Below are positions 1-64,000 of a stretch of 64,000 nt of DNA, piece by piece (positions within the stretch are counted from its first letter, which is position 1; the number at the start of each line of letters is the position of its first letter). The stretch is taken from assembly GCA_964374105.1 (NCBI GenBank), contig CAYJXI010000001.1:7743-71742 (forward strand), in the 5' to 3' direction. The position numbers and the translations under genes are program-made. The stretch comes from an uncultured Planctomycetales bacterium. GTDB lineage: Bacteria > Omnitrophota > Gorgyraeia > Zapsychrales > JANLHA01. The notes beneath the pieces are model-generated. The model was not told the DNA's origin, did not search any database, and saw only the letters and a program-made list of their open reading frames with translations.

Positions 1-1
1 T

Positions 2-660
2 GGGAAGGTCGCTGTGGAGACTGCCGTCATCATCGCCGGGCTAATGCTGGTCAACAAACATCTGCACAATAGATATGCTTTACAATTCATTTCGCTCGCC
101 GCCTTGACGCTGGCCATCTCCTTGATCCTGCACGGCGGTAATGTGATAATTCAGTTTGGTCAATTTGGGGATGTGTTGATTTGGAGAGTCCTTTCCGTCT
201 TTACCGGCACATTGATTTCCAGCCTGCTTTATGAGAAAGACAAGACTTTAGGTCAAAAGATTCTCTCCTCAATCCGCTGGACAGCGGCCATCAGCATTTT
301 GAGCGGGTACTACTTGTACTTTACATTTATTCCGTTCATTGGCGAGAGCTTCTCTGTGGAACGTTTCGGGGCAATCGCTTCCTACCTCAAATCGGCCTTC
401 GACCTGACGATCGGAAGTTTATTAACGATTCCGTTACAGGTCGCCTTTGGCGCGGCTTTGGGTGAGAAAAAGAATATTGTGACCCAGTGGGAAGAATTCA
501 AGACAACCGTCATAACGATTTATCCCATCAACTTCCTCTTCTGGTATCCGATGATGGTCATTGGTTGGTCCTTGTTCCCGGATGCATTCATTTTCAAGAA
601 TTATCATGCGGTTTTGGTGACCTTCTGGATGGGCATCCTTTCCCGCATTGTTAAGGTGTC
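2..660 (+). other. Cluster of ~6-7 predicted transmembrane helices
   Basis: Hydrophobic stretches such as VAVETAVIIAGLMLV, LQFISLAALTLAISLIL, VLIWRVLSVFTGTLISSLL, AAISILSGYYLYFTFIPFIG, ITIYPINFLFWYPMMVIGWSLF, AVLVTFWMGIL. Confidence 0.6.
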
Positions 661-3600
661 ATTCGGACAGCTTAATATTCGCGGTTCTTCGGACAGAACA
701 AGGCATTCCCAGCCGGCGCCGTACAAACCGCTGGCAGAGCTTACCGCGGCTTATCGAGGCAAAGTCTTCGAGGGCCGAGCCGTTATTAAGGACAACGATG
801 TTGAGCTCATGATGGTGAAAGGCGTCAAGACCGCCGAACAAGAAAAGGCATTAAAAGACCTTTTTGCAAAGGTCGGGTATCTTTCCAAAGCCCCGCCGGT
901 TGTGGTCACTGCCGATTTCAAGAAGACTCAAGGTTCTATCGCTGCTTATAACGCCAAGACAAAAGTCCTTTACATCCACCTCGCTGTTCTCGACCAGCTC
1001 GCCCGAATCGCCAAGCTTGCCAATAACGAAAAAGAAATTTACCTTTTATTCCTCAAGGCTGTATTTGAGGGGCATGAAGAATTCCATATCCAGGGTGCCA
1101 ACGAAAAAGAGGCCCGTCAACGGACCTTAGAGTACCTTAGAAATTATGCCTTTACCCATGCGTCAGTCCTCAACCCATTCGATGCCACTCTGATTGTCTT
1201 GTCTAATCCGCAAATTTACGGCATCAAAGCTGAAAAGACATTTGCGAAGTCAATGTTGTCCATGGCTGGCCTCAAATCCCTCGAACCGGCTGAGTATATT
1301 AGAGAATTTGTCCAATACCTGTCGTGGTTACGGTTAAAGAAAGGCGGCGATAGTGCGGCTGCGATTCTGGGCAACTGGCTTAACTTTATCGATGAAGATA
1401 AACACAACCGACCGCCGGAAGCCCTAATCCATACCTTAAGACAGATTTTTGGTTTAAGCCAAGAGGTGATCGATAGTCTCATTGACCTATCCAAGGCGCA
1501 GTATCAGTTACCGGTGGTCGAAGGAATTAGCCCGCGCGGTCCGCCGTCTTATGAAGAACAGCTCTTAACAAGAAATATCTACGGTCAGCGAGATTCGAAA
1601 CACATTGAGCTCTATTTATCAAGGATCAAGACAATCAATGTTGCTGAACTTAAAAATTGGCTTACCAAGATGCTAAGGCAAAAGACCAAGGGCCGGGGAA
1701 AAGTCCTTAGCATTGTTATTTACGGCAGTTATCCTTACGGATTCCGCGTCAGTCCTTCTGACCTCGATATCGTTGCGGTCGTGGATGCGCCGTTAGCAAA
1801 AGAGACAAAGGACGCCTTGCCGACAACCTACCGCAACATTCCTCAGAAAATATTTAGTTCTGCTTATGCCCGCGATACTAAACATGCGGACGTGGTCTTT
1901 ATGACACCAGAGACGTTAAAACAGAGCGCCATGATAGGAACAAAGATTGCCCATGTCGGCATTGTCTTGCAGGGAGAAGGGCTCTTCGATATCGATATTC
2001 ATCGGCATTCGCTGGTCAATCGTTTGAGCTGGATTAAGTCCCTGCTAGAAAACGCAAGTTTCATGATCTCAGTGCGAGGTGCCAAGAACAAAAAGGGCGA
2101 GGAGATTAAAGACGAATATTTCTTAAGCAAGGCCATGCGCCGGATCCTTGAGGCCAACCTCCTTATCAAAGATATTGATGTGACTAAGGCTGTGCCGGAA
2201 AAGATTATCGATGAATACGTTGAAAATCTTGCCTATTACTTAGAAGGCGGCCTTGAGACCGAGGCCATGAGAAATCTGCTTCTAGGATTACAGGAAAGGA
2301 TAAGGGAAGCTTATCAGCAAGCGAGGATCACGGTCCTTAAGATCATTCTGGCGAACAAAGAGCGTCAGGAAAAACCAAAGGCGTCGTCCGCAAAACAAAC
2401 GACCAAGATAGTCTGGGATTATGAATTTAGAGGACAGATTACCCGGGATGATTTAGAGGATCAAAGCTATGCCTTCCGGAGAAGCGGGGCCGTTGATATT
2501 AAACTTGAGCGAATTACCCACGAGATCTTCTCAAGATTCAGAGAATTAGGTTTTGAATCTATTTACCTTAAAGAAACTACTTTTGAAGATAAGAGACCCA
2601 CTCTTATTATGGGCAATCATTGGTACGGCGTTTTAGAGTTTATATACCGGGAATTGAGAAAGAATATCGCTCATGCCTTTGCCAAAAAGGCGGAAAGTAT
2701 AGTGTTGCGTGTAGCCGTAAGAAGTATTAAGACACAGGATGAACAAGGACTTGAATTCGTTTTCGAAGACAATGGTGTGGGTTACAAACTGGATGAATCG
2801 ATCTTTAAGAAGAGCAAACGTCTAGGCAGGGGCTTTGGCCTGTTCTTAAGCAAATCTCTGATTTTAGCCAATGATATGGGTTCCTTCACCATCGAATCCC
2901 GCGGGAAGAGATATACGTTTGATTCAAGAAGGCCTGCTGAAACAGTTGAGGGAGATCTCACCGAAAGTGATTTTGTCAGCGGGATGCGGTTTACGCTGCG
3001 TCTCGTTAAACGCACCCTTCATGAACAAAAGGTGACTGTCCGTCTTCGTCCCGCAGACATTATGCGGGACTCCGCCGGACTATCCGCCGAAGCTAAAGAA
3101 GAAAGTCCTTTAGCGAAGGCGGATGTCGCCAATCCCGCCCGGGTGTCTTGGGAGAATATCCGCGCTGAATTAGAGACGCTTCATCCGGGAATCGCGGGGG
3201 TGAAGGAAGGGTATTTTGCCAGACTCTACCAGACCTTAAAAGAAACCTTGGCCTCGCTGGCTCAAAAGATCGATCAAGGAATCATTCATCCCGATCTCCT
3301 CATAAATACATCGGTCGGCGCAACCGAAAAGACCAAGATCACCGACCGACCCATCCGCGTCTTATTGCAGGGCTTCTCGGCCAATCCGATTCACTTAAGC
3401 CACATCGCCTTTGTCCTGATGGCCATGAATGCGCTTAACGCTGATTTAGCCGTGTATCTGGTGCATGGCGAGATCAAACACAAGACCTTGAAGGAAGATG
3501 AAATCGTTTTGGTTTCTGACCGCCACCAGATGGTTAAGGATTCAATTGAGGATATTCCCCTCATTCATTACACGGATGTTGGCTTAGATAACGCCGATGT

Positions 3601-6600
3601 CAGCGAATACAACATTCATCGATTACTGAACCTCAATCCGGATCAGAGAATTGAACTCATTGTCCTCTACAGCAGTGAAACAAAGACAAGGGCAGAATTC
3701 ATTGTAAGAAGCCTCTTAGAAGGGGCAAGACAATATAACTTTGGTGTCAATCCCCATCACCAGATTCATTTGGCGATGGTGCCGGTGGGGACATTTGGTA
3801 AAGAGGAGTTGACTGACGAGGTGCTGGCGAAGATGGTTGAAAAAGAATCCCTCCCCACCGATACATTCAAGATCACCTCATCTGTCATTCTCAAAGATTA
3901 TGCCCTCGAGGCCCATTCGGTTCAATATCGTCAGGGCAATCGTATGTTGGTCAGAAAAGTCGTGGATGATTTTGCCAAGGCCAAAGGCTATTACGGTTAT
4001 CCCAAAGAACGAAATGACAAGTCACAAGTTAACGGTACGATTCAACCGGAAAATCTGTCTGACGGACAGACAGGCCTTCCTTATCCCGCCATCCTTCCAA
4101 CAAGCAATGAACCTGATAGATCACCAATAAAAGAAGAATTAGAAACAATCCTCCCTGCCCTTGGCGGGCAAAAGGCCTTGGCCAAAAAGGGCCTAAGGAT
4201 GACAGATGATAATATCGTGATCAGCCCATCCTTAGCCGCACCGGCGGAGGTCAAGAACCGCATCCTCTTTGTCAATCCCAACATCCTGCGCGGCCCGCCG
4301 GTAGAGTTAAGAATTATCTTCGAAGGCCACGAACTCTTCCATCTCTTGGGCCATGACGAACAAGAAGCCCGCCGCCTGACCATTCGCTATCTTAAAGTTC
4401 ATAAACTTTTAGTTAGCCATATTGGATTCTTGGAGAACAACCGATTAGGCTTGATTGCCGACAAGGCATGGATTGACATATTGAAACAAACAGCGCAAAA
4501 GTCGATCGCCGTCATTCAAACGAATAGGCACGTCTCTGCCATTTATAACCGTTTCTTCGCCTCATTCCTAGAGTCGCCTTTTGCTCTCATTGTCGGACTT
4601 GTTTCCGGCCTTGTCATTCCCTATGGCATGACGTTCACTATGAGAAGGGTGTTTAGCAGTAAAAACGTATTTATGTGGGTTGCCGAGGGATTGGCTATTT
4701 TGACGTTTATTGCCTTGAATCTTTTCATCGTGTATTTGGTTAGTGCCAGCCTCTTTGATTTCATTCAAAACAAATTGCATAAGAAAATCTACAGCAAATA
4801 CGAGTCGAAATTCGATTTGGTAAGGGAGGGAATCACTTTGATGGCCTTGACCAGTGGCCTGTTGTTGACCATTGAGATTTTATACGGTGTACCTTTCTGG
4901 TTCTTAATTCTCACGGGTGTTTGGGGAATCCCGGTACTCATCTGGCAGCACCGCCGCGTTCTCTTGGAAATTATCAAGCAGGAAACGCCTCTAAGTCCGG
5001 TTCCTGCCCGCAGTCAAATCAAAGGCTTTGATTTAATTGAGCTTGTCATCGAAGATTTGCAAAACAAGAGAATCAGCGAAGAAGGGGCGGTGGAAGAACT
5101 GATGAGGATTGGCAGGGAGTTTGGCAAAGATGATCAAACCGTATGGGGTATGATTTCCATCCTGATGTTCGACCGTGGTTATCAGGTTGACTCGGAGTCG
5201 GTGCATTTGGCGGCGGTCAAGATTTTGGCCGGTCGCTTAACACCCGTGGCTAAAGAGGAAAGACAAGAGACGTTGATCATCCGCGGGCTCATCTCCGGAT
5301 ATCTCTTGAGTCCTTACATCAGCGTTCCTATGGCCATTGCCATGGCCTTAAATGCGATTCAAGACGATGAACTCATTAAGCAGGCGGTCAGGGAGGAGAA
5401 CGAAATCAAGAATATCGCTCGTCCCCCGCAGCATCGCTGGTTGATAAAGTTGAAAGAGAAGTTGATTCAGATTATCGATACCGGGTCGCAAGGGGTGAGG
5501 ACTTCCTTTGAATTATCCCAGGCCGTTCGGCTATTGGGATTAGTCGGTGAGCTTTTACGGTCAGTGAATTTGGCTGAGCCAGCGGGCGAGGTTCTATTAC
5601 AGCTAAAAGAATACCGCACCACAACGGCTGTCCGTTTAGGAAACGATTTTACGCAGAGCTTAGAACGGGAAATTCAAAAGTTGTCTGCTGAAAATTCACA
5701 AAAGAGGGAAGAGGCAGGCGACACCTATCCCGCCACCATGCCGGTAAGCAATGAACCTGATCGGGCGCCGACTCAGAAAGAGTTCGAACAGATTATTGCC
5801 TCGCTGGGCGGGCAAAAGGCCTTGGTCGAGAAGGGCATTACGATGGTTGTCAGCCATATCGTGATCAGCCCCTCCTTAGCCGCGCCGGCCGAGGTCAAGA
5901 ACGGCATCCTCTTTGTCAACCTCAACATCCTGCGCGGCCCGCCGTCCCAGAATCAAAAATCAAAAGAAGAATATGAGAAACAACTTAAAGTCATCTTCGA
6001 AGGCCACGAACTCTTCCATCTCTTAGGTCACAATGAAGCAGAAGCCCGCGACCTCACCGTTCAGTATCTTTTGACCCATTATCGGTTAACAGAGCATATC
6101 GAATTCCTAAAGAACAATAACCTTGGTTTGGTAGCCGAACAATCCTGGTTGTCTTTATTAGAGAAGGCCGTTTCTTATCCGAACCGCTCATTTGTCAACA
6201 AACTTATTGTTGTCTTAGTGTGGAGCTTACTGGGAGCAGGATTAATTGTGGGAGTTTACTTAACTGGTTATCTGAATTGGTACATTGCCTTGAAGCAATC
6301 TTTATTAGGGAAGACATTGTTGAGTTTACCTGTGGCTGGTTTGGATATATTAACCGGGGCTATCATCTGGGGAGTTGCTGATATCATCGGTCAATACTTA
6401 GCCAAACAAACATCCCGTATTGATTGGAGACAGACAGCCTTAGTGGCAGTGTTTGGTATTCTGGGTGGACTCGGAACACATATTCTGCTCAATATTCCTG
6501 ACGCCTTGTTGCCTGTCTTACAAAACAAATTACTTAATCAAATCTTCCGTGCCTTCGTGGTTCTTGTGGGTGGTTTGGCCTTAACGCTTGTGTTTACGAA

Positions 6601-9600
6601 GGCGGAATCACTCGCGCGAAAGCTCTTCCATATCGAAACCTTTCAAGTGAGAACAGAGAGGCTTAAGACAGCGGATGTGTTGTTTGTGAAACTGCTTTTG
6701 GCTCCATTAAAAACATTTGTGGTGATCAATCTCCTGCCTGTTGCCGCAAGAGTTATTGCCGAACAACTCTGGGATTACTTTATGACAATGTTTTCCGCTT
6801 ATTTTATGAATCGTGATCGGTCAATACTCTTAGAACCAATTAACAAATTTATTCAATCATTTTTGAAGGAAAGAAATGAATCCAAAGGAAATCAACCCGC
6901 ACCTTACCTGCCTACCAAGGAACAAAAGGCCAAATACGAAGGCAGGGTTTATTCCGGCAAAGTGGTTGTTGAGGGTAAGGAAGTTAAAATTGTCAAACAA
7001 ACCGGCGTTCGACTCAATGTCCAACAGAAGAAGGCCTTGAAGGATCTCTACGCGGTTGTTCCTTACTTAGCCCAGGCACCGCCGGTGGTCGTGACCTCGG
7101 ATTTTGGTAAGACCGAAGGGTCGATTACCGCTTACAATCCTGCCGAAGGCATTCTCTACATTCACCTCTTTGTGCTCGATAAACTCGTTGAATTCGCCAA
7201 AGGTGACAGTCACCAAAAGGTGACAGTCACCTTTGTAAACTTCCTCAGAGGCGTCATCGAAGGTCATGAACGATTCCATGTTGAGGGTGCCAACGAAGCA
7301 GATGCCCGCCTAAAAACGATTGAATATCTTCAGGGGAATTTGGAAGTCTTACAGGCGACTAGGCAAATCCTTTCCTATCCAGATATCTTTGGAATCACAG
7401 CCGAGTCCCAGTTCGCTAAAATCCTCAATCAAGAAAAAGAATTCTTCAACGTAACAAGAAAAGAAGATGTTGAAACACAACCAACAGAATCTGGCCTTCA
7501 AGAGGAAGACTTAAGATCCCTTGATCAAATCACTGGCTTACGAGTTCGGATAGCGCATACGGTGACACCTTACGCGGCCAAATATCGTCAAGAATCCATG
7601 GAGCAGAGAAGGCGTCTCACCGGCCAGATGACCTATGATGAATTATTCTTCAACAAGATCTTACCCAGATTTATTGAACGCTATATCCGATACATCTCCT
7701 CTGATCAGCCGCAAGGCCTCATTGATATGCTTCTTATTTCCGGTGAGGGTGGTGGTGGCAAGTCTAGTATTACCGAAGAATTTGTCAGCAAGACAGGGGA
7801 GGTCATAGAGGACTTAAGTCTCAAACTTGGCAAGCCGTTAAGACAGATTATCCTTGCGATTATTTTTGATGATTATATTTTGCAAAAGAGCGACCGTGTG
7901 ATTGATCCCAAGACCCGAAAGACTACAGAGAATCCGCTTTTGAAATTCCAAGTTGAACGCTTTGTCAGTGATATGAAGAAGCTCCTGGAAGGCAAGACGA
8001 TCTATAAACCAATCTTTGATTCATTGACAAGGGGTCGAATCAAGATCGGGCTTGACAAAAATGATCGTCTGGCGGTTATTGCCGGTGGCCATTCAGTTCC
8101 CATTGAGATGGATGCGGCATCCGGCCAACCCTTTATCGTAGTGGAAAAATTGAAAGTCTCAGAGTTTACTTTGGGTAAAACAGCGATTTCTGTGTCGGCC
8201 AACCCAGCCGGCGGAATCCTCCTTAAGATAAGAAATACAGCTCATCACCTGACAAGAGATAAAGATCAAAATTGGGTCTTACACGTTCCGCAGAAAGGTG
8301 AGGTTGCGGTCTCTGATCAACCCATCGAGGCTTGGGAAGAGATCAATCCCAATGGCAAGATTATTATCGTGGAAGGGATATTGACCTTGTTTGATGAGAA
8401 TTTAGCGAAAGATGAAAGGGTGATCTCGATGTTTGTGGATGCCCATTTTGAGGCCAGGCTCCTCAGGATGCTGATTCGCTTCCAGGCTGAGGCTGCGGCG
8501 CGTGGGGAATCGGCCGCGGAATTTGAAGCAAGACGGAGATTGCTCAGATTGGAGGAAGAGGTTCCTTATATTTTACCGACCCGCCAAAACGCCCAATACA
8601 TTGTCACAAGCTTAAGCCGTTCTGAGATGATTTATGTTCTCTACTTACGGGGGAGATTGTTTAGTTCTCTTAAAGAGGTAAGAAGAACGATAACAGAACT
8701 GAAGATCAATCCGGTTGAATTGATCCGCCGTTTGAATAGGATTCCTAGAATAGTCATCATGGAAAGATTAGCCGGGACCAATAATATTATTCATCACATC
8801 CAAGGGACTTCCTTTGTGACCTTCTATGGCGAGGAATCCGGCCAGATTGTTTACAAGGCACCTCGGGAGAACTTTAAGAATTACTTTGAAACGAAGTTTA
8901 TTGAGTTTTATCGAACGGTCTTAAAGAAACGGCTGGGAGGCCTCATGGTGCCGAGTGGACTATTCAATCTTAAGACAATGGGATTAGAAATTTATCGCAG
9001 TATTGACAAGAGGCTGGTTCGATTGAGTAAGGTCCTTATCCAGAATCGAGTTGAAACATTAAAGGAGAGATTGAATAAACTGATTAAAGAAGGAGAAATC
9101 GAGAAGGCTAAGAGATGGATTGATCAATACTTTGAGATCCAAAAAGCCCTTTGGAGTGTTGGAGTCATCGATATGGATCCTAAGATGCTTGAGAAGTATG
9201 GGATTATGGTCATGGAGGATGGGCGAGAAAAGGTGGTTGTTATTGGCATTGATCGATTGTTTGCTACTCAAGAACGATTCGAGCGGGCCGTTTATCTCAA
9301 AGAGGGAGTCCGACCAAGTCAACAGGATCTTCCGAAAGAATTCGTGGATTATTACGATCAAAAGGTCGATGAGGAGATCCCTGATTTTGAGGGATTCCTC
9401 AAGATTTTTGGAAGCAGGATCCCTGAAGCCCACGGGGTGGCTAACATCGCTGATACAGAGATTCGTAGAAAACAAATGGAAACAATCGTCAAAGAAGTCA
9501 TAACCGCCACGATGTTCAGACTGGGTCAATTCTTAAACCAGATGATGAGAGAAAACAAGGAGGTTGTTGATTTTCCGTTTATCTATTGGCTGGCCCTTTA

Positions 9601-12600
9601 TCGCGAAACCATTCATACTTACGCGACTTTGCAGTACACATTGGTTGACCATGTCTATCAGCGGGTTATCAATGATCAAGAGGTTTACCGAAGATTGAGG
9701 GACCTCAGCCAAAAGAAAGATCGATTTGAGGACTTTAATCAAGAGATCATTAAACTCGTTCATGAGGTGGTCAAGGAACTGAAATTAGGGATCACAAAGC
9801 GTGAGATTTACAATATCGCGGAAGATCTCTTCAGCTACGAAACGTATATGAGAAGAGAAAAAGGCCGCACTGATTCTGGAGCGAACCCCGCCCCATTTGA
9901 ACCAACACAAGACGAGAAGTCTAGGTATGAACCTTTAAGATTTTCCATGAAAGTCATTGATGGGGAAAAAGGCGAGGTCTCAGTTATAGAAGACGTTGTC
10001 CGATATTGGACACAAAAACATGCGGATGTCTTAAAAGACCTTTATGAACGAGTCGCTTATCTCGCCTTGGCTCCACCGGTTATTATTACCTCTGACTTTG
10101 ATAAGACAAGAGGTTCAATTGCCGCCTATAATTCCGCCGAAGGTGTCCTCTATATTCATCTTTTTGTCTTCGATAAGCTGGTTTCCATTAAGCATCTCAA
10201 CCTTATCGGTCGGTTTGGTCAACTCAATCATGAATATAAATCCGCCTTCTTAATGTTTTTAAAAGGAGTTATTGAAGGCCACGAGCGGTTCCATATCGAG
10301 GGCATTTTAGACGAAGGGTTAACCCGGCAAAAGACCATTCAATATCTCAGTCAATGGGAACATCGAGAGGTTCTTTTGGCCACTCGTCAAATTTTAATGG
10401 CTAAGAATATCTTTGGTGTTGAGACACAGGAAGATTTCTTTGTTACTATTCATGAGCTGGATGATTTCAGCCTTACCCGTCTGACGATTTTCGATAGTAC
10501 TCTAAGCGACTCCATCCACTGGGATTTCAGTCTGGAACTCCTGGCACAGAGAGAAGGCATCCCGGTTACCCATCTTAAGCAGAGGCTTAATGGCAAGACC
10601 ATAATGCTGGTTGGTATTAATAGTAACAGCATGATTGTTAACTTGGCGCGTCTATTGCCAGCGAGCTCAATCATTGTTGTCAACCCCGACAGCTCAATTA
10701 TTTCTGGTGAGGTCGCAAACGTCCGGTATATTCATGATGGCGTTGAAAACATCGCCCGGTACTCAGTTAACGGGGTTGATCTCATCTTCTCCTCCGGGCT
10801 CTTTAATGAGGATTATCCCGGGATCAAGCCGCAGCAATATCCGGCCTTTGCAAAGGCTATGAAGGAAAGTCTTGCTGCTAAGGGACTCATGCTCATTGGC
10901 ACTGGTCTTACGGGTAATGAAGTATTTGAGAAAGTTTTACGGACAGAAGATTTATTCGTAGAAAAATTATCTGAGATAGGAAGCTGGATATATCTGGTTA
11001 CAAAGCAAGATACAAGTGACAGTCACTCCCGCCAAGGCGGGATGACTGTCCTGCCTGCCGGCAGGCAGGTCACTTCTGGAACTCGAGTGGCATTTAAATT
11101 TATTAAAGGGCTGTTGCAGGCTTCGCTTGCTGTCATGCATGTTTTGGGGCAAGCGGTTCAACCAATGCGTCACCTACCGTGGCTGGTGAGGCGCATTGTC
11201 AAGAGTTATTCTGTAACAGCCCTTCCATCTATATTTAAGTTCTTAGCCAAGATGGCGGGTGTATTAGCCATACAAATAGTTGGCATGGGCGGCGGGAATA
11301 TCGGGGTGGTTTTGGTTATTACCACGCTGACATTCATTGTGCTTTGGGGAGGCTATAAAATTTCCAAGAATGTTAAACAATTCGTTGATCAGGAACGCCA
11401 ATACTTAACCAGACTCAAAGAATTGGCTGAAAGACTGAAAGAAATTGGTCAACGGATTCCTGAACTGGAAGAAAAAGCCAAGCGATTGTCCCCGGAAGCC
11501 CGAGATGCGGTGAAACAAGGACAGGAGAAAGTCTTAGCGGCCGTTGCCGGCGATCATTTTGAAGAGGCGTATGAGCTTCTTGAGCATTTATGGCAGACAA
11601 TCGAAGGTTATATGAACAATCTCATCGGCATTCCGGATGAATTGAAATATTTATTAAAGGAGCAGGAAGCGATTAACCAAAAAGGCAAGGCTATTGAGAA
11701 ACAACTTGTTTCCTTACGTAGCAGGGTTTCACGGTTCGTTGAATTCCTCTCTAGTCGCCTCCATAAACAACTGCGCCAGGAAGAGTCTGACCTTATTGTC
11801 AGCTGTTGTTATGCAACACTAACTTTTGATTTCGCGGTCCATGAAGCGGAATATCAAGCCGAAAGTACTTTGCGTGATATGACCTATGTTTTGAATTATC
11901 TTATCAGCGAATACACCCATGTCTTGAGAGAGAAAATGGAAGAAAGGAATGAGGTCGCTGTACTTTCCCCTGAGCAGATTGCACTCTATCACGAGCAGTA
12001 TATCGAGAAAAATATAAGACCAAAGATTGCCAGAGAAATCACGAGAGAAAAAATCAGTCCACAGAAGATTGACCAGCTTTTGGCCTATTTGAATGAATCG
12101 GCCGATCATATGGTCGAGGTTATGCCTCGAGGGGCGCCGGAAGAGGTACTTAAGAAAGCCAAAGAATTAAAGGCCAAGAGGAGCGCCATAGACAATTACA
12201 CATTAGAGGAAATTGCCCGAAGATTCGATTTCTGTAAGGCCTGCGCCCCCAATCAGGTTTATGGAAGGATCATCGCGGCGTCAGAACGGGTGGGTCAGTT
12301 TGAGAGAATTGTTCGCTTCAACCAGAGACTCTATGACTTAAGCGAAAAGATTGAATATATCGGCACAAAGGTCGGTGTTGATGTAAACCTTAAGCGTGGT
12401 TTTTCCAATCTTGAGCATACCTTCGGTTTGACGTCACCCCTGGAAGGCCTGGCCCGAGAAATTCTTTCCATAGATGATATTAAGCGCTGGAGGATTGTCA
12501 GAGACAGCGAACTGGCCAAGAAACGTTTTGGCGGGGAATTTTTAAGTCAAGTCAACGAGGCTTTGTTTAAGTTAATTGTCCATGACATCTTTGCCGAATC

Positions 12601-15600
12601 CGGCCACGATTCCTGGGAAAAGACCGCACGGGTAAGCCACTTGGGCGATTTACAGCATCCGGAGAGTATCGGTGCGTTATATTTGGTTTCCCTGCAGGGC
12701 GGGCACACCGCGGCCCACGCCATGGGGGTGTTATATGACCTATTAAGGGATGAGGAGTTCTTAAAAGTCCTGCCGGTGGCCATAAAAGAAAAGGTTCAGC
12801 CTTTGATCGATCGTTTTGCTCAAGCCGAACCGTTAGACCATTTTGACTTCTATACGATTGGCTGGAAGTATTTTGGTCTTGCCGAGGCGGCAGTTGTGCA
12901 GGGCTTAAGAAGCGATGACGCTAACTACCGTAAGCAGGCGATCGGCGCGGCTGAGGTTGCCCCGTATGAAGCTGATCTGCCTGAGCTCTTGAGTGAGGTT
13001 CGACGTCTTTTAAAGGAAGGATATGTTACCGATTTGACAAGATTCTTAGAGGATCGGATGGCTTCTCCCGTGGGTCCTGTGGTTGACATTGTTCGTCATT
13101 ATGTTCGTGATCAAAATGAGTTTAATGTCCATATTAGGCAGATCATTGAGATTGTGGCCTCGGCGGTCAACCGCTTCCGGGACACGCTCGAAAATCATCC
13201 CGAGATTCATAAGATGCACTTGGAAGAAAAACCAGACTATGTTGGTGTCATTGAGGAAAGAGAACAATTACAGAAAGAGTTAAACAAATATGTACCAGCT
13301 GTCATCAATCTTACTCCAGAACAGGCAGTGGTCCTTGATTTATCTTATGAGGAGGTTATGAAGACAACCGCTTCACTTCTTGTTTTGGGCAACGATGAGC
13401 GCTGCCGCAGTTGTCTTTTCGCCAACCTTGAATCAGGGGACTTATTTAAGAAAGAGGCCGCGGCCAAGGCGGTTGTGATGCCCCATAACCGAAAGATTGT
13501 TGGGCCAAAGGCCATGCTCCCGATCTTGAGAATTAAAGGTCAGACACAGGATCTTGAATTAGAGGGAGATATCCGTCTCTATCTGTCTGATGTCATCGAA
13601 GAGAACGAAGATTTTGCTCAAGAAGCAAGGCGTTATCTTAAAGAGACATATTTTGCCGGTTATCCGCCAGTGGCTGGATTTATCAATGCACTTGAAAATA
13701 GAAAGGCCTTAGTGAGGATCCTCGATGTCTTAGAAACGATGGGCGCGGAATCGTTCGTACAAATGGCTCTCAACCAAGAGAGGCTGGTGGAATGGTTGAG
13801 TCAGCAACTGGATTTATGGCTCGGGTTAATGGAGTTCAACACGATTTTGGGTGTCGTTTTGGGTAAGGAGGCGGCCTTAAATATCATTGAAGATATTATC
13901 AATGATATGAGGACATTTGCCGTTACCAGCTTGAAAGAAGTTCCTTATCGTCTGTTTATTATCCGTGAAGACAGACCGAATTTCTTTGTCTCGCTCATTG
14001 ACTATATCAGGGTGAGATTAACCCCGCGTAATCAAATAGTCGTGTTAAGAGAGCTAGGCCGATCGGCAGAGATGGTGATTAACATGGATACGACACCTGA
14101 TCAGCAGATTGTTCGCCAGAACTTTCATTTGGCGATTGTTATTTCTAAGATGTCAGCTTTGGCGTTTGGTGCCCAGTTTGTAGTGAATAGTGTCAAGGAG
14201 GCCACCGAACCCTTAGAGCGCTTGTTTGGTAAGGATGAAAAAGCCTCTCTGGTTGAATTACTGAAGGTCCTGCGTGAGATCCTGGAGAGATTGGATAAGG
14301 GAATCTATGCGGCTATCAATGAATTCATAGCCGATGTCCAAAGAGCGGTAGAGATTAGAGATGGTCTGTTGAAAGCCATTCAAGAATTACCCGCTGTGCG
14401 TGCGGCCCAGCAGCGCCGCAAGACCCTCGGCCAAGAGATCGGTCAACTGCGTAAGAGAATGAAAGAATTAAAAGAAGAAGGCCAGAAGCAAGAGTTAGAA
14501 AAGCAAATGGCTGGTTTGATTGACGAGCAGCGTTCCCATCAGGAAATTACCGATCAAGTAAATGCTGTCAATAAGGCTATAGATTTGACTTACCTTAGTT
14601 CTTTGAGTAATCAGCTGAAACAGAAATCTTCGTCGCTCGCCCAACAGGTTGAAAAAGAAGGTGTCTTAAGCATTAAGGGACGATTAGAGCAATATTTTGA
14701 ACTCTATCAAACCGAGGTCTTATTAAAAGAGTTGAGGGACGTCAATAGAAAGGTCATTACAACCTTCTTAAGTGAAGGGCAAGCAATACCTGTTGAATTA
14801 CCAAAAGATTATATCATCACCAATGAACTGAATAATCTGATTTTTGGCGCTTACCGGGCCAGAGAGGCCGAGGTCATTAGAGGAATCGTCCGGCCGATGG
14901 TGTGGACTTATATCTTTGAAGGACCGGCGGCCGTAGCAGAAAAGCTTTATTCACCACAAACCTTGGCACAACTTAAGGCTCTGGGTTATCAGAATCCGGA
15001 AGTCCTCAAAGAAGGATTAAGGATAAGAGGCGAGGTTGAGCCACCGGCTGATTTGTTGGCCGTCCGTCAGCACCGTTTGAATCTGGAAAAAGAAGAACTC
15101 CGTACACTTTTTGCCCAACTGCCGGTAGAGCTTGTCGAGTTGGCGAAAGAGGCTGGTGTAGAACTGGCTGAAGGCGAGGGAGTGGATCACTTTGCCCAGT
15201 TAGAGAGTGGTAGCTTGGAAAAGATTTATGCGGTTCTTAAGCCGTCAGAATTTACCGATTCTTACCAAGATGTCTTAGCTGATATTGAGACCCATATCGA
15301 GGCCATGAAACGCATCGAGGCAGAAATCGGTACGGCCACAGAAACCCGGCAGCCAGTGGATGTTATCGTTAGCAGCGATGTGGTGGAGAAGGTTAACATG
15401 GGTGTTGGGTTTGCTTCGTGTCTGTGCGTCTTAACCGGCGGCAACCGCCACAGCGCCTTTGTCAATGCCTTTGAACCCAATAAACTGGTCTTTTATGCAG
15501 TCAATAATAAGGGAACAAGGATCGGCCGGCTCTTAGTGATTCTCACCGATCAAGGATTGCTTGTCCACCGCGAATATAAGAGCACCACCTTGAATCTGGG

Positions 15601-18600
15601 ACCGGTCTGGTTTGAATTACTTACTCTCTTGGCGCAGAGATTGGGCAAGCAGGTATTGATCCCTGTTAAGGTGGCAGGCATGATCTTTGGTATAACAGAA
15701 AGTTTACAGGCTCAGCATATTCGGCCAATTGAATTGCCTGCTGAATTAAGCGTACTGCGTGTAGAGATGTTTAGATTTCCATCCAGGCTCTGGTATGACG
15801 ATCTTGGATTTACAAAGATTGATCTAGCTCAATCGTTTGAGCTGGAAGTATCCGGACAATTCTATATCTTCCCAGCGAAAAGGGATGATCAGCGCGAAGA
15901 TAATCCTGTGACTCCTGAGCCCACCGCCACAAGGTCGGGTGAACCGCTTTCAACAGAACAAGAAGACAAACTTCGGGAATACCTTAAACTCAAGGTAGGG
16001 CAGTTCAGCAGTTATGCGGACATTAAGGTAGACCAGATTGAGGCAACCATCAAGGCCTTGCGTGAGGCGGGCTTGAAAGCCTTGGCGAAGCGGCTGGAAG
16101 AACTCAAAGAAGCTCGTAAAATCCGCGCTGGGCCCAATGATGTTTTTGAGGAATTAAAGAATTTCGGCATTGATCTCTTGGCCTTCAACTTTAAAGACTG
16201 GATCATCATCCATCCGGAATTAGTAGAAACCCCCCATCGCATTCGCTTGCATCAAATCCTCACCCATGAGACAGCAGCAGTCCTTGGCTTCTCACATAAG
16301 ATTAACCTCATGTTTGAGAAGGTCATCACCAAAGAATTCACACAACAAGAACCAGGGTTTATTGATTTAGGTGAAAGAGAAAAGGTGTCTATCCCCGTTT
16401 CTGTAGTTGACAAAGTCGAGACTATCACTTTTAGAACTCAACCAGTTGGTTATCAAATCAAGAACAGACAGGTCATTCGGTTAGAGAATAGATTAAACCC
16501 GGATTTTGCATTGGCAAAATCCGCCCGAAGGGCCGCTACGGCATCCCGCCATGGCGGGACGCCTAGCGGGGTTAACCCCGCCAAAGGCGGCCGAAGGCAA
16601 AATTTGCAAAGCACTTTTCTGTATAGAAACAATCAACGAGGTCAAAGTCCTATTGCAAATTTTGGGTTAAAAGGCGATATGGCTAATGCTGTTCTCGGCA
16701 GAGGCAAGGGAGTCACTTTGTGGGAGGGCGGGGCTATCCAATGCAATTATTGTGTAATTTGGGATAGTTCAAGACGACAAGGGGCGATCATCCACACGAA
16801 TTATCTCCAATCCAAAGACATGATGGTGTCTTTCTTGAGAAATATTTTAGAGATATTAGGAATTCCATTAGAGGATAAGAGCTATTTAAGAGATCACGTT
16901 TTGACAATGATAGCTAATGCTCCTCACCAATCGGTCTTTGTCAGTGAGATGTCAAAGAGAATCGAAACCGTGCTGGCTGACAGCTTGGATGAATTAGGAT
17001 TGCCTCGGCTTAGGACGGATACCAGCGTTGCCTGGTATGTTACTCATATTCAATTTTTCGTAGATAAAGGAATAATACGATCAAGCTATAAGATTAACGA
17101 AAGGCAATTTTATCAAGTGGACTTAAAAGAATTGTCTAGATTGCGAAAAATGGGAAAAATGGGGACTGTCCCCATTTTTGAAGCCTCCGCGCCAATCTTC
17201 CGTGCCCTGCCTGCCGGCATAACAGGACCGCTTGAAGCCTTCGCTCCAATCTCCCGTGGCTCCCTGTACCACGTAGGGTACAGGGCCATGAACCCAACGT
17301 GGTTCATGGGGGTCATGAGAATTGTTTCCCAAACGACAGCGGCCCTTTTAAAATCTTCCGTGGCAGGCCCCGTAGAGAAACTTTACGGGGCAGGGAGGTC
17401 GCCGCAGATACCACTTGCACAAATCAAGGGACCGGTTATGCCTCACCATCCGTGGCAGGTGACGAGCATTCACCAGGGCCCATCTGCGGCGGCCTCTTCT
17501 TATCACAAGTCACAAGACATCCTTCGACTTCGCTTGGGACAAGCAAGTCAGCCCGCCCTGGTCTTCGCAACTGGCGGGCCAGGGAGGTCAGCCCGCCCCG
17601 GTCTTCGCAACTGGCGGGCCGGGGAGGTCAGCCCGCCCCGGTCTTCGCAACTGGCGGGCCGGGGAAGTCAGAAGACCCAAGATTCAGGACGCACAACGCA
17701 GAACACAGAACCCAAGACTCTGAACTCATTTGCACCTATCGTGATTGTGGGTTTAGGGATTGCAACGGTTGTCATCATCATGACGATCAAGGCTAAGAAT
17801 CGACTCATGAAGATAACCAAAGACTTTTTAAGTATTGCGACATTGATGGCCGTTGTTGGAAGTCTTTGGACGATTTGGATAAATCGTGAAAAAGAAGTTG
17901 AAGTGATTCCAAATACTCTTGATTCCCTCCCCCTTGTGGGGAGGGTTAGGGAGGGGGTGAGGTTACAGTCTTCACCCTCCCCTAGCCCCTCCCATCAATG
18001 GAGGGGAAATACAGGATTGGGAGAACAGGACGATTCAGCAAGAATTGTTTCGAGTGTCGGCCCAGAATTCTACAGAAGTGTCAGTGCCATACTCAACAAT
18101 TGGTTAGAGGAGAGAATGAAATATATTGTGATTGAATTAGCACCCAGAATGAGTCAAGAACAAACACGGAACCTCTTTCATCTCCTGAGGGCCATGCAGG
18201 AGGTCACAGAAACAAGTGGCTTGAATACACCTCTGCTGGGTGTAGATCGTATGGCCGTTGGCTTCCACGAAAGTGATCGTTTCAAAGCGAATCGTCAGTA
18301 TCGAGGGCCTGCCCGCGGGTGGCTGCAGGTGGAGAAGAATACCATTAAGCATGTGGTGGAAAATTTAATGCCTCGATATCCAACTCTTATTCCCATCGTT
18401 GTGAAAGAAGCCGCAGATTATCATAAGAGGGCAATGACCTTTAAAGATATTCAAAGATTAACGCCAGATGAACTCGGGGTGTTAGTCAGACAAAGGATTA
18501 AATTTGATGTGGCGGTTCATCTTGCTTACTTTATAGAGGAAATGAGTTTAGGTGTCAGGAGGTTAGCCACTCAACATGGTCTTCTCTTGGATCGAGAAAA

Positions 18601-21600
18601 TATTCCTGATTTCGAGGAAGGGTTGATCGAACGAGAAATCCGACAGTTAGTTAATGATAGCAACAATCCGCAAATCATAGACAAGATCTTGGAGGAAATG
18701 ACTAACCTGTGGCTTAACCAATGGAATCGAAAGCCGGGCGTCTTACAAAATCGGATTAATGAACAATCTCGATTGTCTCAAGAGATCCCATCTCTCAAAG
18801 AGAAGTTGGCAGATACGTTGAAAGACAAAAAAGATTTATTGATGCTTCGACCAGGCTCAGCATCAATCCTGAGCGAAGTCGAAGGATTGAGACTCTTTAA
18901 GACTCAAGCAACAAGCCCGAAAGAATTCTTATCATTCGCTGAACAGTTAATTCAACTGACTAAGGCTTCGGATGAACGTATTTCCCAATTACCCAGTGCG
19001 ATTAAGAAAGCCATCCGAACGATCATTAAAAAGGAAGAACGATTGAGCGAATTACCTGCCGAAATGGAAGAACTGAGAACCGAGATTAAGGCCTCCCAAG
19101 AGAAGTTTAGAAAAGAGATGAATGAACTTAAGCCGATCTTTAGATACATCTACATCGCGATGAGATTGCAGGTGATTTACAGCAAAGCTGTCCTTGCCTT
19201 GGAGAAGGATTCTCATCAATCCAATGCTACAAGCCAGGAGAAAAAGTCAGATAGCATCATTAGAGAAAAAATAAAATCTCAACCTAAGCCAGTTACAAAG
19301 AAAACCAATCGAAAAGGAAGATCATCCCTGAAGGCCATAAGTGAGGTTTATGGTCTAGTGCTTGTCGTAGGGCTTGTGATTTTAGGTGTGATAGAGCTCA
19401 TGCGACAAATCCAAGAGTCGCAATGGACCTTGGGTGAGCGGTTAAGACAAGTTCATCAAACAATAAAGAGACTCTTGCCTTTCCGTTGGATGGAAGTTGC
19501 AGGTTCAGGTGGCCTTTCTTTCCCGATGTTTATGGAAGGTATTTTAAACAGAGGAATAGGTGATAATCCATTTTTGATTCATGGCCGAGATGAACGATTA
19601 ATGCTGCCGGTATTTGAACAAATGGCGGATGCGCTTGAAGAACAATTGCTGGTAGCAAGTACAGATTTTCAATATTTGATTCACATTGTACAGAATGGGA
19701 AGAATAAAGAGAACCGTTTAAGGGCCTTAAAGACCTTGATTAAGATCCTGCTTGATCCCAACAAAGAACCTGCTTTGTTAAAGGCTGAGGGTCATCTCAA
19801 TGATAATGACAAACAAGCCTTAATCTCCACAAGGATTCATCAGGCCCTCTTTACTGTTATCAATACTGAAACTGATAAGGAAATTCAAAGATTGGCTTTG
19901 GAGGCGTGGGTTATTAATTCAATTGAATTGCTTGTGGAAAATCGTCATCAGGGGGATTCAGGGATTGTTCTCAATAGAATGTTACGCGAGGTCCTTGCCT
20001 TGAAGGTCGCCCGTTCTCAACAAGCCAATCTTGTCATGGAAGTCCTTGATGCCAAGATAAAACAATCCCCAGATAAGGACTCTCAAGAAGTTATTGAAAT
20101 GATGGATTGGCTAGAGAAGATCATCGAAAGAATCGATGATCTAGAAGAAGATGATGATATTGAATATCGAGGGTCATCGGGACTTAAGGCTTTTGGAACT
20201 GTCAGTATGATCATCCTTTTGGTGGGTTTAGGGACAATTTGGATTTACAAGAAATTTGCCCAAAACAAACACCCGGTGTTTGGCGGTGAACAAAACATAA
20301 GAGGTGAAGAAGTTTCTCGGAGAAAGGTATTCAAATGGATAGGATTAACCGCGGTAGCCATTGTTCTCAACTGCACAGGATGTTCACTAATCTGGCCACC
20401 CAAAGCACAGGATTTTGTACTTGTTAATTATGCGGTTGAGCCTCTCAACTGGGCTAAGATTACGGGGGATGCCCGAGTTGTCTTTTTGGGAGAGACCGAG
20501 CACTTTTCTTCAACCGATAAATATCTTGTTGCCAGATCTCTCAAAGAATTGAAGACATTAGGAATCACCCATTTGGCTCTGGAGAATTTGGAAGTTCATA
20601 CTCAGGATATTGTTGATGCGTATTTAAGAAAGGAAATTCCGTTATCCGAAATGGAGGAAAGGATCAGATCAAACCGGCTCCAAAGACCTAATGGGGAAAT
20701 TGTTTTACCGGCGATTTATCTGCCAGGATACAGAGAGATCTTCCAAAATGCCCAAGCATTAGGGATTAAAGTCATTGCCTTAGATAAACCTAAATATGAA
20801 GAACACACTATCCGGGAGCGTAATCTTCAGTGGGTAGAAATTATTTTGTCTATCCTTAAGAATGACAATAAGGCCAGGCTTTTAGTCATTAACGGCAATG
20901 CCCATTCGAATTATCAATATAGATTCCTAAGAAGAACAAACGCCTTTTATGCCATCCCCCAAGAGTTAACGCCAGTTGTCCCCGAGGCCATTCAAAACGA
21001 AGGCTTCCCAGTGGTCGTAACACAAATGGCAGGTATTGACGGCTCGGACCTCCCAAGCTATAGACATCTTATTATTGAGGCGGTAAAGAGATATGCTCAA
21101 GATGATAAGCGAGTAAAACTTGACCAGCCGCAGATGATGATTCCCCGCGAAGGGTTTGTTGATGAAATTTGCGATTGTTACATTTACGCCCCAGCCGTAA
21201 CGACTCTTAAAGCCTTTGACCCGGTGATCGGTTTGATTATGTTCCTTGGTATTGCCGGGTTGAGTTTATTGAAGAGGTCAAAGGTGAGGTCAAAGGTGAC
21301 TGTCACCTTTGGTGACAGTCACCTTTGGGCAAGGCGCTCGTTCCTAAGGACAGTCTTCGGGCTAGGGACAGCTTTAGGATTAATGCCATTTGCTCCAAAG
21401 AAAGCTCACGCAGAATTAACCGTTGATCAAAACCTGCCACCTGATCTGCGCCAGTTGTTTGAAATGGTAATCCCGATCGCACAAATCATGTTGACTAGGG
21501 AAATAAAAACAGAGGACCAGGAACTTAAAGAGCTCTCGAGAATTTCCCATCGATTCCTCTTAGAACCCGGCGTCAAGGTGACCTTTACCGTAGGTGATCT

Positions 21601-24600
21601 TAACCAAATCATCGCTAGTCAATCGAAAAACGAAGACGATGAGTATAGAAGAGAACTCATGAACCGACCCGATGCTGCCGCGCGGGCCATGGTGACCAGC
21701 TTAGGGGCCAATCGTTATGTTGTGACCTACGACTTTAGGATGATCAAGGCAGGGATGGCAGCCTTGATTACCGGGCTTGCTCATGAACTTATTGCTCACA
21801 CTTATATCATGGAGAATATGAAAGAAAAATTATCACCTCTGGAAGAGGAGAGACTCGCTTTTGCTTTGGAGATCAAATATATTGAGGTGCTGTTAGCCGA
21901 CCGCGATCTGGTTGAACAGATTACCTTGGGCGGCAGGAATTTAACGATCTACAACGATTTTAGAAATCTATTGGAATTTGAAAAAGCCACCCTGGCTTGG
22001 ATTGAAAAGGAAATAAAACAACAGAAGGCCGCGCAATTAAAGAAGACAATCGCCATCATTGGTGCAACAGCACTGACAGCGGGAGCAGGCGTCTTAGGGA
22101 CTTTACAGGTCATCAAGTTAAGAAGATTCAAGCGCGTTCGTCTCGTCTTTGATGCAATCAAGGGTCAAGGGGCATTTGCTCAATTGGATAAGCTTTTACG
22201 AAAACAATTAGTCGCCCAGTTTACAAAAGGTAATCGTTTCGAACGTGCGACCTTAAAGCAGGCCGGGCTGTCCACAACCCAGAGAGAAGAATTTAAAAAG
22301 AATTTATCCCGGATGATGAGTGAAGAGGAGGAAGACGAAGGGAATGAAGGCGGAGTGATGCTGGGAAGCGGGAGAGGCTTAAGTGCAGTGCAGGAGAAGA
22401 TGGTGAATCAGGCGCTGGTAGAGAGCGAGGTGAAGGAGGTCAGTGAGGAGGAGTACCGAACATTGGATGCGGGAGGCGAACTAAAGTCCGAAGGGGTGGT
22501 GATCCATAAGGTGAGCGGGTTGAATGCGAAGATCGAAGAGATCGGGCAAAGAGAACATACGATGTTTGGGGATGAGGTGGTGACGTATGCGAAGGTGAAG
22601 GAAGATGGGAGCAAGCATTTGTACTTGGATGAGCGGGAGATGTATGTGGTGATGAATCTGAGTGAGAGGTTAAGGAGGCAGTGGGGAAGTCATGAGTTAT
22701 TGCACTTAAAGCAGCCGATGCTGAGTGAAGAGCTGGTGCAGTTGCAGGTGCCAGTGGATGAGGTGTTAGAGGCGAGGGCGAAGTATCTGGGGTATGAGAC
22801 AGGAGAGGTGAAGGCCTTGGCTATAGTGAGGAAGGAAGGGGTGAAGGAGAAGGAAGTGAGTAGTGCGATGGCGGTGGCGAAGGAATATGGGGTAGTGCCA
22901 TCAAAGGTATTGGCGTTATCGAAGAAGCATGGACTGCCGGTGGTATTGACGGGCGAGGCGATGGGGCTTGCACAGAGGTATAAGACGACGATGAGTCAAG
23001 TAGCGTTGTGGGGCAAGAAGTATGTGGGGATTTTGAATAAGGCGGGGTTGAGCCGGGAAGAGATCGATGAGATCTGGCGGACGTTAGGGTATGAGCAGAA
23101 GGAAGAGGTGTTAGATGCGATCGAGAAGATATTAGAGATTCATCAGGAGATCGAAGAGAGTGAAGTAAAGTTTTCGATGAGTGTGATAGAGCTGGTGCGA
23201 GCGTATCGGGTGGTAGGGGATATGGATGAGCTGCGGGAGCTGGTGCGGATTGCGATCGAGCATCCGATGAGCGGGCGGGGATATGGGCAGGTAAAGCAGC
23301 GGTTCCCCGAGTATGCGAGATTTAAGAAGCTCTTGGAGATATGGGAGGAGTATGTGGAAGCGGGTCATCCGATCAGTGCCGAGATCATAGAACAGATGTT
23401 TGATAAGAAAGGGCGATCGCGGTGGGTGAGTGAGGAGGAGGAAGGTGAGGAAGAGGAATGGCATGAGGGCGGGGTGATGCTGGGAAGCGGGAGAGGCTTA
23501 AGTGCAGTGCAGGAGAAGATGGTGATGCAGGCGCTGGTAGAGAGCGAGGTGAAAGAGGTCAGTGAAGAGGAGTATGCTGCGTTGGATGTGGGAGGAGAGT
23601 TGAAGTCCGAAGGAGTGGTGATCCATAAGGTGAGCGGGTTGAATGCGAAGATCGAAGAGGTTGCCCAAAGGGAATGGACATCGTTTGGAGATCGGTTGAT
23701 CACGTATGCAAGAGTAGAAAAGGATGGCAGTAAGCACCTGTACCTGGATGAACGAGAACTGAACGTGATTATGTATTTACCATCCCGCATCCGTCAGCAA
23801 TGGGGCAAACATGAAATGGGTCATCTTAATCAACCATCTTTACCTGAAGAAAGGATACAGAAGGACGCTCCCATTGAGGAAGTCCTTAATTCACTAATCC
23901 ATCCAACTGAACCTATTGTCAAAGTATATGATGAACTCGGCGGGTTGAAGATATCAAGGAAAGATCAACTCTTTAAAGATAAAGAAGGAAAGAAGAGGCC
24001 GTATACCCGCAAGGGCCAGGTGTTACACACCTTCCATCTTGCTGTCCAAGAAGATTTGAAAGCAGTTATTGATCAGAAGATTCTACCTGCTCTCACTACA
24101 AAGAAAGCAAAAGCGAAGATAGAAGAAAATCTTCAGCTGATATTTAGACAGACCGGGGAATTTGGGAATATTAAAACGATCAGTATTTCCAACGGGATGT
24201 TGACCCCACTTTTCTTTGAAGAAGACCGCACTTACGTAGATGTGAGCCTGTTATTGATGCCTTCCGCTCCCTTTAAGGAATTATTGAGATTGGGTTCTGC
24301 CCATGCCTTTGAGAAGAGCCGAATATATCGGGTTCAGACGAGTAAAGGAAGCTTTATTGATGAGTATAAGGCCGATAGTGTGAGTGTGTTTGAAGTGGCT
24401 TTAAGTCTTCTAGCGGCGGATGAAAAAGTGCTTAAGCAACTGGAAGAGGCATTCAAGAATTTAAGCAAAGCTAATTGGGAACTTTCAGTTTATCAAGAGC
24501 TTATCGATGCCCTGCGGTATTTAAGAAGCCGCTTTGTCGTACAAAAGTATTTGTTAAAGGCACATAACATTTATGACATTTACGATTGGGAAATAGATCC

Positions 24601-27600
24601 ATTTCGGGATCGGTATGTGTTGAGTCAACAAAGAAAAGAGATATTAACCCGGGCGATCAAACTAAGAGAATCCTTACGAGATATTGTCGTAAGAAGAAAG
24701 AACATTATTTTGAGATTATTAGCCAATGATCCAAGATACATTGAAAAGAACAAAGAGAAAGAGAAAAAGAAAGAAAAAGAAAAGCGAAAAGCCATCAAAG
24801 AGCTTGCCCGCAGGAAATTCCTCTTACCCAGAAAAGCCGAGGTTGACCGGATAGCTCATCTGTGGGAAAGGCCGTATGAACAAATCGGCCAGGCCTTGAT
24901 TTCCTCAAGAAATCATCATTACTTGCAAATTATCCGATTAGTGCCCGCAGAGTTCATGCGGCTTTTGGGCATTCTTATCGATGCACGTTCTTTATCCAGT
25001 CATCTTCTTAAGAGCGGTTATACAAGGAAAGAGTTAAGCCAAGGATTTGGGATCTTCTTTAACCAAGTTGGAACAAGTCATGTCTCCATTGAAAGTCGGT
25101 ATAACGAGATGATGGCAGCCCTCATTTTATATCGCGGGGCTTTTAGCGAAGATCTCTTTAAGGAAATCTTTGCCCAACTGGAGGTTGCCGAAAGAAAGCA
25201 ATTGACGTCTTATTTAGGAGAACAGGTTTCGCGGGTCATTAACTATGAGAGAACTTATATGGGAATCATCAAATATCTTGCGATGTTCCCAGGAGCAACG
25301 GTAAAAGATTTGAAGGCTCAAGGATTATTTGCGGAATTGTTCGATCTGTTTATTAAGATTCACACAATGACCGTCCAGAAAGAAGAAGTCATTGAGCTGA
25401 CAGTCAAGGAAATGCGAATCAAGGCAAAGAAAGTCTTGATGACAAGACTTCTCTCCCGTTATGGTTGGGCCTTAGGGTTATTTTTAGCTCCGGGATCAAG
25501 GGTTGATAGAAACCAAGTGATCTCTTTTATTGGATATTACAAAGAACAAATTCACAGGATTGTCGATTTTTATCTTGACGGAACATTAGTGATGGATGAA
25601 ATGGTTTTAGAATCCATCAGTCATTTATTGCCTTACCTAGCCCTGGAAGGTTATGACAAGCGATTAGGGGTGGTGAGAAAGAAAGTCAAAGATTTTGGAT
25701 CACTTGAACGATTGTTTAGCGTGCCGTTGGAGTCCCCAAGTGAAACTTTAGCTGTAGAAAGGGCAGCGGTAAAAGCCATGTTAACCGCAGGGGATGAAGA
25801 GACGTTACGAAGGGTATTTAATGACTTGAAGAACTTCTATCAGACCCAGCGTAAACCAAAAGAAATCATTGCTGATTCCGCCATCGATTATGCCTTGGCC
25901 CTTATTCAGGGGGTACAAAAACTTTTACAAAAACCTGTCACTCAAGAACAACGGCAAATGGTCGCATCGATGGTAAAGGAGATTGCCTCTCATCTGATTC
26001 ATAAAGAGTTAACGATTACTTCAATACAAACTTCCATGGAAGAAAAGGCCAAACGGATCATCACCTCCATTCAGAATCTCCCTCAAGAGATTTTAACGGA
26101 AGCGCTGAAAGTGTTGACCGATCATACCATTCTTGATTTTATATTTTTCCGTGATGAAATGGCGGTTATCCGAACCGATGTGCTTAAAGTTGTTGATGCA
26201 GAAACCTTAAGTAATTATTTTTCAACCAAGAGCGAACGGGAGGTGACTTCAAGTCTTGCTCCTATCAAAGATAATATCTTGAAAAAGAAGGTTTTGGCTG
26301 CCATGAAGGCTACAGAAGTGGGTAAGATGCCCGCGATGGCCAAACATGTTTTAAGACGGGAAATTTACCTCAGGGAGACTATTCATTTACCCAAAGAGCT
26401 GACCGCTTATTCAGGGGAGGCTGTCCCGAATTATTACGCTATCTTAGGAGTTCCCATGAAAGCCACACCTTTGATGATAGACCGATCATTCAAGGCGCTT
26501 TCCTTCTTGTATCATCCTGACCGGGCTCAACCTTCTGAGAAGGCCAAGGCCGAAGAGGAGTTCAAACGGATCAATGAGGCTTACCAAGCGCTCTCTGATC
26601 CGCAGAGAAGGAAGGAATACGATGAGAGTATACCCAAGTATGCTTACTACTATCCGTCCAAGCCATGGTTAGAGTCGGATGTGGATCTGGATGCTCTCAT
26701 AGCCGAATCCGTGGTTTCGGAAAAGAAAGAAAAAGAAACGCCAAGCGAAGGTCAATACAAAACCAGTCCGTATCTTCCAGTCCGCTTGAGTGATCTTAAA
26801 AAATGGTCGAAAGCCTTGAGTGAAGATTTAGAAAAAGAAACTGGAGAAGCAAAAGAGCCCAAGAAAAACGAACCCCAAGGTCAAGGAGGGGCGATCCTTG
26901 CTTCAGGAAAGAGTTTGAGTGCTAAACAAGACTCGATTATCCGCAGGGTATTGAAGGAAGCTGAAATTGAGGGTACCGATATCATCGCATTTCGTATCCT
27001 TATTACCGAAAGTCCATTATCTGGAATGAATGTCAGAATCCAGGCCATCAAAGATTTCAATCTTAAGATCCGCCAATTGGCTGAGGAAGAGCAAGTGCCA
27101 TTTAAGGACAGAGTCGTGACCTACGCTTATGTAGATAAGTCAGGCGTAAAATATCTCTATTTAGATAAAATGGAGAGGGAGATGATCATTCATCTTCCTA
27201 AACATTTGCGTGATCAATGGGCAGAGCATGAAATGCTGCATCTTGAAAACCCAAGATTAACGGAAGAAGCAGTGCAAAAACGAGCTCCTATTGAAGAATT
27301 CTTGCGCGCCCTCTATCCTCCCGAAGAACCTACCATTAAAGTTTATGATCAGTTGGGAGGGTTGAAAATCACAAAGGTGTCATCGACGTTTACTGATATT
27401 GAAGGTGTAACGAAGGATGTTTCCTTCAAGGGTGAGGAGATCAGCACTTATCATGTTTCCTTAAGGCCAGATGATGCGAGGCATTTAACGAGAGACTTTG
27501 AGAAGATTTTACATCGTCGAATTAATAAACCCAGTTCGGAGAAGATAGGATGGAATTTTAATTTCTTGACGGGGGAGATCAGCCGGTTTGGTGCGATAGA

Positions 27601-30600
27601 CAATATCACAATCGCTTACGGAATGAAAACTCCGTTCTATTTGGAAGAAAGTCATATTTATATTGATTTTAGTGTGCTCTTTCTTACATCGGCAAATCTT
27701 AAGGCATTGTTCAGATGGTCTTGGCTTCATGCCTTTGAGAAAGCCCAAGTCTTCACCCAAGATGAATATTGGGCTGATGCGGTTGGTATCTTTGAGACTG
27801 CCTTAAAGCTCCTACAGGAAGAAAAATTAGAATCGTTAACATTCATAAAGCGGGCTCTCCGTGAATTGAAGATGATGGGCTGGGAGGTCACTGCCTATCA
27901 AAAATTATTTAGGGCGATTACTAATTTGAGAAAACGGGAAGATATCAAACAATACCTGTCCCTCCCCGCACATTTCAATCTCGGGGAATTGATCCCGCTT
28001 AATTTGTACCAATTGGCAAAGATTGAGAGGGCGAGTAGGTCCCAAGGAGAGCCTATTGTTCGAGCCGATAATTTAAGGAAAGCGTTAAACGAGATCCTGA
28101 AGAAACAAAATATCCTGTTGCCCTTGCTGGATCAGGATCCCAGATACACCAAGAGACCGCTCGAAGAAAAGGAGAAGATTTTAGGCCAACTCGCCGAACG
28201 GAAATTCCTGTGGCCTCGCAAGGCGGAAGGTTATTATCTATCTTCCCTTTTGGATCGGCCTTACGCAGAAACAGGACGAGCCTTGACCGCCACGGTTAAC
28301 ATCAACGTTCTTTGGACTGTCCGGATGGTTCCTTTAGAGTATCTGCGTCTGGGAGTTCATTTAAGAGAGGGTTCCCAAGTCGGCCAAGAACTCGTCAAAA
28401 TCAGTTCTACTCGATATGAGATTAACCAGTTCTTAAAAATTTTCTTTGTTGAGTCTAGTAAAAATTATCTGGTTTTCCCCGGGCATCACCGTTTTCATAT
28501 GAATAGTTTGGTGTTATTGAAGTCGGCGTTTGGAGAGGATATTGTGGATGAAATATTCGCCAAAAGAGATTTGAAACAGAGAATGGATTTACTCAAATTC
28601 TTTGAAGAATATCTTTTCATGATGCTTGTTGGCGATGAGAAGAAATACCTTAAGATCTTGCTTTATCTGTATGACAATCCGGGCATTGAATTTAAATATC
28701 TTCTAACGATTTTTGATGGGCGTCTAACACTTAAGTCATTGTTTGAACTCTTCAGTAGGCTTAACAATTCCGCTTTATCAACCGAATTTTCAACGGGAGG
28801 AAGTATCATCGCAACCGCAAGCCGCATTTTATTAAACAGGCTTATTTTCCGATACGGTTTAATTTTTAGTCATTATCTGACTACGGATATTGAGGTGGAT
28901 AAAAATGAGCTCAAGTTCATCTTGAGGAAAAACATTCCAGAATTCCGGCAGCTTCTTGAGTATTACCTTACAATGACAACTAGGGAGGACGAGACGACTA
29001 GGGAGGCCGTCAACAAGTTAGTGAACCTCTTATTGATCGAACCGGATTCATGGCTATTGGAAGAAGTGCGAGGAAGACTCAAACAGACACTGGATTTCAC
29101 CTCTGACTTTAGCCGAGTGTTTGCCATTTCCCTTGAAAGTACGGAACCGTTTTTAGGTTCTGAAAGGGCAGCGATCAAAACTCTGTTGGAGCTGGGAGAT
29201 TATGAAATGATAGTCACGATGTCAAGCAGATTGGAGAATTTTTACAGCATTCATCGACAGACAGCTCAACGTATTTCCGATCATGCAATTGATTATGCCC
29301 TCGCCCTTGTGGTGGGAGCTGTTCAATTGCTTAAGATTACAAAAGATAAGGCAAGGCGGTTAGTTGTCGAAGAAATCTTAAAACAAACAGTTTTGAATTT
29401 GGTGAATTATGAACTGAGCGAAGAAACAGTTTATGGACAAATAGCAGAGCGGGCTCAACGAATCATTAGAATTTTACAATTCATACCAGAAAAGGTATTC
29501 CAAGAAGCCCTCAAGGCATTGGCCCAGATGAGGATCTTAGATGTGATTTTCTTCCGTAAGGAAATGGCATCAGTCAGGGCCGATGTGCTTCGCATTTTAG
29601 ACGCGCAAGTCTTAAGCGCTTATTTCAGTCAAAAGAGCGAGAGGGAGGTTTATGCCAGCCTTACCGAGGTTAAAGATGCTCAATTAAAGCAGCGGGTATT
29701 GGCAGCGATGAGAAAGACAACGGGGGGAGGCATAAAGACCATGACCACTCATGTGCTAAGAAGAGAGATCTATATTAAGGCGATGATCGGCTTACCCAGA
29801 GAAATCACTAATTATTTTGGGGAAAAAGTTCCAAACTATTATGTTATTTTGGGTGTCCCGAGGCAAGCCACTTCAAAAGACATTGATCGATCTTTCAAGG
29901 CATTGGCCATGCTCTATCATCCTGACCGCGCCCCGGAACCGGAAAGGGCCCAGGCTCATCAGGAATTTAAAGTCATTAACGAGGCCTATCAAGTCCTATC
30001 TGATGCAGAGAAAAGACAGGATTATGAAAATAGCATACCCAAGTACGCCCATAGGTATCCCGCCAGTCCTTGGCTATCCGCGGATGTTGATTTGGACGCC
30101 ATTCTAGCCGAGGCAGAAGCTCTCATTAAACCCAAAGAGAAACCCGCTGAAGTTCAAAAAGAAAAGATAGAACAAAAGCCAATCGAGTATCCTCTTGTCT
30201 TAAGAAGCGATTTTTTAAGATGGCAAGACAGTTTGCGTTTCCTTAAAGAGGAAAAAGAAGAAAAGAAAGAAAAAGATACCGAAAACCAGACGCCGGGCCT
30301 ACCCGCAGGACAGGCAGGCACCAAGGGGACACAAAAAGGTGATCTGCCTGCCTCGAATAAGGCTGCGCCATTTACCGGGCCTGCCGGCCAGCAGGAAAGT
30401 CATCGAAAAGATGATTCTACCGCCACCCGCAGCGGTGAGCCGATGAGTGAAGAACAAGAAGGGAACTTCCGAAAATATCTTTCCGCAAAGGTCAAGGGAT
30501 TTAGCGGCTATAAAATTGTTGAGGAAGGTCACATTGAGGCAGTGATCAAGGCCCTGGCCGATGTTAGGCTGGAAGTCTTAGCCGATCGGTTAGGGCAGCT

Positions 30601-33600
30601 CAAAGAAACCCGAAAGATCCGCGCCGGGCCAGTTGAGATCTTTGTTGATCTTAAATCCCAAGGAATTGATTTACTGGCCTTTAATTATGAAGGCTGGATC
30701 GTTATCCATCCGGAATTGATTGAGGCCCCAGACCACCTCTACTTGGACCAAGTCCTCATTCACGAGACAGGTGCCGTCTATGGCCTTAAGCATAACATCA
30801 ATCTCATTTTACAGAAAGTCGTCACTGAGAGACTGACGGAAGAAGAATTCCAAATGATCGATAAGGCCATTAAAGAAAAAGAGAAAAAAGGTACTGACTA
30901 CGAGGGGGTTGCAAATCAAGATTATGCCAGGATGGCCCAGCAACTTAAGATGGCTCGGAATTCCTTAACCGCTCAGTTCCCCGAAGAATTCAAAGTAACG
31001 ATTCCGGGACTCAATGTCCAAGAAAGAGAAGCCTTCTATTCTAAGGCCCGCAGTAAGACATACGATGGATTTAGATATCTTACGCACGGGTTAACATGGA
31101 TAACCTTTGAACATGAACAATTCCCGCATCTTCTCTTTCATGTCTATAAGACAGATTATAATCTCGCCTTTATCTCTTCCATTCTTCGAATTAAACTAGC
31201 CCTTTATCTTTTAGGACAAAGGCAGGTTAAGGTTGACGGGATTGAGATGTTAGAGTTTACTGGCGAAGACTATCAATATGCTTTCTTCGATCAAGTGGTA
31301 ATAACGAAAAAACCAAGCACTATCGGTGACTTTGGAGAAGGGGTTACCGATTATGTGTCTTTGAAGCCGATTATCGATAATTTCCTGAAGGCTGCTGAGG
31401 CAAGGATGTTAAGAAAAATTGAGCCTCTGATGTTCGATGAGGCGGCAATCCGTAAAGTATTAGAAGACTATTTTGAGGTGAATTTCCCCGATACGAGTTC
31501 ATTGTATTTTGTTCTTCCAGCGGTCTATCAACAAGCGAAGGAAAACTGGGAAACCGAGGAAGAGGCTTTATTAAAGGTCTTAATGGCGGAGAAGTATCTG
31601 CAAGAGCAAAGTAAGAGACTCTATGTTCCATCCATCGATGAATCTGAAGCCGTCGCTAGTGAAGGAGAAACAGCAGAAAACGAAGAACATTTACCAAAGA
31701 TAGAAGAAGCCGTTCAACAGGAAATCGATCGGATGGATATTGAGAAAGGATTAAGTGAACAAGAGGCACAGAGATTGGTGGAAATTTTAAGGCAGTATCA
31801 CCATATCTCTATTAAGGCAGCAGAAAATGAGTTGGTTACATTCGGTTATTATGAAGATAAAGAAAAAAGTGGATTGAGGTTGGTGCGCACGATTATATCC
31901 CTTCAAGGACGCAGGGTAGGAGTTATCGATTTTATGATCGATCATGATGGAAGTCTTGCCAAAGCCGATTATGGATTCAAGCCACATTTTAAGAAGATGG
32001 AGCGGGATATGAGGCTTGAGGAGGTTCCGGAAAATCAGGATCTTGCTATTTATGTTGAACCAAGGTATCAAGGTTTAGGCATTGGCCGCACTCTGATGGG
32101 TCTGGCTTTAAGGATAGCGAGGCAATTAGGGGTTAAGGAATTCTCGTTACGAGATGTGTCCGTAGGTTTCGAGCCGAAAGCCGAGAAAATGGGTTTCAAG
32201 AAAAATGAACATTCGGGTCGTCTCAACGAATATTTCTGGCCTTTTGAAGAAAGAGAACTGCCTAGGATTCAGATGAAAATAAGCGGCAGGTCCCAGGCCC
32301 AGGGATTTGAGCCCAAGGGATCTATTCGCTCAAAACATCGCGGGGAAGTGGATTTAAGTGAAGAAGAGATGTCGAGGATCATGGCTAACCCACAGACTAA
32401 GGTCACCCAGAGATATAACAGAGAGTGGATTTTAAGAGTCATGGGTGCCTTGGAGGCCTTTGGCGGACAAACAACAGTTAACGGGGAACAGTTATTGAAT
32501 CGGATAAAGAAACGTATCGAAGAGGCGATACTGTTCTATGAGAAAGAGCGAGATCAATGGCAGAGGCAGTATGAGGCTACGATGGATCGAAGACAACGGG
32601 GATTGTATTTTAAGTATATGACAACCGCGGAAGGGATGATCAAAGAGCAAAGGGAACAAAAAGAGTTGTTAAAAGGCTTGTTTGCTGATGTCAGGAGTAT
32701 TTATCAAGTGGTCATCGACACCATTGGGAAGTTTAAGATTCATTCGGTGATATTACCGGAATCGGAACAATCTAAATTGATTAAAGGTCTTGATAGATAC
32801 ATCGTCATGTGGGTGAATCCTGGGGAAGATTCTATCGCTGAAATAGCCGGCCTTTTGGATTATTTAAGAACTCAGCCCCAGGGGATCCTGCTTGTCAGTG
32901 CAGCCTTAGGGCATGAGGCATTAGAATTTTATTTAAGAAAACAAGGGATCGAGGCTGATTTAGCCCATGCCTTGGCGGAAGATTTTGAGCGTATGATTCT
33001 TAAGGAAGACCTAGATACCCCCAAGAGTCAGTATGATTTGGCCATTGAAAGATTTTTGAATGAGAAAATATTGGGTGTTGTTGAGGTAGGGGCACGGCAT
33101 GCCGTGCCCCTACCTTTGACCAAGTCTGTAATTGCTGGGGATAGCTCGCCTCGTGCCGAGGACATCGGCGCTGTCATCGAACCAAAGACAGCCGAAGGTG
33201 AAGTAGTTATTGTGGAACCAGTTACTGCGGAAACGAAAATTGAAGAGAGGCCAAAGGAAGAAGCCGTTGAACAAAAGGCCTTAGAGGCAGAAGCAATTGA
33301 AGAACGAATTGAAAAGCCGGCTGTTACTGTTGAAGCCCCAACTCAAGAGCCAATCAAACCAAGTCATCAGCGCAAAGGGATTACTGAGGAGAGATTCTTA
33401 GAGGTTGCCTTGAATCATTTGGAGGATGAGAATCCGCGCGAGACCATTGCTCTTGAACTCGGGATTAATATTCAAACAGTTTCTTATTGGTTAAAGAAGC
33501 TGGGATTAGCTGGGGAAGTTATTGCAAAACGATTCAAGAAATCTGTAGCCGAGAAGGGAGAGAAGAAAGAACAGAAGAAGGAAGACCAGAAGGAAGGGGC

Positions 33601-36600
33601 GGCGATCCCTGAAGTTAAGGAAGAGGCAGCGACCGGTGAGGTCGTGAAAGAAATTTCGATACTAGCTTTTGAAGAAGTTAAGATCAAAGCGCCAAGCGTG
33701 ACTGAAGAACAGAAAGAGTTAACCGCGGAAGAATTGTTTGATTCCGTAATTCAAGAAATGGTTGAGAATATGCAAGTTTATATTGAATTAGAAGCTGATT
33801 TTGATGATTTCTGGACCGAAGTGACATCTGGGAAAAAGATTTCTTCTGAGGTGGCGCAAGCTGTCCGCCGGCGGTTGATTAAGGAGTTTGACGTGCATGA
33901 TCCTCAGCAATTTTTCAGTGTACTTATGGCCAGTCATGGCAAAAAGTATGGTTCTTATAAAGAGTTGTTTGAAGCCACAAATGTAAAGACAAAGGTGATA
34001 CGAAGAATTGATCGTGCTTATAAGCGCTTAACGGGCTTAAGTTTGATTGAAGCGACACAAGGTGGGGCAGAGGGAGAGGATCAAGAAGAGCAAACCCAAG
34101 AGCGACTTCCCAATTACTATCATCTTATTGGTATGAATACCCGAGGCCGCGCTGAGGCGCCGACACAGGGCGATGTTCATCGGTTCCTCTTAGGCAAGAA
34201 GCGGCTGACAGGTGAGTTAAAGGGACTAGCCAAATGGCTCGAAGGTCATCTTCCGACTTATCAAGGCGATACATTAGAAGATTATCGCAGAGAATGGACC
34301 AGGGTTTACGGTAAAGAAAAAGGTTCACCCAATCGTTCTGAACCAACCGCCACCCGTTCGGGTGAGCCGTTGAGTGAAGAGCAGAAGCGTCAGCTGAGGG
34401 AATATCTTAAACTCAAGGTTGGGCAATTCAGCAGTTATGCGGTTGTCGAAGACACGGCCATTGATACAACTATTAAAGCCCTAGGTGAGGTTGCCTTTGA
34501 AGTCTTGGCGAGTCGCTTAGAGCAACTCAAAGAAACCCGTAAAATCCGCGCCGGGCCGAATGAGATCTTTAGTGAACTTCAAGCTCTCGGCATTGCCTTG
34601 TTAGCATTCAATTATGAAGAATACGTCATTGTCCATCCGGAATTACTCGCCGCAGAAAAGCAAACCCGTCTAAGGCAGATTCTTGCTCATGAAACTGGTG
34701 CGATTTATGGTCTGGAACATCAAACCAATCGATTATTAGAAAAAGTCATCACTCAAGAATTGACGGCTGAAGAAAGGGAAGCGATCCACAACGAAATTGT
34801 TAGTTTGGCTCAGCCAGAGGAAGAACAGTTAAGATCCTTCCGCGAGCTTATCTTAACGAAGATCACCAGTGACGCCATTAGGCAAAAGGCAAAGCAGATA
34901 TTAACCAAGGCGCGATTAAGGGCCCTCTTACAGCCATCAGCTAAGCATTACACCAATGAATTTAAGCCCATTAAAGATATTTTTGAAAATTCACGATACG
35001 GAGAAACTATTAGATTAGTCAAAGAGGATACTAAAGCTATTGTTGAGGCCGTCAAAGAGATGAAACACATCTTGGCAGTTAATCCACAGAGCCATCTGTT
35101 TGACATCGAACAATGGGATGAAAGGGTCTATGCTCCTTCCATGAGAGGAATGTTCGATCAATTTGAGAAGAAATCACTGACCATTGAGGGACTTAAAAGA
35201 CAGATGCAGAAAATAGTAGAGCCATTTAGTGTAGCCTTTGATCTTACGGAATTCATTAAAGAAAGCGAGGAGCTCGAATTCTATCATTTGGTTGAGATCG
35301 GCGCTTGGGTTTTAGCCAAGATCATTATTCCGCATGGGTTGGTGATTCAGGTTTCTCCATTTGAATCCAACAAGCTGATTAAGGGCCGGGTCCTTAAGGA
35401 TCGAACCGAATTGATTACAACACATGGGGCAGGATTCTCAAGGCAGATTCCGGTTTATACCGTTGATGCTAAGATTTCCGAATTTGGTTCAGGTATTGCT
35501 AGGCCAGATTACATTGTCATGCCATTGAATCTCCAGCATGAAGAACCCCTTATTCATTATCAAAAGCTCTTTAAGGCCTATAGGGAAGGCCGTTATCGTC
35601 CTAAACCGTTTGATATTGACCCGCACGGCTTTTTGCTGGATTGGGTGATGATCAACCTGGTTGGATCCAAGACGACAAGTGAGGTACAGCAACTGCTTAG
35701 AAAAGAGGCACTTCAAGAAGAGATCGCCCATTCCGATACCTTTGCCTTTGTGGAAACCCTCTGGGACAGGAAATATCATTACTTTATGAGGAGTGAAACT
35801 ATCCAATTTGTCCATACGATTTTAGAACCCTCGGGCTGGTTAAGAGAGATGTTCAATCAGCATAAAGAGAAGCCTGCTCTTCACTCACTCACTGCTGATG
35901 CGATTATTGAAGTAGAGGCCAAATTGCAATCTTTGATGAAATCACCTTACCCAGCCCATACGGTCTTGGAGTTCTTGTTAGCCAGTCTCTTCCCTGAAAC
36001 TGCCAAACTTGAAAAGCCCCAATACAAGGTTGCCTATAACACGCTGACTGTTTTGTTGGCCGTCGAACTTTTGAATAAGCCAACCATTGAACTTAAAGAC
36101 TGGTTTGATTTCCTCAAAGAGGTTTACCGGGATCTTGATTTGTTCAACAAACTCCTACCGGAAACTGCAAAGGAAATTTACGAACGGCATTTCTACAGTC
36201 AAGAAGAACGAGTAGCAATTCTAAAAGGAAAAGGTAACAGTCACAAAGAAGCTGGCAGGTCCCTTAAGGATTCTAAGGAAGGGCCGCAGACACTCGCCGC
36301 GTTTGAACCGCTGACATTCATTGCCTTGTTAGCGGGTTTTGGGATTTTAGGAGTTTATATGACCAGATGGGTTGCCGGCAGATTCAAGATCAAAGGGTCT
36401 GATCAACAACACATGCACCGGCGTGGATTTATAAAATTAAGTTTAGGAACTATGGGCTTGGCGGCATTCGCTCCGTTATTGACATGCTGCTCTTTAATTC
36501 CAGGTTCATCGCCGCGTAAAATTAACTCAGATCATTTGATTCTCATCGGTATGGAACACAATGTGTTCGGGGATCCGCAACATCCCGCGAGTGTCTTGCA

Positions 36601-39600
36601 GAGACAGCTTGCTATGGCAGCCAGCCAAGGCGAAATCGTCTTAGGAATTGAGGAAGTTGTCCGAAACGATGCCTTTGAAGAAGAATTTATTAAAGGCCAG
36701 TACGGCTTCAAGAAAGGATTGATCTTTGGATTCGATGAGGAATTCCCTAAGCATTATATTCACACACTCCTCAACTTCGGTCTCCTAGCTATTGGTACGG
36801 GGGGAACGGCAACGGATGAATCTGAAAAAATCATTTTAAGAAGAATAACAACCTCGGCGAGGGTGTATTTACCAATTTTTATAAAGACAAGCTCAGTCGT
36901 TAGAGAATTCTGGAAAGAGCTACCCCGCCAGTTACCGAAAGATGAGGACGGTTCGCTCATAAGAGAATTATATGAAAAGATTGATCGTTTTGTGGCCTCT
37001 GAGAAGGATTCCAACCTTAGAGATTTTCAGACAAAGGCCTTTAAGGAGTTTGAAACTTTTGGTTCCAATATCCTTTGGTCTCGAATTTATAAGATTATGG
37101 CTTCTGCCATGACCGAGGAGGCTATGAAGCATTACAAAGAAATCCACTATCTTAAGGAAAAAATAAATGATTTCCTCAAGAATCCTGTTGAAGAGGAGAA
37201 CCAACGAATTATCATGGAAGAGTTAAATCACTACTGGCGTGAATCCTTTATTATCAAAAATATGAAGGCCATCGCGGATATCGCTATTGAAAAAAGGCTC
37301 CCTGTCTATTTCCTCATCGGATTTAATCATGTTAAGAAAATTGAGGAAGCTTTAGGGCAAAATTATCGGAATCTGAAGATTTTAACTTTTGAACATTTTG
37401 AACAATTCCCACAAAGGCTTTTACCCAGAATCCCAGAACGTGTTTCGGATGCGTTAAACAAACACCGGGTGTTTGGAGAATCATCCGGGCCTCAAGATGC
37501 CAACGAAAACGGCTTGCCGCGAGAGGTTGTTGATTTAGCGGTGTTGTTGACAGAAAGGATCACTAAGCAGCCGATTCAAGACTGGGCCGCAGTTAAGGTT
37601 GATTCTAAGAAAGTCCGACAGGCCATGGTCCTCTTAGGGAATGAAAATAAATTAAGACAGCGGTTGGCTGAAAGCGGGGTTCATTTTGTCCGCGCTCCTC
37701 CCAAGGTTAACATCCTTTGGGATGCTGTTGGGGTAGCAAACTACCGAGATCCCTCTGGCCGTCTTTTTGTCATTCTCCCGCAGAAGACAACCACCGAGGC
37801 GATTGCCCATGATCTTTGGGCGGTTATGAATCCTTCCCTGCCTCACTCCATCAATCCGATCAAGATTTCAAAAGAAGAATTAGACACAGAGACACTTGTT
37901 GAACTGATTGTTGAGACGACCCAAGATACCAAGGATATCTTAAGCCTGCTTGAACATCCGGGCCTGTCGGTTGAAGGCAAGGCCTATATGCTTATCGCCC
38001 TAATTCGCATTGGCCTACAGAATTCTATGCAAACCATCAGCCTCCAATTAGAAAACGAACCCTCCTCACCACAGGACTTGCTGGGTATGCTTGCAAATGT
38101 GCTGGGCCCGGTCTTAGCAAATCTCTTGAGCGGATCCTCCACATCCTTGCTGGAGAAAATCGAAAAGGATTTGGCTAATAGAGGGGACCAGATCATTCCT
38201 GTCTTTGAACGCGCCTTGGAGCTTTTTAAGACGGTGGAAGACCAACGGCAGCGGTGGTTTATTTACAGCGTCTTGAGTGAGATGAAAGAAAAGGGTCTCG
38301 CCGAGCTCATGCGCTATTTTGATAATCCGCCTAACCCTGCCGACCAGGAGTTCATTGTCTACGAGATCACTCAAATGGGTCCGCCTACGTCCATTGAGTT
38401 TGCTCAAAGTCATAAGTTGAAGGACTCGTATGAAACCGTCTTGAACTTTATTATTCAAGCCTTCACCCGATTTGTGCCGCCGATGTTAATGAGATACATA
38501 TTGCTTATGATAGCTAATGAAGGCGAGAAAGAGATTGTCGCTGATATCGTGCGTAAGATGGCGGAAAGCGATAAATCGTATTTTAATAAAATTTTGGAAT
38601 TCCTTAAGGCACAAGGCTCTCCTGATGTTGTGGAAAAATTAAACAAATATCTAGCCAAGGCTGAGGAGACGGGAGAGCAGGAATTCCACTTACCTAAGCT
38701 CAACGTGAATGAACTTAAGATAAGTGCATTTAAGAGTAGGGTAAAGAGGACGATTAAGGGAATCAAGGGCCTTGAGGATCTCCACACCCGGTTTGAGGAA
38801 GGGTTATTGGTGGCCAACGGTGAGCTCAATGATCTTAAGCGCGTGGTTATTCACGGAAAATATGCCGAAAATCGAAAAGCCGCAATTAAGGCTATTGAGG
38901 AAATCCTTCAAGTTGTAGCTAAGACCAAGTTGGCGGGAGGGCAAGTGAGGGTTAAGGGACAAATGATCACCAATGAGGAAGTGTTCCTGCTTCTCATGAC
39001 CCTTTTCCAAGTTCTTGATGAAGATCCAGAAGAAGTTGTTTATAAGGAATCGGCAAGGGCAGCGGTTGCGGTCATCCTCTTATTTATCACGATTGAGGAT
39101 GAGGATTTCCGCTGGGGTTATAAAGAGCGCTATCAATCGTATTTGGATAAACTGCTTAAGTCGCCGCGTATTGATTCGGTAATTGATGCCTTGATTGCCA
39201 TCCGCACCGATAAAGAAAAGGATGACAGGGTCTTGAAGGCTGCAAGGGCTATGCTTACCGATATTGTCAAGGCCCGCGGTCAGGGACCGGATAGCCTCAA
39301 GAAGAATAGGGAAAATGGAGACAGCGCCCAATTCCCTGAAGATTCTACCGCCACTCGTTCGGGTGAACCGTTGACAGAGGAAAAAGAACGGCAATTGAGG
39401 CAATACCTCAAACTGAAAGTTAAAGACTTCTCTGGTTATGGGGTGGTTAATGATACCGCGGTGGATAAAGTCATCACGGCCCTGGGTGAGTCCGGATTTG
39501 AGGTACTGGCGAAGCGGCTGGAAGAACTCAAAGAAACCCTCAAGGTCCGTGCTGGACCGAAGGCGATTTTCGATGAACTCAAGGCCCAAGGCATTGACCT

Positions 39601-42600
39601 GTTGGCCTTCAATTTCGATGTATGGTTGGTTGTCCATCCAGAGTTGCTTAACCCCGCCGAGCAAACCAAACTTCAAGAGATTCTTGCCCACGAGACCGGT
39701 GCGATTTTCGGTTTACCACACGAAGTCAATCGACTTCTAGAAAAAGTCACGACCCAACAACTCACTCAAGAAGAAATCCAGGATCTTTTTGATGCCGCCC
39801 AGGAGATCCTTAAATCACAAAAGATGACTCCCAGAAGTCCTGCTGGCCGACAGGAAAACGGAGCCTATCCTGCCTCAGAGAAGATCGCAAAAGAAGATAT
39901 CATCATCTCAGTGCCGTTGTTCTTCCTGGAAGGGACGGCGTACAATTCCATCCGGAAGTACTCTCTTCGACTAGAGAAGCTCAGAGGGATTGGTCCTCTC
40001 ATAAGAAGTGGACGATTCTTTATCTCTAAGTACTTCCTGCCAGAACTTATTGGTGTGGCTAGAAAATTACAAGAGCGGAAGGCGAATGCCATTCATTTTG
40101 ATGTTCAACAAAAAGAGGGAATACAAAGATTGGGAGTCCTCGGACAGGATATCACTAGGATCTATAATCCCAAATTAATCCGGCGGTTACGCCAAAACGG
40201 CGTGACCCTTCCCATCGAGGTACATCTTATGTATTGGCAACCCTCTTCCCGGTATTTGAGGGCTTACAGGCAAGCGGGGTTAGGTTCCCAAGATACCATT
40301 TTCATTCATCATAACGCTTACGAAGATCCTAAGGAATTAGTTGAAAAATTGGCGCTGATCCGCACCCTGGGGATAAGAGCGGGTATTGCCTTGAGTCTCC
40401 AATACGGCACTGAGGAATTGACCGAAGAGATGTTGATTTCTGCTGATGCCATTCTCTTGTCGGCGGTAATGGAAGGAACACGTGGAGGGACATTTGATTC
40501 CCTGGTGGCTCAGAAGTCGAAAGAAATTTTATCTAGAAATTTCCAGGGAAGGATCCACATCCAAGGCGGGATTAATAAAGAGACTATTGGAATTGCTGCC
40601 TCAGGTGGGGCAACGGCTTTCGTCTCCGGTACGTTTGTGACCCAATCACCGGATATGACAAAGGCCATGGGGATCTTAAGAGAAGAGGCAAGGAAAGGAT
40701 ACAAACAAATAACTGCCGGATACCAGGCTGTGCGTAGCGAGGGGATGGATAAGGTGTCTAGTCTTAATTTTGAGGTTCTGGCGGGCAAGACTGTCTTAGT
40801 AACAGGGGGCGCTGGCTATATCGCCGCTGGTGTTATCCATGATCTATTGAAGGTGAATACCGAGGTGGTCATTTACGACAACTCTATGCGGGATCGGGAA
40901 GAAATCACCAAAATGCAAGGTATCACGATAGTGGAAGGGGATTTGAGCGATCAGACATTACTTGAAAGAACGCTTAAGGAGCAAAGAGTTGCGGCTGTTG
41001 TCCACTTGGGGGCCTATATTGCCGCAGGGAACTCTGTGAAGAATCCTGGGAAATATTTCTTTAATAATGTTGTCAACACCCTGACCCTGTTGGATAGCAT
41101 GGACAGGGCAGGGGTCAAATACCTTGTGTTTGCCTCCAGCGCCGGTGTCTATAGCGGAACCCTATTCAATGAATCAGGATTATTGGATGAGAACATTACC
41201 CCGGATCCGCAGAATCCTTACGGTGAAACCAAATATCTGATGGAACGCCTGATGCAGGATTATACAACAAAGAAAGGGATCCGGTTTGTGGCTTTGCGTT
41301 TCTTCAACGTCGCCGGGGCGTTTGAGTGGCAAGGAAGATGGTTCGGCGAAAACCATGAAGGGCCTGAGACTCATCTTATCCCACGGGCGATTAAATCTTA
41401 TTTATATGGGAATGAATTGATCCCATTTGAGCTTTTTGGTACAGATTACCAGACACGTGACGGGACGACAATCCGAGACTACATTCATCTTTTGGATTTG
41501 GCTGATGCCCATATCCGGGCTTTGATTCATCTTTTTAATGGGGGATTGAGTTTCATATTGAATCTAGGGACTGGTCAAGGGTCGACTGTTCGGGAAGTCG
41601 TTGAGGGGGTAGCTAAGATTATTAAACTGGAAGAAAACAAGGAGTTCCGAGTTAAAGAGGGGCCACGGCGTGCAGGAGACCCGCCCATCTTGCAGGCCAG
41701 TAGCCAGAAGGCCTTAAAGCAGTTGGGCTGGCAGGTTAAGAGAGATTTACAACAAATTTTGGAGGATGCCTGGGTTTTCCATAATCTAGAGAAACAACAC
41801 GGCTGGTGGAATTTGAAGACCATCGCCCCCGAAGATCGCCTGACCACAACTGAGGCTGAGTTTAGAACAATGGTGACTAAGGAGTTGAAAGCGAATGCGG
41901 TCATCACACCGCAAACCCGGTTTGAAATTCTCTTTAGGTTGTTGATTGATTCGCTGGTTGAAGGAGTTAACGATTCTACATTTAAGTCTTCAGCACAATC
42001 CAGGGCGTTAGTCGAAGGAGCCAGAGGACTCAAATCCCAGCCGGGCGAGTTGATGGAAGTCATCCACAGCAACGAGAAATTCTTTGCTGATTTTGAGAAG
42101 TTCTTAGAATCCCAATTTGTTTCAACGGATCCCTCCCGCCTAGAAATCATATCTCAACTTAAAGAAGACCTTTCCTCAACAACTCTTGGCGGGGAATCCA
42201 ATCTAGCGGACGTGAGCGGTCATCGTGGAAGCCCAATCCCCAGCCGATTGGCCGAGATGAGGAAGAAAGGGAAGGGAAAAGAGGATCATCATCCTGAAAG
42301 AAAGATAGATCCGAGGGAAGGGCCCAATGGTCTTTCTGCGTATGAACCGTTAGTTATGCTTGTCTTGTTGGCGGGAGTGGGAATCTTAGGAATTTATAAG
42401 AAAAGGTGGTTTGCCAAGAGATCGGCTATCTTTGAAGGGCGTGTTGATCATCAAAGAGAATTTGAGATTATCGATCGGATTTATTCTTATGTCTTATCTG
42501 GTATTGCTCGATTCCAAACCACGTCAGTACTATTATTAACAATAACAACATTCCTAGTGCCATTTCCAACATTTTACTTGTCTCCATTGTTCTTGCCAGG

Positions 42601-45600
42601 CTGGATGATGATGCCCGCGATAATCATCCCTGTGGCTATCGTTACAATAATCAATTTTCTGGCTACAGTGAGCTTGAATATTTCTGATGTTCCTAGGGCG
42701 CCAAATGCGAGAATTGATAGATTAGAAAATATTTTTGCTAAATATTCCCTACGAGAATTATTCCAGAAGATGACTTCTTTCATCGTTAGTATACCCCTTT
42801 CCTTTAGAGAATTCAATGTCAGATTTAGCTGGGGTAGAAAATTTGAAGGGAATAGAAAAGGGAAACCAGAGGTTTCAGAAAAACAGACGAATTATAACAC
42901 GGCCCGTAATGTTCCATCAAGATTAACGAGCCAAGGCGAAAGAGGTGACAGTGATCTCTTTAGCTTTGATCAAGACGAGCGCCTTGGCAAAAATTATCCT
43001 GGGAGTCTTTTGATATCCAAGGAACTAAGACGAAAAGCAAAAGACAAGATTCGGCTATTAAAGGAATATGTTCAGAATGCCTTTAGGTCCTTAGATTTGA
43101 TTCAGCACGACTTGCATGTTCATTACGAAGATCGTAAAGGGAACACAGTTGCCGAATATCTGGGAGAAAGAAGAATTGCGCTTGATCTTGGGCTAGCGGC
43201 CGTAGCTCCATTATTGGATTCAGATATTACCTCGGTCCTTCGCTTCCAATCCTTGATCAGTGACATCATCCGTCATGAATCCAATCATTGGAGGAATGAA
43301 TATCAGAGGCTCGATGAGGGCTGGGATGAAATGCAGGTGCGGCTTTCTACTTATATGGAATTAGAAAAACCAGAGAATCAAGAGGAGTTGGTTGAGATCA
43401 TGGAGGCCTTCAAACAATTCCATATCATCGTAGACTCCTCCTATCTAGCGGGGTTAAGTACAAAATACAGGATTACCGTACCAAAACGATCAGAATTAGA
43501 TAGAAGCCTCGATCTTCTTAAGTCACCCCATGCCTGGCAGCGCCAGATTGCCGCAAGGGCCTTAAGGGTCATGGAACTGCCGCTTGAGAATACCGGCAAG
43601 ATAATCTTCATTATTGATTCCCTCTCTACCCGCGTAAAGAACTGGGAGGAAAAGGATGAAGATGTCCGTCTCTCTAGTATTGAATCGCTCGGCCGGATCG
43701 TTGAGAAGCTTGTCGTAACCAAAGGTATTCATGAAATTTATAACGCTTTGATTGCTGTCACAGCAGAACTAGGGATGGCCCTAAGGGTTGGGGGGAAAAC
43801 TAAGAACCGTCTGGCTATTGTCAGGACCTTGAGTGTTATTGGGGTTAAGACAGATTTTCTCATTCACGTTTTGCCTAGTCTCATTTATGCCCTTATTGAA
43901 GATACCGGAGTTGATGTCCGTCGCGAGGCATTGAAAGGTATCTTGGTAATCTTACGTCATCGACCTAAGGCGGTTAAGGAGGCCGTTAAATATATTGATG
44001 CAACTGGACAGGTGAGAACAACCTTTATGCACATTGCCTTTGATATGGGTAAATTTAAGGAACTGCGCAGTGTTCGGCAAAAGCTATTTGTCTATTGGAT
44101 GTTAGGGTTATCCCAAGATCAAAATATCAGAAAGGCCGGACTTAACGAAACGAATCGTAAATTTGCTCAAGGACAATTGGATAATCCCGATGAAGAAATC
44201 AAATGGCTGGCCAACGAATTCTTGAAATTGTTTGAGAATCAATCCAACCACAAACCTGAAGAAAAGTCAGGGGCGATCGGCGAAGGAAAGGCCTTTAAAG
44301 AGCGCGGTGAGATCAACGTAACTGGTTTAGATGAAAGGGAGCTTAAGATTGCCCGAAAGGGGATTAAAGAACTTAAAAAGAGAATTGAGTCGAGGAAGGA
44401 GCGGTTGTCAGCCGAAGATTACACCCAAGCCCAGGCGGTTGTAGCGACATTGATTAAGACTATCAACGAACCTTTTGGATTCAGGGCGTTTGCGGCCATT
44501 GTCAACGACGAACACGATTACCTCTTGGCCTTTAGCGATCTGGGCTTCATTGTTCTCACGGACGCGGTGTTTACAAAAGAAATGAGACCCTATTTAACTC
44601 GGATCCTTTTCCACGAAGGGTATGTGGCAACCTTTGGCGAAGGGTCATTGACTGATGAGGCGGTGCGCTTAAAGGCCCATAACGAGATTGTCCACGGTAT
44701 TGAAGACAGGATTTTTGGCGAGACAGAGAAGTATATCGCCAAACTTGAGGATTATATCCGCCGGCATATTTCTGCCATAGCTCCGTTTACGGATGGAGAA
44801 GAGAAACAAGAAGATCTTGAGGTGATTTTTGAGGACGATGATGAGTTGTTAGAAGGTTTAGGAAAATTTGCTGTAGAACCAGTTATGTCAGAAAGGCAAG
44901 CTAAACAAATCATTCCGCAGAAGATCACGAGTAGCAGCGACATCGGCGGCCGGCCAGAACAGCAGGATCGCTATGGGATTATTCCAATGAATTTAGAAGG
45001 CATTCCAAACGGCCGCGGCCTGCTTATGGCGATTGCCGATGGGCATGGGAAGCGGGGCGCTGAAATAGCCAAAAAAGTCATCAATAACCTGCCGGTTTAT
45101 TTTGCCGAAGCCTTGATCCAGCAGGGCGGCGATGTCAAGGAGGCCTTCCTCGATGCCTTTATTGACTTTGTTGAAGATACAAAAGATGAAGATAAAGGTG
45201 GAACAACATTATCAGTTGCCTATATCTCAGAGGGCGAGGAAAAGGTTTACGCGGCCTTTATCGGGGATTCTCTCATCTGGATTAGAAACCGCGATGGCGT
45301 GGTGGTAAGAAGACTCGGACACAGCGTAGGTGAAAATATTAAAGAGCGTGAGGCAGCCATTGCCCGCGGCGCGGTTTATAAAGAGTACGAAGGTGTTGGT
45401 TATATCAGACCATCGGATAAGACGAAAGTTGGGGAACTCATGATGAGCCGTTCCTTGGGAGATAAGAATTTTGATTCGATTCTTGACCGCATCCCAGAGA
45501 TATTCGAAGAATTTTTAAATGAAGAGAGCTTTATGGTGGTGGGCAGTGACGGCATTATACCGTTTACGATTAAAGCAGAAGAGGAAAAGGATCAGTACAT

Positions 45601-48600
45601 AGCAGAAAAGGTTTCAGCCGGTCTCAATGCTGAGGATATTGTCAATGACACCACAACCAGCGCCGAAGTTGCGGCTCTGGCTTTTAGCAAACACCCGTGG
45701 ATTGTCGATAATGTTACCGCCATTGTCTGGCGTGCCAGCAGAAAACAAAGAAAAGAGCATGTCCTCAATACAAGGCCACAACTCCTGTTAGAGGCACCGC
45801 CACAGCGAAAACTCTTGCCACGACCGGCACCGAGAGGGCTAAACGAAAAACGCATTTTTGAAGAATTAGAAAAATTAAAGGTGACTGTCACCCAAGGCGA
45901 TAATCACCTTTTTGTGGAACGATTGCAAAATGCAGAAGATAATGCCGATCGCATCAAGATATTGTTAGAAGCATATCCACTGGAAGGCGTCAACATCGAG
46001 GTTGCCTCACCCAGAGGATTTTTAAGTTTTAGGGGAGTCGGTCGAACCGAAAGAAAAGGTCCACATCATTATCAGATCACCTTGATAGGGGTATCAGGAG
46101 ATGTCGAGATTTATCTTCTGTTCCATGAATTTTTGCATGTGTACTTAGAAGAAAAAGGCTTGACCTTTAATCCGGTCGTTGAAGATGAATCCTTAAGTCA
46201 GTATCTCTTTAAGTTAAAGAACTTGATTAACGATTATATTATTGAGAAAGAAAACAAGAGACGATTTGGCAATCGTTTTGTTCATATCACCCGAGATTTA
46301 CGAGATCGAGATGTCAGAGGTAATCTTATGGGTATGGGGTTGGGCACAAATCTGGAAATCTTTATGCTTGCGTTAACTGCCAAAGTGACAACTTCCCTGT
46401 ATCCCGAACTAGCCGACTCCTTCTCTCAACAATTTATTGGCAAGGCGGTTGAGTACAAACCTCTAGATAACGTCCTCAAAGAGCTTCAAGGTGTCTCTAT
46501 CGCAAGTAGCCCAGAGGAATACAGAAGAACAATCACAAGACTCCAGGAGTTAATGACGAAAAGTTCTCTTACCTTTGAAAATGATCGGCCAGTTGTTTCT
46601 CTTAAGGAAACTAAGAAATTCATCGAAGAGATTGAAGCAGATATCCGCAGATTAATGAACTTAATTAGCGGTCAAGAGAGAGGCACGGCAAGTGAGGAGA
46701 AATTGAACACTTATTCCGAATTGCCCGTAACAGCAGAAGATCATAAACGGGCGGTTGATCAGTATTCTTTAGGTCAACAAAAAGAAATTGTTCATACCCA
46801 ATTGGCTTTGACTGAGGAAGGTCTTCAACTCGAAGTTGTTTCTGGTTCATTAATAAGTGATGGGGAGAAAACACTCAAACAGGATCTTAACAAACTTCTT
46901 GAGGAGATCCGTGGGCCGCCCGAGGTACTGAAGGACATCATTGATGTGAAACTTGTGATCACCACCCAACCCACCCAGTTAAGAGACGGCAATAGATACA
47001 CTATCTACATTTCCTCTGTCAATATCATTCGAAGGACAGTTTATCTCCATCCACAGTACTTCTCAATCAGTGATCAGAGATTAAGGCTGGATATTCTTTA
47101 TCATGAATTGGTCAGTCATCTCTTTAAACGCATCAGAGACGAACAGATGGCGATGGCTGATACCAAGGCCTTCCGGCAAAGACTGATTCAGAAAATCCAA
47201 GAAGATCTGGCCGTGTATCCTAGGATCTTCTTACATGAAATCACTAGAAACCTCAAACAAAAATTGGATCAGCAAATCTTTTCTATGGCAAGAACCCTCA
47301 ACCAAGGATTAGCGGAATATCCATTTATCAAGATCATTGACAGTATGAATGAATTCTTATCACAGATTGCGGAGAGATTAACTCATCCGGATGAAAAGAT
47401 GAGGATTTATCCTAAGGTGGTTGTCAGGACTCATGAAACCGATGCCCGTCATACCGAAGTTCCCATCACTCACCGCCAGGCGAGAGTGGCGGTCTTCCCA
47501 GTGGCGGGCAATCCCTTGCACTGGGCGCATATTTTGATCGGACTTAAAGTCATAGCCCAATTTGGCATCGACAGAGTTATTTATCGTATTCAGGGTTTAG
47601 ATGATCGCAAACCTGATCTTGAAATCAATGAGAAACTCCGCCATCACATTGATGAACAAATGATGAAAGTCTTTGCCCCGCTTTTTGACTATTCCCCATC
47701 CGGAAAAGGTTCCACCTTTGACGGCGAGACTGATTTTGACCGATACTATGGCTTTAATGCGGGGGTGAAACTGGATCTGTATTATGTGGTTGGTGCTGAT
47801 CATTATCACCGTGAGGTCAACGGTAAGGTAGATACCATAGGCAAGTTGGAAAATTTTGCTGTCAAGGCCGGTCGGGAAATCCAGGATACCTTTGTCATCT
47901 TTATTAAGCGAGGCGAGCTAAAGCACAAGGTTGAGACAGAGCTTAACGTCAATTTTGTGGATGAGATCACCTTTGAGGCCTCCTCGTCCATGGCGAGATC
48001 CGGCAATGTCGCTATCATTCCGTACCTGATTTATCGATATGCACAGAAACATCACCTCTGGTGGTTTACTCAATTTTCTACGCATACCATGACTGAGAAA
48101 ATTAAAAGATCGCTCAGATATGAGATTCATAAAATTGCAAAGGTGCTTAACCGCGGTTTAGAAGATCATCCATTTAATAAAATGTTACCAACAATTGATA
48201 AACTGTCTGCCAAGATCGCCACCCGATTGCACAATGACAATATCAATCCTCAGGTTGTGATCCGAACCCACGAAAAGGATGAACGAGAAATCAATTTATT
48301 CGGCAAACAAAGAATAAGGATTGCTGTCTTCCCGATCTCAGGGAATCCAATCAGTTTAGGCGATCTCATTGTCGCCTTAGGAGCCATGGCTGATTGGGGG
48401 GCAGATAAAGTCATCTTTGTTCCGGCCGGGCAAGAAAAGGACAAGGATTTTGTGGTCGCAGAAGAATACCGACATAGAATCGCAGAAGAGCTTTTGAAGA
48501 GATTGGCTCCCTTCTTTGAATATTCCCCGATTGCCAAGGGAACAACGGATGATGGTGAGACACTTTTCTTAAAATTCTTTAAGTTGAATCAAGGACAGAC

Positions 48601-51600
48601 CATTGAGTTTATGTATATCGCTGGAGCAGAGCATTACAATCGTGAAAAAGATGGAGAATTAGACACTATTGGTAAACTCGAGAAATTCCTTCCCGAGGCT
48701 GGGGTCGATTTTAAATTTGTCAAGGCCATCTTCCATCAGATGGAAGAATACCCAGTCACCCAAAAAATAGAAAAGATTCTGAGGGTCATGTTTATGCCAG
48801 CCTTTGAATTTCTGGCCTCCGCTCGACAGGCTAGAAAAGGAGATTTAAGCGCCGTTCCATTTACAGTTTATCGATTTGCTAAAGAAAATCAATTGAATTG
48901 GTTTGGATTAGAAAAACCGCAAGCTATCTCCACCTCACCTAAGGTTTCTGACATGGCGGGCAGTACTCAGCCGACAGCTACCCCACCGGTTATACCACCG
49001 GCAACCGAGGCCCCCCGCAGCGATAACAGCATCCGCAATGGACAAGGCGGCGGAGAAGATCAGCAAAAAGATCCCAGACGTAGTGTGCCGGGAGAATCGG
49101 TATTATCAGCCGAGGAGGTCAAAGGCGAAGTGGAAGATCGATTAAAAGAAGTCGAGGGAGATATCACCCGCTTCAAAGATATCCGCTCACTCAATCCCGG
49201 TGCTGTTCAATTAGCCTTGAATTCATTACCGATGGTGGAATCGGGGAAACCCGGCCAGATGATGGCCGGTCTCTTGGAGGTGTTCATTAAAGCCGGACGT
49301 GTCCGGGCCGGGCCTTTCAAAGAATTTTTAGCAACAGCCTATAAACACACCGATCAACAAGCCCGCCTGCCCCGTACAAGTTCCTCCGGGACTCTACGGG
49401 GCCTGCCGGACGGGCAGGAATATATCCTTCTTTCCACCCTTTATCCGGAGTACTTCAACAAACTGCAAATCGCTGCTTCCCTCATCCACGAAATTGGCGC
49501 TGTGTCCACATTCAATAAGTCAGAAGATGAAAATATCAAACGCCATGAGGCTTTCTTAAAACTTTCTGATAACCTCATGCGATATTCAGGTCCAATTGTT
49601 TTGGATCAACGCTTGTTTGAAATGTTAAGCCGCATGCAGTCCACCGGGAAACCGGTCATTACCGATCTTTCCTTAGAGGCCTTCTTACCCGAATTGAAAG
49701 GCGAAGCGCAAATGAGTCTTGCCAGTGGTGGGTTAGGCTTCCTCACCGGTGAGACCTGGGGTGCCTACCATCATTTAGAACAATTCCATGGAATAGGGGT
49801 GATGCCGCTTTATGCCCATTACTTCAATTCCTCAGGACAGTGGGTGAAGATTGATTGGCTAAATACCGAAGGGATTAAACCGGTCATGGTTAGAGATGCA
49901 CAAGGTAACGAAAAGATCCTTAGTTTCGATGTGGTTTATAATCGTCATCATTCCTATAAAGTGGAAATCTTCTGGATCAATCGAAATGGGATTCCGGTCT
50001 TCTTGATTTACGCTCCCCCAATTTTTAATCGTCTGTATCCGGGGGATGATCATCAGATCACCCAATTTACTTTCTTTGCCAGAACCTATGTCGAATTGAT
50101 GAAGAGACTGGGAATCCATCCGGATGTCGTGAGATTAAATGAACCCCAGCTTGTATTCGTGGCTTCCGCTATCAAGAACGATATTGATTGGTTCAATGAA
50201 TATCGAAAACAATCCCAGAGGGAAATCTACAGTAACTTTGAAGGTTCGCTCATTGTTACTACCATTCATACTCCCGAAAACGTGGCTATTCCCAGATGGT
50301 CGGCGGATTGGCTGAAAAATCATATTGGAGAGGATCTGGTGAGAGACTGGGACGGCGCTCGCGAGGCAATTGTCTATGAAGACTGGATAAAGAAAGTCCA
50401 TTCGGCGGTAGGGGTGGCGCGAGTCTCGGAGATCATCAATGCCGTCTCAGAGGAACATGCAGAAGTCACCAGGCTCGTTGTCCTGCCGCAATATAGAGAT
50501 AAGATTGTAGGGATTCAAAACGGCTCTGATCCAAGGTTGTGGTACTCACCGCAATTACAAGCAAAGGTTGATTCAGTGATCTCGCAGGAAGACATTACCG
50601 GAAAAGAATTATTTGACATTGGTCAGGCTCAGAAGGTTGCCCTCAATGAATATCTAGAAAAGAAATTTGGACCAGAGTTTAAATTCAGTGATTTACAAAG
50701 ACCATTGATTGGCCTGGTCAGACGGCTCGTGGCTTATAAGGAACAGAATATTTTGATTCCACTTATTCATTGGATTGTGGGTGATCGAAATCAATCCTAT
50801 GAAACTCCGTGGGGATTGCAGAATGGTCTGGAGGCTAATTTACTCATTGGCGGACATGCCCGGGATAGTTTTGGTGGTGAGTGGGTCAAAATATTTAAGG
50901 AATTGATGTATGACCAAAGAGTGAAAGGTAAATTCATCTTTGTCAATGATACCGGTATTGAATTGATGCGCTATGCCACCTCGGCCTCGGATATCTGGGT
51001 GAGTATCCCAAGAGCGACCCGTGAGGCCTCAGGCACAAGTGATCAGCGCGCCGCCCTCAATGGCCATTACAATATCGCCACCGCCACCGGCGGGCCGTTG
51101 GCTTATATTCAACACGGAGTAACAGGTTGGTTCATCGATGCCTTTAAAGACTGGAATTTTGAGGAAGTTGTTTATCGCTTTGACCGATTCGATCCGCAGA
51201 TTATTCAAATCTTCCAGCAGCAGGCGGCATTGCAGTTACATCTGTATTTAAAGGAGGCCGTGCAAAGATATTATGCCTATGTTGAAAACAGTGATCAAGC
51301 CTGGCTTGAGGGGATGCGGCAGGCCTTCCTCATGGCTCACCAAGAAGTGGCGATCAAGGTCATGATCGAAAAGTATGGATTGCTTTTTGAAAGCGCCTTA
51401 GATCAAACCGGGGCTCAGGGGTATCTTAAAAAGTACGATATATGGAAGAGGTTAAAGTCACAAGTCACAAGTCAGAAGTCATCCCTCGCTATCGCTCCCC
51501 GGCCCGCCAATCACAAGAGCCGGGGCGGGCAGGACAGGCAAGTCACAGGTCACATGTCAGATGACATCCCTCGACAAGGCTCGGGACAGGCAAGCCACCC

Positions 51601-54600
51601 CGGCCCGACAGAGCCGCAAGGCGGGGCGGGCATGCCACATGACACAAAGGAGGGTGACAGTCACCTTCCTTCGGCCATTGGCAAGGGAAGGGCGGTGGAA
51701 GAAGCCAAGAGTATCGCTCTTGAACCGCTTAAAGACCAATACCTTGAGGCCATTAATCGGGCAAGGAATGTCTTAGAAAGATTGGCGAAAGATCAAACGA
51801 TTCCTTTGGATGACCGGGAGTTTCTCATTCGCCTCCTTGGTTATCTTGAGGCCATGGGGCTGTTGTTAAATCAGGGAATCGTCACTATTGGGACATTTAA
51901 GGCGATCATTCGAGCGGTTGATGATTATCTGTTAGGATTCGGCGAACACCAGCCCATGCGGGTGACATTATCCATTGAGGTATTGGATGCAATCTTGAAG
52001 GATTCTTCTTTAAATCCAGAGCACATGGATCTTTTGATTGCCGAATATCTCTTCCATGAGGTTTATGCCTCCTTTGCACCGGAAGTGGATACCAAAGGTC
52101 AGCGTGATGAAGAGGAACACAAACGACGTTACGAAGGGATTCAGCGCCGGCTCTTTGGCAAAGAAAATATATTGGCTAAGTATTTGCGGGGTGTCCTTGA
52201 AAGTCATCTTTCACAGCCTGAAGTGGTTTCAAAAGCCCTCGATTCCCTCCCCCTTGTGGGGAGGGTTAGGGAGGGGGTGGAATCACAGTCTTCACCCTCC
52301 CCTAGCCCCTCCCATCAAGGGAGGGGAAGTGAAGAAGAAGCTGTAGAGAAAGTTACTAAGCCATTGACACGTGAAGGAGAGGATGAGCTGGCGGGATCAA
52401 ATATCCTGGATGTCATGAAGGAAGAAATCGAAAAGTTGCAAAATCATGTGATAACCCAGCGTCTTAAGAAAATGGAACTCCCGAAAGAGATTTTAGGATT
52501 TATTGGGGAAATAGATCAGTTATTGATGAAACTTAAGACCTCCACACGTAAAAATAAATTCAGTTTGATTCTCCAAATTTTGATTGCCATGAGCCGATTG
52601 CTTAAGGATATATCGCTAGGTGGAATGGACTTGGAAAAGAGACTTGTTGGATCAGAGTTTACTAATGAGCTAATGGGGCAATTTGAACGCCTTGGGATCA
52701 AAGGAAATCTGCAAATCATAGGCCTTGGTGATTTTTCTAGTGCCGGTAAAATCAACGAGGCCGTGGGATATATAAAGGCTTATGTCACCCTTCTTCAGAT
52801 AACCACCCGAGTTATCTCCCTTAAGGCCATGCGCTCTGGGCTAGAATTTGTCCTCAAAGGACCAGAAACCGATCAATTCTTTTTTACTCCCCTCTTTGGC
52901 CCCTCGAAACAAATTCGGGAAAAAGTGACCTGGAAACAAACAGGGGAGATCAGGCCATTATCGGATGTGGATTTGTTTGTTGAACAGTTGCGGTCATTGT
53001 TAAAGCGTCTCAATGAATTAGAAGCCATCCATGATAAAGCGGATCGGGAAACGATTGGGGAGATCTACCGTGATCTTCTCAAAGAAGGGGAAGATTTGCT
53101 TTCTCAAGAGAAGGGATACAAGGCTCCCACAGCCGATGGCAAGGCAGGATTGACCGGTGAGTTTAGGACTCAATTAGAAATATTCTTCCTTAAGATGACA
53201 ACAACGATCAATTGGGATATCCAGGTATTTTCAGATAGGTATTCGCAAACGTTTAAGTCAAGTATGTTTAAGTCGCTGGGCTTTGTTCAGCATTATTTTG
53301 GGAACATCATAAGACTCATGGGGATTGAGGAAGTAAGGGTATCAAAACTATTTAGTAATTTTGAGTTTAGAGCGGAATTAGCTAAAGAACCAGGAATGAT
53401 CACTCTGGATAAGGAAGAATCATTCGTGTTTGAGATGCAAACCTTGTCTTCCTTTGTTGAGGACAAATTAAGAAGACGTCCCGAGGCCCGTAAATATTTT
53501 GATTTTATGAATCAATTGAGTAAGAAATTCAAGGGTCAACTATCAAAAGTTCTATTTGAAGTAACGGTTTCGGCGATATCGATCAATGTCCTCTCAGAAG
53601 TACTCAAACTCTATTATTCCACAACAAAGATTAAAGACCAACAAAGCCAGCTGAAGCAATCATTAACCAAGTTCTTTGATAATTCGAGGATTCTAAGTGA
53701 GAAGACCGATGCGAAAGAAAAGGATCAATTGAGGGAGACCTTAGTCGATTTGATAAATCTTTTTGATCGAGTTGGGAGTGATGATGAGATAAGAGAGATC
53801 TTCATCAAGATGGCCCAATTCCGAGGCATTATGGATGCCTTAAGTTTTGATGAAACAAAAGCTCCAAAGATAGATCTGCCGGTTAATCAGCACTTGACTG
53901 ATCCTAACATAGATCAAATGGAGTATGTGATCCTTCAGCCCGGGATTGAGGCCTCCTTATACCTTCCCACAATAAAGGCCTTAAAGAAACGCAAGTTTAC
54001 GATTGTAGAAAATGATTTGTTCGCAAGGGAGTACTTAAAGAAGCTCATCGAGGTCATGGGTCTTGAATCAAGGGTAAAGATCAAAGAGATGGATTTAACT
54101 CGCCTTAAGGATGAATTTAAAGAAGAGAGCATCTCTACCTTAAGAATCAAAGAGGACGCGATTGCCTGGGATGAACTCCCAGAGGAGTGGTTTAAGACAT
54201 TGCCTTCCCTTATTGCCAAAGGCGGCGATATTCAGATTGCCCTCAAACCGCAAGGGTCAGAATCCAAAGTGATTCAATTGAAGGAAGTCCTGGAATCAGA
54301 AAAGGATAGACCTGAGGTTAAATTGATCCAGATGCTTTATCAGCACTTGGTTATTGAAAACAAATGGTCATTAGAATTTGGTCGCATGGGTAAGGGTAAA
54401 TTAGCCACGATGAAGACTGGCTTTGAGCGGAATGATATATATTTCGAGACGTTATTTATCTTTACCAAACCATACCCCGTTAAAAAGGAAGAGGCGAAAG
54501 CAGCAGAAGAAGTTGAATCTCAAGAACCCGAAGAAAGCGAGGAGCCAACTCTGCCGCAAGAAGAGACCATAAAACCAGACACAATCGTCTTGCCGGCAGA

Positions 54601-57600
54601 TCATGCAAAGTATGACGAAAGACTTTTTGCCGGGGACGCCAAGGCAGCGGAAGATATTTTCTTTGAGATCATCAGCGAAATATTGATCCAGAGAGAAGAA
54701 GCGAAAGAACTGCGGTCTGTTGTCATCAGGGCGAAAGTCAACAACGAAGGTGTGAGAGGCGCCTTTATGAGGCTGGGGATGATTGAGGTCAGGGAAGATG
54801 AAGACCGAGGCCTTTCCTTTGAAGAACTCCTCTTATCCTTAATCAAGCAGCAGGCAATCAGTTCAATAGAAGGCAAGAAAGTCAATGGCATCATTCACTT
54901 GATAGTGACGTGGGAGGAGCCAATTAAGGGAATTGAAAAAACCACCTTTCGTTTAGACCCGACTTACAAATTCAGTGAAACCTTCCGGTCCTTATGGAAA
55001 GAAGAAGGCGATTCTGTTGTCATCAATCCAAAGGCCGTAAGATCAAATAGGGTCGCAGAGACTTTTGTCCAATACTTGAGGAATGGCCTGCTGATATTGG
55101 ATGAGTTAAACCCGATCCCAGAAATGACCTTTGGCTTTACAACACAACTGGTCAATAAATTCCTCGATCAATTCAACGAACCTGCTTGGCTTGATCGGTG
55201 GTGGCCTGAAGAACACTATGAAGAATATCAAAAAGAGTTAAGACAGAGAGCGGTTGTCAAAGCTCAAGAAGACCAAGAGGCCAGAAAAGAAAAACTAAAA
55301 AAGAAAGAAAAGAAACCCGAAGGTGAACCCGAACATTACCCATTATCCCGGCAACTCAAAGAAATCTTTGCAAAGGAAATAGAAAAATTACAAAACCATC
55401 ATCTGGTCAAAATCCTTAAGACGTTGCCTCAACCGGAAGAGATTAGAAGGCACTTAAAAGAGGTTGAGGAAGTTATCAATGAGATCAACCAACTAAGCCG
55501 ACATGCCTTGCCTAAGAGATACCAGGGTATCCTTCAAAAACTGGGAACACTCATTAGTCAACTGGCCATGTCCGCCGTAAAAGCGGCTGTTGGTACGTGG
55601 ATGGAAGCTAAATTTAGCCAGTCGATGGGGTATATCAACAGTTACGTTATCGTCTTAACCAATACTTATCGTTCTATCAATATTAGAAGTAAACGAGCAG
55701 GCCTTGATATTGAATTAATAGTCTCTGAAGAAATTTTGGGACTTTTGAAAATTGATTCCCTGATTTTTGCTAGCGAACGGTTAGCTATTGAAGACTTAAC
55801 TCAATATTTTGGTTACCTTATGGAAATTTTGGATATCCTTGAATCCGTCAATGACCATTACAAAGAACTTCCTGAATTAAGGGAGACCTATGCAGAAAAT
55901 CTTAAAGATCTCATTGAGGAAGGGAAGGAAATGTCTCATCAAGCCATGCTTATTTTGCAAGATCAAACCAGCCCAACCGATTCAATCTTGGACCTGAAAT
56001 CTGAACATTTGATCCAATTGGAAATTTTTATCGCTCATCTAGTGAGTCTTTTAACCTTGACGCATGAATTGGTTTGGCCGGTCAGCCGTGAGAAACGCAT
56101 CAAACATCGTTTGGAATCATTTGGTCAATTGCAACAGAAGCTGATGGCTCTCTTGAAGGCCATAGGCGAGAAGGATCTTAATTCCAATAGGATTTTTGGT
56201 TATGACTATCGAGAATTTGCTCTTGCCTTGCCCGGCGCAGTCATGACAAGTCAGGATGAACATATTCTGGTTGAGAAAATTAATTTGATTCAAGAAATCC
56301 TTCAGAAATTTGAAACGCAGGCCGAAACAAAGAGGTTCCTTGATTTCTTTAGGAATCTAATAACGCAACTGATTGACTGGGGGATCTATGACGCCCTGGA
56401 AAGTTATCCTGCCAGGGATTTAGTTACCTTGATGGCGGCTGACTTCTTGAAGCGATTCTATTCAACGCCTCAGACCGCATCACTAAGGGAGCGAATTTTA
56501 ACGGCCTATCAAGCTCATCTCGAGGCCAATACAGATCAGATGGCAGTGATTCTTTTCTCGCGCGGTCAGCCGCCCCTTAATGAATACACGGTGCTGGTGA
56601 ATCTTGCCCAGAACGCTCAGAACGATCCATCGGCCGCCGGCCTCATAAGTTTATTAGCCAAATATCAACTCATAGTTGATTTATTAAAATTGCATAGAAC
56701 AAAGTATCAAACGAGACCCATGCCAGACAAGATTGATCCCAAGAATCCTAACGTCAATCAGTTCCCTTATGTCGATTTGGAAACAGGATTTGACGGTCTT
56801 TATAATCTCGTAGAACTTGAAAAAATAAAGGAGCGTCAGTTTATCTTGACCGATAATCCTTTGTTTGTCACTGAGTATCTTAAGAAGGCCGTTGAAATTC
56901 ATGGGTTAACCGGTCATGTCAAAGTGAAGAGTGTGGATGTTTTCGCTATTCAAAATGCCTTTGAGAAAGAGAGTATTGGCTCTTTAAGGATCCGCAGGCG
57001 AGTCCTTGAAAAGTCATCAATAAAAATTCAGAGTCCAGTCCTCCAAGAGATGACCGGGCTAAAAGAGGCAGTGACACTGCCTACCGATTGGTATTTGAGA
57101 TTGGCAGAACTCCTTGTAGAAGGCGGTCAGATGATCATTGATTTTAGTATACCAATGACCCAATCTAATACTCTTCTTGAAGTCCTCTCGAAATCAGGGG
57201 TTAGCTATCAAGACCATCCTTTAGTTCAAAAGATCGGGGTACTAATCATTAAATTCATAAGGCAGATTTATCAAGACTTGGTTACTCATCGGGGATGGGA
57301 ATTCCATGTCAAATTTGGCGGCTATAACAAAGAGGGAGAGTTTGTTAGTTTCACGGAACTTAAGGAGTCCAGCGAAACCCAGGAACAAGTTGTTATTATT
57401 ACCTTCACTAAACTCTCTAAGGGTGGTGAGCCCAAAGAGCCGCCTCAAGAAACTAAATCCAAAGAAGAAAAGCCCCTCACCCTTGAGGAACTCCTTAAAG
57501 TTAACCTTCTTTCTCGATTCAAAGACCAGTTGCGGAAATTAGAAGAACATCCTATCGTTAAACGCCTACAACGTGAACGCTTGAAACAATTTGAAGTCTA

Positions 57601-60600
57601 TAGGAAACCTCTGGAAGCCATAACACAAAAGATTCAGGCGGTGTCAGGGAGTGAAATCAAAGATGAGGTCTTTGCGGTGGTCCTAAAGAAACTGGAAGAG
57701 ACCGTTAATAAGATAATGAAAGAAGCCCGTGAGGCAGATGATTCCTTGAGATCTTATGCAGTCTTGTTGTTGTTGGCTTACTTGGATCTTTCTGTTCGAA
57801 CGTTGAGAGCTGGCATGGGATTTGAACTTTCCCGCGACTACATTCCTTTCTTTGGTCAGTCGATAAATGGTCAATGGAAGATCGATGATCGAAAAACACC
57901 GCTTAAATTTGGCGTTGAACAGTTTAAGAAAGATTTCACAGGATTAAGAAATGCCTTGGCGGATTATGAAAAGGAACAACACCTGCATAAAGCTTCCAAT
58001 GAAACTTTGGGCGAGAGGATAAGAGACATTTTAAAAGAAGCGGATTCCTTCATGGCGGATGAATCCCGTTACAAGGATGGATTGATCCCTGACTTTAGGA
58101 CTGACATGGAAAGCCTGATTCTGCGTTATGCCGAACTCATCAATTGGGATAAAGAAAAACTCTTTACGGAATCAACCAAACGCTTGAACCTTCAGGTCCG
58201 GGCTTGGATCAGCCATTACACCGGAAATATCTTAAGGAATATGGGTGTGGAGAGGATCACCATCCGGCAGCTGTTTAGGTATAACGATTTAAGAGACCAA
58301 TTGTTCAAAGAAAAGGATTTAGATATCTTAGATGAGGACGAACAGCTTATATTCGATCAAAAGCGGCTCGCGCGGACAATTGTTAAACAGATGGAACAGC
58401 TGGATGAGTTTAAGGAATTGATTCGTTTTATTGATCGAATGAGCGAAAAAATGAAACAAAGGGCAGAAGAAGCGGATTATCCAGTTGTTCTCTTAGGTGG
58501 CCTGGAAGCTATCAAAGAAGATTCTATCGTGAATTCAGCCGCCGGCCTCCTTAAAGGTTATTTCAATAGCTCGGAGAGTGACATCAGGGCAAAACGAGTT
58601 GGGGAAGCGATTGCAATAGCCGCTTCCGTAAAGAGTGGTGCCTTTCACCTTATAGATAGAGGAAGTGATCCAGGAAAGCCTACGCAAGAAGTCCTTGACT
58701 CGGTGGATGCGGTCTTACCTGTCATCGAATTGGCAGAAAGGTATACCTCTTTGGATGATTCTTCGGATCCGAGGGCCGTGATTCTAAGAAACCTCGCTGA
58801 TTATCAGGCCATGGAGGATAACAAGCCTATCTATTCTCAGTGGAAGAGACATGAGTCCATGCTTATCATTAAACACAGAGATTATCCTAAGATTGATGAG
58901 AAGCCATATTTAGAAATTGCCTCTGGGTTTTATAACGCCTTGTACTTACCCACGCTCCTTAAATCCGATGAACGTAACATTATCTTTGTCGAGAAACATG
59001 CCTTTGTTCGAAGATACTTATCGAGGTTGATTGAGCTTTACAGTCTTCAAGATCGCCTCCAAGTCCATCATCCGGAAGTGGAGTATGGACCCGAGGCCAT
59101 AAGGACGTTTAGATTAAAAGAAGTCATTGGCAAAATGGGAGGGGTTCTACCCAACTGGCATCTGCAATTGGCTCGGGTACTTGCTTCTGGCGGAGAGATT
59201 ATCTTAGGGCTTGAACCTTGGGGCGAGAGAGAAGAACGATTGGCTCTCAAAGAGATTTACCGTCAATTGGGCGATAAACCAGAGGCGAAATTTATTAGAA
59301 CCATGTTTGAAGATCTGGTCAAGAAAGGGAACTTCACCTTAGAGATGGGGCATATGGATGAGAGGGGTGAGTTTGTTTCAACGATGTCAGGATATAAACG
59401 AGATGGTTTGCTGGATATAGAAACACTGCTTATCTTCCGAAAGCCCTATGTGAAGAAAGAGGCGACTCAAATTCCTCCTCAGAAAGGCTATTTTATTAAG
59501 GACGATCAATTGCAAGATGAGTTAAAGAAGATCTTCTCAGAGGAATTGACTTGGGTCCTTGAGCACAAGATCACCCAGCGTGTTAAAGAGAGAGTTCCGG
59601 TGAAAGAAATTGGGGAACTGCTGGGTAAGATTAATAAAGTTATTGAAAAATTAGAAACCATGCCTTCGAAGGCTGACCCCTCTGAAGCTTTTGAAGGGCT
59701 TCTCCTAATCATTACCGATTTATTTGCAAGACTCATAACAATGGGAGAGGGCTTAGAGACGCAAATCAGGCAGAAAGATTTGGTGAATGCTTTACTCACC
59801 CAGCCGGGCGGATTTGAGGGATTTAAAGTCACATTAGAGGATATTCAAGGAGAAAAAGTGAAGCGATATGAAGATCTTCTGTCAGAAGAAGACAGGAAGG
59901 TCTTAAGCAGTCCAGAAAATATCGAATACTTCAAAGGCCTGGCCCTGGTCATAGATATCGCCATGAATCTCATCAAGTTAAGAGGTCTAAGGGCAGGTTA
60001 TAAAACCCATTTCAATCAATATGAGGTGATGCTCGTCTTTGATTCGAAACAAAAAGATCACCGCTTAACCGATGAAACCCGCAATATCCCGCAACTAGAA
60101 ATCTTTAAGAAAGAAATGCAGGCGTTGCGAGATCGGTTGCAGGAGAAGATTGATCAATATCAAAAAATTCTTACCCTTGATGAAACGATTCATGAGATCT
60201 ACGGAGAGCTGATTGTTGAGATTAACACAATTTTGGCCTCGGTTGAATCTCTTAAGGAAGGTCAATCAGAAATCCTGACCCCTGCCTTAAGACTTAAAGT
60301 AGAGATCTTAATCAACCAACTTTCGATTGCAAACGGATGGGATATGACGATAATCTCCGAGAAACATCCCCAAGTCTCTAAATTTTATCTTAAGAGAAAT
60401 ACCGGATGGATTCATCATCACGTGGCGAATATCATCCGGGCGTTAGGGATTGAAGATCTTCGCCTTGCCCATCTTTTTGGCGGGCATGATGAACGGTCCT
60501 ACGTGGAATACGAAGAGAAAGAAACGCTAGCCCTCGATCCCGAAGTTTCCCTGATCATCCGCTTAAGAGGTCTTCATAAAGAGATTGTGCAACTGATGCA

Positions 60601-63600
60601 GGATATCGATGAAACAAAACAGATCGACGCATTTTTTACCAGCAGATTCAAATATAAAGATGACTCTCCTGATAAACCCTATGAAAAAGAATTGCAGGAA
60701 GAGAACATTGTGAAATTATTTACACACTTTGTCAAAGCCTATTTGAGTGTATTCCCTGACCGCAAAAGACAATCTTTTGAAGATGTTAATAGAAAATTAG
60801 CCTCACATGATCCCGCATACTTAACTGATCCAAAGGCCCTAGAGACTGACCAGATTGTGAGGAAAATCGGTTCCACCCAAATGAACCTCATCGGCTTGAT
60901 CGACAAGTACGAGACCGATCCTAAGGTAAGGGTCTTATTGAATAAGATGGCAGAGTACCTGGGCTTAAAGGACGGTTTGAGCCAAGGATTGCTGGAAAAA
61001 CACAAGCAGTTGATCTCGCTGAATTTTTATCCTGAACGACCGGAATTCAGCGACTATCCTTATGTTGAACTGATAGCAGGAATAAAGACAGTCCATTATC
61101 TCTTTTATCTTTTCAATATCCCAGAACTCTTAAAGATCAAGACTCGAAAGATTATCTTAAATCATCCTCATCGATTTGTAAGAATCTATCTTCAAGAAGC
61201 GATCAAGGCGATGAATAAACAAAACGAAGTTGAAATTACCTCCTTCTCCATAAATGAGTTCATCGAAAAATTCAAGTCTGAGTCCATCTCGACCTTAGTC
61301 ATGCGAGAAGGCTTAGAAAGATTGGGCGAGGTTCCACCGAATTTGCATCATATATTAAGCCAAATGATGATTCCGGGTGGTGAGATCATGGTGGCCGTGC
61401 ATTTAGATTACGCAAAACCCACCCCCATTCGGATGAAAGACATCTTAACTTCCGATGCATCCAAACAGGAAATAAGACTGATTCAGAATCTCCTCCATGA
61501 TTATGTCAAGGCAACCAATCCTTGGGAATTAGAATTCGGGTTTATGGATATTGAGAAAGAGGAATTTATCAAAGAACAATCCGGATATTCCCCTGGTCCC
61601 GACCTTGAATTATCCACTTGGGTGATCTTAAGGAAACCCTACCTCAAGAAAGAGATGCCCATTAAGGCCGAGGTCAAGGCTGAGGAACGCCTGAAGACAG
61701 AATTAAAAGCTATTTTTGAAGAAGAACTTACTGGGTTTCAAGAACATAAGATCACCAAACATCTCAAGATCATGGAAGTCCCGCCAGCGATCGTAAATCT
61801 GATAAAGCAGGTGAATCGGCTCATTGATCAAGTCATTCATCTTTCCGTTGAGAAAGCCCAACCTCAAACCTTTGTCGATATTATTTTTGAATTAATAAGT
61901 TTACAAGAGGAAATCGTTAAACAAGGGAAGAAATTTGAAAGACCTACGAAGGAATTAACCGGTGAGGCGAGAAAGAGAGCCTTGAAAGCCGCTGGCAAGG
62001 CAGAACAAAAGGGCAAGATCATGATAGTGGGAGAAAAGGAACCGTTTGTGGATTATCTGAAAGGGTATACCCTGCTTTTGACTGTTGTGTATCGCACCAT
62101 GATTTTAAGAAGTTTACGAGAAGGGTTAACCATACCTTCTCTCGGCCAAGACATTGTAACCATTCTCTGGCCATCTCAGCCGGTGCCTGCGGGAATTATC
62201 CCCTTAACGAGTCTGGTTGACTTTGAGAGAGAAATGAAGGCTTTACTTGAACATCTTAAGGCTCTAGAAGCCCGTCACCAGGAAAATGAAAGCCTCAATA
62301 AAACTATCGGCGAGGTCTATCGCGATCTTATGGGGGAAATAGAAAGATTGATTTCTGATCGAGAAGGATACGCAAACGGCTTAACTGCCAGTTATCAGAC
62401 CGAGCTAGAAATATTTCTCAACCGATTGGCTACCACGGTCAGATGGGATTATAACTCGTTCTCAAATTCTCATACGATTATCAGAAATCTGAAGGAGTAC
62501 AAGGCCCTGGCATGGATCCAGCATGATGTCGGCAATATCTTAAAGGTCATAGGAACAAAAGATCTGAGGATTTCCTTGTTCTTTATAATGTCCGATATGC
62601 GAGGCGCCTTATCTAAGGAGACAGGTCTTGTTTCCTTAGATAGAGAAGAGAGGTATTTCTTTGAGACGAGACAATTACAAGGAGAGATTGTTAAACTTTT
62701 GAGAAAACGACCTGAGGCACAAGGCTATCTTAATTATACCAATGAACACTTTAGAAAACATGAAGAATTCTCCTTTAGTGAGGAGGAAATGGAAGAGATC
62801 ATTTCAGAAATCCAGGTGGCGACTTTGGGTGATTTCCTTAAACTGTACGATTCCCAGGTCAAGAAACCTGATCAAGCTCAATTTATTCAATCTCATATGA
62901 GGATTCTCGCTGACAAAATAGGGCCTTGGGTGATGGGAACCTTAGAACCGGATATAGATTTATTTATTAAAGCGATGAAAGAATTATTGAATCTGCTTGA
63001 TCATCTTCAGTCCATTGAGGAGGCCAAACAACTGATAAAGCTTTTAGCCCGATACCAGGGGATTGTAGACATCTATGATGGTTATATTCCCAATGTGCCG
63101 CGGCGAATCATTCCTGCCATCGTTCATCATCCTCAGGTGCAGGCGTTCCCGATTGTCGAAATCGCTCCCGGGGTAGAGGGGATTTCATATCTGGTTTCCA
63201 TGAAGGCATTACAGAACCGAAAGTTCATCCTGATTCAAAACAATCTATTTGTGAGGGAGTATCTTAAGACAGCCGTTGAGGTCTTAGAGATGGAATCCCA
63301 AGTCGAAGTCAAAGAGACCGAACTTAAAGATCTTACCAAAGACTTTGAGAAAGAAAGTATTTCAACGGTAAGAATCAAAGAAGGGGCGTTGGATTATAGC
63401 CAGTTGCCAGAAGATTGGTATAAGTCATTGACAGAACTTGTTACTAAAAACGGTCATATCCAGATTGCCTTTAAACCCAGAGATCAAGGGGCTAAGCATA
63501 TTCAATTATCTCATCTGGCTTCTATCTTTGGGAATATTCCGGAAGTCCAATTGGTTTTGAAACTTCACCGCGATCTAGTGAAAGTCAAACAATGGAAGTT

Positions 63601-64000
63601 TATGTATGGCCGCCTGGACCGCGATCAAGGATTTGTCCATGAGAAGATGGGGATTGTGAAAGAAGGATGGCCGTATTTAGAGACATTGTTTATCTTTATC
63701 AAACCAGAACAAGAAAAAGAACAAGTAAAAGCATCCGAAGAAGTTGAAGAAAGGGCTGAAGAAGAAGCGCAAGAGCAAGAAGAAATTATCAAGCCTCTGA
63801 TCCTGACAATTCCTATCTCTGAATTGAATTATCCAGCAGAGATTCTCAAAGGCGATAAAGATGCCCTCTCTTTAGGACTTTTTGAATTTTTAAGTGTTCA
63901 GTTTAATAAGATCAAAGAAACGGATGAAGAAAGCAAAGTCGTCGTTAGATTAAAGGCCAATAAGAAAGGTCCCATGATCGCCGCAGAAACCCTCGGCTTA
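2..64000 (+). CDS. Internal fragment of a single giant ORF (>=21,333 codons, partial at both ends) encoding a membrane-anchored multidomain megaprotein
   Basis: Manual codon-by-codon translation in the phase starting at nt 2 found no stop codon across the window. Recognisable protein motifs stay in this phase throughout (GalE, J-domain, PP2C, Udk and others). The supplied ORF track lists no + strand ORF in this phase, which is the expected result if the phase is never interrupted. Every listed track ORF is antisense or out of phase. Confidence 0.85.
758..1140 (+). other. HExxH zincin-like module, family A copy 1 (…APPVVVTADFKKTQGSIAAYN…LYIHLAVLD…FEGHEEFHIQG…EARQRTLEYL)
   Basis: HEEFH encoded at 1073-1087. 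The same module architecture recurs at 6947-7330 and 9953-10345. Confidence 0.5.
1680..2050 (+). other. Pol-beta-type (minimal) nucleotidyltransferase-like domain
   Basis: Motif VIYGSYPYGFRVSPSDLDIVAVVD (G-S at 1724-1729, then 10 residues, then D-L-D at 1760-1768) fits the hG[GS]x9-13Dh[DE]h signature. Confidence 0.45.
2500..2935 (+). other. GHKL / histidine-kinase-like ATPase (HATPase_c-like) domain
   Basis: FEDNGVGY (2764-2784) followed by GRGFGLFLSKSLI and GSFTIES…G.RYTF resembles the N, G1 and G2 boxes of HATPase_c. Confidence 0.45.
3350..3990 (+). other. HxGH nucleotidyltransferase-like (NadD/cytidylyltransferase-like) domain, copy 0
   Basis: RVLLQGFSANPIHLSHIAFVL aligns to the GGTFDPxHxGHL motif. 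Its architecture parallels the domains at 47470-48075 and 48305-48900. Confidence 0.4.
4140..4400 (+). other. HExxH zincin-like module, family A' copy 1 (…VISPSLAAPAEVKNRILFVNPNILRGPP…IFEGHELFHLLGHDEQEARRLTIRYL)
   Basis: HELFH encoded at 4327-4341. Near-identical peptide and DNA copy at 5795-6080. Confidence 0.5.
4577..4960 (+). other. Cluster of ~4 transmembrane helices
   Basis: FALIVGLVSGLVIPYGMTF, FMWVAEGLAILTFIALNLFIVYLVSASLF, ITLMALTSGLLLTIEILYGVPFWFLILTGVWGIPVLIW. Confidence 0.6.
5795..6080 (+). other. HExxH zincin-like module, family A' copy 2
   Basis: ASLGGQKALVEKG…VISPSLAAPAEVKNGILFVNLNILRGPP…VIFEGHELFHLLGHNEAEARDLTVQYL, with HELFH encoded at 6005-6019. Confidence 0.5.
6180..6800 (+). 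other. Cluster of ~6 transmembrane helices
   Basis: LIVVLVWSLLGAGLIVGVYLTGYL, LPVAGLDILTGAIIWGVADIIG, ALVAVFGILGGLGTHILL, IFRAFVVLVGGLALTLVF, LLAPLKTFVVINLLPVAARVI. Confidence 0.6.
6947..7330 (+). other. HExxH zincin-like module, family A copy 2
   Basis: …APPVVVTSDFGKTEGSITAYNPAEGILYIHLFVLDKL…VIEGHERFHVEGANEADARLKTIEYL, with HERFH encoded at 7265-7279. Confidence 0.5.
7199..7234. repeat. Two tandem copies of the 13-bp palindrome GGTGACAGTCACC (7202-7214 and 7219-7231), flanked by AAA…TTT
   Basis: Directly read: aaaGGTGACAGTCACCaaaaGGTGACAGTCACCttt. Copy 1 is translated as G-D-S-H and copy 2 as V-T-V-T, so the same DNA word is used in two codon phases. Confidence 0.9.
7720..8560 (+). other. 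Uridine kinase / phosphoribulokinase-family P-loop kinase-like domain
   Basis: Walker A ISGEGGGGKSS (7742-7765). IIFDDYIL aligns to the Udk D.YY motif. IIIVEGILTLFDENLAKDERVISMFVDAHFEARLLRMLIRF matches the Udk core VIILEGILLL…FVD…RL.RRI.RD. Confidence 0.55.
9953..10345 (+). other. HExxH zincin-like module, family A copy 3
   Basis: …APPVIITSDFDKTRGSIAAYNSAEGVLYIHLFVFDKL…VIEGHERFHIEG…QKTIQYL, with HERFH encoded at 10280-10294. Confidence 0.5.
10560..10960 (+). other. Possible Rossmann-fold (class I methyltransferase-like) domain
   Basis: GKTIMLVGINSN (beta1 plus loop), IIVVNPD (acidic end of beta2), VDLIFSSGLFNE (post-II motif). Confidence 0.3.
11015..11073. repeat. Cluster of three GC-rich palindromes in a G/P/R-rich linker
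   Basis: AGTGACAGTCACT (11015-11027), CCCGCCaaGGCGGG (11028-11041), and a perfect 20-bp palindrome CCTGCCTGCCGGCAGGCAGG (11050-11069). Confidence 0.85.
11218..11355 (+). other. Two transmembrane helices
   Basis: ALPSIFKFLAKMAGVLAIQIVGMGGGNIGVVLVITTLTFIVLWGG. Confidence 0.55.
15921..16340 (+). other. Family B module, copy 1 (PTATRSGEPLS…LREYLKLKVGQFSSYA…RKIRAGPN…GIDLLAFN…IIHPEL…HETAAVLGFSH)
   Basis: Conserved ~145-aa module present four times (here, 30415, 34341 and 39343). Motif HETAAVLGFSH encoded at 16265-16297. Confidence 0.5.
16545..16590. repeat. Three adjacent GC-rich palindromes
   Basis: CCCGCCATGGCGGG (16545-16558, perfect 14-mer), GCGGGGTTAACCCCGC (16566-16581, perfect 16-mer), CCGCCaaaGGCGG (16578-16590). 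Confidence 0.85.
17160..17700. repeat. GC-rich repetitive insert encoding a P/G/A/R-rich low-complexity linker
   Basis: ~29-bp direct repeats ttgaagcctccgcgccaatcttccgtgcc and ttgaagccttcgctccaatctcccgtggc. Inverted repeats ccatgaacc…ggttcatgg and ccccgta…tacgggg. The cacaagtcacaag motif. Local GC far above the flanking sequence. Confidence 0.8.
17547..17670. repeat. Tandem direct repeat of three 40-bp units (gtcaGCCCGCCccggtcttcgcaactGGCGGGCcggggag), each with an internal 7-bp inverted repeat
   Basis: Units at 17547-17586, 17587-17626 and 17627-17666, with 2-3 mismatches between units. The unit length is not a multiple of 3, so each copy is translated in a different phase (SQPALVFATGGPGR / SARPGLRNWRAGEV / SPPRSSQLAGRGS) without a stop. 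Confidence 0.9.
17710..17890 (+). other. Pair of transmembrane helices; the first has a PEP-CTERM-like layout (FAP, hydrophobic helix, KAKNR)
   Basis: SFAPIVIVGLGIATVVIIMTIKAKNRL and FLSIATLMAVVGSLWTIWI. Confidence 0.5.
17917..18009. repeat. ~90-bp triple-hairpin element, copy 1
   Basis: ccctcccccttgtggggaggg (8-bp stem); gggagggggtga…tcaccctcccc; cccctccatcaatggagggg. Second copy at 52237-52329 in the same codon phase, translated LDSLPLVGRVREGV…QSSPSPSPSHQ. Confidence 0.85.
20412..20930 (+). other. Possible ChaN / TraB / Tiki-superfamily domain
   Basis: VVFLGETEHFSSTDKYLVARSLKELKTLGITHLALE resembles the ChaN vLLGEqHdn motif. The C-terminal LLVINGNAHSNYQ resembles the GnaH motif. Confidence 0.3.
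21275..21326. repeat. 12-bp tandem duplication (aggtcaaaggtg x2) followed by the palindromes GGTGACTGTCACC (21295-21307) and GGTGACAGTCACC (21311-21323)
   Basis: Directly read. Translated …KVRSKVTVTFGDSHLW. The two copies of the palindrome are used in two phases (VTVT, then GDSH). Confidence 0.9.
22343..23460 (+). repeat. Partial upstream copy (R1) of the ~3.4-kb repeat unit; strongly purine-rich segment with G-ending codons; contains an HExxH (HELLH at 22691-22705)
   Basis: 22346-22670 is ~85-90% identical to 23467-23790 at the DNA level (EGGVMLGSGRGLSAVQEKMV…KHLYLDERE…). The plus strand here is almost entirely G/A-rich, which explains the long antisense ORFs in the track. Confidence 0.8.
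23461..26880 (+). repeat. ~3.4-kb repeat unit R2: an HExxH module (HEMGH at 23810-23824) through to a C-terminal J-domain
   Basis: Co-linear with R3 at the protein level along its whole length (…HEMxHL.NP…GGLKI…RKFLLPRKAE…DHAIDYALAL…VLRREIY…NYYAILGV…YHPDR…). Confidence 0.8.
26429..26630 (+). other. J-domain (DnaJ N-terminal domain-like), copy 1
   Basis: NYYAILGVPMKATPLMIDRSFKALSFLYHPDRAQPSEKAKAEEEFKRINEAYQALSDPQRRKEYDE has the HPD tripeptide and the canonical spacing. E. coli DnaJ itself reads YHPDRN. Confidence 0.75.
26881..30290 (+). repeat. ~3.4-kb repeat unit R3: an HExxH module (HEMLH at 27227-27241) through to a C-terminal J-domain
   Basis: Protein-level co-linearity with R2. The DNA has diverged, so this is not a recent duplication. 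Confidence 0.8.
29835..30030 (+). other. J-domain, copy 2
   Basis: NYYVILGVPRQATSKDIDRSFKALAMLYHPDRAPEPERAQAHQEFKVINEAYQVLSDAEKRQDYEN. Confidence 0.75.
30415..30860 (+). other. Family B module, copy 2
   Basis: STATRSGEPMSEEQ…RKIRAGPVEIF…GIDLLAFNYEGWIVIHPEL…LIHETGAVYGLKH (encoded at 30761-30793). Confidence 0.5.
31800..32250 (+). other. GNAT-fold N-acetyltransferase-like domain
   Basis: …LAIYVEPRYQGLGIGRTLMGLALRIARQLGVKEFSL… The R/Q.xGxG/A motif A with a downstream helix is typical of GNAT. Confidence 0.45.
33084..33115. repeat. Perfect 32-bp palindrome AGGTAGGGGCACGGCATGCCGTGCCCCTACCT
   Basis: Directly read and reverse-complemented. It lies in frame and encodes VEVGARHAVPLPLT. Confidence 0.9.
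33372..33510 (+). other. Helix-turn-helix motif resembling the IS3-family transposase N-terminal HTH (HTH_Tnp_1-like)
   Basis: RKGITEERFLEVALNHLEDENPRETIALELGINIQTVSYWLKKLGL, compared with the PF01527 pattern …EEFK.EAV.L…G.SV.EVARELGVS.STLYRWVK…. Confidence 0.4.
34341..34790 (+). other. Family B module, copy 3
   Basis: PTATRSGEPLSEEQKRQLREYLKLKVGQFSSYA…ILAHETGAIYGLEH (encoded at 34688-34720). The DNA is ~80% identical to copy 1 over the N-terminal ~100 nt. Confidence 0.5.
36302..36510 (+). other. Two transmembrane helices; the first is a PEP-CTERM-like anchor (FEPL, then a hydrophobic helix, then TRW)
   Basis: AAFEPLTFIALLAGFGILGVYMTRW and LGTMGLAAFAPLLTCCSLIPG. Confidence 0.5.
36530..37360 (+). 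other. Possible TraB / Tiki / ChaN-superfamily domain, second copy
   Basis: N-terminal LILIGMEHN… and C-terminal YFLIGFNHVKKIEEALG resemble the paired G.aH motifs of TraB/PrgY. Confidence 0.3.
39343..39790 (+). other. Family B module, copy 4
   Basis: STATRSGEPLTEEKERQLRQYLKLKVKDFSGYG…ILAHETGAIFGLPH (encoded at 39689-39721). Confidence 0.5.
39890..40700 (+). other. Ribulose-phosphate 3-epimerase family (TIM-barrel) -like domain
   Basis: NAIHFDVQQKEG (compare HvDvMDG), PIEVHLMYWQP (compare ldvHLMvenP), LIRTLGIRAGIALSL (compare lIkelGakaGvvlNP), ADAILLSAVMEGTRGGTFDS (compare vDlVLlMsVnPGFgGQkF), IHIQGGINKETIGIAASGGATAFVSGTFV (compare ieVDGGin.e.i.elaeAGAdvfVaGSaiF). Confidence 0.65.
40778..41815 (+). 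other. galE-like: UDP-glucose 4-epimerase (GalE) / NAD-dependent epimerase-dehydratase-like domain
   Basis: VLVTGGAGYIAAGVIHDLL (GxxGxxG Rossmann), VFASSAGVYSG, NPYGETKYLMERL (catalytic YxxxK), FVALRFFNVAGA, IRDYIHLLDLADAH. Co-linear with E. coli GalE over ~330 aa. Confidence 0.8.
42330..42700 (+). other. PEP-CTERM-like anchor (YEPL, hydrophobic helix, KKRW) plus a further ~3 transmembrane helices
   Basis: YEPLVMLVLLAGVGILGIYKKRWFAKR; VLLLTITTFLVPFPTFYLSPLFLPGWMMMPAIIIPVAIVTIINFLATVSL. Confidence 0.5.
43480..44000 (+). other. Possible HEAT / PBS-lyase-like alpha-helical repeats
   Basis: Repeated ~30-aa units with DxDVR..A…LG motifs (DEDVRLSSIESLGRI; DVRREALKGILVIL). Confidence 0.25.
44950..45735 (+). 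other. PP2C-family Ser/Thr protein phosphatase-like domain
   Basis: AIADGHGKRGAE (motif 1 DGHGG), GGTTLSVAYI, AAFIGDSLIWIRNRDG (GDSR), MMSRSLGDKNF, FMVVGSDGI. Confidence 0.65.
45880..45907. repeat. GGTGACTGTCACC palindrome (45880-45892) followed by a degenerate second copy GGCGATAATCACC, flanked by AAA…TTTTT
   Basis: Directly read; translated KVTVTQGDNHLF. Confidence 0.85.
45950..46200 (+). other. HExxH zincin-like module (HEFLH at 46124-46138)
   Basis: …HHYQITLIGVSGDVEIYLLFHEFLHVYLEE… follows the same aromatic…LY.h…HExxH layout as family A. Confidence 0.35.
47470..48075 (+). other. HxGH nucleotidyltransferase (NadD / NMNAT-like) domain, copy 1
   Basis: VAVFPVAGNPLHWAHILIG (compare FGGTFDPVHYGHL), VVGADHY (compare IIGxDsl), ASSSMARSGN (compare ISATIIRERL.NG). 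Confidence 0.5.
48305..48900 (+). other. HxGH nucleotidyltransferase-like domain, copy 2 (H-motif degenerate: NPISLGDL)
   Basis: IAVFPISGNPISLGDLIVALG…YIAGAEHY…ASARQARKGD is co-linear with copy 1 but has lost both motif histidines. Confidence 0.45.
49660..51420 (+). other. GT35 alpha-glucan / glycogen phosphorylase-like domain
   Basis: N-terminal LSLEAFLPELKGEAQMSLASGGLGFLTGETW (compare FSMEyGL…YSGGLGvLAGDhlKSA). C-terminal TREASGTSDQRAALNGHYNIATATGGPLAYI (compare EASGTSNMKfaLNGALTIGT.DGANVE). The expected PLP-binding Lys position reads Arg. Confidence 0.55.
51440..51670. repeat. GC-rich repetitive linker: (aagtcac)n heptamer run, gcccgcc…ggcgggc hairpins, and GGTGACAGTCACC at 51653-51665
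   Basis: aagtcacaagtcacaagtcagaagtca; ccggcccgccaatcacaagagccggggcgggc; translated KSQVTSQKSS…PRPANHKSRGGQDRQVTGHMSDD…EGDSHLPS. Confidence 0.85.
52237..52329. repeat. ~90-bp triple-hairpin element, copy 2
   Basis: Near-identical to 17917-18009 (about 5 mismatches) and in the same codon phase. Confidence 0.85.
53930..54480 (+). other. Rossmann / class I methyltransferase-like module of repeat unit 1
   Basis: ILQPGIEAS (motif I-like), FTIVEND (acidic end of beta2), ESISTLRI, LIAKGGDIQIAL (motif III LkpGG-like), LFIFTKPYP. Confidence 0.35.
56760..57440 (+). other. Rossmann / methyltransferase-like module of repeat unit 2
   Basis: YVDLETGFDGL, FILTDNPLFVTEYLKK, ESIGSLRIRR, LVEGGQMIIDF, VVIITFTK. 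Confidence 0.35.
58890..59460 (+). other. Rossmann / methyltransferase-like module of repeat unit 3
   Basis: YLEIASGFYNAL, IIFVEKHAFVRRYL, LASGGEIILGL, LLIFRKPYVKKE. Confidence 0.35.
61060..61650 (+). other. Rossmann / methyltransferase-like module of repeat unit 4
   Basis: YVELIAGIKT, IILNHPHRFVRIYL, ESISTLVMRE, MIPGGEIMVAV, WVILRKPYLKKE. Confidence 0.35.
63150..63720 (+). other. Rossmann / methyltransferase-like module of repeat unit 5
   Basis: IVEIAPGVEGISYL, FILIQNNLFVREYLK, ESISTVRIKE, VTKNGHIQIAF, LFIFIKPEQEKE. Confidence 0.35.

Follow-up and report, generated by a model that had tools for sequence, protein, structure and literature searches.

A perfect palindrome in frame within a giant multi-enzyme gene matches the double-foot GTAG REP elements and was probably inserted into a tolerant linker

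REPs (repetitive extragenic palindromes) occur in multiple copies in bacterial genomes and are presumed substrates of the REP-associated HUH/tyrosine transposases (RAYT/TnpA-REP, subclass 2.4). The GTAG- and CGTC-tagged REP superfamilies were described in several phyla, including Cyanobacteria, Chloroflexi and the PVC group, and the families of that survey are numbered from GTAG-1 to GTAG-24 (Di Nocera, De Gregorio and Rocco, 2013; PMC3733652). According to the survey, GTAG REPs are mostly located just 3' of ORFs, with sub-families that differ by complementary changes in the stem, and a minority lies inside the ORFs of many genes, reading VG... or VA... (PMC3733652). The same source credits REPs with roles in mRNA stabilisation and termination, and terms their RAYT-driven transposition hypothesised (PMC3733652). 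Subclass 2.4 of TnpA-REP (RAYT; Bertels group 4) is associated with 'long' REPs displaying three G-C pairs at the bottom of the stem (Quentin, Siguier, Chandler and Fichant, 2018; PMC6006769). These authors also describe a 'double foot' variant, with a 5' GT[AG]G and a 3' C[TC]AC, and report that tnpA-REP genes of subclass 2.4 carry such REPs between HuH and Y, with the frame preserved (PMC6006769). Rickettsia palindromic elements constitute a further related system, consisting of palindromic insertions that keep the reading frame and add a peptide segment while the protein is not destroyed; among these, RPE-4 and RPE-6 belong to the CGTC-type REPs, and RPE-1 represents a palindromic insertion of greater length (PMC3733652).

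In this work, we analysed a perfect palindrome of 32 bp located at positions 33084..33115 of a 64-kb window, this being the whole stretch of DNA under study. The palindrome is composed of 16+16 bp arms with no spacer (AGGTAGGGGCACGGCATGCCGTGCCCCTACCT, identical to its own reverse complement). A perfect 16+16 palindrome is expected by chance approximately 1.5e-5 times in 64 kb (64000 x 4^-16), and the longest stem in twenty codon shuffles of the surrounding ORF never exceeded 11, which bears out the claim of a preliminary description that the palindrome is non-random. That description had also placed it in frame within coding sequence, as is indeed the case: eleven in-frame codons on the + strand (33083..33115; E-V-G-A-R-H-A-V-P-L-P) cover the element within a stop-free ORF, and read GAG GTA GGG GCA CGG CAT GCC GTG CCC CTA CCT, that is, E-VGARHAVPL-P; frame 2 through the element runs, as read from the sequence, into a TAG stop. 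The capacity to form a cruciform or an mRNA hairpin had been proposed as well, and the predicted RNA fold of the 32-mer agrees with this and is very stable, with -29.3 kcal/mol and z = -7.0 relative to dinucleotide shuffles. The window holds a single copy of this palindrome type (n=1), with no second exact copy of the half-site within the 64 kb and one near-match with 3 mismatches at 46675, which is at chance level. The flanks display no mirror symmetry beyond the 16-bp arms. No match to Rfam 15 at gathering score was obtained anywhere in the window, and neither tRNA nor tmRNA genes were found in it. An intrinsic terminator was considered for the site and rejected, as the hairpin is followed by CTTTGACC, with no T-tract, and a terminator scan of 32500-33700 made no call.

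A genome-wide search, which the preliminary description had suggested, showed that this is one sequence type of a widespread and already described family, the GTAG-tagged 'double-foot' REP, and the palindrome is a structure not peculiar to the giant gene. Approximately 186,000 genomes, one per species, were scanned for GGGGCACGGC-N0-8-GCCGTGCCCC, a pattern corresponding to the inner 22 bp only, which recovered at least 120 loci across many phyla; the matches listed include Acidobacteriota, Chloroflexota, Cyanobacteria, Planctomycetota, Omnitrophota, Poribacteria, Nitrospirota, Desulfobacterota, CPR and others. The unsearched flanks GTA (5') and TAC (3') were both present in 63 of the 108 listed matches with a loop of up to 3 nt, for a chance expectation of 1/4096, and in only 1 of the 16 listed long-loop matches. 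Within the same loci, the matches listed also comprise sibling 28-mers with an unchanged outer part and different inner stems, such as GTAGGGGCAATTCATGAATTGCCCCTAC, which occurs twice in one Omnitrophota contig. Several MAGs among the listed loci carry more than one copy (L020 and L041; L026 and L045; L002 and L053; L082 x2; L108 x2). Furthermore, viral contigs scanned in an unbiased manner for GTAGGGGC-N12-GCCCCTAC yielded at least 149 instances with at least 71 types of inner 12-mer; from the 149 listed, 82 were fully self-complementary, and all 5/5 outer pairs were formed in 90 (chance, 0.1%). Since the flanks are constant and the inner 12-mers vary yet often remain palindromic, the family combines a fixed GTAG-GGG foot with a freely covarying inner stem, as would be anticipated for recognition of a folded hairpin together with a sequence tag. 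Among the matches listed, most copies in other genomes are located at ORF ends, and in one Omnitrophota locus (L014) the hairpins lie 13-90 nt past them. A search of the literature with the 8-mer GTAGGGGC returned irrelevant primer matches only.

The recurrence in many phyla, the lengths of the family members and the published description (PMC6006769) delimit the double-foot GTAG REP unit to a 28-bp core at 33086..33113. The 32 bp given in the preliminary description thus hold for the palindrome, which is an exact 16+16, and not for the biological unit. The core is arranged as GTAG-GGG-CACGGC, a centre AT, and GCCGTG-CCC-CTAC, with a GTAG foot (33086-33089) paired with CTAC (33110-33113), three G-C pairs and a variable inner stem, here CACGGC. 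Unit lengths among the family members listed were 28 bp (51 members) and 29 bp (19 members). In the 180 family members listed from other genomes, complementarity past GTAG...CTAC was not above chance, and because of this the inner 28 bp are regarded as the unit; to judge from the sequence, the outer AG/CT pairs of the present copy are probably fortuitous (p about 1/16). The flanks of the same 180 members carry no target-site duplication beyond chance. A weak Y/R preference is observed at the -1/+1 flanks of the family, which the present copy, with G and C at these positions, does not follow.

Copies inside genes are not exclusive to this locus. In frame within longer ORFs were 9 of the 75 exact GTAGGGGCACGGC-N0-3-GCCGTGCCCCTAC copies among the matches listed. 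The identical 28-mer was found in frame in two RAYT-like genes (L023 and L074), directly after the HUH motif: L023 reads ...MPNHVHGIIVINC-RGTACRAPT-AERFGKP...WQRNYYEH...YIMDNP, with an NHVH motif upstream, and L074 is analogous. L023 scored 28.8 bits against Pfam Y1_Tnp, above the 23-bit cutoff, and NCBIfam REP_Tyr_transpos was the best match for both genes (E 1e-15 to 1e-16), below its 80-bit equivalog cutoff. Other hosts of the in-frame 28-mer are genes for an AAA ATPase and for a Mu-type portal, the latter with the peptide VGARRAVPL. Altogether, the intragenic copies are read in two phases, VGARxAVPL and RGTACRAPT, and the third phase begins with TAG. Because the element is read in two phases, it is the nucleic acid and not the peptide that is conserved, and for annotation purposes peptides such as VGARHAVPL and RGTACRAPT represent REP footprints instead of protein motifs. 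An origin by chance, as a protein-level motif or as an assembly or sequencing artefact is extremely improbable in the light of these data. The chance expectation given above speaks against the first, and the second reading phase, RGTACRAPT, in other genes against the second. Regarding the third, chimeric joins can yield palindromes; however, the flanks are not mirror images past 16 bp, neither the frame nor the coding signal is interrupted at the site, and hundreds of assemblies independent of each other share the identical 28-mer, among them those of isolates such as Nostoc and Tolypothrix, and for these reasons we consider an artefact unlikely.

The gene that hosts the palindrome is one ORF on the + strand that extends past both ends of the window (2..64000) and encodes a giant multi-enzyme protein, with 21,333 codons and no stop in its frame, vs 893-1653 stops in each other frame. 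This single ORF of at least 64 kb around the palindrome had escaped the preliminary description. Scattered along it, we identified Pfam domains of enzyme and regulatory types that are otherwise free-standing, namely HATPase_c, cytidylyltransferase-like, PRK, ChaN, two DnaJ, GNAT, ribulose-phosphate 3-epimerase, GalE-like epimerase, PP2C and starch-synthase-like domains. A 'multi-enzyme metabolic cluster' class of very long proteins has been described in the Omnitrophota class Gorgyraeia (bioRxiv 10.64898/2026.06.07.730766), and the host ORF, presumably of the same lineage, matches this class. The nearest recognisable domain upstream of the palindrome is a GNAT acetyltransferase (31895..32200, +; Acetyltransf_1, E 7e-7), from which it is separated by approximately 290 aa without annotation, so placed that the palindrome lies at the end of an unannotated module. 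Directly downstream, an acidic low-complexity linker (33116..33376, +) is rich in E/A/V/K/P, with 18 E in 87 aa, and is followed by a weak HTH-like motif (33407..33517, +; HTH_28/HTH_23, sub-threshold, E 0.005); composition and the sub-threshold match are in line with the acidic stretch and HTH-like motif previously indicated downstream of the site.

Relatives of the flanking protein were sought by several approaches. Self-BLAST of the 800 aa around the site returned only the query itself, with no paralogue lacking the element; a word-indexed search of 5.8 billion proteins yielded no homologue of the flanking protein; back-translated patterns recovered no relatives in metagenome contigs; and a profile built from four paralogous modules in the window found nothing. 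An exhaustive HMMER search of 1.84 billion representatives produced only two weak matches, HTH-repeat-like and restricted to the HTH region.

With the integration of these findings, we consider it probable that the palindrome is an intragenic, in-frame double-foot GTAG REP, most likely inserted into a tolerant linker of the giant gene. A RAYT, as portrayed in the literature, would recognise the folded single-stranded hairpin together with the GTAG foot, and would cut and rejoin the DNA. The REP would thereby have been copied into a linker that tolerates it, between the end of the unannotated module and the acidic spacer, and the copy would persist in this phase (GTA GGG ..., VGARHAVPL), which contains no stop and keeps the frame. 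At the site, the expected effect would be limited to some 10 residues added to the linker and an mRNA hairpin of -29 kcal/mol for ribosomes to unwind, the element being probably a passenger. We infer all three components of this proposal, namely that a RAYT of the source genome mobilised the element, that it was inserted and not captured, and that its presence is neutral; transposition of REPs by a RAYT is not known to have been demonstrated in vivo, and no RAYT-like or HUH/Y1 ORF was found in any frame of the 64-kb window. Over the 40 codons that surround the element, the coding signal equals the mean of the ORF (z = 0.0), in indirect agreement with a compact insertion into coding DNA. Conversely, a unit of 28 bp is not divisible by three, a finding against insertion, as a simple event would require additional bases or a compensatory change. 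Also counting against it are the single copy in the 64 kb, the failure of the above searches to recover a homologue or paralogue with an empty site, the lack of target-site duplications in the family and the departure of the present flanks from the Y/R preference.

The main alternative origin, credible if unlikely, is that of a captured intergenic REP, once located just 3' of a stop codon, which would have become coding after a gene fusion with loss of the stop and would now mark a relic module boundary. The preference of the family elsewhere for positions right after ORF ends is consistent with such a capture, as are the placement of the element between an unannotated module and a linker, the subsequent HTH-like motif, of a type typical of protein N-termini, and the composition of the giant protein as a string of otherwise free-standing enzymes. 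Other parts of the ORF point in the same direction: a terminator-like double hairpin at 21291-21327 is directly followed by the Tat-signal-like RRSFLRTVFGLGTALGLMPFAPKKAHA (RRSFLR...AHA), reminiscent of a former N-terminus incorporated by fusion, and the segments 16460-18118 and 21170-21445 display a low, non-coding-like coding signal and are hairpin-rich. Right around 33084, however, the coding signal is normal (z 0.0), neither a start-codon nor an RBS relic was recognised downstream, and no homologue ending at this point was found; additionally, the entry of REPs into established genes without loss of the frame is on record (PMC6006769), and in the present data such copies occur in conserved genes of the AAA and portal types. 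Insertion into a tolerant linker remains our preferred explanation.

Selection for the structure itself is a third explanation, and we regard it as very unlikely. The hairpin might act as a block to 3'-5' exonucleases, as a pause site for ribosomes or RNA polymerase, or as a protein-binding site; an exonuclease block would stabilise the upstream part of a transcript of more than 64 kb, in keeping with the mRNA stabilisation and termination roles credited to REPs elsewhere (PMC3733652). Also in favour of such a function, the hairpin is very stable, the palindrome is perfect at a site where synonymous drift should erode it, and the ORF contains roughly double the number of strong hairpins obtained in codon shuffles (22 vs ~9 perfect hairpins with a stem of at least 8). 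A recent copy, however, explains the perfection equally well, the window contains one copy of the type in 64 kb, the spacing of the hairpins is irregular, and the element has no U-tract, is not terminator-like and matches no Rfam family.

The REP is accompanied in the same ORF by other palindromic repeats. A GGTGACWGTCACC hairpin is present in six copies, for none expected, and is read in two phases, KVTVT and GDSH. One pair of these copies is situated in a variable loop of a domain, of which two paralogues lack the pair, and in metagenomes the GGTGACWGTCACC hairpin with A/T-run flanks is common and mostly extragenic. A long-hairpin element of approximately 88 bp occurs in two copies 34 kb apart (17921-18008 and 52241-52328), with a nearly identical core and diverged flanks, which fold at -59 and -61 kcal/mol. 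Relaxed Rfam matches at 17920-18010 were generic, miRNA-precursor-like hits to this long hairpin, and were given no further meaning. At 17547-17671, a hairpin unit of 40 bp recurs 3.1 times. The occurrence of other repeated palindromes in the ORF, in frame and in different phases, supports the insertion of the 28-bp element. A broader proposition, which we consider quite doubtful, is that giant ORFs of the Omnitrophota type are systematically colonised by hairpin-repeat families that survive only in frame, together with captured intergenic hairpins beside internal signal-peptide-like sequences, as a part of gene growth. If so, these elements would act as a source of linkers, as points of recombination, or as read-through junctions joining neighbour genes in a single reading frame. 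GTAG REPs and the GGTGAC hairpin family were not seen together elsewhere, the 674 kb of loci selected for GGTGAC containing a single GTAG hairpin. The families concerned by such a colonisation would be the GTAG REP, the GGTGACWGTCACC hairpins, the ~88-bp long-hairpin elements and the tandem hairpins.

These observations are of relevance for both the element and its host. One exact REP sequence type is common to many phyla and to viral contigs; the GTAG-GGG foot is constant, and the inner stem covaries freely. REP-type elements in giant genes appear not to have been noted, and the giant-gene publications examined carry no mention of palindromes or hairpins. The in-frame hairpin repeats, together with an internal Tat-signal-like sequence, offer a handle on how a multi-enzyme ORF of more than 64 kb is assembled and tolerated. 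The main interest resides in the host gene, where the data hint at hairpin repeats and captured gene boundaries woven into a giant frame.

Compared with the described systems, the palindrome resembles the Rho-independent terminators in being a GC-rich perfect hairpin, and differs from them in the lack of a T/U tract and in its location inside a translated ORF. With the Rickettsia palindromic elements it shares the condition of an in-frame palindrome in a coding gene, although sequence and host lineage are different; regarding RPE-1 in particular, the ~88-bp elements (17921-18008, 52241-52328) are closer in style than the 28-mer. The likeness to the GTAG superfamily is more extensive, as its members are GC-rich palindromes of 20-40 bp, here with a 28-bp core, a perfect stem and the terminal GTAG present, and alternative complementary stems are found in both (at least 71 inner types, with 82 of the 149 listed instances palindromic). 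In contrast, the tag in the survey is an unpaired tail at one end, whereas here GTAG pairs with CTAC and the element is fully symmetrical; furthermore, an extragenic site is typical of the superfamily and the present copy is inside an ORF, a situation for which intragenic exceptions are documented. The double-foot REPs of subclass 2.4 have in common with this element the GTAG...CTAC ends, the three G-C pairs at the stem bottom, the long perfect stem and the in-frame position inside a gene with an unbroken reading frame, and the difference lies in the host, as those REPs occupy tnpA-REP genes or intergenic sites and the present copy a giant ORF that spans 64 kb or more. Taken together, and judged by its sequence features, the palindrome is a GTAG-type REP, a member of a known family at a type of site already on record; the location is unusual, the kind of element is ordinary, and no new mechanism is needed.

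The window is occupied over its full length (1-64000, plus strand, frame from base 2) by a single stop-free ORF of 21,333 codons, open at both ends, along which numerous transmembrane-looking stretches and mutually unrelated enzyme and regulatory domains were identified, namely GNAT, two DnaJ, GalE-like epimerase, Rpe, PP2C, PRK, ChaN, HATPase_c and starch-synthase-like domains. The product resembles the 'multi-enzyme' giant proteins known from Omnitrophota. Further, four paralogous modules of ~150 aa (15902-16366, 30398-30862, 34325-34789 and 39326-39790) share the motif …TATRSGEP…KIRAGP…LLAFN…HPEL…HETxA… and display pairwise identities of 56-63%; no homologues of these modules were detectable in a database of 5.8 billion proteins. 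A Tat-signal-like sequence, ARRSFLRTVFGLGTALGLMPFAPKKAHA, lies inside the ORF at about 21329-21412, immediately 3' of a double hairpin (21291-21327), and looks like the N-terminus of a once-separate secreted protein, suggesting a gene-fusion origin for parts of this giant reading frame.

Within 16460-18120 of this ORF, dense hairpins coincide with a weak coding signal: four short GC hairpins (16500-16581), a terminator-like AAAAATGGGGACTGTCCCCATTTTT (17155-17179), two neighbouring hairpins with 9-bp stems (17262-17309) and 3.1 repeats of a 40-bp unit (17547-17671), with an unannotated domain of ~170 aa located between them. A cluster of three mutually adjacent hairpins, AGTGACAGTCACT, CCCGCCAAGGCGGG and CCTGCCTGCCGGCAGGCAGG (10990-11075), is found directly 3' of the end of a methyltransferase-like module and upstream of transmembrane-looking segments, and this 80-nt stretch folds with -39 kcal/mol.

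The 13-bp palindrome GGTGACWGTCACC was observed six times in the window (7202-7214, 7219-7231, 21295-21307, 21311-21323, 45880-45892 and 51653-51665), where none was expected, in addition to a variant at 11016-11029. Its copies are read in frame within the giant ORF in two phases, KVTVT and GDSH, and in two cases adjacent copies pair into a 37-38-bp palindrome. Flanked by A and T runs, this hairpin also occurs widely across metagenome contigs whose GC content ranges from 30 to 71%, where it is mostly extragenic and terminator-like. A longer, imperfect hairpin element of ~88 bp is present in two copies (17921-18008 and 52241-52328; folding energies of -59 and -61 kcal/mol, respectively), both in frame (…DSLPLVGRVREGV…SPSPSPSHQ…), with near-identical cores and diverged flanks; inside the giant ORF, this element behaves like a MITE or an RPE.

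As for the GTAG REP, the flanks of 180 GTAGGGG…CCCCTAC elements in the fetched loci displayed a symmetric preference, with a pyrimidine at position -1 in 134 elements and a purine at +1 in 122, and carried no target-site duplication. The window copy, with G at -1 and C at +1, departs from this preference. The same REP also lies in frame in genes elsewhere, including a Mu-type phage portal gene, near whose C-terminus it reads VGARRAVPL (L245, 5712-5739), and an ATPase gene, within its AAA domain (L111, 1882-1909). The family is represented on viral contigs of IMG/VR too, numbering more than 120, and viruses may have carried it from one phylum to another. Finally, two RAYT-like Y1/HUH transposase genes, from a Dehalococcoidia MAG (L023, 1898-2590, minus strand) and an Anaerolineae MAG (L074, 60-713, plus strand), contain in frame a 28-bp REP identical to the window copy, situated right behind the HUH motif and read as RGTACRAPT, which agrees with the peculiar placement published for tnpA-REP genes of subclass 2.4.

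What the first reader, a model, noticed from the sequence alone, without database searches (positions are those of the whole stretch)
39890..51420. A carbohydrate/nucleotide-enzyme block fused into the megaprotein: RPE-like, GalE-like, PP2C, two NadD-like NTases, GT35 phosphorylase
Within ~11.5 kb of the same ORF lie several domains that are normally separate genes. They are a ribulose-phosphate-3-epimerase-like TIM barrel, directly followed by a full-length GalE-like NAD-dependent epimerase. After two membrane segments come a PP2C phosphatase, two tandem HxGH nucleotidyltransferase-like domains (the second lacks both histidines) and a GT35 alpha-glucan-phosphorylase-like domain. This looks like an operon's worth of sugar-nucleotide and glucan metabolism fused into one membrane-anchored polypeptide. 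Possible roles are cell-surface polysaccharide remodelling or attack on another cell's envelope.
Basis: partly seen in the sequence, partly recalled or inferred. Interest (0 to 1): 0.8.

Follow-up and report, generated by a model that had tools for sequence, protein, structure and literature searches.

The report
Enzyme block inside a giant ORF
The 11.5-kb stretch really does encode sugar- and nucleotide-handling enzyme domains strung together inside one uninterrupted gene of more than 21,000 codons. This is the "multi-enzyme giant protein" already described in Omnitrophota bacteria, here with a new domain combination and several domains that have lost key catalytic residues.

Summary
The whole 64-kb window is one open frame of 21,333 codons with no stop.
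- RPE-like barrel.
- GalE, which passes the NCBIfam equivalog cut-off.
- PP2C.
- Two tandem NadD-fold nucleotidyltransferases.
- A full-length relative of GT35 alpha-glucan phosphorylases.

Three of the six domains are non-canonical:
- The RPE-like barrel has Gln in place of the second catalytic Asp.
- The second nucleotidyltransferase has lost the HxGH and SS motifs.
- The GT35-like domain, and its whole Omnitrophota/Elusimicrobia clade, has Arg where GT35 enzymes carry the PLP-binding Lys.

The block is not a conserved unit. Of 27 related loci, only one giant ORF shares even the NTase-NTase...GT-B order. The GalE, NTase and GT-B domains also have ordinary stand-alone homologues.

I also found a rare ~150-aa module with a zincin-like fold and the motif HExxAxxGxxH. 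It lies directly before the RPE-like and GT-B domains. Its named relatives are all long Omnitrophota proteins.

Verdict: a new member of a known kind, the Omnitrophota-type multi-enzyme giant protein. The "fused operon" reading is only partly supported. Membrane topology and any proteolytic processing remain open.

The parts
2..64000 (+). Single open reading frame filling the window (21,333 codons, open at both ends); the finding is aa 13297-17140 of it
   Evidence: 0 stops in this frame, 893-1653 in the others
39350..39802 (+). Adaptor module copy 4 (aa 13117-13267), zincin-like fold, motif HETGAIFGLPH at nt 39689-39721.
40064..40639 (+). RPE-like TIM barrel (aa 13355-13546). It keeps HFD (nt 40094-40102) and VHLM (nt 40220-40231). 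It reads IQGG (nt 40559-40570) where RPEs read IDGG
   Evidence: PF00834, 64.1 bits; PDB alignments; TIGR01163, 74.5 bits, below the 212.6 cut-off
40793..41806 (+). GalE-type UDP-hexose 4-epimerase domain (aa 13598-13935): GGAGYIA (nt 40805-40825), ASSAGVY (nt 41132-41152), YGETK (nt 41219-41233)
   Evidence: PF01370, 161.6 bits; TIGR01179, 318.7 bits, above the 262.3 cut-off; 40-44% identity to stand-alone GalE; motifs located
42332..42679 (+). Cluster of three hydrophobic helices (aa 14111-14132, 14172-14197, 14203-14226). The first, with its upstream flank, is a repeated module (about 50% identity to aa 12075-12130)
   Evidence: hydropathy, K/R counts; repeat
43499..44281 (+). Alpha-helical region with weak HEAT-repeat signal (aa ~14500-14760); the Pfam hits themselves cover only aa 14503-14569. 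It is preceded by ~270 aa of unassigned sequence containing HESNH (nt 43274-43288)
   Evidence: HEAT E 0.0024, HEAT_2 E 0.012, both below the Pfam cut-offs; no PDB match
44924..45736 (+). PP2C phosphatase domain (aa ~14975-15245) with motifs RPEQQD, ADGHG, GGTT, IGDS, GSDGI, VDNVT
   Evidence: PF00481, 34.6 bits, above the 20.3 cut-off; partial alignments to MspP and 2i0o; motifs located
45749..47206 (+). ~490 aa with no family or PDB sequence match found, containing HEFLH (nt 46124-46138) and HELVSH
   Evidence: no family or PDB match; no significant match to the adaptor profile
47207..48067 (+). NadD-fold nucleotidyltransferase 1 (aa 15736-16022) with an N-terminal helical hairpin. PLHWAH (nt 47510-47530) and SSSMAR (nt 47981-47998) are intact
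   Evidence: stand-alone homologues, 33-38% identity; AF2 and Foldseek: NadD, E 2.2e-8
48068..48904 (+). NadD-fold nucleotidyltransferase 2 (aa 16023-16301), a tandem duplicate. It reads PISLGD (nt 48344-48364) and SARQAR (nt 48818-48835), so the nucleotide-binding motifs are lost
   Evidence: 38% identity to NT1, E 1.8e-61
49112..49525 (+). Diverged adaptor (zincin-like) module copy (aa 16371-16508), HEIGAV at nt 49487-49504, 32 aa before the GT-B domain
   Evidence: HMM iE 1.3e-6; hhalign probability 92.8%, E 4e-7
49619..51421 (+). GT-B domain related over its full length to GT35 alpha-glucan family phosphorylases (aa 16540-17140). It reads EASGTSDQR (nt 51023-51049), with Arg where GT35 has the PLP-binding Lys
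   Evidence: TIGR02094, 101.7 bits, below the 191.7 cut-off; clade with conserved TREASGTSDQRA; 27 loci, mostly Omnitrophota MAGs

Best explanation
The finding is one segment of an Omnitrophota-type 'multi-enzyme' giant protein. A single membrane-threaded polypeptide of more than 21,333 aa carries independently folding enzyme domains, strung between helical linkers, hydrophobic helix clusters and small zincin-like adaptor modules. At least three of these domains (GalE, NadD-like NTase, GT35-like GT-B) have ordinary stand-alone homologues.

SHOWN:
- The frame is uninterrupted.
- The segment reads: adaptor, RPE-like, GalE, three hydrophobic helices, unassigned sequence plus a HEAT-like region, PP2C, unassigned sequence, NTase1, NTase2, adaptor, GT35-like GT-B.
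- The GalE, PP2C and NTase1 domains keep their family's catalytic or cofactor motifs.
- The RPE-like, NTase2 and GT-B domains lack a residue that defines the activity of their family.

INFERRED:
- The polypeptide tethers nucleotide-sugar and glucan-type chemistry at the membrane.
- GalE interconverts UDP-Glc and UDP-Gal.
- The PLP-less GT-B keeps the Arg/Lys anion site and the EASGTS loop. It most likely binds or transfers from a phosphate-bearing sugar donor without PLP, in the manner of GT5/GT4, rather than phosphorolysing glucan.
- NTase1 adenylylates or cytidylylates a phosphorylated small molecule, with the dead NTase2 as a structural partner.
- PP2C is regulatory.
- The RPE-like barrel binds a phosphosugar but cannot run the canonical two-base epimerisation.

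The domain set is a lineage-specific mosaic, not a conserved pathway cassette.
For: - One ORF.
- Domain identities.
- Motif status.
- Stand-alone homologues for GalE at 40-44% identity, NTase at 33-38% and GT-B at 55%.
- The GT-B clade occurs in 27 loci, mostly Candidatus Omnitrophota MAGs. Twelve copies sit in bounded ORFs of 825-1520 aa. Fifteen sit in ORFs open at one or both locus ends, up to at least 7268 aa.
- All adaptor-bearing proteins that carry a name are Omnitrophota proteins, most of them thousands of residues long.
- The closest giant relative, L008, has the same nucleotide/sugar theme.
- The literature describes this class. Giant ORFs are common in Omnitrophota (PMC10066038). 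Glycosyltransferase-rich giant proteins are described in 10.1101/2023.11.21.568195. A 'multi-enzyme metabolic' class with PF08323/PF00534 sugar-metabolism modules is described in 10.64898/2026.06.07.730766.
Against: - The source organism is not identified. No match to the window itself was found in genome or metagenome scans.
- There is no expression or activity data.
- Topology is unresolved. The positive-inside pattern puts the loop aa 14133-14171 (9 K/R) in the cytoplasm. Together with the Tat-like segment at aa 12140-12166, this would put the RPE-GalE segment outside the cytoplasm. That is hard to reconcile with UDP-sugar chemistry.
- Many stand-alone NTase and GT-B homologues carry signal-peptide-like N-termini.
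- Half of the enzyme domains are non-canonical, so a coherent pathway is not demonstrated.
Confidence: 0.6

Rival explanations
1. Polyprotein. The giant product is cut into individual enzymes, and the embedded zincin-like modules (HExxAxxGxxH) act as the cis-processing proteases or as recognition sites. The 'fusion' is then only a way of co-expressing the enzymes.
For: - In other Omnitrophota proteins they lie directly in front of PGM and Zn-ADH domains.
- The His-Glu...Gly..His signature is conserved in nearly all of about 35 aligned copies.
- West-Roberts et al. already proposed post-translational cleavage of giant proteins, through C39/S8 domains.
Against: - In the aligned copies the central zinc-binding His of HExxH is replaced, by Ala in most copies, so peptidase activity is doubtful.
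- Only two clear copies lie at the finding (one just upstream of it, one inside), so PP2C and the NTases have no demonstrable adaptor.
- No cleavage data exist.
Confidence: 0.15
2. Extracytoplasmic or prey-directed effector array. The enzyme domains are exported, or delivered into another cell, and act on the target's envelope or on its nucleotide-sugar, NAD or glycogen pools. This resembles multi-effector toxins.
For: - Giant Omnitrophota proteins have been linked to predation or attachment.
- Many stand-alone homologues of the NTase (P0001-P0013) and GT-B (P0041-P0043) start with signal-peptide-like sequences.
- One GT-B homologue sits next to an 8393-aa gene and PorV.
- Internal Tat-like RRxF.K segments occur at aa 6773 and 12140. 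The positive-inside pattern would place RPE-GalE outside the cytoplasm.
- The 2026 preprint reports metabolic Pfam content predicted on the periplasmic face of its longest protein.
Against: - GalE, NadD-type NTases and PP2C need cytoplasmic substrates (UDP-sugars, NTPs, phosphoproteins).
- Two DnaJ J-domains in the same ORF imply contact with cytoplasmic DnaK.
- No Pfam glycoside-hydrolase, lytic or pore-forming domain was found in the window at E <= 0.001.
- The topology call rests on hydropathy and charge counts only.
Confidence: 0.15
3. Mostly non-catalytic scaffold. The enzyme-derived domains serve as ligand-binding or structural modules (pseudoenzymes) in a giant membrane coat.
For: - The RPE-like domain has lost one catalytic Asp.
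- NTase2 has lost its nucleotide-binding motifs.
- The GT-B lacks the PLP Lys.
- Scores fall well below the equivalog or family cut-offs for RPE, NadD, PP2C and GT35.
- The remainder of the window is Pfam-poor and repeat-rich.
Against: - GalE passes an equivalog cut-off and has a complete cofactor and catalytic motif set.
- All PP2C metal-site motifs are present.
- NTase1 motifs are conserved with the stand-alone family.
- The Arg substitution in the GT-B is conserved across its clade together with the anion-site residues, which suggests a changed function rather than decay.
Confidence: 0.08
4. Assembly or annotation artefact: several genes wrongly joined into one frame.
For: The source is unknown and probably metagenomic. 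The window contains repeated modules.
Against: - 21,333 sense codons in a row, against 893-1653 stops in the other frames.
- The repeats are only 68-72% identical at the nucleotide level in and near the finding.
- Independent MAGs carry comparable ORFs that fill loci of more than 21 kb.
Confidence: 0.02

Closest known systems
'Multi-enzyme metabolic' giant proteins of Omnitrophota (10.64898/2026.06.07.730766); Archaeovorin-type giant proteins (West-Roberts et al. 2023, 10.1101/2023.11.21.568195); giant ORFs of Omnitrophota (Seymour et al. 2023, PMC10066038)
   Same: - The ORF is longer than 10 kAA.
- It has many hydrophobic helices and many different enzyme Pfams with none dominating.
- Starch-synthase/GT1-type GT-B domains, GNAT, kinases and HEAT-like scaffolding are present.
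- Conservation between genomes is poor.
- Relatives of its GT-B domain lie mostly, and named relatives of its adaptor module all, in Omnitrophota MAGs.
   Different: - In the text I read, those papers do not mention this combination (RPE-like + GalE + PP2C + tandem NadD-like + PLP-less GT35-like), the zincin-like adaptor, or the catalytic-residue losses.
- No dockerin, C39, S8 or SecA-like domain lies in this window.
- The taxon of the window is not proven.
GT35 alpha-glucan family phosphorylases (TIGR02094; e.g. PDB 9l6i)
   Same: - Homology runs over the full length of the GT-B domain.
- The GGLG loop, TTHTP, NxVS, the RR..YK anion site and the EASGTS loop are conserved.
   Different: - The PLP-binding Lys is Arg throughout the clade.
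- NEGH is NEPQ.
- The score (101.7 bits) is below the family cut-off (191.7).
- The N-terminal half scores better with GT5 starch synthase (PF08323).
NadD (nicotinate-mononucleotide adenylyltransferase), HIGH-motif nucleotidyltransferase superfamily
   Same: - The fold matches (Foldseek E 2.2e-8, TM 0.80).
- NTase1 has an HxxH motif and a C-terminal SSxxxR motif.
   Different: - Identity to NadD is 13-21%, and the NCBIfam score is 25 bits against a cut-off of 150.
- There is an extra N-terminal helical hairpin, shared with a separate family of ~390-aa proteins that often carry signal peptides.
- The domains occur as a tandem pair in which the second copy has lost the motifs.
Ribulose-phosphate 3-epimerase (PF00834 / TIGR01163)
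   Same: - TIM-barrel homology.
- The His-x-Asp and VHLM metal and catalytic positions are kept.
   Different: - The second catalytic, metal-binding Asp is Gln (IQGG in place of IDGG).
- MD is QQ in the first motif.
- VNPGFGGQ is VMEGTRGG.
- The score is 74.5 bits against an equivalog cut-off of 212.6.
Metzincin / minimal zincin metallopeptidases (deuterolysin, proabylysin, selecase, Wss1, YbeY)
   Same: - The adaptor model has the zincin topology: a small sheet plus an 'active-site' helix carrying HE, then Gly and His at metzincin spacing (HExxAxxGxxH against HExxHxxGxxH).
   Different: - The second zinc-binding His is replaced (Ala in most aligned copies).
- There is no conserved Met-turn.
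- The module is not in Pfam.
MARTX-type multi-effector toxins (comparison from my own knowledge, not tested)
   Same: A very long protein carries an array of unrelated enzymatic domains, and there is a possible embedded processing protease.
   Different: No RTX repeats or CPD domain were detected. This protein is membrane-threaded by many helices. No evidence of secretion or processing exists.

Membership tests
Omnitrophota multi-enzyme giant protein class | A single ORF of at least 10,000 aa | tested here: met
   at least 21,333 codons, open at both window ends
Omnitrophota multi-enzyme giant protein class | Many distinct enzyme Pfams tile the polypeptide, with none dominating | tested here: met
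   CTP_transf_like, PRK, ChaN, DnaJ x2, GNAT, RPE, Epimerase, PP2C, Glyco_transf_5/Phosphorylase
Omnitrophota multi-enzyme giant protein class | Encoded in an Omnitrophota genome | tested here: inconclusive
   - The window itself was not found.
- All named relatives of the adaptor module are Omnitrophota.
- Most GT-B loci are Omnitrophota, but the best GT-B hits include Elusimicrobia and 'uncultured Planctomycetales' MAGs.
UDP-glucose 4-epimerase GalE (TIGR01179) | Score above the curated equivalog cut-off | tested here: met
   318.7 bits against 262.3
UDP-glucose 4-epimerase GalE (TIGR01179) | GxxGxxG NAD site and Ser / Tyr-x-x-x-Lys catalytic residues | tested here: met
   GGAGYIA, ASSAGVY and YGETK at aa 13602, 13711 and 13740. 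Motif definitions are from my own knowledge of SDR/GalE.
Ribulose-phosphate 3-epimerase | Pfam/TIGRFAM membership score | tested here: inconclusive
   PF00834: 64.1 bits, above the 21.1 cut-off. TIGR01163: 74.5 bits, below the 212.6 cut-off.
Ribulose-phosphate 3-epimerase | Two catalytic Asp residues that also ligate the metal (with two His) | tested here: not met
   alignments: HFD and VHLM are kept, but IQGG aligns to IDGG, so the second Asp is Gln
PP2C (PF00481) | Pfam gathering score | tested here: met
   34.6 bits against 20.3
PP2C (PF00481) | Metal-binding Asp residues in the motifs RxxxxD, DGHG, DG and DN | tested here: met
   locates RPEQQD, ADGHG, GSDGI and VDNVT. DGHG and SDG align to PP2C structures. 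The first and last motifs were assigned by inspection only.
NadD / HIGH-motif nucleotidyltransferase | Rossmann-like nucleotidyltransferase fold matching NadD | tested here: met
   pLDDT 88.6. The 50 best PDB hits listed are all NadD, with E down to 2.2e-8.
NadD / HIGH-motif nucleotidyltransferase | (H/T)xGH motif and C-terminal SxxxxR motif | tested here: inconclusive
   NTase1 reads HWAH and SSSMAR (present, with Gly replaced by Ala). NTase2 reads SLGD and SARQAR (both His lost).
NadD / HIGH-motif nucleotidyltransferase | NadD equivalog score | tested here: not met
   25.7 and 24.1 bits against a cut-off of 150
GT35 alpha-glucan phosphorylase | Full-length homology above the family cut-off | tested here: not met
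   TIGR02094 aligns over its full length at E 4.5e-29, but 101.7 bits is below the 191.7 cut-off. PF00343 scores 27.2 bits against 27.
GT35 alpha-glucan phosphorylase | Lys that forms the Schiff base with PLP (EASGTsxxK) | tested here: not met
   EASGTSDQR, with Arg in all nine clade members of alignment A2; the three GT35 outgroup sequences there have Lys
GT35 alpha-glucan phosphorylase | Phosphate/anion site Arg-Lys (RR..YK) | tested here: met
   R638, R639, Y643 and K644 are invariant across the clade and the GT35 outgroups
Zincin metallopeptidase (adaptor module) | Zincin fold | tested here: inconclusive
Zincin metallopeptidase (adaptor module) | HExxH zinc-binding motif | tested here: not met
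   HExxAxxGxxH; the second His is replaced in the aligned copies (Ala in most)

The most novel reading that the evidence does not exclude
The giant ORF is a self-processing, partly exported poly-enzyme. The degenerate metzincin-like modules (HExxAxxGxxH) in front of enzyme domains would mark or catalyse cleavage. Internal Tat-like RRxF.K signal-anchor segments would export folded, cofactor-loaded domains such as the NAD-bound GalE. The released enzymes would then act in the periplasm or in an attached prey or host cell. This would be a bacterial, membrane-threaded analogue of MARTX-type multi-effector toxins, and it would include a new PLP-independent branch of GT35.
Probability: 0.1. Interest if true: 0.85.

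Novelty: new member of a known kind. Interest (0 to 1): 0.5.

Why it matters
Giant Omnitrophota ORFs are among the longest genes known, and their function is still unresolved. This segment gives a concrete, testable set of modules:
- A GalE that should be active.
- A GT35-derived clade that has systematically replaced the PLP-binding lysine.
- An active/dead NadD-like tandem pair.
- A rare zincin-like module that precedes enzyme domains.

Testing these would address three open questions: whether such proteins work as tethered enzyme arrays or as polyproteins, on which side of the membrane they act, and whether GT35-like enzymes can function without PLP.

Tried and rejected
- Pfam on the two NTase regions gave nothing. 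A single-sequence PDB search gave only E 0.5. Identity was settled by the internal duplication, the homologue alignment and the structure model.
- A genome-contig scan with the NTase tandem and a metagenome scan with RPE-GalE found no relative. The source contig and any RPE-GalE fusion elsewhere were therefore not found.
- The 'fused operon' idea was tested through the gene neighbourhoods of stand-alone homologues. No shared neighbourhood was seen.
- I asked whether every inter-domain HExxH-like site (HESNH, HEFLH, HELVSH, HEGYV, HEVYAS) is a copy of the adaptor. Only aa 16371-16508 is. Aa 14840-14873 is borderline (E 1.4e-3, probability 17%). The rest show no signal, and two HExxH matches in 3.8 kaa are close to chance.
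- I asked whether the adaptor plus GT-B is a conserved cassette. It is not. The adaptor is absent upstream of the GT-B in the other 26 loci.
- PDB sequence searches of the unassigned stretches aa 14227-14956 and 15250-15735 found nothing.
- A PHROGs scan failed because of a frame error in one coordinate, and I did not repeat it.
- Assembly collapse was rejected.

Full report
**Observation**

The + strand frame starting at nt 2 has no stop codon across the whole 64,000-nt window (21,333 codons). The other five frames carry 893-1653 stops. There are no N bases. The only nucleotide repeats near the finding are diverged copies at 68-72% identity, so a collapsed or chimeric assembly is unlikely. 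The finding (nt 39890-51420) is aa 13297-17140 of this frame.

**Domains**

Pfam recovers these domains:
- Ribul_P_3_epim: aa 13355-13546, 64.1 bits.
- Epimerase / GDP_Man_Dehyd: aa 13598-13922, 161.6 and 133.3 bits.
- PP2C: aa 15008-15185, 34.6 bits.
- A weak mixed Glyco_transf_5 / Phosphorylase / Glycos_transf_1 signal in aa 16638-17050.

NCBIfam sharpens the picture:
- The GalE domain passes the TIGR01179 equivalog cut-off (318.7 against 262.3 bits).
- The RPE-like domain scores far below its equivalog cut-off (74.5 against 212.6).
- The last domain aligns end to end with TIGR02094 'alpha-glucan family phosphorylase' (E 4.5e-29) but stays below that family's cut-off (101.7 against 191.7). 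Its best PDB sequence match is the alpha-glucan family phosphorylase 9l6i.

The two 'NadD-like' regions gave no Pfam hit, and a single-sequence PDB search gave only E 0.5. Other evidence supports them:
- They are tandem duplicates (38% identity, E 1.8e-61).
- Both resemble aa 1059-1334 of the same ORF, which does carry a CTP_transf_like hit.
- An AF2 model of the first copy, built on 18 homologues (pLDDT 88.6), matches NadD structures exclusively among the 50 best PDB hits (E 2.2e-8, TM 0.80).

**Catalytic competence**

- GalE keeps GGAGYIA, the Ser of ASSAGVY and YGETK.
- PP2C keeps RPEQQD, ADGHG, GGTT, IGDS, GSDGI and VDNVT.
- NTase1 keeps PLHWAH and SSSMAR, like its stand-alone family. NTase2 reads PISLGD and SARQAR. 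In the closest giant relative, L008, both tandem copies keep HWDH, so the dead second copy is specific to this protein.
- The RPE-like barrel keeps HFD and VHLM. It reads IQGG where solved RPEs read IDGG, QQ where they read MD, and VMEGTRGG where they read VNPGFGGQ. One of the two acid/base Asp residues, which is also a metal ligand, is therefore missing. The residue roles come from my own knowledge of RPE.
- The GT-B domain reads EASGTSDQR where GT35 enzymes read EASGTSxxK. All nine members of its clade in alignment A2 have TREASGTSDQRA or a near variant with the Arg, and the three GT35 outgroups there have the PLP Lys. The RR..YK anion site and the EASGTS loop are invariant. This looks like a stable change of chemistry rather than decay.

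**Relatives and context**

- GalE homologues are stand-alone ~370-aa proteins at 40-44% identity. No RPE-GalE fusion appeared among the 24 hits that passed the threshold.
- NTase homologues are stand-alone ~390-aa proteins at 33-38% identity. Most have signal-peptide-like N-termini and Ala/Pro-rich linkers. One is named as Elusimicrobiota.
- GT-B homologues at 44-55% identity are proteins of roughly 650-1000 aa from Elusimicrobia and Omnitrophota MAGs.
- A scan of species-representative genomes with the clade alignment returned 27 loci, mostly Candidatus Omnitrophota MAGs.
- In 12 of these loci the domain sits in a bounded ORF of 825-1520 aa. In 15 it lies in an ORF open at one or both locus ends (12 fill the whole fetched locus), up to at least 7268 aa. 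One giant ORF (L025) has three copies.
- Only L008 shares more than the GT-B: an NTase-NTase tandem 1280 aa upstream and a third NTase downstream. Its other Pfam content is a PolB-type NTase, GT5 glycogen synthase, DUF218, HAD, PRK and a PRPP-synthetase N-terminal domain.
- Neighbourhoods of stand-alone homologues show no common operon. The Elusimicrobia GT-B gene lies next to an 8393-aa gene, PorV and a C11 peptidase. The NTase gene is isolated.

The block is therefore a lineage-specific mosaic with a nucleotide/sugar theme, not a conserved fused pathway.

**A repeated adaptor module**

Self-comparison shows a ~150-aa module at aa 5309-5455, 10141-10291, 11450-11599 and 13117-13267. The last copy ends 88 aa before the RPE-like domain.

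- A profile search of 1.84 billion representative proteins found only 28 proteins, most 1200-6900 aa long.
- Those that carry names are all Candidatus Omnitrophota MAG proteins, for example a 5930-aa 'mannose-6-phosphate isomerase' and a 6885-aa 'glycogen debranching enzyme N-terminal domain' protein.
- With the broadened profile, a fifth and more diverged copy appears at aa 16371-16508, 32 aa before the GT-B (HMM iE 1.3e-6; hhalign probability 92.8%). Aa 14840-14873, before PP2C, is borderline.
- The family signature is RAGP...AFN...HPEL...HExGAxxGxxH. This is the metzincin spacing HExxHxxGxxH with the middle His replaced, by Ala in most copies.
- In other proteins the module directly precedes PGM and Zn-ADH domains. 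It is not a fixed partner of the GT-B.
- The two giant-gene preprints I read do not mention such a module. One proposes cleavage by C39/S8 domains.

**Topology**

Hydropathy shows three hydrophobic segments at aa 14111-14132, 14172-14197 and 14203-14226.

- The loop after the first has 9 K/R in 39 residues. The turn between the second and third is 5 residues.
- Upstream, at aa 12140-12166 and again at aa 6773-6797, a TM helix and a basic loop are followed by RRGFIK / RRKVFK, a hydrophobic stretch and Cys. This resembles a Tat-type signal anchor.
- By the positive-inside rule, the RPE-GalE segment (aa 12167-14110) would lie outside the cytoplasm. The PP2C-to-GT-B segment would lie inside if all three helices span the membrane.
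- This conflicts with the cytoplasmic substrates expected for GalE, and it rests on crude measures. I treat topology as unresolved.
- Two DnaJ J-domains elsewhere in the ORF argue that at least parts of the protein face the cytoplasm.

**Comparison with what is known**

- West-Roberts et al. describe giant proteins rich in GT5/GT1 glycosyltransferases and propose a role in predation and possible cleavage.
- A 2026 preprint defines a 'multi-enzyme metabolic' class with a sugar-metabolism module (PF08323, PF00534, PGM, ROK kinase). It lists both cytoplasmic-anchored and extracellular hypotheses.

The present segment fits that class. New here are the particular domain set, the residue-level assessment, the Arg-for-Lys GT35-like clade and the zincin-like adaptor.

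**Verdict**

I classify the finding as a new member of a known kind and score interest at about 0.5. The most novel reading still open, at about 10%, is a self-processing, partly exported poly-enzyme.

Noticed in passing
window 15926-16366, 30422-30874, 34349-34798, 39350-39802, 49112-49525: A repeated ~150-aa module with a zincin-like predicted fold and the conserved motif HExxAxxGxxH (metzincin spacing, with the middle His replaced, Ala in most copies). It is rare: 28 representatives in 1.84e9 proteins, and the named ones are all long Omnitrophota proteins. It often lies directly upstream of an enzyme domain. It is not in Pfam.
   Followed up: yes
window 20318-20392 (aa 6773-6797) and 36419-36499 (aa 12140-12166): Internal Tat-like segments: RRKVFK / RRGFIK, then a hydrophobic stretch, then CTGC/TCC-SLI. 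Each follows a TM helix and a basic loop. They may be internal signal anchors or lipobox-like sites, and they bear on which side of the membrane the RPE-GalE segment lies.
   Followed up: partly
window 52334-64000 (aa 17445-21333): Directly after the finding, the ORF becomes a series of degenerate repeats of about 700 aa (22-39% identity between copies). They have no Pfam match.
   Followed up: no
window 23357-26893 vs 26747-30322 (aa 7786-8964 vs 8916-10107): A large internal duplication of about 1,150 aa (30-56% identity). Each copy ends in a DnaJ J-domain (69 and 75 bits).
   Followed up: no
window 17899-18008 and 52219-52328: A 110-nt element that is 90% identical at two sites 34 kb apart. 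It encodes LDSLPLVGRVREGV..SSPSPSPSHQ. Nearby there is a 40-nt tandem repeat at 17536-17671, with a diverged relative at 51583-51638.
   Followed up: no
window 22001-24000: A strong local GC-skew spike (0.44, against about 0.1 elsewhere), with GC content rising to 0.50.
   Followed up: no
window 3176-4003 (aa 1059-1334): A third NadD-like nucleotidyltransferase copy, the only one detected by Pfam (CTP_transf_like, 22.2 bits). It reads NPIHLSH. A PRK/uridine-kinase domain lies at about aa 2775-2873, and L008 also has a PRK domain.
   Followed up: partly
P0001-P0013; L004-L006: Stand-alone homologues of the NadD-like domain (one is named as Elusimicrobiota) start with clear signal-peptide-like sequences and Ala/Pro-rich linkers. 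This is unexpected for an NTP-dependent nucleotidyltransferase.
   Followed up: partly
L001 1-14051: In an Elusimicrobia contig, the stand-alone PLP-less GT35-like gene lies directly downstream of an 8,393-aa gene and a PorV (type IX secretion) gene. A C11 peptidase gene follows it.
   Followed up: no
L025 7847-15310; L008 whole locus: The Omnitrophota giant ORF in L025 carries three copies of the PLP-less GT35-like domain. L008 combines a bona fide GT5 glycogen synthase (182 bits) with the GT35-like domain, tandem NadD-like domains (both with HWDH), HAD, PRK and a PRPP-synthetase N-terminal domain.
   Followed up: partly

Follow-up and report, generated by a model that had tools for sequence, protein, structure and literature searches.

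Five Diverged Cassettes with a Predicted Methyltransferase-Fold Module in a Giant Bacterial Open Reading Frame

The last 3,864 residues encoded in the window, i.e., the whole stretch of 64,000 nucleotides analyzed here, contain five homologous cassettes of about 700 residues each, arranged head to tail within 11.6 kb. Each cassette combines an all-alpha domain of ~490 residues with a C-terminal domain of ~200 residues, for which a divergent class I (Rossmann-like) methyltransferase fold is unambiguously predicted. Our preferred reading, to which we assign a probability of about one half, is that whole cassettes were duplicated within the gene in ancient times, and that most copies are probably non-catalytic binding or scaffold modules of a giant multi-enzyme open reading frame (ORF).

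The Giant ORF

One reading frame runs through the 64-kb window without any stop, and the ORF scan found it to be the sole long open frame. It represents part of a gene whose giant product, at least 21,333 residues long, has many domains and transmembrane segments. Pfam and further searches identified GalE, Ribul_P_3_epim, GT5/GT1, GNAT, DnaJ, ChaN, PRK, and cytidylyltransferase domains, and a crude hydropathy scan revealed 17 hydrophobic segments, which extend up to aa 14227. The array tail is located in a membrane-free segment that also holds the GT5/GT1 domain. A homologue search with the GalE region returned ordinary free-standing GalE proteins only.

Giant proteins of Omnitrophota have been described as the category "Archaeovorin" by West-Roberts et al. 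(2023; bioRxiv 10.1101/2023.11.21.568195) and, in class 1, as "multi-enzyme metabolic clusters" by Nielsen and Lui (2026; bioRxiv 10.64898/2026.06.07.730766). The window protein is a membrane-anchored multi-enzyme giant of this already described type: one ORF exceeds 10,000 residues, multiple transmembrane helices are scattered along it, numerous domains come from enzymes unrelated to each other, and its content is of the GT5 (PF08323), GT1, GNAT, epimerase, and methyltransferase type. Further common features are domain repeats within the polypeptide that are diverged at the protein level, with the nucleotide tandem repeat gone, and methyltransferase-like domains detectable by structure only. 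The window protein differs in that its repeated unit is Pfam-dark and ~430 residues of the helical part are without relatives. The array reveals no new kind of system.

The Cassette Array

The repeat is evident from chunked self-BLASTP and a MAFFT alignment (Table 1). Pairwise BLASTP E values between cassettes range from 1e-11 to 4e-61, identity amounts to 20–35% over cores of ~690 residues, and 33 columns across 690 residues of the MAFFT alignment are invariant among the five. An HMM of the unit has exactly five matches in the 21,333 residues of the ORF; no weaker cassette copies were detected with it upstream of the array. Periodicity exists at the protein level only, and no DNA-level tandem repeat was found in the array. 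In unchunked self-BLASTP of the tail or of the whole protein, the self-hit masks the repeats, which a tiled query reveals. The abundance of Glu, Lys, and Leu in the sequence and the blank unchunked BLAST might suggest that biased composition or coiled-coil-like helices only mimic a repeat. This view is refuted by composition-corrected E values down to 4e-61 over in-register alignments of ~400 residues, by the invariant columns, by the unit HMM, and by the confident globular AF2 fold of the shared module, and we give it practically no weight.

The units abut directly, and each opens with a conserved start motif, IFxEEL..LQEH. From start to start they are spaced by 2952, 2085, 2085, and 2181 nt, an inequality that arises because unit 1 carries an extra extension of ~290 residues, in which Pfam found no match. 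Unit 5 has its entire core within the window; the 93 residues that follow this core up to the window edge show homology with the unit-1 extension (39% identity in BLASTP, aa 18001–18260 versus 21077–21333).

These results largely sustain the original prediction of ~700-residue tandem units. The formal self-alignment shows the repeat, proposed and computed unit starts differ by no more than 44 nt, and the helical front part proposed for every unit is found as the all-alpha domain. The proposed period of ~2.1 kb approximates the spacing of units 2 to 5 and fails as a uniform value, given the first step of 2952 nt. The array had also been said to continue past the window edge; with the core of unit 5 ending at nt 63721, what runs up to the edge is the start of a unit-1-type extension, and a sixth unit beyond it is hypothetical. 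The embedding of the tail in one window-spanning ORF with GalE, GT5/GT1, GNAT, DnaJ, and many transmembrane helices had been overlooked.

Table 1. Coordinates of the reading frame and of the parts of the cassette array in the window.
Feature	Residues (aa)	Position (nt)	Strand	Remarks
Stop-free reading frame	21,333 codons	2..64000	+	open at both window ends; contains the array
Unit 1, all-alpha domain	17470–17964	52409..53893	+	alignment, AF2 model
Unit 1, methyltransferase-fold module (predicted)	17965–18163	53894..54490	+	YVILQPGIEA (motif I-like); TIVEND, Glu (beta2 end); EMDL, Asp (post-beta3)
Unit 1, extension (~290 residues)	18164–18453	54491..55360	+	first ~95 residues homologous to the sequence after unit 5
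Unit 2	18454–19143	55361..57430	+	predicted methyltransferase-fold module nt 56738–57430; YVDLETG, LTDNP, SVDV
Unit 3	19149–19820	57446..59461	+	predicted methyltransferase-fold module nt 58877–59461; MGHMD
Unit 4	19844–20551	59531..61654	+	predicted methyltransferase-fold module nt 61031–61654; ILNHP, FSIN
Unit 5	20571–21240	61712..63721	+	predicted methyltransferase-fold module nt 63128–63721; LIQNN; copy modelled by AF2
Start of unit-1-type extension after unit 5		63722..64000	+	cut by the window edge; BLASTP, alignment

The helical front domain is common to all five units, and the AF2 model of unit 1 (U1) is helical over residues 1–480. A profile search of 1.84 billion representative proteins yielded no relatives for the first ~430 residues of the cassette. 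An equivalence with the N-terminal "AREIY..DP.FV..G.DF" region of the proteins related to the C-terminal module (see below) was rejected, with hhalign similarity confined to the last ~50 residues at a probability of 1.4%.

The Methyltransferase-Fold Module

The fold assignment is based on the AF2 model of the U5 module (pLDDT 91.9, pTM 0.89), in which strands and helices alternate along the chain in the order beta1-aA-beta2-aB-beta3-aC-beta4-aD-beta5-aE-beta6-beta7 and end in a beta6-beta7 hairpin. Foldseek against the PDB yielded 798 matches to this model at E<=1e-3, the top 50 of which are all class I SAM-dependent methyltransferases with TM 0.47–0.59. A model of the full unit (pLDDT 73.7) matched methyltransferase-fold proteins only. 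Nearest among solved structures are BVU_3255 (3e7p/3t7s), the Lmo small-domain methyltransferase (3lpm), METTL1/Trm8 (8d5b, 2vdu), TrmM (7wm5), and MnmM (8h26).

Established sequence models are largely silent: no Pfam family matched aa 17401–21333 at E<=0.1, NCBIfam had no match to any unit, and sub-threshold matches occurred in two relatives only (Ubie_methyltran, E 0.008; Methyltransf_31, E 0.014). The profile of the family described below aligns in register with CmoA (4gek), the nearest protein by sequence profile, across IDNSP / GDIRDI / LNF / PGG at a marginal E of 1.2e-3. Further methyltransferases, PMT among them, are matched by the profile as well, PMT again marginally. A PCNA match of the PDB sequence-profile search with the five copies alone was discounted as chance. 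De novo TIM barrels, the top three for the 27-sequence family profile, were rejected as an artefact produced by a brief, recurring "GGxIxI" match (per-domain E 13–270).

With class I methyltransferases in general, the module shares the order of strands and helices including the beta6-beta7 hairpin, the central Gly of motif I, and a PGG-x-hydrophobic strand at beta5, and the wider family additionally has Asp at motif I, at the beta2 end, and after beta3, in register with CmoA. The differences comprise an identity of 8–16% at TM ~0.5–0.6, the lack of GxGxG, the family-specific elements SIGTLRLxNV and GHxDxxGxF, and cofactor-site acids that are variably replaced in the window copies. In sum, model, Foldseek matches, and the family profile in register with CmoA and PMT agree with the Rossmann/methyltransferase-like C-terminal module of the original prediction.

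Relatives of the Module

Among 1.84 billion representatives, 32 proteins related to the cassette were found (P0001–P0032; E<=1e-3, best 4e-26). They are mostly long, contain one module copy each, and their cluster names read only "hypothetical protein". All match profile positions ~420–677 only, which correspond to the module and the two helices preceding it. In the reciprocal direction, a family HMM assigns 175–194 bits to the five units, and by this measure the window modules belong to a family for which neither Pfam nor NCBIfam has a model. Its consensus is PYxDLASGxN ... FVDxS ... DI ... SIGTLRLxNV ... PGGxII ... GHxDxxGxF, whereof the C-terminal GHxDxxGxF is conserved in the family and is no canonical methyltransferase motif.

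Stand-alone members of 290–450 residues exist, at least two of which start with an apparent signal or anchor sequence; one of the stand-alone relatives, P0003, has housekeeping genes as neighbours, which are uninformative. The sole genome locus carrying a relative is labelled Planctomycetia. In several long relatives, tetrapeptides recur every 250–650 residues and bracket the cassettes (RTSP x15, SELR x9; at most 0.12 expected by chance each). The homologous-protein search gave nothing with unit 1 as query and P0015 only with the family alignment, and searches of the genome, metagenome, and viral contig collections found no close relatives of the units.

Erosion of Conserved Residues

In methyltransferases of this fold, the ribose hydroxyls of SAM are contacted by an acid located where beta2 ends. 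The relatives have Asp at the motif I, post-I (beta2 end), and post-beta3 positions in 20–22 of 22 members, with the beta2-end Asp present in 21; judged from the alignment, the family keeps acids where SAM contacts are expected.

The window copies retain between 16 and 21 of the 34 family-consensus residues, compared to a mean of 73% in the relatives. At five near-invariant polar columns (the three Asp, an Asn after beta4, and the His of GHxD), 5 of 25 residues are kept in the window copies and 98 of 110 in the relatives. Set against 86 of 145 at the other consensus columns of the window copies, this erosion gives a Fisher p of 3.6e-4. When Asp-to-Glu exchanges are treated as conservative, the copies retain 11 of 15 cofactor-site acids, and the statistic derives mainly from the Asn and the His column. 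The Asn is lost in all five copies and the His in four.

The copies differ in what they have lost. At the beta2 end, U1 has E, U2 D, U3 E, U4 N/H, and U5 Q. All three family Asp are kept in U2 alone. In U3, which is the sole copy with the GHxD His (MGHMD), each of the three acid positions is occupied by Glu, and in U4 both the beta2 acid (ILNHP) and the post-beta3 acid (FSIN, with Ser) are gone. The motif I loops read QPGIEA, ETGFDG, ASGFYN, IAGIKT, and APGVEG, only the central Gly being invariant.

Along this line, the strings quoted in the original prediction (DLETGFDG, LEIASGF, VELIAGI, VEIAPGVEG, and GG(D/E/Q)I) are all found, and a canonical GxGxG is, as stated there, absent from every module and from the whole tail. 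Non-canonical motif I loops are present in many genuine methyltransferases, and the missing GxGxG is therefore no proof of lost SAM binding. The designation as pseudo-enzymes holds with respect to degeneracy, which the missing GxGxG and the eroded polar residues document, but may not hold with respect to enzyme status, for units 1–3 keep acids. Given the beta2 acid in units 1–3 and the three Asp in unit 2, SAM binding may survive in some copies: U2, perhaps also U1 and U3, may still bind SAM, and in U4 and U5 binding is probably poor or nil.

Origin and Function

A neighbour-joining tree unites the five modules in one clade with the pairs (U1,U5) and (U3,U4), the monophyly having a weak bootstrap of 93/200. 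We propose that the whole cassette was duplicated anciently within the gene, and that the methyltransferase-fold domains would then have drifted from the near-invariant polar positions of the family while retaining the fold-determining residues. The cassettes would descend from a SAM-dependent enzyme and serve as modules for ligand binding or scaffolding; the molecules that they may act on, or hold, would be those handled by the sugar-active domains nearby (GT5/GT1, GalE). Most copies probably no longer catalyse the reaction of the ancestor. The repeat, the predicted fold, the profile-based family membership, and the erosion at conserved positions are observed, and that catalysis was lost and the modules act as scaffolds is our inference.

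Tandem or paired methyltransferase modules with one degenerate partner are known from PRMT7, PRMT9, nematode PMT-1/PMT-2, and METTL3-METTL14. They resemble the array in the duplicated fold and in an eroded copy serving substrate binding or structural support. They differ in having two modules rather than five and in belonging to characterised families with known substrates, and only the marginal PMT profile matches link them to the window array by sequence.

It is conceivable, if on balance unlikely, that all five modules are active SAM-dependent methyltransferases of diverged specificities, forming a battery that modifies a glycan, lipid, or protein processed by the neighbouring domains. The unambiguous fold prediction, the family's acids at motif I, post-I, and post-beta3, and the acids still found in U1–U3 would fit such a battery. 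Moreover, the GT5/GT1 domain in the same membrane-free segment needs a nucleotide sugar, which suggests a cofactor-accessible compartment, and methyltransferase domains are frequent in giant proteins of this type (bioRxiv 10.1101/2023.11.21.568195; 10.64898/2026.06.07.730766). However, U4 and U5 lack the ribose-binding acid, U4 also having Ser after beta3, the Asn and His are gone in five and four of the five copies, respectively, and no methyltransferase model of Pfam or NCBIfam matches a unit even at E 0.1.

A more far-reaching version of the scaffold reading, which we consider speculative and rather improbable, takes the orphan helical domain and the undescribed DLASGxN/GHxD family together as a new type of cassette. 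Its five differently eroded copies would form a gradation of SAM-sensing or polymer-binding modules and would serve the adjacent sugar-active domains as scaffold or ruler, rather than as enzymes. That the family is widespread in very long proteins of the PVC/Omnitrophota type, and occurs in small stand-alone ones too, is part of this reading and put forward just as cautiously.

There is a slim chance that the fold was recruited for small-molecule sensing or for other chemistry, such as aminopropyl transfer of the spermidine synthase kind, carboxymethyl transfer of the CmoA kind, or a cyclase-like reaction of the SpnF kind, with GHxD and the Asn as the real active site. The best sequence-profile match, CmoA, is indeed a methyltransferase-fold enzyme without methyl transfer, spermidine synthase and SpnF are among the fold matches, and the C-terminal GHxDxxGxF is the family's own and non-canonical for methyltransferases. 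Yet the E value of CmoA is marginal (~1e-3) and classical methyltransferases dominate the fold matches. The GHxD His and the Asn are mostly lost in the window copies, and the idea therefore fits the relatives more than the array.

No greater credence is due to the view that the giant ORF encodes a polyprotein from which proteolysis would free five ~700-residue proteins, the array being five fused genes. Directly abutting units with a conserved start motif, the stand-alone family members, and the protein-specific tetrapeptides bracketing cassettes in several long relatives are in line with it, but a k-mer scan of the window protein found no recurring junction peptide. Being compatible with every functional reading, a polyprotein would also replace none of them.

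Conclusions

Bacterial proteins that reach tens of thousands of residues are still largely uninterpreted, much of their length being without Pfam annotation. Here, a Pfam-blank stretch of 11.6 kb turns out to hold one cassette in five ancient copies, with a confidently predicted methyltransferase fold in its C-terminal part. The methyltransferase-like family to which it leads, with 32 representatives and defined motifs and so far without a model, could furnish a profile for annotating giant proteins. As the copies differ in the cofactor-site residues they have lost, the array offers a natural series for studying how enzyme domains may decay toward binding or scaffold modules.

The five-unit array and its reading frame

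A single stop-free frame of 21,333 codons occupies nt 2-64000 of the + strand and is open at both window ends, while the longest open run in the other five frames is at most 210 codons (six-frame scan). The five ~700-residue cassettes U1-U5 form the C-terminal 3,864 residues of this giant-gene fragment. Untiled self-BLASTP revealed no repeats, since the self-match masked them. With the protein tiled into 400-residue pieces, the units matched each other at E-values of 1e-11 to 4e-61, U1 and U5 being the closest pair, and the periodicity of the original prediction thus stands at the protein level. MAFFT aligned ~690 residues of the five cores, 33 columns being invariant, and a unit HMM finds five matches, and no more, in the 21,333 window residues. 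Pairs of units share 20-35% of their residues, with values of 17-32% for the N-terminal part alone and 24-42% for the C-terminal module. A composition artefact was excluded as source of the periodicity.

The predicted unit starts all lie within 44 nt of those measured (see the table). The expected ~2.1-kb period describes three of the start-to-start spacings (2952, 2085, 2085, and 2181 nt) but is not uniform, the first being longer. U1 carries an additional ~290-residue extension. Beyond the U5 core the window has 93 more residues, 39% identical to the start of this extension (tiled self-BLASTP), so that its edge cuts an extension rather than any demonstrable sixth unit. Tandem repeats were not found at the nucleotide level, and the cassette duplication is old.

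Features of the window reading frame
Feature	Position (aa)	Position (nt)	Strand	Source	Acids: motif I, beta2 end, after beta3
U1 start	17470	52409	+	tiled self-BLASTP	I, E, D
U1 extension	18164-18453
U2 start	18454	55361	+	tiled self-BLASTP	D, D, D
U3 start	19149	57446	+	tiled self-BLASTP	E, E, E
U4 start	19844	59531	+	tiled self-BLASTP	E, N/H, S
U5 start	20571	61712	+	tiled self-BLASTP	E, Q, E
Ribulose-phosphate 3-epimerase, then GalE-type UDP-glucose 4-epimerase	within ~13355-13900	40064-41701	+	Pfam
GT5/GT1 glycogen-synthase-like pair	~16638-17048, upstream of cassettes		+	Pfam
GNAT, two DnaJ, ChaN, PRK, cytidylyltransferase	upstream of cassettes		+	Pfam
Second dispersed repeat, four copies	5293-5461, 10133-10330, 11442-11599, 13100-13308	~15878, 30398, 34325, 39299	+
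Tandem two-copy repeat	7800-10078	~23399-30235
140-residue copy pair	7452-7591, 7825-7964
Ser/Pro-rich stretch, two copies	5967-6003, 17407-17443	~17900, ~52220
Cys sites	3935-12163	~11804-36490
Last hydrophobic segment	14196-14227

The embedded GalE-type domain looks like an intact enzyme within the giant chain, as it shares ~50% identity with free-standing GalE proteins. A crude hydropathy scan of the frame gave about 17 scattered transmembrane-like segments and none beyond the last one tabulated, which places the GT5/GT1 pair and the five cassettes on a common side of the membrane.

Several further features of the frame were observed. Cysteine is extremely depleted: the 21,333 residues include only 16 Cys, all in vicinal pairs (CC, CxC, CxxC) at eight sites, and the 3,864-residue tail has none. 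The second dispersed repeat, a ~160-220-residue module without a Pfam match, shows 47-68% identity and the motifs TATRSGEP, RKIRAGP, GIDLLAFN, HPEL, and HETGAxxGxxH, the last resembling the metallopeptidase HExxH. The tandem two-copy repeat (~1,130 residues, 32-50% identity, E to 1e-102) contains both DnaJ domains, and the 140-residue pair is 74% identical. A linker-like 37-residue Ser/Pro-rich stretch (..SPSPSPS..HQGRG..) occurs twice with 78% identity, once shortly upstream of U1.

Fold and family of the C-terminal module

Each cassette consists of a ~490-residue all-alpha domain and a ~200-residue C-terminal module. Pfam gave no matches on aa 17401-21333, even at E 0.1, and NCBIfam none on the five-unit tail. 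Among 1.84 billion representative proteins, the five-unit profile matched 32 at E<=1e-3 (best 4e-26), all confined to profile positions ~420-677; the same search detected no relative of the unit's first ~430 residues. On profile evidence, the module is shown to belong to an undescribed family with the consensus PYxDLASGxN ... R..FVDxS.FV..YL ... DI ... P.SIGTLRL.NV ... W...L.PGG.II ... W....GH.D..G.F ... T...F.KP.

The relatives carry one module per protein and are mainly long and unnamed, reaching 7,556 residues; some others have only 290-450. One locus (L001:2-14998 (+), CAZGQR010000009.1), from a PVC-group MAG labelled Planctomycetia, encodes a single module within an open frame that spans 4,999 residues or more. 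Another (L002:5945-7060 (+)) encodes a stand-alone 371-residue member with an N-terminal hydrophobic anchor amid housekeeping neighbours (lgt, a rluD-like gene, PEPCK, purC, and a mscS-like gene). Read by eye, the N-termini of most long relatives, and of the small P0003 and P0015 as well, look signal-peptide-like. In P0009, P0011, P0023, P0025, P0026, and P0028, protein-specific short peptides recur every ~250-650 residues and bracket domains; examples from long relatives are RTSP (15 times, expected 0.04), SELR (9 times, expected 0.12), SSSP(V) (7 times), and (S/A)GFGA (8-9 times). Such peptides may mark junctions between cassettes or sites of processing; none of this type recurs in the window protein.

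An AlphaFold2 model of the U5 module, built from a 27-sequence family alignment (pLDDT 91.9, pTM 0.89), shows strands alternating with helices and a beta hairpin at the terminus. Foldseek returned 798 PDB matches at E<=1e-3, and the best 50 of these were class I SAM-dependent methyltransferases in 50/50 cases; top matches include BVU_3255, 3lpm, METTL1/Trm8, TrmM, and MnmM (TM 0.47-0.59, identity 8-16%). Independently, the natural matches of the family profile among PDB sequences at E<0.01 were methyltransferases only (PMT2 3.9e-4, CmoA 1.2e-3, 3mgg 5.4e-3), CmoA being in register at FVDxSP/IDNSP, aDI/GDI, LxNV/LNF, and PGG. De novo TIM barrels heading this list are an artefact of a short repeated match (per-domain E 13-270). 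The modelled structure shows a methyltransferase fold, as the original prediction had claimed.

A model of the complete U1 core, from five sequences only (pLDDT 73.7, pTM 0.76), has long helices at residues 1-480 and an alpha/beta domain at 505-686. Its PDB matches are exclusively methyltransferase-fold proteins, and so the predicted helical domain is without recognisable solved counterpart. In hhalign comparisons it is unrelated to the relatives' upstream regions, the last two helices excepted.

Degeneracy and possible function

In the relatives, Asp occupies motif I in 22/22 cases, the beta2 end in 21/22, and the position after beta3 in 20/22; we take these to be the SAM contacts of canonical enzymes (Kagan-Clarke motifs, together with our CmoA alignment). 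The window copies vary at all three (see the table). All five lack GxGxG, as anticipated, and have the family Asn after beta4 substituted; the GHxD His is kept in U3 alone. Of 34 family-consensus residues, the window copies keep 47-62% and the relatives on average 73%. At five near-invariant polar columns the window copies keep 5/25, against 86/145 at the other consensus columns (Fisher p = 3.6e-4) and 98/110 at the same columns in relatives. The alignment shows selective erosion of the family's conserved polar residues, and the label "degenerate" is justified. If Asp-to-Glu is counted as conservative, however, 11/15 cofactor-site acids remain; SAM binding would then be plausible in U1, U2, and U3, whereas it is doubtful in U4 and U5.

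Our preferred reading, with a probability of about 0.5, is that most copies would have lost the ancestral reaction and act as ligand-binding or scaffold modules; SAM binding may persist in U2 and perhaps in U1 and U3. The main rival, which we consider less likely, is that all five would be active methyltransferases of diverged specificity. Repurposing of the methyltransferase fold toward other chemistry is a markedly weaker candidate. Release of the cassettes through proteolysis, equally improbable, would modify the other readings and not substitute for them.

Origin of the array and relation to other giant proteins

The five cassettes are paralogous. A neighbour-joining tree groups their modules in one clade, in which U1 pairs with U5 and U3 with U4; bootstrap support for it is weak (93/200). 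Intragenic duplication of the entire cassette is the best reading, based on this clade and, more strongly, on the orphan helical domain, which is common to all five and absent elsewhere. The closeness of U1 and U5, together with an extension common to both at positions 3,100 residues apart, hints at a putative higher-order super-repeat U1-U4.

The architecture of the window ORF matches that of Omnitrophota giant multi-enzyme proteins. West-Roberts et al. 2023 (bioRxiv 10.1101/2023.11.21.568195) reported glycosyl transferases and methyltransferases in such proteins, one SAM-methyltransferase-like domain being detected by structure only. Nielsen & Lui 2026 (bioRxiv 10.64898/2026.06.07.730766) described a class 1 of "multi-enzyme metabolic clusters", in which PF08323, PF00534, PF00583, and PF08241 are common; a domain was repeated in 65% of Pfam-positive long proteins, and tandem repeats were dissolved at the nucleotide level. 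The array is a new member of a kind already known, in which a giant multi-enzyme protein contains internal repeats of domains that have diverged, and its main use lies in defining an unannotated methyltransferase-like family.
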